The position numbers and the translations under genes were made by a program. This document shows, piece by piece, positions 1 to 64,000 of a DNA stretch of 64,000 bases. The stretch's first letter is position 1, and the number at the start of each line of letters is the position of its first letter. The DNA is from Eledone cirrhosa (lineage: Eukaryota): the NCBI GenBank assembly GCA_964016885.1, contig OZ024758.1, positions 22,134,001 to 22,198,000 of the forward strand. Direction: 5' to 3'. The notes under the pieces are model-generated. The model saw only the letters and a list, made by a program, of their open reading frames with translations, was not told the origin of the DNA and made no database searches.

Positions 1-140
1 CAAGTTGATAATCCTCTTTAGGTGAAATGCCTCTTAAGAAATATGGTTTGGTAATTTCTTTTAAATAAACTCTCACTCACTCTCTCTCTATATATATATC
101 TGTGTGTGTGTGTGTGCATATATATATATATGTATATATT

Positions 141-425
141 ATGTCGGGTCGCTCTTCAGCGCTACTGGTAACATGTAACCCAGTAGAACCTGTGCATGGC
201 TGGGTCATCAGCGACTAAACCGGCAACACCACCAAGCTAATTTGAGGAGGAGGGTGATTTTGGGTTCAAGCACAGGCATCGCTTGATATGTGACATTTTT
301 TGCGATGCATGATATTGTTGGCCATAGGCAAGTCCCTAGCAGGACTACGGAGCCACGTCTGTCATGCTCATGCTTGCTTAAGTATCAAGTGATGGCATTT
401 CTCATAATCGAGTTGCAGCCATCAT
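141..425 (+). mobile_element. Shorter relative of the 610-bp element
   Basis: Shares the 5' leader (GCTACTGGTAACATGTA..CCAGTA.AACCTG...GCGACTAAAC.GGCAAC) and the 3' tail (CGAGTTG.CAGCCA.CATATATG) but has a different middle. Confidence 0.6.
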
Positions 426-484
426 ATATGTATATATAAATATAGACACACATATATCGTCATCGTCATCTATGAATATGTATG

Positions 485-1030
485 AAACCATGGTCAATGC
501 CAACAGGGCAAAAGAAGCAGTTTTAAGATGTAAACTTCTCGTAGGATCCTCTACAGCCAACTAAAATCTCTACATGCTTTGATGTCGAAAGAATCAGTTT
601 TAGGACATACACTTCACATAGTATCTACTTAGGCCACGTTTTAGAGTATATACTTCCTATAGTATCTCCTACGGCCACATAAACATTGGTCAATGCCCAG
701 CTTGAGGGCGTATATGTCCTATAGGATCTACTGCAAGATAAACCTTGGTCAATGCCAGGTTAAAGGGTTAAAGTAACGGCGTATACATCCCATAGGATCT
801 CATACCTTGGTCAATGCCTGGCTTGAGGGCGTATACGTCCCATAGGATCTACTGCAAAACCTGGTTGGAGGGCAGTGTCTGCTGAGAGGGCGAAAGGGTG
901 AGCTTCTGGTTGCATCCTCTACAGCCAGGTAAACCATATGAGAGGGCGATTGAAGCGGAGGGCTAAAGTAATGGATTTCCTACAAGTAGTGTTAGGGCAT
1001 ACACTTCACATAGTATCTCCTAGGGCCAGG
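485..1030. repeat. Degenerate tandem repeat
   Basis: Recurring blocks CCTTGGTCAATGCC...GAGGGCGTATAC.TCCCATAGGATCT at irregular spacing. Confidence 0.7.
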
Positions 1031-2679
1031 AGATAGTATCTCGGCCGAATAGACACTGGTCAGAAGGCGAAAGAAGCACGTCACTAATGTAGCTGGACTG
1101 TCGTCTATACAGTTCATTTACATACTTAGTTTCTTTTTTCGACACTTTGTATATATAAGGCAGACCACTCTTAGTGTTATTGGAAGAGTTACCTCCCTCT
1201 CCAAAACGTATTATAGTAAAATAGTAAAACAACTCGTATATAAAATGTACAAATTTCTTTATTCTTGACGGCAAATACCCATGTTTTTTCGTCGAAATAA
1301 ACTGAACACAATTCATATATATGTAAACTTTTTATTAATAGACACTTCACTTTTCAGGAGACTTTGCCATATGATATTTTCACAAAACATTCAGTGGTTA
1401 CATCTGTAAAAAGAGAAAAAAATGAAATAAAAAATATTAAACTTCATAAATTCTTCCGTATATATACATTTAAATACAGAATAGAGAAAACCTGTTCCTA
1501 CGTTGCTTACACGATGCAGTCCCCATCGAGCTGTGCATGAGGTCGAGCGAAAACATGTCAGACGGTGAAACCGACTTTGATGTGCTGCTTCTATGTTACG
1601 TAGGTTAAAAGTTAAAGCGATATTGGATCTAGTTAACAATGGTGATATCTAAAAAAAGAATTCATTCAAAATTTAATGGCCAAAGCTAGACATCTCAAAA
1701 TATTCTGGTTAATATAAGTAACCAACATCATCTTGAAGTCACATAGACTCTGTTAGCTATATGAGTGGCGTGAGATTGCTAAGTGGGTCTGGGACTGCCT
1801 GATAATAAGCAGAATATAGCAACCAACATCAGGTTTAAGGGTGGAAGACAAGACCAAAGGAGATACTGCCAAGTCACTTCTACCATGTTAAAGCTGAGTG
1901 TTCAGCAGTTTTCCAACGAAGCTCAGAACCAAATATTTTGTTTCTGTTTGTATAAACTAACATATTTAATATGGAAAATCTCACACAATGTCATGAAAAG
2001 ATATTGACATTAAATAAATGTTTGAGAAGTATCAAAACAAACTCTATTAAAGGGAACGGGAAAGAAATAGGGATAAGGCAACAAACAACAGGGAGTGTGG
2101 GGAACAGATTAAACCGGAAAGGCGTTACCGAGGAGAATGGCCACTGATATCCCAATATAGCTATTACTCTTTTGATGATTTCCATCCACTTTCCCACATT
2201 CGGGGAAAGTCGTGGGAACATGCATAGCTCGAGTTGTATTCCTCTAACGAAGAATCCAGTTATTCAAACAAAAGTCATTCAGAGGGTTGTGACACATCAC
2301 AACACCGAGACCCTTCAACACATCTAAGGTGACATCCCAACGGCTGGCTGCACCCCAGCTGTACCAATGACACACCTAGTGTGACACCTGTGACAGGAAC
2401 ATGACATAGAAAGTCCTCCAAAACGAATTTATAAGAAAACACGAGGTTATTATGAAGGAAACTAGGAATATATTATTTAGCAACTTAAATAATATGAAGA
2501 ATGCACTAAATTCAATTTCATGTGACCGAAGAGGGTTTTTGGCCTTCATAAATGTCCCAGCAAGGCCACAGGTAAGAGAGTAAGACTATGTATATACACA
2601 CAATACTTGTATGTATAGATAAACATAGGTATATATATATACATATATATACATATATATACCTATATATATATATACC

Positions 2680-3288
2680 TATGTCGGAATTTATCAGCTC
2701 GTCCCAGGTTTTCCTGGGTCTGCCTACTCCGTGGCTACCATCTATCTTTATTGCCCTGCACTTTGTTATACAGCTGTCGTCTTTCATGCGCATCACGTGA
2801 CCATACCAACGTAGCCTTCTCTCAAGTAAACAACATCTGATCCCTCTTATTTCTAATTTTTTCCTTAGTTCGTTTATGCTTTGCCGTTCACGTATATTAC
2901 TGTTACACATCCAGCGGAGCATGCAAGCTTCGTTCCTCTCTAGTCTGCGTATATCCTCTGCACACAATGCCCAGGTCTCACTGCCATGCAACATTGCTGT
3001 TCGTATGCAGGCATCATACAACCTGCCTTTCATTTTTAGGGAGAACCCTTTAGCGGCTAATAGTGGTATAAGCTCTCTGAACTATTTCCATCCAGTTCTG
3101 ACTCTAGCTACTGTACTTTCAGAGCACCCTGCCCCACTGCTGATTTTGTCACCCAGGTAACGGAAGCTGTCCACTATTTCTATAGAACCCTCCGCGCAAT
3201 TGAAAGAGTTAGTATTTTGTGGGCACTTGCTGCTACTTATTGCACCAGAGCTGCTACTTATTGCACCAGAGCACCGGCCACATGTAAA

Positions 3289-3290
<2 letters not shown>
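2680..3290 (-). mobile_element. RTE-clade LINE 3' ORF relic
   Basis: [49 protein letters not shown]...RRLRWYGHVMRM...GRPRKTW. It has one in-frame stop and a 21-nt tandem duplication near 3230-3271, and is bounded by TA repeats. Confidence 0.85.
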
Positions 3291-7143
<3,853 letters not shown>

Positions 7144-7458
7144 CAATGCTGCTAATTTTAGTGGCAATTCGACATGTTTATAATATGCTTTTATCAGCGA
7201 CCTGATTATGCGTGTGTGTCATTTTAACGGCTTGACTGCATGCGTTGGGCAGGGAGCATAATATTTACTTGCTATAAGGCTTGATACCTTATGGCGTGGA
7301 AATAGGACTGTCTGAAGATTCATTTCTTTCCATTGGAAATTCGTAGGATTTTCAATCTTTCGAAATGATGAAACCGTTGGTAACAGCGTCTGAACAGGTG
7401 ATTATTTAATCATTTTTTAATTTATTTAGAAAATTGTTTAATAACCGCTTACTTCGCT

Positions 7459-7495
<37 letters not shown>

Positions 7496-7497
7496 TG

Positions 7498-7548
7498 AGA
7501 TTCTACAGGACTAGAACTGTTTCATTCTTTAGAAATCATCAGGAATCT
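7498..7548 (-). ncRNA. Type I hammerhead ribozyme motif (inverted copy)
   Basis: Reverse complement of the 8764-8814 motif. Confidence 0.72.
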
Positions 7549-8026
7549 GGGTATAAAAAAATAAGTATGGTATTTATAGGTCTCTACAAGTGGTAGGAGA
7601 GGGTGGGGAGTGAGATGGGTGTAGGTCATTGGTTGATAGAAAAGGGAATTCATTAAAAGCTAATTCTACAAAGCTATAATTTATTTTTAGAGTAACAAAG
7701 GCAGAAAGAATTCTATAAACAGGTTCAGGATGGCATACCATTCCTTGTCATTAAGTTTCTCTTAAGCTAACAGATGTCTATAAGATCAGTGGGGGGTCAG
7801 TCATGGTAGATAGATTTAAAGGAAAGGGAGATTCTTTAAAAGCTAAATTCTTTTAGGTTCTACTAAGTGACAAAGGTTTAGAGAATTCTGTAGACAAATT
7901 CAAAATATTGAGTGCATATCTTACAATTATCTTCAAATTTCTCTTAAACTATTCAACTATATGCCAAAAATCAAGACACATTCACAAAACACTCACTCAC
8001 ACACTCGCGCGCACCCATAAACACAC

Positions 8027-8065
<39 letters not shown>

Positions 8066-8076
8066 CACACATACAT

Positions 8077-8115
<39 letters not shown>

Positions 8116-8305
8116 CACACACATACACCATACATATATATACACACATACACCATACATATAATATACACATGTACACATATATATACACACACACACA
8201 TATATATATATACACATATACACACATATATATATATATATATATATACATACACACATACACATATACATGTATATATATATATACACATATACACACA
8301 TACAT

Positions 8306-8350
<45 letters not shown>

Positions 8351-8501
8351 TATATATACATATATATATAAAAATATATATATATACATATATATACACA
8401 TACATACACACACATATATATATATATATACACACATACACACACACACATATATACACACAAATATACACGCACATACGTATACATAAATTTAAAAAAA
8501 A

Positions 8502-8532
<31 letters not shown>

Positions 8533-8763
8533 TACATACATATACACATATATATACACATAAATATACATATATATATATATATGTATATATATATACA
8601 CATATACACACATACATATAAATAAAAATAAACTATAGCTTTGTAGAATTAGCTTTTAATGAATTCCCTTTTCTATCAACCAATGACCTACACCCATCCC
8701 ACTCCCCACCCTCTCCTACCACTTGTAGCGACCTATAAATACCATACTTATTTTTTGATACCC

Positions 8764-8814
8764 AGATTCCTGATGATTTCTAAAGAATGAAACAGTTCTA
8801 GTCCTGTAGAATCT
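8764..8814 (+). ncRNA. Type I hammerhead ribozyme motif in a pLTR-like repeat
   Basis: AGATTC-CTGATGA-T TTC TAAA GAA T-GAAA-CAG TTCTAGTC CTG-TA-GAATCT: 6-bp stem I, conserved core, short stem II, stem III and a GUA cleavage triplet. Confidence 0.72.
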
Positions 8815-9001
8815 TATCTATATTAAAACTTTTATACTCTGCTATGTATTGAGTACCTTACTTACTGTGGTTACCTCCGATTCAACCCGGAATAACGTAT
8901 ATATATATATATATATATACATACATGTATACAAAATAGAGGAGGCAATTGTACAGTTGTATAAACAATGTATATATATATATATATATACAACTATGTT
9001 C

Positions 9002-9040
<39 letters not shown>

Positions 9041-9310
9041 AAGAAGTGTGTGTATATTTATAATTAAATACTACAGCACGTGGTTGGTGTGGCAGTAGCT
9101 AAACAAAATTGTTTAAATAATTATTGCTGACATTTTGGGGGGAAATAAACATAAAATGTTTTAATAAAAAGCTTTAGCATAAAATAAAGCTTTATTTTAC
9201 CTCCGTAAAATTAGTAAAATCCAAGTTTTTAACATTTTTTATTCAGGTTGGAAAACACGGAGTTCTTCGAGCGGCTATTTTATTTTTTCTAAACAGAGTT
9301 ACTCCAAGTA

Positions 9311-9351
9311 ACGCATGCGCAAAAGCAATTATACATCAAAGCGCATGCGCA
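9311..9351. promoter_or_regulatory. Paired NRF1/Ewg-type motifs
   Basis: ACGCATGCGCA (9311-9321) and GCGCATGCGCA (9341-9351) in a locally CpG-retaining, non-repeat segment. Confidence 0.5.
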
Positions 9352-10916
9352 CGTTATTTCTGTAAAGTTACATGGTTTAGTGGTTTAAGCGTTGGGCTTT
9401 ACAATCGTGAGGTTGAGTTCTTGAACAAGACACTTTATTTCATGTTGCTCCAGATCACTCAACAGTAAAAATGAGGTAACTGGTATGTATAAATATGAAT
9501 GTATATACATATCTGGTGATATATTCATCTTTGCAGATGATTGCCAGCTCCCTATATTACAGAAACATACACACACACATATGTAATACAGAGTACCTGA
9601 CCTCCCATGGGTACAAGCTGAAGCATATAGACAATATGCCCCCACACTCTCCCACTGCAAGGTGGTCGTAGAGGTGCCACGGCAAAAAAGCACCCAGCCC
9701 ACACTGTAAAGTGGATATGTAGGCGCCACGGAAAAAGCACCCAGCACTCACTGTAAATGAGGTTGGTGTTAAGAAGGGCATCCAGCTGTAGAAATCAAGC
9801 CAAATCAGTTCCTGTATGAGCAAGGCATGGTCAGCCGACCAGACACTGCCCACAACAGGACAACCCGTCTAACCCATGCTAGCGTGGAAGAACGGACGTA
9901 AAACGGTGATGATGATGATGATGATATGTGTAACAAAAAAAAAATAACTCAACAAAAGTATTATAAAATATTTACTTTAAATTCAAAATGTAGAAACCAG
10001 TAAATGCTTTCTGTAGAGTTCTTGGTGTTTTATTTAGATTCAGTTACCAAAAATATAGTGACTCTCACTCAAGAGGTGTTCAGAGTTCCACATCAATTTT
10101 CATAATCTTACCTATGGTGCTACAAAGAAAACACCAACCACAACAGCTAACCCTTGTAAAGAGTAACCACTAGCTTTCAAATCAACTCTTTAGTTACCAG
10201 ATTTTTAATGAACTTCACTGCCTAGGTTTTTTAAAATAACTTTCTTAAATAAAAAAAATTTTAAAAATTGGAGGTATTTAGTAAAATTGCTAACTTTCTC
10301 AGTATTAAACCCTTTAGCATTTAAACAAGGCCAGAACTCTCTCACCTCTTTCTCTTCAAACCGACTGTAACTGGCTACTCATACTGATGTTAAAAATCTC
10401 ATAGATTCAATATTATGTGAAGTAAAGCCTTTACTATGAAAATACAATAGAAAATGTAGAGTAATGTAAATGGTAAAGGGTTAAGTTAGTACATCGAACA
10501 TAAGAAAAAATTATAGTTTAAATAAACATTTCTGATGTTCAGGTATTGTTCTCAAAATAAATAATATCAAAATCTCATAGCTTTGATATTATGTGAAGAA
10601 AAGCCTTTACCATGAAAATATAATAGTAAATATAGAGTAATGTAAATGGTAAAGGGTTAAACCAGCCATATCTGGCCAAAATTCTCTCACCTCTTTCTGT
10701 TCAAACTGGCCACACATAATGATGTTAAGGTATTGTTCTCAAAATAAATAACATCAAAATCTCATAGCTTTGATATTATGTGAGGTAAAGACTTTACCAT
10801 GGAAATACAATAGTATTTATAGAGTAATGTAAATGCTAAAGGGTTAACTAAAGTTGATGGCTTTCTGGAAGTTTTACATTTCAATATTTTAACACAAACA
10901 CCATCTAACAATTCCT

Positions 10917-13900
10917 TCATGAGTGCTTCTGTCTTTTCCAAAAGCGTTTCACTTCATCATGACCGTTACGAGCTACAACCATAACCCGTTTGCTTGGTTT
11001 GTCCCAGACTAATACACCAAGATCCTGTAAAACAATATTGAGATGAATAAATGAAGTTTCATATAAACAAGAAAAAAAATATCCAAAAATTCATAATATA
11101 ATTAAGCTATATATATATATATATATGGAGGCACATGGCTTAGTGGTTAGAGCATTGGCCTTGCAATCGAAAGGTTGTGAGTTCAATTCTCAGACCGGGT
11201 GATGTGTTGTTTCCTTGAGCAAGACACTTTATTTCACATTGCTCCAGTTTACTCAGCTGTAGAAATGAGATGATAGGGACTGGGGTCCCTATCATTCCAC
11301 TGCAAAGTGGACGTGTAGGTGCCACGGCAAAAAAGCACCCAGCACTCACTGTAAATGAGGTTGGTGTTAGGAAGGGCATCCAGCTGTAGAAATCAAGCCA
11401 GAATCAGTTCCCGTCTCACTCTTGCAAGCAGGGAAAAGCAGACGTAAAATGAAATGAAAATATATATATATATATATATATTGGAAAATGTGTGAAATCC
11501 TTGGTACAGTTAGGTATATTTGAAAAAGGGAAAAGAATGACTTCACTTGTAGTTCTAAACAATTTGATTTAATTTTATATTATGAGTTACTAGATCTACC
11601 AACTCATCTATATATATAAAATTAAATCAAATTGTTTAGAACTACAAGTGAAGTCATTCTTTTCCCTTTTTTTTATATATATATCATCATATATATACAT
11701 GGTAATGATGGGGGAGGGGGGTATTACTATAAATTAGGGATAACATGGGAGGTGGGGGATATATAAGAACAAAGTAGGGAAACGTGGGGGGATATACAAG
11801 AACAGAGTAGGGAAACGTGGGGGGATATACAAGAACAGAGTAGGGAAACGTGGGGGGATATACAAGAACAGAGTAGGGAAACGTGGGGGGATATACAAGA
11901 ACAGAGTAGGGAAACGTGGGGGGATATACAAGAACACAGTAGGGAAACATGGGGGGATATACAAGAACACAGTAGGGAAATGTGGGGGGATATACAAGAA
12001 CACAGTAGGGAAATGTGGGGGGATATATAAGAACACAGTGGGGAAATGTGGGGGGATATATAAGAACACAGTAGGGAAATGTGGGGGGATATATAAGAAC
12101 ACAGTAGGGAAACGTGGGGGGATATACAAGAACACAGTAGGGAAATGTGGGGGGATATACAAGAACACAGTAGGGAAATGTGGGGGGATATACAAGAACA
12201 CAGGGAAACATGGGGGGATATACAAGAACACAGTAGGGAAATGTGGGAGGATATACAAGAACACAGTAGGGAAACGTGGGGGATATACAAGAACAGAGTA
12301 GGGAAACGTGGGGGGATATACAAGAACAGAGTAGGGAAATGTGGGGGGGATATACAAGAACACAGTAGGGAAATGTGGGGGGATATACAAGAACACAGTA
12401 GGGAAATGTGGGGGGATATACAAGAACACAGTAGGGAAACATGGGGGGATATACAAGAACACAGTAGGGAAATGTGGGGGGATATACAAGAACACAGTAG
12501 GGAAACATGGGGGGATATACAAGAACACAGTAGGGAAATGTGGGGGGATATACAAGAACACAGTAGGGAAATGTGGGGGGATATATAAGAACACAGTGGG
12601 GAAATGTGGGGGGATATATAAGAACACAGTAGGGAAATGTGGGGGGATATACAAGAACACAGTAGGGAAATGTGGGGGATATACAAGAACACAGTAGGGA
12701 AATGTGGGGGGATATACAAGAACACAGTAGGGAAATGTGGGGGGATATATAAGAACACAGTAGGGAAATGTGGGGGGATATACAAGAACACAGTAGGGAA
12801 ACATGGGGGGATATACAAGAACACAGTAGGGAAATGTGGGGGATATACAAGAACACAGTAGGGAAATGTGGGGGGATATACAAGAACACAGTAGGGAAAC
12901 ATGGGGGGATATACAAGAACACAGTAGGGAAATGTGGGGGGATATACAAGAACACAGTAGGGAAATGTGGGGGGATATATAAGAACACAGTAGGGAAACG
13001 TGGGGGGATATACAAGAACACAGTAGGGAAATGTGGGGGGATATATAAGAACAGAGTAGGGAAACGTGGGGGGATATATAAGAACACAGTAGGGAAACGT
13101 GGGGGGATATACAAGAACACAGTAGGGAAACGTGGGGGGGGGGAATATATAAGAACAGAGTAGGGAAACGTGGGGGGATATATAAGAACAGAGTAGGGAA
13201 ACGTGGGGGGGAGATATATAAGAACAGAGTAGGGAAACGTGGGGGGATATATAAGAACAGAGTAGGGAAACGTGGGGGGGAGATATATAAGAACAGAGTA
13301 GGGAAACGTGGGGGGGAGATATATAAGAACAGAGTATGGAAACGTGGGGGGATATATAAGAACAGAGTAGGGAAACGTGGGGGGATATATAAGAACAGAG
13401 TATGGAAACGTGGGGGGATATACAAGAACACAGTAGGGAAACGTGGGGGGGGGGGGGATATATAAGAACAGAGTAGGGAAACGTGGGGGGATATATAAGA
13501 ACAGAGTAGGGAAACGTGGGGGGGATATATAAGAACAGAGTAGGGAAATGTGGGGGGGGGGAATATATAAGAACAGAGTAGGGAAACGTGGGGGGATATA
13601 TAAGAACAGAGTAGGGAAACGTGGGGGGGATATATATAAGAACAGAGTAGGGAAACGTGGGGGGATATATAAGAACACAGTAGGGAAACGTGGGGGGATA
13701 TACAAGAACACAGTAGGGAAACGTGGGGGGGGGGGATATATAAGAACAGAGTAGGGAAACGTGGGGGGATATATAAGAACAGAGTAGGGAAACGTGGGGG
13801 GGATATATAAGAACAGAGTAGGGAAACGTGGGGGGGATATATAAGAACAGAGTAGGGAAACATGGGGGGGGGGGATATATAAGAACAGAGTAGGGAAAAT

Positions 13901-16900
13901 ATGGGAGGTGGAGGATGATTATGGAAGAACAGATTTAGAAATCTTGATTTACCTGAGCATAATCACGGAGAAGTTCAAAGTCACTCTGAGAGAGAAACTG
14001 GTTATAAATTACTCCATCTGTGAATTTAAATCTGTCTCTTTCTAACTCCCACAAGTGTATCTGGTCGGTGACTGTCGGTGGAATTATTGGCATCTGAAAC
14101 AGCAATAAAAATGTACAAGTAATAACATTCTCTGGCAACAACTAAAGTGAAATAATTACCAAAATTATTCAAACCGGCTATATCCGACCATTATTCTCTT
14201 ACTCTTTTCTGTACAAACCCGGCAGATGTTAAGAACAATACCTTAACATCATTATGAGTGGCTGGTTACAGCCGGTTTCGACAGAAAGGGTTAAATATTT
14301 ACACAAAATAACAAAAACATGATGATGATCATCATCACCAGTTAACACCAATTTTCCAAGCTAGCATGGGTTAGACGTGCTGTCCCGTTGTGAGACAGCC
14401 AGCTCAGAGGACTGTGTTTTTCTCACACAGAACTGATCGGGGCTTAGTTTCTACAGCTAGATGATTAGTTAGTATAATTTAATTAATTAATGATGTACCT
14501 TCTCTAGCATCTTTTCATGTGCGTGGCTTCTTAGGAAGTGGATTATCTGTGAAATAAAACAGATGACATATAATAATAATGGTTTCTGATTTAGGCAAAA
14601 AGTCAATTAAATCAACCCCAATACATTACTGGTACTTTATTTTACTGACACCCCGTAAGGATGACAGACAAAGCTAACATCAGCAGGATTTAAACTCTGA
14701 GTGTAACTCTATGCTGCAAAGCATGGTTTAATTAAGGAAGAATTACTTAAGATGACCATTGCGGCCATTAATTAAGGAAGAATTACTTAATGTAAGGTTC
14801 TTTTATAAAACTATGTTGGATGATTTTATTTTAAATTGGAAACCTTTAAAATGGGATAGTTTTATTTCATACAACAGGAGTCAGGTTGGTAACTAAAGGT
14901 TATTACATAAGATTTTAATTTAGATTGGAAACTTTTAAAACAGATAGTTATATTTCATAGAACCAGAGCCAGTTTTGACCGGGTTGGTAACGAAAGGTTT
15001 AAAGAAGATTGAAGCTTAAAGACCATAAGGAGGTCAGCAACAATAAACAAATTAGAAAAACATGAGGTTGAACTCACCTGTTCTGCTGAAATGCCACAAC
15101 TCAATGCTGAGCGTATACTGTCTCTTGTGATCTGACCCACGACCATATTTGGAAACCTGTTGCCCCACAAATAGAATAAATAAATGAAAATATACAAATT
15201 TATGAATAAATTAAATCAAATATATTAAATATGTAAATAAAGGTTACAACCCATGCACGCAAGGAAAAAAACAGGCATAAAAATGATGATGATGAAATAA
15301 CCATAAATTTAAGATTTTTTTTCCATTTCTTTACAATGTTTAATGTCAACATTAACATATTTTGTAAAAATCTAATTACTATGTACCACGAAAAACATGG
15401 TGGTGAGAGCTGACCTCAGATCGCTGAAGCTTATAGAGGAGTTGATGAAGGACCGTGACAAATAGAGAGATCCTGTGCTGAAGAGGACCCACCCTTGCAA
15501 GTAGGGAAAAGTGGATGTAAAATGATGATGGTATAGACATATATATATATATGCCTCTCCTAACCAAATATACACCCCAAACCACTATCCCTACGCCATC
15601 CTCCCACCAACACCACCCTTTCTCTGTAAAGTTATGTTGATACCACAACATCCAGTCCAAACTAAAGTGGTCGTGTAGGTGTCACAACAAAAAAAACACA
15701 CAGTCCACACTGTAATGTGGCTGTGTGGGAAACACGTTCAAAAGGCTCCCAGTCCACACTTTAAATGTGGTTGGTGTTAAGAAGGGCATCCAGTCGTAGA
15801 AAACCTGCCAGATACAGTTCTATACAAGCGAGACATGGTCACCTGATCAATCTTGCCTCAAGTGGGACTATTCCGGTCTAACCCATGCTAGTGTGGAAGA
15901 CAGATGTTAAACGATGATGATGATATATATATATCTTACCTGTAAATCATCTCAGTGAACAGAGCCAATAAGGCTATCTGGAGCTGAGAATCTGAAAAGG
16001 AAGAGAAATAAAAATACACTGAAATAGATTCTGAATGAAACAAATAATAAACAAATCATAATGACCGACTGGAGGGAGTGTTTGAAAACTCTGCCCCCAC
16101 GACCCTCTCAGGAATAAGTGGGCGAAAAAGAAGAAGATTCTAATAGCTCTAAGTTCCCCCAGAAGAAAATGATCAAAGAAACTTACCTGTGTATGCATAA
16201 ACCCTATAATTTGTTTCTACCACAATAAAACCTTGTCTGATTGCGTTGTAAGAGACATGAGATAATCCAGTAGCTAGGTTAATGGCAAGTTTAGTAGGGT
16301 AATATCTCTGAGATTTTCTCTGAAACAATAGTAAAATCAAAAACAACTATTACAAACAAATGGTGTTCATTTTTTTTTTAAAGGGCAGTGGATTGGTATT
16401 ATCGGTAAAGAGTAACTGTGTGCCACAAACAACATGGTTTGTGACACACAGTTACCCTTCTGTGATACCCTTAAACCAACAACTTTTCAGCACCCCAGTA
16501 TATATATATACTTCAATTAATGACCAGATCTACCTATTAGTTAAACCATCCAACATAAACAGAACAGTATATATACATGATACAATACTGGTTCTTTGTT
16601 CCAATTTATTATTATTGATACTCTGCACCCCAAGAATATCGAGTGTTCATCTTGGCATACCACCTACGGATGCAATTCATTTCTACCTCTACAACCTGAT
16701 TAGGTCCTACACTAGTTGAGCGCTTATATGGATTGCCATAGAGAAGTTTCAGAACAGGTCCTTACTGAAAGTCATCCCGATCCAATCTAACTACACTTAA
16801 ATCCGTCTGATTATTCAAAAATATGTAATTAAATATGTATATGATGCAATACTGATTCTTTGTACCCATTAATCCATTAATTATTATTATTATATATACA

Positions 16901-18382
16901 AAAGTCAGCTCAAAAGTGACACAGAGAAGACTGAGGTTGGCTGGACATGCTCACCGACATCCAGAGTTGACATTGCACTCAGTGCTCCTTTGGGAGCCCC
17001 TACATGGACACACTAGAAGAGGAAGACCAAGGTTAACATATGTTGATGCCCTAAGGACAGACACTGGTCTGTTGGAGATGCAGGATATGGCAGCGATAAT
17101 GAGGGACAGAGACCGCTGGAGAGAACTCGTCCATGGATCTCGGGAATTTTACCCGCCTTAGATAGATAGATATATACAATAAAGTACCAGTAATGTACTG
17201 GGTAATTTGCTGGCCTTGTGCCTAAAGTAGAAACAATTATATATACAATATAAATGACAAGCATATAATTATATGTATTTCGATTCTGTAGTATACTTGG
17301 TATTTTACATTGCGCTATTTTCATACTTGTAATTAGGTATATTTATTATTACCCACATCATATATATATATATATTTATATATAGCTGCAATTCATCATC
17401 ATCGTTGATTAACATCTATCTTCCACGCTAGCATGGGTTAGACCGGTTTGTCCCATTTAGAGGCAAGATTGGTTGGGTGACCGTGTCTTGCTCATATAGG
17501 AGAGTTTCTATCTGGTTTTCTACGGCTGGATGCCCTTCCTAACGCCATCCACATTTACAGAGTGTGCTGGGTGCTTTTTGTCGTGCCACCTACACGATAA
17601 AATTATTATATATATATATATATATATATCATCATCATCATCATCGTTTAACGTCCATCTTCCATGCTTGCATGGGTTTGGACGGGAGTTTTCCCACTTG
17701 AGGCAAGATTGGTTGTCTTGCTCGTATAGGACTAACACCAACCACGTTTACAGTGTGGACTGGGAGGTTTTTACCGTGTTACCTACATGGCCACATTACA
17801 GCGTGGACTGTGTGTTTTTTTTATCGTGACACCTACACGACCTCATTTGTTTCGGACTGGATGTTGTGGTACCAACATAACTTTACATTGAAAGGGGTGG
17901 TGTGGATGAGGTGGGGGTAGTGGGACGGGGTGTATTTTTGTTAGAGGTGCCTACTGACTGTAGCAGGTTTCACTTTGTACTTAGGTAAGGCGGGTCTTCT
18001 GTATTACTGTGTAGCGCCAAAGATCTTGGTCCAGTGACATTGTCTTGGAGAGGTGTAAGTGTGTGAAGTCGGAATTTATCAAATCGTCCCAGGTAGCTAC
18101 AGTCTATTTTTATTGCCCTGCATAAACGATGATGAGGATAATAAAGACAACAAAAATGATATCATAAATTACATACTTTCCTTTGATAGACTAAACCAAA
18201 CTCTCGTAAGTGTTGCAAAAGACGTAGCTGAGCTTCCGACATCCCCTCTGTTGTGTAGTCCTAGAAAAACAAAAACATAATATATAAATTTATATAACAA
18301 CATATACATATATATATAAATATGTGTGTGTGGTGTTTTTCTTTGTTGTCTTGAACCTTCTTTGTTAATTTTCTTAAGTTTA

Positions 18383-18426
<44 letters not shown>

Positions 18427-21400
18427 TATATACATACATATATATATATATACATACATATATATATACATAGATATATATATCATCATCATCATCATCA
18501 TCATCATCGTTTAACGTCCATCTTCCATGCTTGCATGGGTTTGGACGGGAGTTTTCCCACTTGAGGCAAGATTGGTTGTCTTGCTCATATAGGACTGTCT
18601 GGCGGGTTTTCTACGGCTGGATGCCCTTCCTAACACCAACCACATTTACAGTGTGGAACAGGGAGGTTTTTACCGTGTTACCTACACGGCCACATTACAG
18701 GGTGGACTGTGTGTTTTTTTGTCGTGACACCTACACGACCTTGTTTGTTTCGGGCTGGATGTTGTGGTACCAACATAACTTTACATTGAAAGGGGTGGTG
18801 TGGATGGGGTGGAGGTAGTGGGACGGGGTGTATTTTGTTAGATATATACATATACTCATTCTGTAAATGTGGTTAGTGTTACAAAGGGCATCCAGCCATA
18901 GAAAACCTGCCAGAGACAGTTCTGTGTGAGCGAGACACAGTCTCCTGACCAATATTGCCTCAAGTAGGACAAAATCGTCCAACCCATGCTAGCGTAGAAG
19001 ATGGACGTTAAACAATGATGAAGATTCTATCGAATACATATGTATACTCATTCTATTGAAACATGTTAGCATAGTAAAATGGGATGTGAAAAGTATAGTA
19101 TAGAAATAAGGATTACCTTTCCAAATATTGAAAAACTCAGCTGGAAAAGGAATGACAGAGACTCAACTAAATCCATTCCACGAATCTAGATAACATTAAA
19201 GAAGATATAGCATTGATTATAATAGATGTGAGGTAAAACAGATGTACATATGCTGCAACACTGACTTCTACTGTATATATACATACATGAGTTTGAACAA
19301 TAAATACAGAAGTCAAGTGTAGGTAGAGTTAGTTTATTGTATCCTCCTAATGTTCTTGTGACAAACTTCTGATATTATATTTGTGTTTTAACCTTTATTA
19401 TATACTCTGATGATTCCGGCCTTGTGCTAGGATGAAACAATCGTAAGTGATTAAATGTTTTAAACACTCTTTGATTGTTATTTCTAATGTATATATAGAT
19501 ATATATTGACTAAAATATAGAATTGTTAGACTATGGAAAGGAACAATGCAAATTATGTAGTAAAGCTGACTTACCGCTAGAGTATCTAGGTATTGTAGCA
19601 TAAAGAACCACACTTGCGAAGGGGTGTCCATCAGGAGAAATTGGAAACCATTTGGTGTTATGACGGGTGGGTGTTCTTCTGAGTCACTGAAATATAGAAC
19701 ATTAAACATGAAATAAGAGAGATATCTAGTTTATTTTGTAAATAACATCAACCTTTTAGCATTTACACTACTCTATATATACTATTGTATTTTCACAGTA
19801 AAGGCTTTACCTCACATAACATTTACATTACTCTATATATACTATTGTATTTTCACAGTAAAGGTTTTACCTCACATAATATCTCACATAACATTTACAT
19901 TACTCTATATATACTATTATATTTTCATAGTAAAGGCTTTACCTCACATAATATCAAATCTATGAGATTTTGGTATTATTTATTTTGAAAACAATATCTT
20001 AACATCATACGAGAGACCAGTTACGGTCGATTTGAACAGAAAAAGGTGAGAGAATTCTCGCGGTTTAAATACTCGGGGGTTAATTAATGGTAAAATATGA
20101 AATAGGAGAGATATCTAGTTTGTTTTGAATGGTAAAATATGTCTAAAAAGTGAGAATACATATAAACAACTATCAATATCACGTATGTCTGCTATTATCT
20201 CTGCAAACAAGAGTTGGGTGGGCTGTCACAAACGGGCAGAGCCTTGCACCTCCAAGTGACCCACAGCCCAAGTAGAAGCTACTGACCTCTACAAAGATGT
20301 AAGTACAACATCTTGTTTACATACATCACCACCAGACTCGAACAGCAGTGCTTCCCAAAGTGGGTTCCGCAAAGGAGTGTCTGGGATTCCGTGAAAAAAG
20401 GTAGAGGATTATATTTATATTACAACCATATAACAGTATGTGAAGGCACATGGTTTAGTGGTTAGATCATTGGGCTTGCAATCGAAAGGTTGATGTGTTG
20501 TTTCCTTGAGCAAGACACTTTATTTCACGTTGCTCCAATTTACTCAGCTGTAGAAATGAGATGATAGGACTGGGGTCCCTATCATTAAATCACCCAAGAC
20601 ACCTCCAACGAGGTATACCATGGAGGAGGTCAGTTAAACCTGCATAGGTGTGAGCTGTAACAACGACATATAACAGTATTAGACTTTGGGGTTCTGCCAA
20701 AGGTTTCTGAACCAAAAAAGGTTCCATGTTTGAAAAAAGTTTGGGAAACTCTGTTCTACAGGGTGCACACATTTTGTCATGTCACCAGCATGAGGAAAAA
20801 GCCTTTACTGATGAAATTTAATAGTAAATATAGAGTACTGTAAATGCTAAAGAGTTGAATCTATGATATTTCCTCTGTCTGTCTGTGTCATTACATCCTG
20901 TAAGTTAGTAATTGGACAGAGAGCTATAAATAAATAGCAGACTGAAATATAAGACTGGGGTCGATATGACAGAACAGAAACCCTTAATGGTGATGCTCCA
21001 GCATGGACGCATTCCAATGACTGAAACAAATGTAATTGTTTCTACTTTTGGCACAAGGCCAGCAATTATCGCAGTATTACTGGTACTTTATTTTATCGAC
21101 CCCGTAAGGATGAAAGGCAAAGTTAACCTCGGCGGGATTTCAACCCAGCTCATAAAGGGTGGTAACTCTATGCTTCAAAGTATGGCGTCCGATCCTCTAC
21201 CGATACTGCCAAACAAATATAATACAAAGAAAAAAACACCGACATTTGAGAGATAGATAGAGAGATGCGAGAAGAGACAGATATATATATATATGTATGT
21301 ATGTATGTATACATACATATATATATATATGCGAGAAGTGAAAGAGAAAGAGATATGCGAGAGGCGAGAAAAGAGAGAGAGAGAGAGACTCTGTCAGCCC

Positions 21401-24400
21401 AGCCAAACAGCACACACGACCGTAGCACAACTAAAAACATACAGAATATTCGTCCGCTGCCGCCGAGCTGGCAAAACTAAGGAAGTTTCAGTGTAGCAGA
21501 GAAGGCGCTGTGAATAAGAGAACCGACAGCTACATTATCACACTCAACTTTATTGGCAGAATCCGGTAAAGACAAACGAAATGGAGGAAATGGATACGTC
21601 AGAGACAGACAAAATGAAGCAAGAATCATATAAAAAGGATACGGGAGAGACAAACGAAAAATATGCGTGTATCACGTGTGGGACGGCAATCGTTGAAAAG
21701 AGAAAAACCAAGACGGTTAAAATATCTGTAAGACCTCTCTCTCTCTCTCTCGACACACATATAATATACAGGGTGGTCCGAAAGTCTTGTCACCCCTACA
21801 TATTGTTTTAACTTTCAGTATCGGTAGAGGGTCGAACGCCATACTTTTCAGCATAGTTACGTCCCTTTACGATCTGAGTTCAAATCTCGCCGAGGTTGAC
21901 TTTGCCTTTCATCCTTACGGGGTCGATAAAATAAAGTACCAGTAATACACTGGGATAATTGCTGGCCTTGTGCCTAAAGCAGAAACAATTATTTTTGTTT
22001 TAATAATATAATATATATCGTATCATTAACTATAATATATAATAATTTTAAAGACGTGGTGGGGGGGTGACAAGACTTTCGGACCTCCCTGTACAGGGTG
22101 ACCACAAAACCACTCCTTGATTTCAAATACTTATAATATGAAAACTTAAATGAATATTCTTACAATATTAGTGGCTACAGTTACATAAACTAACAAAGCT
22201 GGTTGATATCATAAACACACGATGTGGTCCCCTTTTGTTGCTCGGCAAATATCAACGTGATAATCAAGCTTGGAGTGTTTTTGTGGTCACCCTATTAATT
22301 AGTAATATTTATTAGTTTGGAGTAGGTTGGGGGAAGTTATAAATTGTGTGGAATTACATTTTCTCTTCCAACTGTTATAAATATTTTCTTTTTCTCTCGT
22401 TACAAAAATGGAAGAAGAAAAAAATAACCGTACAGATATCGTAATTTCAGTGAGATTTACTTCCGCAAATGTCTAATGAACATCGAGTTGGTGTGATCGA
22501 AAGTGGTGGCTAGGTTAGATAGAGGGGTTAATTCAGAAGCATAACTTGGGTAAATAGTAACTCTGGCAAGCAGTGAAATTGCGCCCCTGCCCAACACTGT
22601 ATGGACCTAATAATTTATATAAATGGTTTAATGATCCAGCCACCATAGTGTTCTCAACCATGATAATCAGAGACATATCATACATCTGAAGGATTGTCTT
22701 TTTTCACTCTCCGACGAGGCTGGCCCTAGTTACGGCTCTGGTTTAAGTAAATCTTTGGCACAACGGGTGGAGGATGGCTGCAAGGCCACTAAAAGTCTCC
22801 GCTGTTGTCAGGGCAGGGGATTAGAAGAATTGTTAGAGCGTTGGAAGAAATGCCTCGCCTTATTTTTTACCTTAAAAAGTTGAGTCAGGAACAAAACTGC
22901 GCTGAAAGAAATATTATGTCTAACGCTTAGTCTCCAGCCCCCCCCCCTCCCTGGGCCTTCTTATTGCCCCCGGTGGGGGGGGGTACAGCCCACTTTGAGA
23001 ACCTCTGTTTTAAACCATTAAATGATTCGCCCAAAATACATATACTGACGTGTCGATAGATTATTGATATCCTGGGTCATATTAACTCATGGCCGGGGAA
23101 CTTACGTTTCCAATCGTTTTGGGGGTGGGGGCCAAGCTAAGCTTCTACCCTGTCAGCCGTGTGGATAATAAGGCCCTTTTTATGTTCGTGGCATAGAAAT
23201 GATTATACCTGTAATTAGGCTACCCAGTAGCAACTTTAATAATGCAATATTTTATCCAACGTATATGTACTGAGCAAATACGGAAGTGATATGTAGGTAC
23301 GCGCACAACTAACGACGACAAAAATGTCTCATATCCGTAACCTAGAGTTTTTGGCGCAAATTATATCAAATCTTTAATGGTATTTTTTTTTACAATTACA
23401 CCGGTCTCGCGCTAGATGTTTAATTTGTTTTTCATAAGCTAAGCCAAAAACATGTCCATACGAGCAGGACGTGGTCGCTAAACATTACACACGACCTGGT
23501 TAACCCCGTAATGTGACAACCCTTCTAACCAATGCAAGCATAGAAAATAGACGTTAAACATATATATATCTATCTAATATATATTTGTGAAATGGGTGGT
23601 GGTTGAAATTCAGATGTGCACGGTTAAATGGTAGTAGACGTGGTCGGACGGACATGAACATTTACACACCTATGTAAAAAGTGCCAAGGAAGCAAATAGA
23701 CGAGGTTTCAAATCTCTAACTTGAAAAATGTGGTCCCTAGGGCGTTCTAATACTTGGATGAGTTATTTTCCGTAGTCGCTTTCAATATTCATACAAATTT
23801 TTAAACTCATCAACTTTTTCATAACATATCAAACACAACGTTCTTTCGCTGTTTTTTTTAAAAATATTATTGAAAGTTTATTATAAAGAAGCAGTTTCAG
23901 GAAAAAAAATAAAAATATGCACTTGGGGCTGGACGGCGTACAATGAGAAGTGGGGCGACGTGAAAAGCGTTGTTTATTAACAGCGAAATAGCAATGTCTT
24001 TGAAAATGCAAATTATGAAGGTTTGTTTGATAGTTTACACTTTGATTGCCCTGGTCAGCAAGAGGGGCCTCTATATATATTAGACGTTAACGATCATACA
24101 GTACCGTTTTATGAAATCGATTCTGCAGTACAATTTTACGAAATGCCAAACCGAAAAAGGTTACTGTTTTCTAACAAAAGAAATAAAACCCTTACATTGC
24201 GAACCCCCTGTTCTAATACTGGGGTTAGTTATTTCCCCCTCTTCTAATAAACGTCTAATATATAGAGGCTCAGCTGCTAGTATATATATATATATAATAG
24301 AAAAAGAACCAGGAAGTTTCGTTTACATATAACAAATATTTATTGTGTATCGACCTGTTACGCGCACATCACCAGTCTGACGAGTCGGGTCCATAACTCC

Positions 24401-26915
24401 TGTGGGTTACCTTGAGTCAATCTTCTGCGAAACATGCGTAACAGGTCGATACAAAATAAATGTTTTATATGTCAACGAAACTTCCTCGTTTTTTCCTATT
24501 ATATACACTCTGTCTGTGCATAGTGTTTGATTTGGTACCAACACCAGTATTTCACTGTACTACTCCCACTATATATATATCATCAACGTTTAATGTCCGT
24601 GTTCCACGCTTGCATGGGTTTGGACGGGGGTATTCCCACTTGAGGCAAGAGTGATTGTCTTGCTCGCATAGGACTGTCTGGCAGGTTTTCTACAGTCGGA
24701 TGCCCTTCCTAACACCAACCCCATTTACAGTGTGGGACTGGGAGGTTTTTACCGTGTTGCCTACACGGCCACATTACAGCGTGGACTGTGTGTTTTTTTG
24801 TCGTGACACCTACACGATCTCATTTGTTTCGGCCTGGATGGCGTGGCACCAACATAACTTTACATAGAAGGGGGTGGTGTGGATGGGGTGGGGGTGGTGT
24901 GGACGGGGTGTATTTTGTTAGAGATGCCTACTGGCTGTAGTAGGTTTTACTATGTATTTAGGTAAGGCGGGTCTTCTCTGTTACTGAGTACCGCCAAAGG
25001 TCTCGGTCCAGTATATATATATATATATATATATATTGTACAGCCAACTCCAACATGGATAAACAGATGTGAAAATAGCCACATAATAAACCATCGTCAT
25101 TGTTTAACATCTATTTTTCTACACTAGCATCAGTTAGATGGGTTGTCCTGTTCTGAGACAAGTCAGATCTGATGAGCGTGTCTTGCCCATACACAACTGT
25201 TTCTGGCTTGGCTTCTACAGCTGGATGCCCTTTCTAATGCCAACCACATTTACAGTGAGTACTGAGTGGACTAGGTGCCTTTTATCATGGCACCTATACA
25301 ACCACTTTTACAGTGACCACTTTGTTTTTTGTCAATATAATTAAAAATAAACAAACCTTTGCATGAAAAATTACCTTTTAAACTATATTAATATTAAAAG
25401 TTTTTTTTTCCCCCCACTTCATTTTAGTTACCAAAAAAAGAAATACAACCAGACATAAAACCAACATCTCTTTTTGGAAATAAATCCAAACCTTATGAAG
25501 GTTCTGATGAGGATAGAGATCTTAACCGCATTCTAAGGATACCATGTAAGTCAGTTGAAAGCAAATTTCAGTTGAATGAATGCGAAATTAAGGAAATTAG
25601 TGATGAAATCTACAGAAAAGAAGAATGTTACAAGGTGGCAAATATTTATGATTTATTGGATGTCTACATTGAAAAACAACTTGTATGCTGTGGACACTGC
25701 CATGTAATAGAGAAAGAGGAATGTCTAGACGTTATTGGCTGCTCAGATGGTATACCGGGTTTGAATCCAATATATCTCTTTCAAAAGAAATTAAAATAAT
25801 TATCAATGTTACTACTATTGTTATATTCATCATTGTTGTTATTTATCTTCCAGTGATAACTGTGTATGAAAGTATTATTTTCAATAAAATACTGTTTATA
25901 TATCATCATTATTTTTGCATCCATTTTTTTACATTTGCTTGGGTTGGGTAGGTCCTTTTCAGCACAGCAATTTGCCACTCATCAGGTTCCTTCATGAGTC
26001 TCAGCGATTTCATTTCACCTTTCACCACCTCAGCCCTTGGTTTACCTCTACTGCAACTTCCTACCTTTGGCACTTTTTCACCCAGTGATCATTATCCATG
26101 CACATCACATGCCCATACCAATGCAAACTTCTCTCTTGCACACCACTTCCGATTCCTCTTAAACCCAGTTTCTCCCTCAATTCATCCAAGCTGTGCTGTT
26201 CTCTCACATTTAACCCTTTAGCATGTAAACCAGCTGTATCCGGCCAGAATTCTCTCACCTCTTTCTGTTCAAACCGGCTGTAACCAGCCACTCATACCAA
26301 TGTTAAGGTATTTTTCTCAAAATAAATAATATCTAAATCTCATAGATTCAATATTATGTGACATAATTGTGTAAGGTAATGCCTTACCACCAGCATCATA
26401 TCAGCGTAGAAGATGGACATTAAACAATGATGGTGGTGATGATGATCTTCAATGAAAGTGAAAATTCTTACAAGGCAAAAGACGAAAAATATAGGACTTA
26501 CGCTTTCATGAGACCTGCATGTAGTAACACCCATTTTATGTCCCGGCTAACACAGTCAGATGAGCCAACCATATAGTGAAGAACACACTACAAAATGAAG
26601 GCAATATATATATATATGTGTATGTATGTGTATATATGTAAAAGGTAAACAGCAATAACAACACAGTTGGTACAGTATATAGAAGGATATATCGACAGTT
26701 GACCGACTTTCGTCAAATCAGACCGAACAAACAATGTTTCCATTGGTCTTTCCAAATGCTCATACTATCTATCGGTTGCAACTCCAGGTAGAAGGAACAA
26801 TGTGAAATAAAGTGTCTTGCTCAAGGACATAATGCATCGCCCGGTTCGGGAATCGAATTCTCTAACCACTCAGCCACGCGCCTCCACTGAAGGATATATA
26901 TATATATACACACAT

Positions 26916-26949
<34 letters not shown>

Positions 26950-27540
26950 TATATATACACACACATATATATAATATATATATATATACACATATATATA
27001 TATCTGAGTGAGTTTCAGATGGTGGATGGGTGCTACACGAGAATGCTGAGGATGGCTCTGAACATTAATCAGTATACACTGAGGATGAAAAACTCAGAGC
27101 TGTATGGGAGCATCCCAAAAGTCAGCTCAAAAGTGACACAGAGGAGACTGAGGGTAGCTGGACATGCTCACCGACATTCAGAGTTGACACTGCATTCAGT
27201 GCTCCTGTGGGAGTCCCTACACGCACACACTAAAAGAGGGAGATCGAGGTTGACATATATTGATGTCCTAAGGACAGACAATGGCCTCTGGGAGACGCAG
27301 GACATGGCAGCGATAATGAGGAACAGAGACCGCTGGAGAGAACTCGTCCATAGATATTGGGAATTTTACCCGCCTTAGAATAGAATATATATATACACAC
27401 ACATATATATATATACACACACATATATATATATATATATACACATATATATATACACACACATATATATATATATACACACACATATATATATATATAT
27501 ATACACATATATATATACACACACATATATATATATACAC

Positions 27541-27596
<56 letters not shown>

Positions 27597-27638
27597 GTAT
27601 ATATATATATATACACACATATATATACACATATTCAC

Positions 27639-27695
<57 letters not shown>

Positions 27696-27701
27696 CATAT
27701 A

Positions 27702-27745
<44 letters not shown>

Positions 27746-27813
27746 CATATACACATATATATATACATATATATATATATACATATACACATATATATAT
27801 ATACATATACACA

Positions 27814-27847
<34 letters not shown>

Positions 27848-27859
27848 CATATACACATA

Positions 27860-27893
<34 letters not shown>

Positions 27894-27934
27894 CATATAC
27901 ATATATATATATATACATATACACATATATATAT

Positions 27935-28007
<73 letters not shown>

Positions 28008-28021
28008 CATATACACATATA

Positions 28022-28057
<36 letters not shown>

Positions 28058-28067
28058 CATATACACA

Positions 28068-28134
<67 letters not shown>

Positions 28135-28178
28135 ATATATATATGTATATATACATATATATATATATACATATACAC

Positions 28179-28211
<33 letters not shown>

Positions 28212-28474
28212 CATATACATATATATACATATATATATATATACATATACACATATATATATATACATATACACACATATATATATACATACACACACAT
28301 ATATATATATATATACATATATACATATATATATATATACATATATATATATACATATATATATATATACATATATACATATATATATACATATATATAT
28401 ATACATTTATATACATATATATACATATATATATACATATATATATATACACATATATATACATATATATATAC

Positions 28475-28519
<45 letters not shown>

Positions 28520-28625
28520 ATATCTAAACCAACCAAACAGTGAGTGTGTTCTGTTATTAATTCTGGCAATATTACGCAAATATGACCCTCCCCAAATATA
28601 ACAATATATATATACATATATATAC

Positions 28626-28690
<65 letters not shown>

Positions 28691-29439
28691 CATATATATA
28701 TATACATATATATATACATATATATATATACATATATATATACATATATATACGTTATTCCGGGTTGAATCGGAGGTAACCACAGTAAGTAAGGTACTCA
28801 ATACATTGCAGAGTATAAAAGTTTTAATATAGATGAGATTCTACAGGACTAGAACTGTTTCATTCTTTAGAAATCATCAGGAATCTGGGTATCAAAAAAT
28901 AAATATGGTATTTATAGGCCTCTACAAGTGGTAGGAGAGGGTGGGGAGTGGGATGGGTGTAGGTCATTGGTTGATAGAAAAGGGAATTCATTAAAAGCTA
29001 ATTCTACAAAGCTATAGTTTATTTTTATTAATTTTTGTTTTTAGAGTAACAAAGGCAGACAGAATTCTATAAACAGGTTCCGGATGGCATACCATTCCTT
29101 GTCATTAAGTTTCTCTTAAGCTAACAGATGTCTATAAGATCAGTGGGGGGTCAGTCATGGTAGATAGAATTAAAGGAAAGGGAGATTCTTTAAAAGCTAA
29201 ATTCATTAAGGTTCTACTAAGTGACAAAGGTTTAGAGAATTCTGTAGACAGATTCAAAATACTGAGTGCATATCTTACAATTATCTTTGAACTTCTCTTA
29301 AACTAATCAACTATATGCCAAAAATCAACAGACACATTCACAAAAAAACACACTCACTCACACACTCGCGCGCAACCATAAACACACATACACATACACA
29401 TATACACACATAAAACCACACACACATATATAAATATAT

Positions 29440-29504
<65 letters not shown>

Positions 29505-30105
29505 CACCCCTTTCCTTTAATTCTATCTACCATGACTGACCCCCCACTGATCTTATAGACATCTGTTAGCTTAAGAGAAACTTAATGACAAGGAATGGTA
29601 TGCCATCCGGAACCTGTTTATAGAATTCTGTCTGCCTTTGTTACTCTAAAAACAAAAATTAATAAAAATAAACTATAGCTTTATAGAATTAGCTTTTAAT
29701 GAATTCCCTTTTCTATCAACCAATGACCTACACCCATCCCACTCCCCACCCTCTCCTACCACTTGTAGAGGCCTATAAATACCATATTTATTTTTTGATA
29801 CCCAGATTCCTGATGATTTCTAAAGAATGAAACAGTTCTAGTCCTGTAGAATCTCATCTATATACATATATACATATACGGATCAGAGCAAACAGCACGG
29901 ACACTCTATCTCAAAATTATTTTTGAAAAGCATTTAGAAATGCGCAACCGGTAAAAACTTAAAACCACAACTGAATACTAACCCATACAATCACTAATAC
30001 TCTTTTATTCCTAATTAAACCATTTTTCAACTGTGAACAATTTGTCAGCATTTTCTATTCCGTTTACCAATATATAATAACTTGTGTGTTACACCTCTAT
30101 TCTTT

Positions 30106-30155
<50 letters not shown>

Positions 30156-30927
30156 CATATATACACATATATATATATATTTATATATATATATATATAT
30201 ATACATATATATATACATATATATACACATATATATACCCATGCTAGCATGGAAAGTGGACGTTAAACGAGGATGATGATGATATATGGTGGCTGCCAAC
30301 TCGTTTTCGAGTACGGCCACTACTTTATATCCATGTAGGAGAACCCCTACCGATGCGCTGAACAAGTATGACTTTTTAGTCCAGCCAGCGACTTGAAAAC
30401 TCTGGTACAAACACTACACTTGTGACAATTATTGACATAGTGCTGGGCCCATGGTACCTTGTGACGACAAGTGCAGAGAGATCTCCAGATATAAAGCAAT
30501 GCCTGTGCTGTGAAGCTTTTATAGTGAGCAAAGGCACTGCACAAAGCCAGTCCCACTCTCTTAACCAAGATGATATTTATCAAAAAGAAGAACAAGTCAA
30601 CATCATTGGATACCATCAGGGTTGCAGGTGTTATATCAGTTTTCCTTCTCCTAGAATTCTGCCTTGACAAAGGCTAAGGGGTCATCTCTCCCGGTCATTT
30701 TGGATGGCCATTGACTCTTAAGAGCTCTTTTGTCCTTTGACAGGTTTTGTTTTTAGTCCTGCGGGATGTCCAAAGTCACGCTCCTCACCAAGATACCTTG
30801 GTGGGGTTGCCAGTTTAGTCGCCAACGACCCGACCATGAGACAGGTTGTACTGGGATACATGTTACTAGTAGCACCAACTGGTGACCTGACATAAACTGG
30901 TGATATATACATACATATATATACACA

Positions 30928-30959
<32 letters not shown>

Positions 30960-31009
30960 CATACATATATATATAAACACACACATATATATATATATAT
31001 ACATATATA

Positions 31010-31045
<36 letters not shown>

Positions 31046-31676
31046 CATAATGTAGAAAATGATATGTTTTAAGAAGGCTAAGATAATGCAAAATAGCCGG
31101 TAAAATTTAGTTTAAACTAAAGACAACGAAAAAGTTAGTTACCAGATATTTATTGAGGATGAAAGACAAAGCTGACCTTGGTGGGATTTGAACTCAGAAT
31201 GCTTTATGGTATTCGTTCTGGCTCTCTATCTGACGTTCTAATCACTCTGCCAATTCACCGCCTGTATATATGGCATACTCTGAATGCCTTGCTTCCCTGG
31301 GCATAGATACATTGAAGCTCCGACATCTGGCATCTGACTTGGTAAACACCCACCAAATTATTAAGCATCTTGCCAACAACAACCCTGAGCACCTTTTTGA
31401 ATTCCGTTATTGAGGATGAAAGGCAAAGTTCACCTTGGTGGGATTTGAACTCAGAGAGCCGCAACGAATACCATAAAGCATTCTATCTGACGTTCTAATG
31501 ACTCTTCTAATGACATCAAAGATGTTCCAGCCATGACTATCGTGTCTATTATTAAAATAGAGTGTATTCATGATACAGACGCTGTTCACTTCCCTGACAT
31601 TTGTACATTATTCTATGTACTATACATGCACCTTTGATGAGTTGTAGTGCACCTGAGCACTGTACACAATAATTTC

Positions 31677-31721
<45 letters not shown>

Positions 31722-34700
31722 CCATCCAGGGGTCCGGGTAAATTTTTCAATCATATTTTTATATTTGTTTGACCCGAATTACTTGGTCGTTTCTATGGCT
31801 GTGCGGATAATGGTTTAACCATCGTCTCAGTGTGTTTGGTCTTTTAACGTATGTTGTAGCTCTGGTTCGTTAGAATTATTGAGCGCTTGCCACACATCTC
31901 GGAAGTTGTTTTTCGCTAATTTCCAAAGCCGAAATACGATTCTCGCTAATTTATATTTATATATATATATATACAAACATGCAAATTCTTGTTAAACACA
32001 CTTGCAAAAATACTACCAATATTATCACTGAGGGTCGGACGCCATGCTTTGCAGCATAGAGTTACGGCCCTTGCCATTCCGTGTTCAAATCCCGCTGAGG
32101 TTAACTTTGCCTTCCATCCTTACGGGATCGATAAAATAAAGTACCAGTAATGCACTGAGATAATTGCTGGCCTTGTGCCAAAAGTAGAAATAAATATCAT
32201 CACTACCAACAATAACAATACCACTTACCTCCCATCTATCTTGGGCATAGTTATCCAAAAATGAAATATCCTTGGCATGTTTATCAGGTGGAAGGAAACT
32301 TCCACCAGTCCATGGTTGACCTCTGAAATATAAAATAAGGTACATCAGAGCAAGGTTTATCTGAAGGGAAGAGGTATGGAGGTTCAAACAGAACCCCCTC
32401 TCCAAACAGGGCCCATTTTTCTCAAGGCAGCATTTCAACAAGTCCAAAGACTTACCCTCCTAATAAAGTTATTTTCATGTTATATTAGCCTTTTAACATT
32501 TACATTACTCTATATATACTATTATATTTTCATGGGGAAGGCCTTACTTCACATAATATAGAATCTATGACATTTTGATATTAATTATTTGCAGAACAAC
32601 ACCTTAACATAAGTATGACTGACCAGTTACAGCTAATTTGAACAGAAAGAGGTGACAGGGTTCTGGCTGGATAGAGTAAAGATAAAGATCCCCTTCGGTT
32701 ATGAATGACCATGGGATTTGCACAATCCGGGCAAGGTTGTTTGTAGAAGACCAGCAGTCCCCCCCATACATACCAGTCTCCCCTCTCCACACCACTGATG
32801 TTGTCCAAGAGAAAGGCAATGGCCAATACAGCTTGGCACCAGTGATGTTGCAGCTCATTTCCACAGCTGAGTAAACTGGAGCAACGTGAAATAAGGTGTC
32901 TTGCTCAAGAACACAACACAAACCTCGGTCTGAGAATTGAACTCACAACCTCATGATTGTAAGCCCGACGCTCTAACCACTAAGCCATGTGCCTTCATGC
33001 AGCTGGTTTAAATGCTAACTATTAGCACCATCTCAACAATTCTAGAGACTTACCCTCCTAATAAAGCTGTCTTCATATTTGCTCGAAATGTTTGGTTTAG
33101 TATAAAGCCCATCATTCCACCAGGAAGTGGTTGTTCATGCCAAACTCTCAGGTCAGTCACAGCAGCCATTGCTAGTTTCTGTTCTCTGGTAGAGTAAAAG
33201 AAAGACTTTTAATGATTTTAACAGCAACATAACACCAGCTCAAATCCATGAACTCTCAATGCTCTACACCACATTAGCAAGACATTCTTGAACAGTATAA
33301 AACAGCAATATGGATGCATTATATAAAAAATTAATATCTTTAATATAATACTGAAAATTTTCACAACAGGACCCCATACAGCCGAGATCTTCTGGGAGAT
33401 CAGAACATCAGCAACCCATCTGAAGATGCCCTGCGAGGTGGGGATGGCTATTGCAGCAGGCCTCACTGGCCATTGTCCATGTGGTGCAGCCCCATCACCA
33501 ACACACTCTAGGCTCAGAGCCCATCACCCTCTCCCTCCTTTACTTCTGTCGCCCAAGAGTCCTTATTTCTCCTCTTATTTATGCCATTTATAGTCCTTTC
33601 CTTTACTTTCTCATACAGCCAAATTTGTGAATATTTCTAATGTTATTTATGTATGTATGGTCCCATACTTCTGATAGAGTCGTAGGGACACCGTTTCGAC
33701 ATACAGCGTTTCTTGGGCATTTTAAACCTGGCAGAACCCATCCTTCTCCATGCCTGAGTACAACAGATTTCTTCCAGAAATAGGAAGAATCAACCTCAGT
33801 ACTAAACTGGTACTTTATTTAACAACAAGGATGAAAGGCAAAGTTGATCTCGGCAGATGTTGAATTCAGAGAGCAGAGAGCTGGAACTAATAACATAAAG
33901 CACTCTATCCAACGTTCTAACGACTCAGCCAATTTGTCGCTCGATGATGATAAATAAGAGTTTTAAAATAGAGGGGTGGGGGGGGGGGGGGAGTAGAATT
34001 AATTTCTGTCGAGTAATAAAAGATTTACAATACAATGCACAATTCCAAATGATAGAATCAGTTATCTAACAACTATGACAAGACTCGAAACCGAGAGATG
34101 TTTTTTTACATTTGTCAAAATACTTACTCATGATGTTTGTTGGCTACCCAGTGTGCTACGACAGCCTGGGGTACTGCTTGTTCAACAAAAAGAATTCTCA
34201 TTACACAGTGCTTGGCAAGTTCCGGTAATTCCCTAATTCAAAGATAACAATTGAACGAATCAAAAAAAGAGAATCAGTGTACAAGGATGTTTCATGCAGC
34301 CATCTAATTGTTTAGGTTCAGACCCACTTCTGTCACAAATAACCATGGGACTTTCACCTAGAAAGTTTCCCTCCGAGGCACAAAGTTTGGGCAAGGAGCA
34401 AGGATTTTTTTTTTTTTTTTTTTTTTTGTGGAAGACAAGGAGTCGCTCATACATACCAGTCTCCCCTCTCGACACCACCAATGTAGTCCAAGAGAAAGGC
34501 AAAGGTTGATACAACATCGTACCAGTGATGTCACAACTCATTTCTACAACTGCCTGGTCCCGGATTTGAACTCGCAACCTGGCAGTTGTAACAAAAAGCA
34601 CCCAGTCTACGCTATAAATGTGGTTGGCGTTAGGAAGGGCATCCAACCGTAGAAACCAAGCCAGAAAAGGTTCTGTGTGAGAAAAACACGGTCACCTGGT

Positions 34701-35526
34701 CTAGTGTTGGAAAATGGATGTCAAGTGATTCCTTCCTGAGACATTCTAACCGCATGACCATAGTATCTGAGCTGTGATATCTCAATTCAGTGAAGTAGCG
34801 GCTCTACCTGGAGTGACTCTCTGGTCTCCAAGCTACAAATCTGTCCAGCGATTCTTTCCTAAGACATTCTAACCACATGTCCATAGTATCGGAGCTGTGA
34901 TCTCTACTATGTAGTAATTTGAATTTCTATATTTAAAGATTTCATAAAACATATCTATATTAATTTATAATAGTGATGGTGGGAGTTAGTCTGAAGAAGC
35001 ATCAATCTCACCTCTATCTCCATGGTATACAAACTTATTCAAAGTCGAGAACTTAAATATGGTATGTATATATATATATGCGTGTGTGTGTATCTTAATG
35101 TGTTTAGTATTTCCGTAGAAAACGTAAAGGAAAGACGAGTGCTCTATGTATTGTACAGAGCTATTTAATTATTAATAAACAACACAATATAATTATTCCA
35201 TTACCTAAGGTTTCAAGAAACTAGACGGTTCTTACAGAAACGTCCAGCCCGTCCATCAGATTTGCAGTTTGTTATGAAACTGTATTGCATATTACAATTG
35301 CTTCGAAATCGATCAGCTCGGGTTTGATCAAGCGAACTGATCCCGACTCTTATGCGAGTTTACATGGGTGGCCCCATCCAAATATATATATATATATGTG
35401 TAGAGGTTATATTTAATTTGTTGAGATACAACAAGCTAAAATATTTTTATAACTGATATAAAGCACTCAACAAATTATTGGAGTAAATATACAATATATT
35501 AACAAATGGAAACTATATTTATAGAA

Positions 35527-35558
<32 letters not shown>

Positions 35559-35614
35559 CGAAGTAAGTGTGGTAAAGAATCGGGTGGACCTGGTTCTTTA
35601 CCACACTTCCTTCG

Positions 35615-35677
<63 letters not shown>

Positions 35678-36275
35678 GATGGAGCCACCCATGTAAACTC
35701 GCATAAGAGTCGGGATCAGTTCGCTTGATCAAACCCGAGCTGATCGATTTTGAAGCAGTGTGTGTGTGTTTATTTCTAGTCTGAGTTTTCTTTAAATTAT
35801 TCAACGTATTTCCACATTAAAATGCGTACTCTGTTTAGATATTTAGTTTCTGACACATGAAAACGAAAACTTCCTTCAAAACAAAGAACACAACACAAAA
35901 TACAGCAACAACAGAATAATATCTTTAAATGAAAAAATTATGTTCAGAAATTTTTTTCAAAAAGCAAAACAAAACAAAATAATAGGTGACTTTCTATATT
36001 AAAAATATTTTTTTAAATTACTAAAATCTATTTAATATGGTTAAAGTTAGATAAGGACCACGTTGGATGTTGTGAAACAATGAAGCTCTTATGAAGAAAA
36101 CCATCACAGCTATTTTGATATGTAAAATAACAAAATCATAAGATATTCACCTGAATACTGCAAGACATGTTGCTGGGTGGTTATAGAGTTTATCGAGAAC
36201 ATTTGCAGGCAAAGTTCGAAGATACCCGTATAGATCTTTGCATTCCAATTTGCATGTCTCCACCGTTGCTGACAT
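10917..36275 (-). CDS. GTF2H4: General transcription factor IIH subunit 4 (p52/Tfb2), 14 coding exons, about 455 aa
   Basis: Exons in transcript order: 36151-36275, 34128-34232, 33054-33185, 32229-32322, 26502-26587, 19575-19686, 19117-19185, 18177-18260, 16187-16319, 15940-15991, 15078-15156, 14499-14546, 13953-14093, 10917-11024. All introns are GT-AG, phases are consistent, total 1368 nt. The translation matches p52 throughout: [124 protein letters not shown]. Confidence 0.97.
11127..11460 (+). mobile_element. tRNA-derived CORE-type SINE with RTE-like tail
   Basis: A box TGGCTTAGTGG and B box GTTCAATTC, a CORE-like segment CCTTGAGCAAGACACTT...CAGCTGTAGAAATG, then GGTTGGTGTTAGGAAGGGCATCCAGC and a GACGTAAAATGA tail. 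A near-identical copy lies at 52541-52870. Partial or variant copies at about 9370, 20444, 32683-32996, 46430, 47215, 47620. Confidence 0.8.
11750..13900. repeat. 33-bp G-rich minisatellite, about 65 copies, in the last GTF2H4 intron
   Basis: Unit GGGAAA(T/C)GTGGGGGGATATA(C/T)AAGAACA(C/G)AGTA with variable G-run length. Confidence 0.97.
16898..17172 (+). mobile_element. RTE-like LINE 3' end fragment, same family as 27003-27385
   Basis: [34 protein letters not shown]...MRDRDRWR, followed by a (TAGA)n tail. Confidence 0.8.
20346..20753. mobile_element. hAT(Charlie)-like non-autonomous element with an internal SINE fragment
   Basis: Imperfect TIRs CAGTGCTTCCCAAAGT ... AGTTTGGGAAACTCTG. The 8-bp flanks match at only 5 of 8 positions. 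Confidence 0.5.
21581..25799 (+). CDS. Putative nested gene: two exons, 172-aa hypothetical protein with CxxC...CxxC
   Basis: Exon 21581-21727 has a GAAATGG start context, reads MEEMDTSE...YACITCG...VKIS and ends at a GTAAGA donor in phase 0. It joins in frame to 25428-25799, which has the acceptor tttttttttccccccacttcattttag and 123 open codons (LPKKEIQ...LVCCGHCHV...KKLK*). AATAAA follows at 25883. Confidence 0.62.
21767..22093. mobile_element. Tc1/mariner-type MITE containing a SINE
   Basis: TA|CAGGGTGGTCCGAAAGTCTTGTCACCC ... GGGTGACAAGACTTTCGGACCTCCCTG|TA, a 27-bp TIR with one mismatch. A SINE lies inside at about 21816-21990. Confidence 0.8.
22092..22296. mobile_element. Second Tc1/mariner-type MITE abutting the first
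   Basis: TA|CAGGGTGACCACAAAACCACTCC ... GGAGTGTTTTTGTGGTCACCCTA, a 23-bp TIR with two mismatches. Confidence 0.75.
24371..24446 (+). ncRNA. Hammerhead ribozyme-like motif of a second family
   Basis: ACCAGT-CTGACGA-G...C-GAAAC-ATGC-GT-A-ACAGGT. Stem I has one mismatch, and stem III is minimal, as in PLE-associated hammerheads. Confidence 0.55.
27003..27385 (+). mobile_element. RTE-like LINE 3' end fragment
   Basis: [13 protein letters not shown]...[12 protein letters not shown]...LLWE...[12 protein letters not shown]...MRNRDRWR...*, followed by a short TAGAA tail. Confidence 0.8.
27385..28753. repeat. Interrupted (TA)n/CA microsatellite
   Basis: Directly visible, with a short unique island at about 28520-28605. 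Confidence 0.97.
28836..28886 (-). ncRNA. Type I hammerhead ribozyme motif, sense within GTF2H4 intron 4
   Basis: Same 51-nt motif on the minus strand. Confidence 0.72.
29804..29854 (+). ncRNA. Type I hammerhead ribozyme motif
   Basis: Same 51-nt motif on the plus strand. Confidence 0.72.
30285..30893 (-). mobile_element. Second copy of the 610-bp RTE-derived element
   Basis: Colinear with 5430-6040 along its full length, with scattered substitutions. Confidence 0.7.
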
Positions 36276-36552
36276 CCTTGTATGTAATTCAATGTAGCAA
36301 GTCCGATGTTGTTGTTGTCTTATTCTCACTAATTACTACACCTTACACACATTATTTACAACACAAACACTAAAAAGTAAATAATATAATATCTTAACTT
36401 TCACAAAAATTATTTCAGATAATTTAGACAAAAGTTTATTTTGTACACGTTAAAAAGAAATAACATAAAGACTGGCTAAATTGTAGATGTAAACCGGTTC
36501 CCCAGTTTCATGTCACTCTTCAGTATCAGAAACTAAATTCAGTATCTCAGTA
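36276..36552. promoter_or_regulatory. Putative bidirectional promoter and 5'UTRs shared by GTF2H4 and VARS2
   Basis: Only 277 bp separate the divergent ATGs (36275 minus, 36553 plus). The interval is free of recognisable repeats in an otherwise repeat-saturated window. Confidence 0.75.
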
Positions 36553-39500
36553 ATGGCTGCTTCCATTCAACATGCCATGCTGTTTTCTCACTCACAATTA
36601 AAAATTAACTCTTGTAGACAAACATTTAATAATTTTACAAATTATCGCTATTACAAATACTCTCAAATTACCAGGAATTGTAGAAAACTCATCCATAGCC
36701 GGGTAACACAACAGAGTCTAACTAGATTTTCCAATGATCTAAATGTACGATATTGCTCAACGGTAAGTGTTTACAAATACAGGTGTATATAAATTGATTA
36801 TTTACTTTTAATAAACATAAATATTTAATACACTGTATACATAAGTATTTACATTTTATTAAATGTAATTATTTTAGCTATCCTTATTTCACAGATATAT
36901 ATTTATTATTTAACATGAATTTACATAGACACAAAAACAAAAACAATATGAACTTTTGTCTGTTTGATTCAAGGACGTTTCTTTTCTTTCGAGTTCAGAA
37001 GATATTTCTAACAAATTCCATCTATGTAAGAGATGTGCAGTGAAGTGGATGAAGGAATCAACAAATCGTACCACTGTCTCATTTTTAATACTCATTAACA
37101 TTGCATTTTCCTTACATTACAAACGTCCTTGAAACAAGTCAGGCGTGTTATTCTATTAATTTCAAGATTTGTGCTTGATCGAAATAAATCACCAGTTTTT
37201 AAATCCAGCTGGTCTTAGCTTTCTCTTTCATCCTTACGGGGGTCGGTAAAATAAAGTACCAGTCACGCACAGGGGTAGATTTAATCGACTTTCCCCTCCA
37301 CCGAAATCATTATCATCATCGTTTCTTATCCCGGTGATGCCCGTGAGGGTACTTGCTTGTTTCTGCGCCTTAGCCTCGCCATCACCTGTGGTAATGCTGC
37401 AAGCGTGTTGACTCGCCCCAAACATTTCCAATGACCCTAGCAGTGTGGTGTGTGACCGATTGAAGAATTTAGTGTTTGAATGGTGGCTTTTTAATATATT
37501 TCTTTCGCTTTAATTAGATATGTTTGTGTATTATATTTATAAGGTTCCTAGCGATAATTAATTGCTTATACATATAAGTGTGTGTGTGTACTTCTAACTA
37601 ATCTTATATATTTGTTATATCAAACATTAATTATAAGAACCAGCCCATTCCCCGCATTTCATGTAGTTTTAGGTTAACCTTTTCAGTATTTATGTGTTGC
37701 TATATTTTATACTTTCTTTGCTTCGAGGCATCTTGTGATATGTTGAATTTTTAATTTCAGGTTGCCAATGACTCAGATACAAATAGCTTTGGCAGTGGTT
37801 TGGTTCCATGGCAGAAAAAAGGTATATATTTTCAGTTTCTTGTGTATGTGTGTGGGCTTATTGTTGGTTGGTTTCAATATAGATATTTTTATTCTTTTTC
37901 ATTCTCTCTGTGCTGTATTCAAATCTGGAGAGGATTGGGCTCTGCTAGGTTTAACCCTTTAGCATTTAAACTGGCTGCATCCGGCCAGAATTTCCCCACC
38001 TCTTTCTGTTCAAAATGGCTGCAACTAGCCGCTTATACTGATGTTAAGGTATTGTTCTCAAAATAAATAATATCAAAATCTCAGATTCGATATAGTGAGA
38101 TAATTATGTGATGTAAAGCCTTTACCGTGAAAATATAATAGTAAATACAGAGTAATGTAAATGTTATGTGAGATAATTATGTGATGTAAAGCCTTTACCG
38201 TGAAAATATAATAGTAAATATAGAGTAATGTAAATGTTATGTGAGATATTATGTGATGTAAAGCCTTTACCATGAAAATATAATAGTAAATATAGAGTAA
38301 TGTAAATGTTATGTGAGATATTATGTGATGTAAAGCCTTTACTGTGGAAATACAATAGTAAATATAGAGTAATGTAAATGTTATGTGAGGTAAAGCCTTT
38401 ACCGTGAAAATACAAAAGTAAATATAGATTAATGTAAATGCCAAAGGGTTAAAAGTGTCCTAGAAACACTATATGTCAATACAGCGCCCCTATGACTCCT
38501 TGAGGAATTATGGGCCCATAGCATGCCATAAACGCACATATGGAGATGATAATTTTTTATATAAATACACTTTGATTTTCTGTTTATTTCCTTATATTTC
38601 AGAAATTACTTGCACTCTTCCTCAAGCATACAACCCAGAGTATGTTGAAGCAACATGGTACAAGTGGTGGCATGAAAAAGGTTTCCACCAGCCACAACCA
38701 ATTCAGGTCTCTAGACTTTTTTTATGTTTAAATTCACAGCTGCACTCAACCTTTCATAATATTTCTTTAAGAAAGGATATCCCAAACCCGGATGCTCATC
38801 AGATCACTGCTTGTCCCAGTTTCATTAGCATTAAGCAACCGACAGGACAAGATTTTCTCGTGGACAGGAACATCATTCCACTGCATGATTAAACCCTGTC
38901 TACTGCTGGTATATATTTCCAGCTGAGTGGACTGGTGCAACATGAAAGGAAGTATTTTGCTGAAGAAGACAACACAACACACAACCCTGTCCAAGAATTG
39001 AAACCACAATATTACAATTGTGTGTCCACACCCTTACCACTAAGGCTATGCACCTTCACAAAATGTGTCCAGTGATTCTTTCCTGAGACATTCTAACCAC
39101 ATGTCCATAGTATCGGAGCTGTGATCTCTCAATTCGGAGAAGTAATGGCTCTACCTGGAGTGACTCTCTGATCTCCGAGCTATGAATCTATCCAGTGATT
39201 CTTTCCTGAGACATTCTAACCACATGTCCATAGTATCGGAGCTGTGATCTCTCAATTCGGAGAAGTAGTGGCTCTACGTGGAGTGACTCTCTGATCTCCA
39301 AGCCACACACTCTATTGAGTAACATTACTCCAAAGACCCTTCAGAGGAATACCATTTCAGCCGCTTGTATTCGCAATCATTTTCTTTCGGTCATTACTCA
39401 AGATTCATACCTTAAGTAAGGGTTGGCACAAATACCGAATTGAGGATAGCGAGGAGAAGTTTGACTTCCTCATACTACTTCTCTCTCTTTACATCTGCTG

Positions 39501-41160
39501 TCTGTGTGAATCTATGTGTAAAAGGAAGGCAAGGGGTAGTGAAAAAACTATGCTGTGTGTTTGTGTAAATGTATGTTTGTGTATTTGTGTGAATGTATGT
39601 GTGTGTTTTTGTAAGTGTGTCTTTGTTTGCACGTTTATGTTTATATACTCAAACATATAAATGCATGCATATGCACATACACATACGCATATACACATAC
39701 GCATCAGTGTATGGAAAAAAATTCTAGTAATTTAAATTTAATTTTTGGGTTTTTTTTCATTTAACTAAAAAAGCCAATAGAATGTTTGAATGTTACATTA
39801 GTTCTTTGATCTGTTGCAGGATGCTGTAAAGATGAGGAGGTTTGTTATCTGTTTACCACCTCCTAATGTCACTGGTTCCCTTCATCTTGGTCATGCTTTG
39901 ACGTGCTCCATTCAAGATGCTATTGTCCGTTGGTAAGTCTTTATACACTCTTTGATCTGGGTATCAGTGGTAGAGCTGCTCCCACGATAAAATACACCCA
40001 GTACACTCTGTAAAGTGGTAGAGCTGCTCCCACAGTAAAATGCACCTAGTACACTCTGTAAAGTGATAATGCTAGTGCCACAATAAAATGCACCCAGTAC
40101 GCTCTGTAAGTGGTAGTGCTAGAGTCACAATAAAATGCACCCAGTACGCTCTGTAAGTGGTAGTGCTAGAGTCACAATAAAATGCACCCAGTACACTCTG
40201 TAAGTGGTAGTGCTAGTGTCACAATAAAATGCACCCATTACACACAAAGGCTCAGCAGGCCAGTGTTTATCTCGGGTTATATGGCATAAAGCAATTGAGT
40301 ACAATACCCCCACTTCCATCCTGGACAAGTCGCCAGTCCATCGCAGGGTTAAACTCCCAGATATTGCTGGTACTCTTTTTCTACTGAGTATACTAGAGCA
40401 ACGCAAAATGAAGTGTTTTGCTCAAGAACACAACACGTAACCTAGTCCAGGAATCAAATCCACAACATTATGATCGTAAGTCTAATACTCTTACCACTAG
40501 GCCACATGGTTCCACATCTTTCAGGAATCAATAACATAAGCATCTGCCAATTTCTTCTATAATCAAATACTCTCATCACCCAAACTTTTGTAACCCTGTG
40601 CCTGTCTTAGAAATAATATATTGCATAAATTAATAAAGATATCTAAGACAGGCACATTTTTTTTTATTTTTAACCCTTTAGCATTTAAACTGGCTGTATC
40701 CAGACAGAATTTCCTCACACCTTTCTGTTCAAACTGGCTGTGACCTGCCACTCATACTTATGTTATGTGCGATATTATGTGAAGTAAAGCCGTTACCGTG
40801 AAAATACAATAGTATATATAGAGTAATGTAAATTTTTTTAATTTTTAAACCTCCCAATAATAGCTTATTTCCCTGGTCTACTCTATAGGAACCGAATGCA
40901 AGGACACCAAGTACTTTGGGTGCCAGGACTTGACCATGCAGGCATTGCAACTCAAGTGATTTTTGAGAAATGGTTATGGCAGAAGAAGGGCTGCACAAAG
41001 CATGATATTGGCAGAGAGAAGTTTCTAGAAGAAATATGGAAATGGAAAGAGGAGTAAATAATACTTTAAATTGTCAAATCCTTATTTCAATGTTGAAGTC
41101 TTTGTTGTTAAGTGCTCTCAGGTCTCAAATATGATATATATTATCATCACCATTTAACAC

Positions 41161-41209
<49 letters not shown>

Positions 41210-44200
41210 TAATCATCATCATCATTTTACGTCTGCTTTTCCCGGCTTGCATACACATAAATATATGTACACACACACACAAATATATATATTATATGAA
41301 GTATAATATACAGTATATAGAATATACTCATTAAACTACAAACGAAATTCTGACTGTTTGGACTATTTGAAGAGTTATCAATGTTGACACTTATTATTTC
41401 TGTGACAGAAAAGGAGACTTAATTTATGAACAAATGAAGAGACTGGGTGCCTCACTTGACTGGACAAGACAGTCTTTTACAATGGATAAGGTAAGAGACA
41501 TTGATATATAATGACAGTCGTGGTGGTCGTAGTTCTCTTGACTAGTGGTGGTGGTGGTGGTAGCAGCAGCCCTGGTGATGATTGTTGGGGGGTTGTAACG
41601 ATGGTGATGATGGTAGTGGTGGGGGCAACAGTCCTGGTGATGATAGTAGGGTTTTGGTTCTGTCAGTGGTAGTGGTGGTGGTTGCAGTCCTGGCAATGAT
41701 TTGGGTTATAGTTCTGACAGTGGTGGTGGAGGCAGTCATAGCAATGGTTGGGATTATAGTTCTGTCAGTGATGGAGGTGGTGGTGGCAGTCCTGGACAGA
41801 ATGCCAGTCCATTGCAGGTTTAAACTCCAACCACTACTGGTGCTAATTTTCATCAGAGTAGATTTGGAGCAATGTGAAATGAAATGTTTTGTCGCCCAGT
41901 CCAGGAATCAAACCCACAACCTTATGATCCCGAGCCCAACATTCTAGCCACTAGGCTGTACCTTCACTCGACCCTACATCATCTCCATTAGATCACCAAC
42001 CAGTCCTCTGAATGTATTGGGTACATTTTACTGTGGCACTAACACCAAGTAATTCACCTTGCCCCTACATGTCAAAAGAATTCGCTCCACTTTCTTCTAC
42101 ATTTATCTTCCCCTGTAATTTTTTCCTCAATTGTTTTCTTTGGTTCATTTTAGAATCTTTCCAGAGCCGTTAATGAAGCTTTTGTTAGGCTTCATGATGA
42201 GGGCTTAATATATCGTCACAAGGGTTTAGTCAACTGGTCTTGTGTTCTTAAGTCAGCCATTTCTGATATTGAGGTAAGTAAGGTTTTTTGTTTATCCTGC
42301 TTGGTTCATTTTTTAAGAAAATTTCCTAAACTTTTCTTAACCCTTTAGCATTTAGATTACTTTATATTTACTATTGTATTTTCATGGTAAGGGCATTACT
42401 TCACATAATTATCTCACATAATATCGAATCTGAGATTTTGATATTTATTTTGAGAACAATACCTTAACATCAGTATGAGCGGCTGGGTACAGCCAATTTG
42501 AACAGAAAGAGGTGAGAGAATTCTGGCCAGATACGGCTACTTTAAATACTAAAGGGTTAAACAATCTGTCTTACCATCGTGTGTTGTGTATTGGCAGAAT
42601 CGGTAGAGAGTCAGTTTTTTTACTTTTTACTGCCTGATGAGGTCAAAAGTATTTCCAAAACATGAAGGTGCTGCATGGCTCTTTCAGTGTGCACAACAAA
42701 TGCAGCACCATCAGTGAACAGAAGTTCTTCTGTAGTCTTTCTTGGTGTGTACCTGCAACAACCAGACCCTCTTCCCACCCCCTTCGTCCTCTTACAGGTC
42801 TTTCATGGATCGTTTCAGCAACATCATAATCATGATTGTGGTTTTAATGTCCACTTTCTCTGCTAGCAAGGGTTGGACAGGCCGACATAGACCAAGTCAG
42901 TACTGAAGCAGGGGTCACTGATCTCCCGGATAGGCCAGGGATCTGCATCTCACTTATGAACGGCTTCATGTTCTACCGTACCAAGTACACAGAAGAGGTT
43001 GGCAAGCTTTGAGAACAGGGTCAGGGCAAGAACACAACTTTACTTCTTCCCATTGGTGATTTAGAAGGGCTGGGACAGGTCGTTCCCAAGTCTGATTTGA
43101 CCAAGTTGGATACTATGTCGAACGCTTTGATCAAATCAACAAAGTGATGAATATGTGCACCTTTTAATAAAACATCTTCAGGTAGTTTGATATCAAAATG
43201 TTTAACCGTTTAGCTACCATACATGAAATCTTTAAATTTTACTTTTCAGATTGAAATGTTGCCTTTAAATGGGAAAACCAAGCTAGAAGTTCCTGGTTAT
43301 GGAAAGAAAGTGCAGTTTGGAACACTAACATCATTTGCATATCCTGTTATAGGAACTGGTAAGTCTTGTAAAATACTTCATGCATATTCCTTCTGAGTTA
43401 GAATAATTGTGAAATTAAGATTGAGTGAGGAAGTTTTCTTATTAATTAGAAGTAATAGGAAACATTTCCAGTCCTTTCCAGGTAGAATTGATATAGTTCT
43501 TTGTCTTATCATGTCCACCTTGTGGTGGTGACAGGATTAGCAGTATCTTATCAAATCTCCCAGGGCCATGGCATGGATGCTCCTAACTTTAACCCATTTC
43601 TGACCATACTTCTAATGAGTCTTCTTCAGTTATCCTTCCTTCAAAGGTTAAGCATTCATTTTGTTATTTCTAAAAAAAGCACCCAGTCCACTCTGTAACG
43701 TAGAGACCATTTTGTTTTTTCTAAAAAAAAGCACCCAGTCCATCTAGTCAACCCAGTAACATAGAAACCAAATCAAAATATACTTGTTATTGTTGTTTTC
43801 TGTCTTTACAGATGAAAAAGTCATTGTAGCCACCACACGTCCTGAAACAATATTTGGTGATGTGGCTGTCGCTGTACATCCTCAAGATTCACGTTACCAA
43901 CATCTCCATGGAGCTTTACTTCAACATCCATTTTCAGATCGGAAAATTCCAGTCATTGCTGATGAGTTTGTTGACAAAGATTTTGGCGAAGGTTCAATCT
44001 CTTTCTTCTCCCATCTCTCTCCTCCTCTCTCTCTTTACCCTCTCTTTCTTCTCCCATCTCTCTCTCTTCACCCTCTCTTTCTTCTCTCATCTTTCTCTAC
44101 CCTCTCTTTCTTCTTTCATCTTTCTCTCATCTTTCTCTATCTCTTTCTTTTCCCATCTCTCTCTCTCTCTCTTCACCCTCTCTTTCTTCTCTCATCTTTC

Positions 44201-47200
44201 TCTACCCTCTCTTTCTTCTCCCATCTCTCTCTCCCCCTCTTTCTCTCTCTCTCTTCACCCTCTCTTTCTTCTGTCATCTTTCTCTACCCTCTCTTTCTTC
44301 TCTCATCTTTCTCTCCCTTTCTCTCTCTCATCCCCCATCACCACTACCATCATTATCAGAAGTAAAGTCCAATTTTCCCCATGCTAGCTCTGCAGGTAGG
44401 ACATAATCATTACACACCAACTATTATATATATATATTTTCAGGTGCTGTTAAATTGACCCCATGTCATGACCCAATAGATTATGATGTTTGTGAGCGGC
44501 ATGGTTTACCAATCTCTTTGACTGTAATCGATGTCTCCGGTAATATGTGCAATGTTGGCGCTCCTTTTGAGGTCAGTCTTCATCACCATCTTTATCATCA
44601 TTTTTAATCTACTTTCTCCATTCTTGCAGGAGTTAGGACATAATTTTTTTTAGGCAAATTTACAATATTGTATATTTAGACAGGAGAGTAGTAATACAGG
44701 GAGACGTAGGTAGGGTAAATAGTCCCTATGGAAAGCTGTGAAATAGTGCCCTTGTCCAGCATTGTATTTTTAACTTATAAAGCCTTTACCATGAAAATAT
44801 AATAGTAAATATAGAGTAATGTAAATGTTATGTGAGGTAAAGCCTTTATCATGAAAATATAATAGTAAATATAATGTAAATGTTATGTGAGGTAAAGCCT
44901 TTATCATGAAAATATAATAGTAAATATAATGTAAATGTTATGTGAGGTAAAGCCTTTACCATGAAAATATAATAGTAAATATAGAGTAATGTAAATGTTA
45001 TGTGAGGTAAAGCCTTTATCATGAAAATATAATAGTAAATATAGAGTAATGTAAATGTTATGTGAGGTAAAGCCTTTACCATGAAAATATAATAGTAAAT
45101 ATAGAGTAATGTAAATGTTATGTGAGGTAAAGCCTTTACCATGAAAATATAATAGTAAATATAGAGTAATGTAAATGTTATGTGAGATATTATGTGAGGT
45201 AAAGCCTTTACCATGAAAATATAATTGTAAATATATGAGATAATTATGTGAGGTAAAGCCTTTACATGGATATAGAGTAATGTAAATATATGAGATAATT
45301 ATGTGAGGTAAAGCCTTTACCGTGAAAATATAGTAGTAAATGTAAATGGTTTAATGATCCAGCCACTATATTGCTTCTTCTCACATGATAATCAAAGACA
45401 GATTATACATCTGAAAAAGTTTCTTTTTTCACTCTCCCAAGATAGTTTATCTGTCTTTAATAGAAAGGGTTCCTAATCTAAAGTGGTACCCATGGCACAT
45501 TCCATGCTTGCCATACCCTAATTACACCTCTACTGATACGTGATATACTATTTAATTATATATTTGATAATTTTGTCTCACCAATAACTTCAGACTCTAT
45601 ATATTGTTTTTGCTAGTGTTGAGTGTTGTTTTTTCAGGGAATGAAGAGGTTTGATGCTAGAAGAGCAGTAGTAAAATCCTTAAAACAGAAAGACTTATAC
45701 CATGGAACGGTCAACCATTCTATGATGCTGCCAGTTTGCAGGTAATTAACCTTTAGCATTTACACTGGCCATATCCGGCCAGAACTCTCTCAGCTCTTCC
45801 TGTTCAAACCTGTTATAACCAGCTGTATCCAGCCAGAATTCTCTCACCTCTTCCTGTTCAAACCTGTTATAACCAGCTGTATCCAGCCAGAATTCTCTCA
45901 CCTCTTCCTGTTCAAACCTGTTATAACCAGCTGTATCCAGCCAGAATTCTCTCACCTCTTCCTGTTCAAACCTGTTATAACCAGCTGTATCCAGCCAGAA
46001 TTCTCTCACCTCTTCCTGTTCAAACCTGTTATAACCAGCTGTATCCAGCCAGAATTCTCTCACCTCTTCCTGTTCAAACCTGTTATAACCAGCTGTATCC
46101 AGCCAGAATTCTCTCACCTCTTCCTGTTCAAACCTGTTATAACCAGCCACTCATACTTATTTAAACCAGCTGTATCCAGCCAGAATTCTCTCACCTTTTT
46201 CTATTCAAACTGGCTGTAACTGACCACTCAAACCGGCCATAACTGATTGCTCATGCTTATGTAAAGGTATTGTTCTCAAAATCTCATAGATTCAATATTA
46301 TGTAAGATAAAGCCTTCACTGTGAAAATATAATAGTATATATAGAGTAATGTAAATGTTAAAGGGTTAAGGTGGAGGATTGGTAGAATCGGTAGAGCATC
46401 CAACAAAATGTCTTGCAGTATTTAGCTCTGGAGGTGCATGGCCTAGTGGTAAGTGTGTTGGACATATGATAATGTTGTGGGTTCAATTCCTGGACTGGGT
46501 TGTGTATTGTGTTCTTCAACAAAACATTTCATTTCACATTGCTCCAGTATACTCAGCTGAAAATGAGTACCAGGCATATAGTTACGTCCCTTTACGTTCT
46601 GAGTTCAAATCCCACCGAGGTTAGCTTTACCTTTCATATTTACGGGGTCGATAAAATAAAGTACCAGTAATACACTGGGATAATTACTGGCCTTGTGCCA
46701 AAAGTAGAAACATTATTATTATTGTTGTTAATATAGTTGTTGTTATTGTTATTGTTGTTGTTAATATAGTTGTTGTTATTGTTATTGTTGTTGTTAATAT
46801 AGTTATTGTTGTTATTGTTGTTGTTAATATAGTTGTTATTGTTGTTGTTAATATAGTTGTTGTTATTGTTATTGTTGTTAATATAGTTGTTGTTATTGTT
46901 GTTGTTAATATAGTTGTTATTGTTGTTAATATAGTTATTGTTATTGTTGTTGTTAATATAGTTGTTATTGTTGTTGTTATTGTTATTGTTGTTGTTAATA
47001 TAGTTGTTGTTATTGTTATTGTTGTTGTTAATATAGTTGTTGTTATTGTTATAGTCGTTCCAAAGATGTTATCGAACCTCTCCTGATGGACCAGTGGTTT
47101 CTCAACTGTAAAGAAATGGCAACCAAAGCAGCACAGGTGAGTGAATTCTTCTAAAGAGGAACACTCTAGAACACTATACAGTGAAGCTTTTGATTACTAT

Positions 47201-50200
47201 GAATTCTGAGTTGTATGGCTTAGTGGTTAGAGCATCGGTTTAACAATTGTGAAGTTGTGAGTTCGATTCCATGACTGGACGATGTGTTGTGTTCTTGAAC
47301 AGGACACTTTATCTTACATTGCTCCAGTTTACTCAGCTGTAGAAATGAGTTGTAATGTCACTGGTGCCAAGCTGTATTGGCCTTTGCCTTTCCCTTGGAC
47401 AACATCATATTTAATGTGTATATAGTATATATATATATTGTATATAGTGTTGGGTATTTGTTCCATGTCTTCTTTCTGAGCTCAAATTCTGCCATAAAAG
47501 ATTTCTTCATCAGATTTTGGAATCTATCACCAAGGTCCCAGACCTCATTTGCTTACCAGATGGAGTGGAACTTGTCAAATTGGACCAAGGAAACACTGTT
47601 TCCACTGATACTATCTGCCAGAAAGAGCAATGTGAAATAAAGTGTCTTGCTCAAGCTCGTAACACATCACCCGGTCCAGGAATCGAACTTACAACCTCAT
47701 CATTGCAAATCTAATTCTCTAACCACTCAGCCACATGCTTTCACTACGGGTATGCTTTTGTGATCATGTCTATGGGGCGAAGCCCTTCTGCTCCCTTACT
47801 CTCCCTATTCTTTTTTTTTCTTTCTTTTTCATTCTTTTTCATTATTGTTGTTGTTATTACTGTAAATAAAAGATGATGAGATTAAACAAATAAAAAAAAA
47901 AATGAATTTTCCTAATTAACTCTCTTCTTTAATTAATTCTAATTAACCAGAGCGTGAACAACAACCTCCTATGTTTCATTCCTGATTATTATGATAGTAT
48001 CTGGTTTCACTGGCTGCAGAATATCAGGTAATTTGGCTTTAATGTTCCAACCATGACCATCTGACTATAATTATCATAGATTATGAAATATTTTCTTTGT
48101 TCCTTTAGGGACTGGTGTATTTCTAGACAGTTGTGGTGGGGACATCAAATTCCTGTTTATTTCGCTAGTACTACTCAAACACCACAGGTATCAATCTTGT
48201 TATTTCCCTCACCTCAAACATTATATAGTTGTTAACTAGAACATATTTACACTTTCATATAAAAGTAAGAAAGTGTATTCATGTCAGAGAATAATACTCT
48301 AAACTCTGCTAAATATCTTCTAAAATATATAATTGTTTCTACAATAGGCACAAGGCCAGCAATTATCCCAGTGTATTACTGGTACTTTATTTTATCGACC
48401 CCCATTAGGATGAAAGGCAAAGTTAATATCAACGGGATTTGAACTCAGAATGGCAAGGGCGGTAACTCTATGCGTCAAAGCATGGCGTCCGACCCTCTAC
48501 CGATACTGCCAATTCACCGCCCTTTGGTGAAATTTCCTTGGTCCAATTTGACAAATATATAATGACATTTATTTAACACTTTAGCATTTAAACTGGCTGT
48601 ATCAGGCCACAAATCGGTCACCTCTTTCTGTTCAAACCAGCTGTAATCAGCCACTCATACTTATTTAAACCAGCCACATCTGGCCAGAATTCTTTCTCCT
48701 TTTTCTGTTCCGACCACTCATACTGATGTTAAGGTATTGTTCTCAAAATAAATACAGTGAAATTCTGTTATAAATAAATTCACGGGGCATAAAAAAAAAT
48801 TTGTTTTAACGCAAAATTTTTTAAAACGAGATCGACCGAACACACTGAGCGTGTGGCCAGGTATTGAAAATAATTTTGTTATAATGGTATTTGTTATAAC
48901 GTAATTTTACCTTTAATATCAAAATCTCATAGATTCGATATTATGTGAGGTAAAGCCTTTATTCCGAAAATACAATTGTAAATATAGAGTAATGTAAATG
49001 CTAAAGGGTTAAACAGTTCCTATTTAAATTAAAATCTTCCAACATAATTTTAGAGATAATTATTTGAGGTTTAGCCTTTACTCCAAAAATACAATAGTAT
49101 ATATAGAGTAATGTAAATGATGAAAGCAAAATTTTATTTCATATTTTCTTTTTAAATATCAAAGAATACTGGAATATGGGTTAGTGGCAGAAACAAAGAT
49201 GAGGCTCTAGCTAAAGCCAGTGAAAAACTAGCAGTTTCTAAAGAACATATAACTCTTAAACAAGGTAATCTATTACTTCCTAATCCTTCTATATGGAGTA
49301 AATATGTGTGTGATCTGTTGTAAAGTCTTCTGACGCATTGATTTATTAAAAATATTGACAGGCTTGGCTGTGTAGTTAAGAGGTTGTCTTTACAACCTTA
49401 TATTTTCAGGTTCTATCTCACAACATGACACCTTGAGCAAGTGTTTCTGCTATTATAGCCTTGGGCTGACCAATGCTTTATGAAGGAAATTTAGCAGGGT
49501 AGAAACTGTACATAACCATATGGCAGTGACCAAGCATGGCCAGAGTCAAATGACTGAAACGAATAAAAGAATGTATGAATGTATATATATACATACATAC
49601 ACTATTTAATATAGAAATGGCTTCTACAGGACTAGAACTGTTTCATTCGAAGGAAATCATGCCATATATATATATATATGTGTGTGTGTATATATATTTA
49701 TATATATGTCTGTGTGTGTTATTTTTTGGTCTTTTTCTCTTCACTTTGGATTAGACATTTCTAGCTCAATCGGTGATATTTGTTTATATCCTACTATAAA
49801 GAAGTCTCACTGCTCAACAGTTAAATGTACGAAGATTCCTACCTTAAGACACAAGAAAGGATTGGCAGCATGAATGGCATCTCTGACTATAAAATTCTGC
49901 CTCAAAAAGCTTCCCCCAACCCATGCCAACATAAAGAGCATCTCTGACTATAAAATTCTGCCTCAAAAAGCCTGCTCTATCCCGTGCCAGCGTGGGGAAC
50001 GTAGTAATAAATATGCTGATGATGATAATTATTAATAAAAACAATAATAAACATTAAATCAATTGTTTATATTAAATCAATTCTGTGATTCTCTTCCTCA
50101 GATGAAGATGTCTTGGACACATGGTTTTCATCAGCTCTGCTTCCATTTTCAGTATTTGGATGGCCAGAAAAGGTAAATGACTTTTATATTGCTTAATTTT

Positions 50201-53200
50201 TTTTCTTAAGTATTTTGCTCAGTTTTTTTTTTTTTTTTTTTTTTTTTTCAGTGGATATTTTTATATATATATATTTATATTATATTTATTATTTCTTTTT
50301 TTTTTTTACCATCTATTGAAAGACAGTTGACTATGAATCTTTCTACCCGACCAGTCTTCTTGAAACCGGCAGTGACATCTTGTTCTTCTGGGTGGCCAGA
50401 ATGGTTATGTTGGGACAGAAGCTCACAGGACAATTACCTTTTGATAAAGTCAGTATTTACACAATATTCTTAATTCTAACTCCCCCTCCTCTTCTTCTTT
50501 CTTCCATCTTCCATTCTTCCTCCTTTTTGTATGTCTTTTCTCATCTCTTCTCATCTTTTGAGTGTGTGTATCTGGTTTAGATAGGTACAACGTATCCCTG
50601 CATGTTGTAGGAAGCAGCTAAAAGCGTTGGCACCATGGAGGCTATCTGACAGTGGAATACATCTATTTTTCAAAGAAGATATATATAGAACCAATCTCTC
50701 AGACTTTAAGCACTGAGAATATAAAGTTAATATAAAGAATAATATGCTCATGAACATAGATGATGTAAAATAGCTTATAAAGTTGGATGAAGACCCCTAA
50801 AAGACAGAAAAAGAAGTGACAATCATAGCAGCCAATGGCAGCTTCTTTTTCCGTGTTTTAAGAGTTTTCACCTTATTTTATAAGCTACCTTTATAGCATC
50901 TCAGCACTCGAGCACATCATTCTTTGTATTAACTTTATAACTATTTTGTGTTTTTCTCATTTGTATATTTTGGTAGATTCTGTTGCATGGAATAATCCGA
51001 GATTCCGACGGTAGGAAGATGAGTAAGTCTCAAGGGAACGTGATTGATCCACTTCATATTATTAATGGAATATCGTTAAAGGTAAACCTAAAACCTACTA
51101 TTTCTTTCTTTTTTTTTTTTTTGTGTCAGTTCTTTGTGTTCTGAGTTCAAATCCCTTTAGCATTCACATTATTTTATATATACTATTATATTTTCATGGT
51201 AAAGGCTTTACCTCACATAATATCGAATCTATGAGATTTTGAAAGTATTTATTTTGAGAACAATACCTTAACATCAGTTTGAGCAACCAGTTACAGCCAG
51301 TTTCAACAGAAACAGGTAGAGAATTCTGGCCGGTTTGAACATTAAAGGGCTAGTCTTTCCCCTGTCCCTCTTCAGCACAGCATCCCTCAGGATAGGTCCT
51401 CTTCAGCACAGCATCTCTCCACTTGTCACAGTCCTTCGCCATCTCCTCTGTGAGCTTCAGCAATCTGAGGTCAGTTCTCACCACCTCCACCCATGTTTTC
51501 CGTGGTCTTCCTCCACTGCGTCTTCCTTCCACTGGGATTACTTGGCACTTCTTTACCCAGCAATCATCTTGCATGCACATCACATTAGCCATACCAATGC
51601 AGTCTTCTCTCTTGCACACTACAGTTTATTCCTCTTACACAACTTGTCCATGCTTGGTCGTTCATGCACATTGACATTGCACATCCATTAGAACATGCTT
51701 GCTTTATCATTTTATTTTACATCCATTTTTCTACCCTTGCATGGGTTGGACAGGTCCTTTTCACAGTATCTCTCCACTCCTTCATTTATTTGTAGTTTCA
51801 ATTTCTGAATGCATGGGGGTCAATTTAACCGACTTTCTCCTTCTCTCCTAAAATTGTTGACCCTGTACCTGAATCAGAAACCATTCTGTTGTTGGGTGGG
51901 AGGGTTGTAAAAGAAAATATTATAAATATATTTGGTGTTTTCTCTCATTTTTACAGGATCTTCAAAATCAGCTGGACATTGGTCTTCTTGACAAGAAGGA
52001 AGTTGAACATTCAAAGAAAGAGCAACAGAAACATTTCCCCCATGGTATTCCAGAGTGTGGAGCTGATGCTCTCAGATTTACACTTTGTTCATATAATTTC
52101 AAATGTAAGTAAACTTTCTTTCACCTAAACAGACTGCCAACACACACACTCACACACACACACACATATAGTGGTCAACTACCATGAAATAATACTATGG
52201 TGGTGTGATATTAGTAGTTGATCCGATCAACGGAACAGCCTGCTCATGAAATTAACATGCAAGTGGCTAAGCAATCCACAAACACTCAAACCCATAACAT
52301 AGTTCTCAGGAAATCGAACTCATGACCTTACGATCTTGAACCAAATACCCTAACCACAAAGCCACACGCCTTCACTAGAAATAGTACTGCAGTGGTATGA
52401 TATGATATTAGTAACAGCCTGTCACCTGAACAGGTCACCAACACATACTGGGTGTCCCCAAACATTCTAATAAATATTGCCTGTACAGGTAATCAAAGTT
52501 TGTGTACAATTGTTTTGGGTCACCTGCATGTATATATATATGGAGGCACATGGCTTAGTGGTTAGAGCATTGGCCTTGCAATCGAAAGGTTGTGAGTTCA
52601 TTTCTCAGACCGGGTGATGTGTTTCCTTGAGCAAGACACTTTATTTCACATTGCTCCAGTTTACTCAGCTGTAGAAATGACATGATAGGGACTGGGGTCC
52701 CTATCATTCCACTGTAAAGTGGTTGTGTAGGTGCCACGGCAAAAACCACCCAGCACTCACTGTAAATGAGGTTGGTGTTAGGAAGGGCATCCAGCTGTAG
52801 AAATCAAGCCAGAATCAGTTCCCGTCCCACCCTTGCAAGCAGGGAAAAAGCGGACGTAAAATGAAATGATGATGATTCATTCATTTCATTTCATTTTACG
52901 TCTGCTTTTTCCCTGCTTGCAAGGGTGGGGCGGGAACTGATGCTGGCTTGGTCACCAATATTATAAATGATTTTAGTTTTGTTTATTTCCACAGTACAAA
53001 ATATTAATATCCAAATGGACCATATTAAAAGTACCAAATTCTTTTGTAATAAAATTTGGCAAGCTTCAAGATTCATCCACCTGAATCAAGAGGATTCTTT
53101 CACTCCCAGACAACCATATATGGTAAGTAAAGGTTTTGATATAACTCTTCAAACCTACTAATACAATGTAGAATAGTAATAAAGGCTTTAATTTAGGCAG

Positions 53201-56200
53201 TCACTCGCTCACGAATCCAGTTTCTTGGATACATTGTCAGAGACCCAGGTAGTTCATATTCAAAGCTATTGCCATCCTAGATGAATTCAGAATAGCATTT
53301 TGCACCTTTGGTCCATTTTGGAATTCCATCTATTATTTAATCCTTTAGTATTTAAACCAGCCATGTCTGGCCAGAATTTTCTCACCTCTTTCCTTTCAAA
53401 CCGGCCATAACCAGCCTCTCATACTTATGTTAAGGTGTTGTTCTCAAAATAAATAATATCAAAATCTCATAGATTCGATATTATGTGAGGTAAAGCCTTT
53501 ACCATGAAAATACAATAGTAAATATAGAAGTAATGTAAATGTTAAAGGGTTAAACATAGTCTATCTTGGACTACGTTATCCAATGTGCTTTTATCCTTCT
53601 TGCTGGCGGTAATTACATTTCTGTTTCTACCTTTGTTTTGTTATGAAATGTTTCGCATCATATATTGTTTTTAACCCTGCCGTGTCTCCTCGCTCTCTAC
53701 CTTCAGCTGTCTGGAAATGAGTCTGCTATAGACAAATGGATCCTCAGTGTTCTCAGTGAAACAATACAATACTGTGACCTAAAATTCCGCAGTTATGATC
53801 TTCAGTTAGTTACCAATTCCTTACGAAAGTTCTGGCTTCAAAATTTCTGTGATATTTATTTGGTAAGAAACATTTCCCATATAATCATCATGATCATTAT
53901 TTAATGTCCATTTTTTTTCCCCTGCTAGCAGTAACTATACACTGTATATATAGTATATGTATATAGTCACTGTATATACAGTATATAAGGTATATATATT
54001 CACTGTATATATAGTCACTGCATATATATATACTATTCTAGTGATATCTAATCTCAAAATTTAGACCTAAGAACTAAATCTTTGTATGAACTTCTATTAT
54101 TTCCTTTCCTTTCAGGAATGTGTGAAACCAATTCTAAAGAATGGTCCAGAAGAAAAGAAAGAATCGGTGAACCAAATTTTACATTTCTGTCTGGAGACTT
54201 ACCTGAAAGCTATCAGTCCTTTTATGCCATACCTCAGTGAGGAACTCTTTCAACAACTTATGCAAAAAAATGGACATTTTGATGGCAGTATATGTAAAGC
54301 GTCTTACCCTAATCCTAAAGATGTAAGTACAACATCATCTTTTTTACATCTGTTCTTCCATGCTAGCATGGGTTGGACGGATCCTTCTCAGCACAGCATC
54401 TCTCCACATCATCAGTAATTTGACATCAGCTCTCACCACTTCCACCCAGGTCTTTCTATTCTACTTCTACTGAGATTTCCCAGCACTTCTTCACCTATCG
54501 ATCTTCAATACAATACACCCAGTACACTCTGTAAAGTGGTAGTGCTGGTGCTGGTGCTACAATAAAATACACCCAGTACACTCTGTAAAGTGGTAGTGCT
54601 GGTGCCATTGTAAAATAGCAATCCACATCTGATTGGTTGGCAGTGCATATTTCTGTGTATTAATATAGTTGTTGTTGTTTTTACAGTTTATCTGGCGAAA
54701 ACCATTTATTGAAGAAGATATGGATATTATAAAAGAACTCTGCAGTCAAGCATTGTTTTTGAGAAAGGAATTTAGTTTGACCAAAGCTAAAGGAAAGAGT
54801 AAGTTCTTCAGAGGATTGTTTTTTTGTTTATATACTACATAGAAAAAACTATAGTCAACTTAGTGTTAACAAATTAATGCAAAGAGCATCATAAAGCTGC
54901 TTCTTCTTTGCCCACTTATTCCTGAGAGAGTCTTGGTAGGCTGAGTCCTCAAAGACTCCTTCCAGCAGGTCCTGTCATAAGCAACTGGGTTAGACAGATT
55001 TAGAGGCAAGTGGGGTCGGGTGACCGTGTCTCTCTATTATATACAATGCTTCAAGCAAACTACATTTTATAATAATTATTATATATTATATTGATTATCA
55101 TCATAACCATTTTATGTCCATTCTTCCACGCTAGCATGGGTTAGATGGGTTGTCCTGTTGTGGGCAGTGCCCAGTCGGCTGATTTTGGCTTGATTTTTAC
55201 AGCTGGATGCTCTTCCTAACACCAACCTCATTTACAGTGAGTGTTGGGTGATTTTTTTTCCGTGGCACCTATACAACCACTTTACAGTGGTGGTCTGGGT
55301 GCTTTTTTTCCGTGGGTCCTCCACGACCTCTTTGCAGTGGGAGGGGTTGGGGGCATATTGTCTATATGCTTCAGCTTCGGCTTGTACCCATGGGAAATGA
55401 TGACTGTTCAATATTTGTTGTTATTGTGTTTCAGTTTTCATCAGTTCATCAAATGAAATCCTACTAGACCGTATCTCTCAGAATTACTTTTCACCTTTAA
55501 CTACGCTGTCAAGATCCTCTTCAGTAAACTTCATCTATGGAATCTTAAATGTTCCTCAAGACTGTGTATCATCAAAAACAGTAGCCGACACCTGCCAGGT
55601 ACATCTAAGTCTTCAGGTAAGTCTTATTGTCTTTGTGTTATTAACCCTTTAACATTTACAATACTCTATATGTACTATTATATTTTCACGGCAAAGACTT
55701 TATCTCATATAGCATTAACATTACTCTATATATACTATTGTATTTTCATGGTAAACACTTTATCTTACATAATATCGAATCTACGAGATTTTGATATTAT
55801 TTATTTTGAGAACAATACCTTAACATCAGTATAGCAGCCAGTTATGGGTGGCTTGACTAGAAAGAGGTGAGAGAAATCGGGCCAGATGCAGTCGGTTTAA
55901 ATGCTAAAGGGTTTAACATATTTGATGATGTTATGAGAAAAAGCACCCAGTCCACAACTGTAAATGTGGTTGGTATTAGGAAGGGCATCTAGCCATAGAA
56001 ATAAAGCCAGAAACAGGTCTGTATGAGCAAAACACAGTCACCTGATCTGACTTGCCTCAAACGAGACAGCCTGTATCATACCTCCGTAGTTGTTGTACAT
56101 GAGAAATATAATTGCAAAAGGATTTATCATTATCATCGTCATTTTTATGCCTACTTTTCTATGCTGGCATGGGTTTAGATATGATGGTTTGGGACATTGT

Positions 56201-57393
56201 TTTACAGCCTGATGTCCTTCCTGGTGCCAACCCTATTTGTCCCCTCTTATGATATGCAGAGATCCGGGGAAATAATGTAGTATCTTTTGTTATTTTAGGG
56301 TTTAGTTGACCCTGTTGTTGAGTTGAACAAACTGACTAGAAAAGTGGAGAAAGTATTGAAAGAACTGGAGAAAATAGCAGCCTCTATGAACAGAGACCTG
56401 AAAAATAATAAACCTGTTGACGAGAAGAAAATAAAGACTGTGAGTATTGTTTCATCATCACCATTGTCATCGTTGTCATCACATCCACCATCTGTCCTTC
56501 CATATTGACATGGGTTAGATGTCTCATCACAGACCAAGTCAGTACTTGTTCAGAGATACTAACCTCTCTGACAAGCCAAGGGCCCACATCTCACTTGCTT
56601 ACGTTCAAGTGTTTTATAATAGCGCCCATATACTTGACACAACTAAGTTTTTCCAATTTTCTCTATCCTTCTCTGGAAGAAATCTGCTGTATTCAGACCT
56701 GGAGAGGAGATGGGACTTGCCAGGTTTAAATATTCCCTAGTAACGCCATATGTCAATACACTGCCCCTAGAACTGCATTGTCCAATGTATCTTGCTATGT
56801 TTTTAGTGGTGTAATTTGAGGGAAAATTGGTTGCCATTTTCAGTAAGTTGAGCGACCACTCTGAGGCTCATGATGGTTAGTTGTGGCAATAACAAAATTC
56901 TGATACTTACAAGAGTTGGCTGAAAAAGTTCATAGTCTGACCAAGATACTCTCATAGAATGACCAAATGAGGTTTATTTTTCAACATAATCCCTGGAAAG
57001 AAACAATGCAGTTATCAATAAGTTGAGTTAAAATTAATGCATGCAAGATTTCACAGTTCTAGCATCACTCCTTCATAGTCAGCCTACCCTCATCTATCTA
57101 TACACATATAGACAAAGTTCATAGTCTGACCAAGATACTCTCATGGAATGACCAAATAAGGTTTATTTTCAACATAGTCCCTGGAAAGAAACAATGCAGT
57201 TATCAATAAGAAAAAATTAATGCATGTAAGATTTCACAGCTCTAGCATCATTCCTTCATAGTCGTATAATAATAAAAATAATAACCAATGTATTTTAAAA
57301 TATATTTCTGTTTTATTCTAGGTTGAAAACCTCAATGCTGAACTTGGCCGACTTCAAACATACATGTCAGTCTTAGAGAAACTGGAATCTTGA
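36553..57393 (+). CDS. VARS2: Valine--tRNA ligase, mitochondrial type, 26 coding exons, about 1053 aa
   Basis: Exons: 36553-36762, 37761-37821, 38603-38706, 39820-39932, 40889-41053, 41409-41490, 42154-42273, 43250-43358, 43812-43991, 44444-44571, 45638-45741, 47055-47136, 47951-48027, 48109-48187, 49165-49264, 50102-50172, 50323-50448, 50977-51081, 51957-52104, 52995-53122, 53707-53862, 54116-54322, 54687-54798, 55435-55616, 56299-56439, 57322-57393. GT-AG introns, consistent phase, total 3162 nt. Class Ia ValRS motifs: [15 protein letters not shown] (HIGH), [15 protein letters not shown] (editing domain), [31 protein letters not shown], and a C-terminal coiled-coil-like end. Exon 1 is R/K/S-rich and almost free of acidic residues, like a mitochondrial presequence, and there is no N-terminal GST-like domain. 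Both points favour VARS2 over VARS1. Confidence 0.94.
39066..39305. repeat. 123-bp tandem dimer; related array at 34725-34905
   Basis: Unit begins AGTGATTCTTTCCTGAGACATTCTAACCACATGTCCATAGTATCGGAGCTGTGATCTC. Confidence 0.8.
42337..42560. mobile_element. piggyBac-type MITE, 216 bp with TTAA target duplication (representative full copy)
   Basis: TTAA|CCCTTTAGCATTTA...TAAATACTAAAGGG|TTAA. At least 14 more copies or derivatives at about 10310, 10520-10843, 14170, 19752, 26214, 32488, 37955, 40674, 44780, 45750, 48577, 51153, 53341, 55645, 57685. Confidence 0.85.
43005..43150 (-). mobile_element. Degenerate LINE RT fragment (RTE/BovB-like)
   Basis: The minus strand reads [12 protein letters not shown], then after a deletion and frameshift [27 protein letters not shown], a decayed version of G.KQGCVLAPTLF. 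Confidence 0.55.
43995..44335. repeat. CT-rich polypyrimidine low-complexity tract
   Basis: About 340 nt, almost entirely C/T, immediately after the VARS2 exon 9 donor. Confidence 0.85.
44780..45350. repeat. Roughly 60-bp tandem repeat derived from MITE interior
   Basis: Unit TGTGAGGTAAAGCCTTTACCATGAAAATATAATAGTAAATATAGAGTAATGTAAATGTTA. Similar arrays at 38095-38445 and 19760-19950. Confidence 0.9.
45770..46150. repeat. 48-bp tandem repeat (about 8 copies) derived from MITE interior
   Basis: Unit AACCAGCTGTATCCAGCCAGAATTCTCTCACCTCTTCCTGTTCAAACCTGTTAT-like; it translates as a repeating peptide on the minus strand. Confidence 0.85.
46715..47054. repeat. (TTG/TTA)n compound microsatellite with recurring AATATAG
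   Basis: Directly visible; it ends at the acceptor of VARS2 exon 12. Confidence 0.9.
48330..48522 (-). mobile_element. Second tRNA-derived SINE family (representative copy)
   Basis: The minus strand reads GGCGGTGAATTGGCAGTATCGGTAGAG...GAGTTCAAATCCC...AACTTTGCCTTTCATCC....GGGGTCGATAAAATAAAGTACCAG...GCCTTGTGCCTA. Other copies at about 14580, 21035-21210, 21816-21990, 32030-32190, 33795-33940, 46575-46712, 59200-59440, 61196-61325. Confidence 0.75.
48753..48915. mobile_element. Tc1/pogo-type MITE nested in a piggyBac-type MITE
   Basis: TA|CAGTGAAATTCTGTTATAA ... TTATAACGTAATTTTACCTT|TA interrupts the host MITE sequence AAATA^ATATCAAAATC. Confidence 0.65.
51350..51710 (-). mobile_element. RTE LINE 3' relic
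   Basis: [11 protein letters not shown]...[22 protein letters not shown]...DCDKWRDAV. Related relics occur at about 25900-26210 (-) and 15385-15530 (+). Confidence 0.75.
52541..52870 (+). mobile_element. tRNA-derived CORE-type SINE (copy of 11127-11460)
   Basis: Colinear near-identity with 11127-11460. Confidence 0.8.
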
Positions 57394-60300
57394 AATACCG
57401 AAGACATGTCTAACATATATGAAGAATTTTGTTCTTTTTCCGCACTAGTTTATATTTGGATAGGGTGGTAGAGTTATTTTGTTACCCAGTTTAACACCAC
57501 CACCACCACCACCTGGATTTTGGGTGCCTTTAGCAGAGTTTACTCTGTTGCAGACATTCAAGCCAAGACTCCAGAGGAATCCTTCCTTCCTTCCTCCCAT
57601 CCACTCACAAGTCTCAGAGGCCTTGGAAAGGATCATGAGCACTGCCCTTCCTTCCTTGACGAAACAGTAGAAAAAAAGCCTTAACCCTTTAGCATTTACA
57701 TTACTCTATATATAACTATTGTATTTTCACAGCAAACACTTTCTCACATAATATAGAATCTACGAGATTTTGAAATTATTTATTTTGTGAATAATACATT
57801 AACATCAGTATGAGTGTCTAGTTACGGCCAGTTTGAAGAGAAAGAGGTAAGAGAATTCTGGCCAGTTTAAATGCTAAAGGGTTAAAGAAATTGGAGGTAT
57901 ATTCTTTCACTTGTTTCAGTCATTAGGCTGCGGCCATGCTGGGGCACAGACTTGATGGGTTATATTCAGTCATATCAACTCCAGTGCAAATGGTATATTA
58001 TGTTAATTCACAAATGTACTTTAATAATGCTTGATTTTTTATTTTTTTTTTGTATTGCTACTTAGCAGTTCACTATCCAATCTAGAACCTTCTCACTCCT
58101 GTTGGAGGAACCCCTCTCTAGTTGACCTCCACTGCTTTCTGTTTGGTTTTGGTCATGTCAGGGGTGTAGCTGTACTCATCATGCTTGGCCATTTAACCTA
58201 TATTTGGGGTAGATGGCTCTTGAATCTGTGGACTTTATCCACCCTTTTAACAGCTCGTTTTCTGTGCTGCTGGGGTTTCACTTACCCTCCTTAACAGACC
58301 AGGGTTTGCTAAGGGAGCCAGTTTAGTCACCAACCACTTGACCATGAAGCAGGTTGTACTGGGCTACATGGTACCAGAAGCAGACAGAACCCTGACTGTA
58401 CCAGGCTCTAGTGAGGGAGCCAGTTTAGTCGCTGACCATGAAGACTTCTGTAATACAGTAAAATTTATAGTATGCTTCAGTTCACCAAGCTGATTGATTG
58501 GCTATTGATACATACATTTAATCAAGTAAGATCACTGATTGATTCTGTCACACCACATCATTTCATATGAGTTCAAATCTAGCCATGGTCTACTTTAACC
58601 ATTTTATCCCTTCCACGATCGATATCATTAAATATATCCCCCTACAAAATTTATTTCCTTCTGTTTATGTTAGAAATTAACGTTAGATGATGAGACAGAA
58701 TACCTTGCAGTATTTAGTTTTGATCCTTTACATTGGGTGTTCAAATCCCACGCTGGCAAAGGGTTGGACAGGCTGTTACTTTACAGAGTGTATGGGTGTA
58801 TTTTATCATGGCACCATCTTTTTCCATTCAGTGGGTCTGTATGCCCCGTTATTAGACTATATTATTTAGCCAAATATTACAGTGGAGCTTCTATTTTCAA
58901 ACCTTGCTCACCGCTTTCTAAACATACTTACTATTAATAATGTTCTTTATGCATAAGTTCAAAAACCAACCACCATGACAAATTAAAAAGAAAAAGAAAT
59001 GAGTAGTAGGAGAAAAAGTGGTAGCTAGGAATTGAACCTAAATATTACCTTCGGCAGCTAAAAACTCAACAGTAACTAATTTTTACAGGTTGCTATGAAA
59101 TTTGTGTCTGTGATGAAACTGTATGACATCTCAAGAAATAAACAAGTAAATATATATAAGAGTTTTTGTATGTTCTTAAATGGTTAAACTTTGCCTTTTG
59201 TGGTTGATAAAAAAGTACCAGTCAAGTACTGGGGTCAATTCTTCCTCACTTCCATTCTCTCTCTCTCTGTGGTTTGCCGGGGTCAACTTTGTCTTTCATC
59301 CTTTTGGGGTCGATAAAAAAAGTACTGGGGTCAATTCTTCCTCACTTCCATTTTCTCTCTCTGTAGTTTGCCGGGGTCAACTTTGCCTTTCATCCTTTTG
59401 AGGTCGATAAAAAAAGTACCAGTCAAGTATTGGGGTCAATTCTTCCTCTTTCTCACTTTACCTATGGCAATGAAAGGGTTAACTATGTGATCTGGATTGG
59501 GATTAGTTAAATTTTGGAGTACTGGACTTGGGTGAGGGACGGGAGGGTTTATTTCAAATGTGGGCTTATTATTTACATATTTTTCAAGATACAGATATTT
59601 GAAATTTATCTGATTTATTGGGATGGGAAAAAATACATACAGATACTGATACTGATATTGGGTAAAACGCATTTTGTACAAATTATTGTCTACATGATGA
59701 GAGGCAGCGAGAGTATAACTTTGATAGGTTTCGGCCATGTCTAAATTAATAGCACCATTGGTAGTATATATTATACTTTCTCTGGGGGGTTTGAAGGAAA
59801 CCAGCTGAATACAGATGGGTTCTGCCAGGTTTAAAATACCCAAGACACTGAATGTTATAATAGCACCCCTATAGTTATACCAGGACATCAGGGTTAAAGG
59901 GGGAAAGCTGGGATTTGTAGTAGAATTGACTGCTATTTCGAAGGAAGAAAAAACCCAATAACATAGGGACTCCTTTGTTGTCACATGATATCGTCTGTCT
60001 TTTTAGTGTTGGTCATGTGGATAGGTCCTGGAGAGGGTTGGGCCCCACCAGGTTTAAAAGTGCCCTAAACACACCGTATGGAGTTATGGGATCTTTATCC
60101 TTTATCCATGTGGATAGGTAAAGTGTTTAACAAAATATATTATAGTTAATATAACCTATTTTTTATTGGCCTGACTAATGTTGTAAGAAGTAACACAGTT
60201 TATTATAAAGGTTTCCTTGTTTATACATCATAACACTTTATTAGCTAGGTTAATGTTGTAAGAAGTAACAACACTTTATCATAAAGATTCCCTTGTGTGT

Positions 60301-61429
60301 ACATAACAAGTTTATTATAAAGGTTTCCTTGTTTGTACATAACACTGTTTATCATAAAGGTTTCCTTATTTGTGTGATATATAACAATTCACTTCACAAA
60401 ATACATAACTTTATGACTTTTTTTATGACAGTTTCATTCAGGTATTCCAGATGTAAAAAAAGAATATATTGTTTTCAGTTGTCTTCTTCAGTTAAATACA
60501 GACACTTTGTGTGGTGTGTGTAGTATGTAGGGGTTACCTGATTTACATGTATAAACATTAAAGAGCTCAATACATACTTGTGAGAAAGTGTGTCGAGTTT
60601 ATTACAAGTGTTGGTTTATTGGCAAATATGTAATTAAATCTGTACTAAAGGTTTCATACATACACACTATATACTTCCACACAAATATGTATTTAAAATA
60701 CTTCAATACGAACGTATGATTTTATATAAGCAGGATACAGACCCACCCACCCCACCCCCCGGTCTGTTTAGGAGGTTAGAAACCCCATTTCAGTACTGAC
60801 TTGGTCTATGTAGACCCATCCAACCTTTTTTTAGTAGCAGTTGTATATTTGTAGAAACCTAGTCAAAATCAGTTCTGTATGAGCAAGACATGGTCACTTG
60901 ACCTAACATGGCCCACAACAGGACAACTTGTCTAACCCATGCTTGCGTGGAAAGATGGACATACAACGATGATGATGATGCTTATGTGACAAATCACTTA
61001 ACAGGCAGGTGCCTCGTTAATGTATTTCATTGAATTTTAATTAGCTCAGTCAATTGTTATACCTCTAGCCTGTCGCAGGTTAGTCTCTATGTCACCTCAG
61101 ACATTGACACAAAGATGGGAATAGTTAGCTAGATGTGATTATTAATTAGCTTTCAACAGGTGGAAAGAATGCTTTGTGTTATTTGTTCTACCTTAGGGCG
61201 GTAGATTGGCAGAATCGGTAGAGTGTCGGACACTCAGCTTTGTTCTGAGTTCCATCGGGGTTAGTTTTGCCTTTCATCCTTACGGGGTCAATAAAATAAA
61301 GTACCAGTAACGCACTGGAGTCGATTTTATCTAAACACCACCACCAACATCATCTCACTGCCATCACACAACATATCATCACTGCAACCCTTAAAACGTC
61401 TACTAACATCAGCACTCTCTTCCATGGAT

Positions 61430-62430
61430 TGTATATATATATCTATATATATATATATGTATATATCTATATATATATATATGTATATATCTATATATAT
61501 CTATATGTATATATCTATATCTATCTATATCTATCTATATATATATCTATCTATATATATCTATCTATATCTATCTATCTATATCTATCTATATCTATCT
61601 ATCTATATCTATCTATCTATATCTATCTATATATATCTATCTATATATCTATCTATATATCTATATATATATATATCTATATATATCTATCTATATATAT
61701 ATCTATATATATATATCTATATATATCTATCTATATATATCTATCTATATATATATCTATATATATCTATCTATATATATCTATATATATCTATATATAT
61801 ATATCTATATATATATATATCTATATATATCTATATTCTATATATATATATCTATATATATCTATATATATATCTATATATATCTATATATATATCTATA
61901 TATATATCTATATATATCTATATATATCTCTATATATATCTATATATATCTCTATATATCTATATATATATCTCTATATATCTATATATATATCTCTATA
62001 TATCTATATATATATCTCTATATATCTATATATATATCTCTATATATCTATATATATATCTCTATATATATATCTCTATATATCTATATATATATCTCTA
62101 TATATCTATATATATATCTCTATATATATATATATATCTCTATATATATATATATATCTCTATATATATATATATATCTCTATATATATATATATATCTC
62201 TATATATATATATATATCTCTATATATATATATCTATATATATATATATATATCTATATATATATATATATATCTCTATATATATATATATATCTCTATA
62301 TATATATATATATCTCTATATATATATATATATCTCTATATATATATATATATATCTATATATATATATATATATCTATATATATATATATATATCTATA
62401 TATATATATATATCTATATATATATATATA

Positions 62431-62527
<97 letters not shown>

Positions 62528-62542
62528 ATATATATATATCTA

Positions 62543-62579
<37 letters not shown>

Positions 62580-63435
62580 ATATATATATATCTATCTATA
62601 TATATATATATATATATCTATATATATATATATATATATATCTATATATATATATCTATCTATATATATATATATATATATCTATATATATATATCTATC
62701 TATATATATATATATATATATCTATATATATCTATATATATCTATATATATCTATATATATATATATATCTATATATATCTATATATATATATATATATA
62801 TATATATCTATATATATATATATATCTATATCTATATATATATATCTATATCTATATATATATATCTATATCTATATATATATCTATATCTATATATATA
62901 TCTATATCTATATATATATCTATATCTATATCTATATCTATATATATATCTATATCTATATATATATCTATATATATATATATATCTATATCTATATATA
63001 TCTATATCTATATATATCTATATATATATATATATCTATATATATATATATCTATATATATCTATATATATCTATATATATCTATATATATATCTATATC
63101 TATCTATATCTATATATATCTATATCTATATATATCTATATCTATATCTATATATATCTATATATATCTATCTATATATATATCTATATATATATATATC
63201 TATATATATATATATCTATATATATATATATCTATATATATATATATCTATATATATATATATCTATATATATATATATCTATATATATATATATCTATA
63301 TATATATATATATATATCTATATATATATATATATATCTATATATCTATATATATCTATATATATATATATCTATATATATATATATATATCTATATATA
63401 TATATATATCTATATATATATATATCTATATATAT
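61430..63435. repeat. 2-kb (TA)n microsatellite with TC interruptions
   Basis: Directly visible; it abuts the Penelope-like ORF. Confidence 0.97.
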
Positions 63436-64000
63436 ACAATATTAAACATACAAGGGGTCAAATTCAAGAGAAACTTTAAAGGCCAGGAATATCTGAAAGG
63501 CATTAAGGATAACATTGAGAGCTTAGAGAAAACTGAGAAGATCTTGGTGAAATCTGACAAGACCAACAACCTCTATGGAGTGCAGAAAGACATGTATAAT
63601 GGCCTCATACTGAAAGAGCTGAGGAAAAAATACAAGGTAGCAGATAAGACCGAACTTGAGAAAATGAATGTTGAAGCATCTTGTATAATGCATGAGTTGG
63701 AAATTGAGAACAGAACACAACCTTTCGTGCCCAGGAAACCGAAGATCAATATGAAGGACCACAAGAGGAATTTTGAGATTGACCTGCCAGTTAGATTAAT
63801 CGCACCTTCAAAATCGGACCTGGGCAAATTAAGCAAAAACATTCTTGACAGGGTGATACTGCAAATTAAGAACTTGGATTATGTATCTAACCTGAGCTTG
63901 TGGAAGGGAACTGGAGAGGTTGTTGAGTGGTTTAGGCAAATTAAATATGACAATAATAATAGGTTTATTCAACTTGATATAGCTAACTATTATTCTTCTA
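63436..64000 (+). mobile_element. Penelope-like retroelement reverse transcriptase ORF fragment, 5'-truncated, runs off the window
   Basis: About 188 open codons: [12 protein letters not shown] (DKT version of the PLE DKG motif), [54 protein letters not shown] (first catalytic Asp motif of RT). It is absent from the ORF track because no stop occurs before the edge. Confidence 0.85.

What the first reader, a model, noticed from the sequence alone, without database searches (positions are those of the whole stretch)
21330..25890. Probable unrecognised gene nested antisense in GTF2H4 intron 5, encoding a split CxxC...CxxC protein
Seen: a CpG-retaining, GA-repeat-rich promoter-like stretch (about 21250-21580); an ATG in good context at 21581; a canonical phase-0 donor at 21727; a strong polypyrimidine acceptor at 25427; 123 open codons in AT-rich DNA; and AATAAA about 85 nt after the stop. 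The 172-aa product has CITC in exon 1 and CCGHC in exon 2. That pattern recalls treble-clef or ZAD-like zinc domains, with an atypically long spacer. I do not recognise the family. The ORF track shows only disconnected pieces. Inference: a lineage-restricted or transposon-derived small zinc-binding protein. Additional internal exons cannot be excluded.
Basis: partly seen in the sequence, partly recalled or inferred. Interest (0 to 1): 0.75.

Follow-up and report, generated by a model that had tools for sequence, protein, structure and literature searches.

The report
Hidden RABIF paralog inside GTF2H4 intron
Inside an intron of the GTF2H4 gene of a likely octopus genome, on the opposite strand, lies a small, likely spliced and transcribed gene whose protein is likely a far-diverged copy of the Rab-protein chaperone RABIF/MSS4, missed by standard searches and predicted to have changed its binding partners.

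Summary
The gene model holds: ATG 21581, phase-0 GT..AG intron 21728-25427, stop 25799, AATAAA 25883, 172 aa, inside GTF2H4 intron 5 on the other strand. One run that behaves as RNA covers both exons and ends 20 nt after AATAAA; the splice joint itself was not seen. Pfam, three large protein searches, the Atlas and PDB give no usable hit. The product is nonetheless most likely a far-diverged paralog of RABIF/MSS4, not a ZAD-like or transposon-derived protein. Its intron falls 16 codons after the first CxxC, exactly as in the genome's own RABIF and in 7 of 11 other Mss4 loci. Five Mss4 blocks align in order (0-1 of 1000 shuffles). The loop after the splice site matches only the two octopod RABIFs. 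The long spacer is an insertion in the family's variable loop. Near-invariant Mss4 residues (F-x-N-x-G-F; D, E, G-P after the second CxxC) are replaced, so ordinary Rab holding is doubtful. Against: identity is about 24%, hhalign and both fold predictions gave nothing, no ortholog was found, and the C-terminal register is ambiguous. New variant of a known kind; interest 0.5.

The parts
21253..21397 (.). GA/TA microsatellite stretch upstream of exon 1; promoter-like region, start site not mapped
   Evidence: CpG o/e 1.02 over 21250-21580
21414..21727 (+). Exon 1 (5' end approximate): 5' UTR and CDS 21581-21727, 49 codons, with the first CxxC (C30 at 21668, C33 at 21677)
   Evidence: X4 contig 21414-21713; ATG and donor; single copy
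21728..25427 (+). Single phase-0 GT..AG intron, 3700 nt, repeat-rich; donor 16 codons after C33, the RABIF position
   Evidence: joint itself not seen
25428..25908 (+). Exon 2: CDS 25428-25799 (123 codons and stop) and 3' UTR to about 25908
   Evidence: X4 contig 25433-25908 with 3 further letters that do not fit; single copy
25428..25508 (+). Residues 50-76: loop that aligns without gaps to the loop of octopod RABIF (8 of 27 identical)
25509..25613 (+). Residues about 77-111: insertion of about 35 residues relative to RABIF
   Evidence: no internal repeat found
25623..25673 (+). Residues 115-131: best Mss4-like block; first half conserved, F-x-N-x-G-F replaced
   Evidence: 0-2 of 1000 shuffles; column table
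25686..25703 (+). C136-C137-G-H139-C140-H141: likely second zinc knuckle (C137/C140 preferred; C148/C154 is the other register)
25883..25888 (+). AATAAA polyadenylation signal, 20 nt before the end of the X4 contig at a CA
19687..26501 (-). Host intron: GTF2H4 intron 5 (numbering counts coding exons seen in the window)
   Evidence: X4 joint 19686-26502; PF03849 exons; in-frame join
19575..19686 (-). GTF2H4 exon 6
26502..26587 (-). GTF2H4 exon 5 (outer border approximate)

Best explanation
This is a two-piece open reading frame nested antisense in GTF2H4 intron 5, likely spliced and transcribed from its own promoter, that likely arose as a DNA-level duplicate of RABIF/MSS4 in the cephalopod or octopod line and is predicted to fold as a zinc-bound Mss4-type beta domain that would now hold a different client than the Rab8/Rab10 group. 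Shown: the frame, the splice signals, the nesting, single copy, cover of both exons in an RNA-like run, the shared intron position, the ordered blocks, the replaced residues. Inferred: the splice itself, translation, descent from RABIF (about 0.85), duplication through DNA rather than RNA (the ancestral intron is kept), selection on the frame, zinc binding by C30/C33/C137/C140, and a changed client (about 0.7 given descent). The most likely way of working is that of a small rigid holdase or adaptor: it grips an exposed strand of a partner, as MSS4 does with nucleotide-free Rabs, with a reshaped surface and a long flexible acidic loop.
For: Intron 16 codons after the second Cys of the first CxxC, phase 0, in this gene, in the genome's own RABIF on contig C4 and in 7 of 11 metagenome Mss4 loci that hold that exon (5 distinct; 3 are intronless there, 1 differs; 9 of 20 loci lacked the exon); chance about 1 in 170 to 1 in 500 (my estimate from 171 codon borders, 3 phases), and found after the family was chosen. 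Five ungapped Mss4 blocks placed in family order: reached by 0, 1 and 1 of 1000 shuffles (free, four Cys fixed, all Cys fixed). Own profile of 40 rows: 11.3 bits, 2 of 3000 free shuffles, 5 and 0 of 3000 with Cys fixed. Pairwise to own RABIF: 0 and 4 of 1000 shuffles, against 132-785 of 1000 for four Yippee/Mis18-type frames of the same genome, none with GT at +16. Loop after the splice site: 1 and 4 of 5000 shuffles for the two octopod RABIFs, 487-3943 of 5000 for the other 20 rows. Neutral decay of RABIF to 25-35% identity left no stop in 0-2 of 2000 runs. Changed surface: L125, D127, Y129, I130, H139, H141, I143, E144, E146 occur in 0 of 25-27 family rows.
Against: Pfam Mss4 does not match either exon and the genome-wide PF04421 search did not list this locus. 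blastp to own RABIF gives E 0.049 and, at standard gap costs, 58 of 2000 shuffles reach the score. hhalign probability 1.3%. The second stretch found by my profile is a repeat match to the first CxxC, not in order. The two C-terminal blocks alone are no better than shuffles (433-510 of 1000), and two registers compete. No DNA-level likeness to RABIF (457 and 119 of 500). The acceptor lies two codons further on than in the family. AlphaFold of exon 2 is not confident, alone (pLDDT 35.5) or with 11 Mss4 rows (40.6). The family was picked by eye from recall before testing. The loop test favours long loops, since shorter loops run into the next motif. Some 'invariant' columns are forced by my anchors. 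No ortholog was found. The splice joint was not seen, and the RNA evidence is one run of one study whose kind is not on record.
Confidence: 0.6

Rival explanations
1. Same origin, but the protein still works as an ordinary Rab holdase for Rab8/Rab10/Rab3-type GTPases, as a second, perhaps tissue-limited, RABIF.
For: N121-I122-Y123 are conservative forms of the family's D-M-F (seen in 3, 2 and 6 of 25 rows; one plain member, L019, has the same three); that this is the 'helical turn' needed for Rab binding is recalled, and only the title of Zhu 2001 was seen (reference list of PMC6767298). Four Cys are in place.
Against: F-x-N-x-G-F and the D, E, G-P, G after the second CxxC are replaced, though invariant in alignment A1; in the preferred register the hairpin before the second CxxC is about 5 residues shorter. 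A normal RABIF is present.
Confidence: 0.17
2. A real protein-coding gene unrelated to RABIF: a de novo, transposon-derived or ZAD/treble-clef-like zinc protein; the Mss4 likeness is chance.
For: No standard search links it to Mss4; exon 1's best Pfam hints are GFA E 0.0035, CpG_bind_C 0.012, DUF7576 0.03, all under their cut-offs.
Against: It needs three separate coincidences: intron position, block order, octopod loop. No zf-AD or transposase family; single copy; the inverted pair that flanks the gene is a common repeat with about ten near-full copies in the window.
Confidence: 0.12
3. A transcribed but dead or dying duplicate, or a non-coding antisense RNA that acts on GTF2H4 by transcriptional interference; the frame is a relic.
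For: No ortholog found; key residues lost; low Atlas recognition (1481 and 1811); one amino-acid-changing variant in exon 1.
Against: 172 open codons at about 24% identity to RABIF (17 of 72) where neutral decay gives 6-7 stops; first ATG used, stop in the last exon, poly(A) signal in place.
Confidence: 0.06
4. The two covered pieces are not joined as modelled: further exons lie in the repeats of the intron, or another acceptor is used.
For: Joint not listed; the X4 contig starts at 25433, not 25428; further AG at 25440 and 25452.
Against: Those acceptors are out of frame; unique intron pieces have thin cover in X4; the direct join reproduces RABIF's two-exon layout.
Confidence: 0.05

Closest known systems
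RABIF/MSS4 (Pfam PF04421; PDB 1HXR, 1FWQ, 2FU5; own-genome copy L004+L003; Argonauta hians P0001)
   Same: Two exons with a phase-0 intron 16 codons after the first CxxC; CxxC, L-P, long variable loop, aromatic-x-V-x-[DN]-[MI]-[FY] block, second CxxC, short last strand, in this order; small size (172 against 149 aa).
   Different: About 24% identity in the alignable blocks; insertion of about 35 residues; acceptor two codons later; F-x-N-x-G-F and D/E/G-P/G replaced; extra Cys and His around the second knuckle; not detected by PF04421; other chromosome; nested antisense.
Other Mss4-like fold proteins (Yippee/Mis18 PF03226, GFA/CENP-V PF04828, cereblon CULT)
   Same: Two distant CxxC pairs that bind one zinc in a beta-rich domain (fold kinship recalled); exon 1 has a weak GFA hint.
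   Different: Own-genome members do not align above shuffles and lack the intron position; no GFA match over the cut-off in this genome.
Nested intronic genes in animals
   Same: [quoted passage not shown]
   Different: This one keeps the parent's intron, so it is likely a DNA-level copy and not a retrogene.
ZAD / treble-clef zinc domains
   Same: CxxC...CxxC layout only.
   Different: No zf-AD match; no C2H2 array; the ordered blocks and the intron point elsewhere.

Membership tests
Mss4/RABIF (PF04421) | Pfam profile score over the curated cut-off (22.6 bits) | tested here: not met
   No Mss4 row for either exon; locus absent from the genome-wide search. Own RABIF exon 1 alone also stays under the cut-off (18.2 bits). 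The spliced product was not scanned against Pfam as a whole.
Mss4/RABIF (PF04421) | Two CxxC pairs at the family's places | tested here: met
   C30/C33 align without gaps; C137/C140 is the best place for the second block; a second register would put V151 at the first Cys.
Mss4/RABIF (PF04421) | Conserved blocks in family order | tested here: met
   0-1 of 1000 shuffles; carried by the N-terminal three blocks.
Mss4/RABIF (PF04421) | Ancestral phase-0 intron 16 codons after the first CxxC | tested here: met
   acceptor two codons later than in 14 of 14 family rows with an L-P (3 of them intronless)
Mss4/RABIF (PF04421) | Near-invariant F-x-N-x-G-F and C-A-D-C-[ED]-x-G-P-x-G residues | tested here: not met
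Mss4/RABIF (PF04421) | Mss4 fold (three beta sheets, one zinc) | tested here: inconclusive
Mss4/RABIF (PF04421) | Binds and stabilises nucleotide-free exocytic Rabs | not testable with these tools
   Function of the family from passages of PMC6767298 and PMC9582623.
Yippee/Mis18, GFA | Profile or pairwise match; shared intron | tested here: not met
   L032 and L033 are single exons and the L031 row missed the true domain, so the test is partial
ZAD (zf-AD) / treble clef | Pfam match | tested here: not met
   (exons scanned apart)
ZAD (zf-AD) / treble clef | Treble-clef fold with long C-terminal helix | tested here: inconclusive
   low-confidence models
Transposon-derived gene | Related copies in the genome, transposase match, terminal repeats with target duplication | tested here: not met

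The most novel reading that the evidence does not exclude
Octopods have an undescribed second Mss4-fold protein, born from RABIF, kept by selection and changed beyond the reach of Pfam, HMMER and language-model searches, that chaperones or regulates a new client (a cephalopod-specific Rab set or a non-Rab partner) in vesicle traffic; its descent is readable only from gene structure.
Probability: 0.35. Interest if true: 0.7.

Novelty: new variant of a known kind. Interest (0 to 1): 0.5.

Why it matters
RABIF/MSS4 is, from recall, a single-copy gene in most animals, and whether it is an exchange factor or a chaperone has long been argued (passages of PMC9582623). A natural paralog that keeps the zinc knuckles and the D-M-F-like turn but drops the rest of the conserved surface is a ready-made test of which residues give Rab holding, and of what else the fold can do. 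It is also a clean example of an apparent cephalopod orphan gene that is really an old duplicate, recognised by intron position after every standard search failed. The nesting itself is ordinary.

Tried and rejected
Run search listed no RNA holder on record; not used as evidence. Protein searches with exon 2: 0 hits among 1 candidate (67-216 aa), 0 among 78 (217-2000 aa), 0 in 1.84 billion representatives; exon 1 was not searched in these three. The control with RABIF exon 2 gave only 10 candidates and one cephalopod, so these blanks are weak. Atlas: no usable hit for exon 2, hits of 0.86-0.87 only for exon 1. PDB sequences: one chance row, none. hhalign negative. AlphaFold of exon 2 alone and with family rows, and Foldseek, uninformative. 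Complex prediction of the two exon products with zinc: no verdict, score 0.02. DNA-level likeness to RABIF and an internal tandem duplication as source of the insertion: not found. Pack-type transposon capture: rejected, the flanking inverted pair is a common repeat. Paralogs in the own genome: L028/L029 and L005/L006 are stop-ridden chance matches; no third RABIF copy. The third row was one residue out of register and is replaced. RING/SP-RING, RPB10 and Churchill likenesses were considered by eye from recall and not tested. Earlier findings: none in three look-ups. The primary papers on the MSS4-Rab8 structure and on holdase function were not held; a search for residue-level data found nothing relevant.
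Full report
Setting. The window lies on contig C19 of a 3.0-Gb genome. The genome's RABIF is 121 of 149 residues identical to that of Argonauta hians, so the animal is likely an octopod. GTF2H4 runs on the minus strand (PF03849 matches six stretches; further exons read by eye). The finding lies between exons at 26502-26587 and 19575-19686, which join in frame.

The observation. All stated signals are present: first ATG at 21581, 49 codons, GT at 21728, polypyrimidine AG at 25426-27, 123 codons, TAA, AATAAA at 25883; 172 aa. The frame is far beyond chance: 0 of 5000 for exon 2 from the acceptor under two nulls, 0 and 8 of 5000 for the spliced ATG frame. Both exons are single-copy as protein and as DNA. 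CpG is kept around exon 1 (o/e 1.02-1.32, top 2-10% of 202 tiles).

Transcription. Four runs of one study hold exon 2; none is on record as RNA. X1-X3 behave as DNA: their contigs cross the exon borders (21398-21790, 25239-26095). X4 behaves as RNA: it holds the GTF2H4 joint 19686-26502 with splice ends and a 923-nt contig of which only exon 6 lies here. In X4 the contigs 21414-21713 and 25433-25908 cover the two exons; the second ends at a CA 20 nt after AATAAA with three letters that do not fit. Their depths are 72.6 and 84.1, against 3-4 for unique intron pieces; the tool warns that contig depth cannot rank genes, so I take this as a hint only. The joint 21727-25428 was not listed in either call (313 joints hidden; none dropped). 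A variant at 21714, 14 nt before the donor, and the microsatellite just after the donor may break or hide the short joint contig; that is inference. Contigs show no strand.

What standard searches say. Nothing: Pfam under cut-off only, 5.8-billion and 1.84-billion protein searches empty for exon 2, Atlas and PDB empty or chance. The control shows that the word search is shallow: RABIF exon 2 drew 10 candidates and a single cephalopod.

The RABIF lead and its tests. The motif layout recalled Mss4/RABIF; this lead came from memory and was then tested. A normal two-exon RABIF lies on contig C4. (a) Gene structure: its phase-0 donor is 16 codons after the second Cys of the first CxxC; so is the donor of this gene; so is a GT in 7 of 11 metagenome Mss4 loci that hold that exon (three of the seven are near-identical; three loci are intronless, one differs; 9 of 20 lacked the exon). 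The acceptor here lies directly before L-P, two codons later than in the family. (b) Sequence: local alignment to own RABIF is reached by 58, 14 and 4 of 2000 shuffles as gap extension is eased; a profile of 11 rows gives 15 of 3000, one of 40 rows 2 of 3000, 5 and 0 of 3000 with Cys held fixed. Five ungapped blocks (34 rows after dropping 6 near-duplicates; 15-27 rows a block) fall in family order at residues 25, 50, 115, 133 and 164, reached by 0-1 of 1000 shuffles; the last two blocks alone are at chance. (c) Lineage: the 25 residues after L-P match the loop of the two octopod RABIFs (1 and 4 of 5000) and none of 20 other rows (487-3943), though shorter loops are at a disadvantage. Identity over the three alignable blocks is 17 of 72 to both octopod proteins. 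(d) Specificity: four Yippee/Mis18-type frames of this genome give 132-785 of 1000 and no GT at +16, own RABIF 0-4 of 1000 (partial, mostly single exons). (e) Selection: substitution-only neutral decay of RABIF to 25-35% identity left no stop in 0-2 of 2000 runs and all four Cys in 3-15 of 2000.

Results against. PF04421 misses the locus; blastp E 0.049; hhalign 1.3%; no DNA likeness; AlphaFold of exon 2 stays at pLDDT 35-41 even with family rows; Foldseek finds nothing. The C-terminal third can be read in two registers: C137/C140 as second knuckle with a shortened hairpin, or residues 138-160 ungapped with three Gly/Leu matches but V151 in place of a Cys. No ortholog is in hand.

How it likely works. 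MSS4 is a rigid three-sheet domain with one zinc; it binds switch I and the interswitch of nucleotide-free Rab8, one loop is largely disordered and another binds Rab8 (passages of PMC6767298); recent work treats it as a chaperone that keeps Rab8, Rab10 and Rab35 from degradation (passages of PMC9582623; PMC5902227). That the disordered loop is the one carrying the insertion here, and which residues touch the Rab, is recalled or inferred: the primary papers were not held. The product keeps four Cys, L-P, and a conservative form of D-M-F, but replaces F-x-N-x-G-F and D/E/G-P/G, which are invariant in alignment A1. I therefore read it as a stable zinc-bound Mss4-type module whose binding face has been rebuilt: a holdase or adaptor with a changed client (0.6), less likely a second ordinary Rab holdase (0.17), an unrelated orphan (0.12), a relic (0.06) or a wrong exon model (0.05). 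The kept intron argues for duplication through DNA; no link of function to GTF2H4 is implied.

Known or new. By origin it likely belongs with RABIF; by the family's profile and invariant residues it fails membership, so I file it as a new variant, not a member. Searches of the held papers found none with GTF2H4 and 'nested gene', one irrelevant paper with MSS4 and octopus, none on a RABIF paralog among 15 listed of 23 (titles and abstract starts only) and none with the nested-gene and cephalopod terms. (listing only) was not followed up; gene tables in supplements of cephalopod genome papers were not read and may already list this gene as uncharacterised. Nested genes are common (listing and abstract starts of PMC13309782 and PMC11694760).

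Verdict. Observation confirmed; interpretation partly supported; likely a hidden, fast-changed RABIF paralog. Interest 0.5.

Noticed in passing
window 36200-55500: GTF2H4 (minus) stands head to head with a class I tRNA synthetase gene on the plus strand (tRNA-synt_1 and Anticodon_1), likely VARS2. From recall, human GTF2H4 is the neighbour of VARS2 in the MHC region; the link may be ancient.
   Followed up: partly
window 22871-23258, minus strand: X4 holds a contig that splices this intron stretch to GTF2H4 exon 6 (joint 19686-22871, depth 4): a cryptic exon or recursive splice inside the intron of the nested gene.
   Followed up: partly
window 21017-21208 and 21816-22007: Two inverted copies of a common repeat (86-91% complementary) flank exon 1; in either pre-mRNA context they could pair, a possible target of RNA editing, which is recalled to be heavy in cephalopods.
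   Followed up: no
window 21714: C>T variant in X2 and X3 but not X1 of the same sample: likely heterozygous, changes codon 45 from Thr to Met.
   Followed up: partly
window 25433: The X4 exon-2 contig starts 5 nt inside the exon, at a run of seven A; unexplained (slip in the A run or a variant).
   Followed up: no
window 21767-22093 and 24303-24494: Short elements with terminal inverted repeats (97% and 82-89%), MITE-like.
   Followed up: no
window 11690-13960: A long tandem array in a GTF2H4 intron gives open frames of over 700 codons on the minus strand; repeat-made, not a gene.
   Followed up: no
L030 (G000:C20) 1450-1827 minus: A Yippee-like (YPEL) frame of 126 codons that holds both CxxC in one exon.
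   Followed up: no
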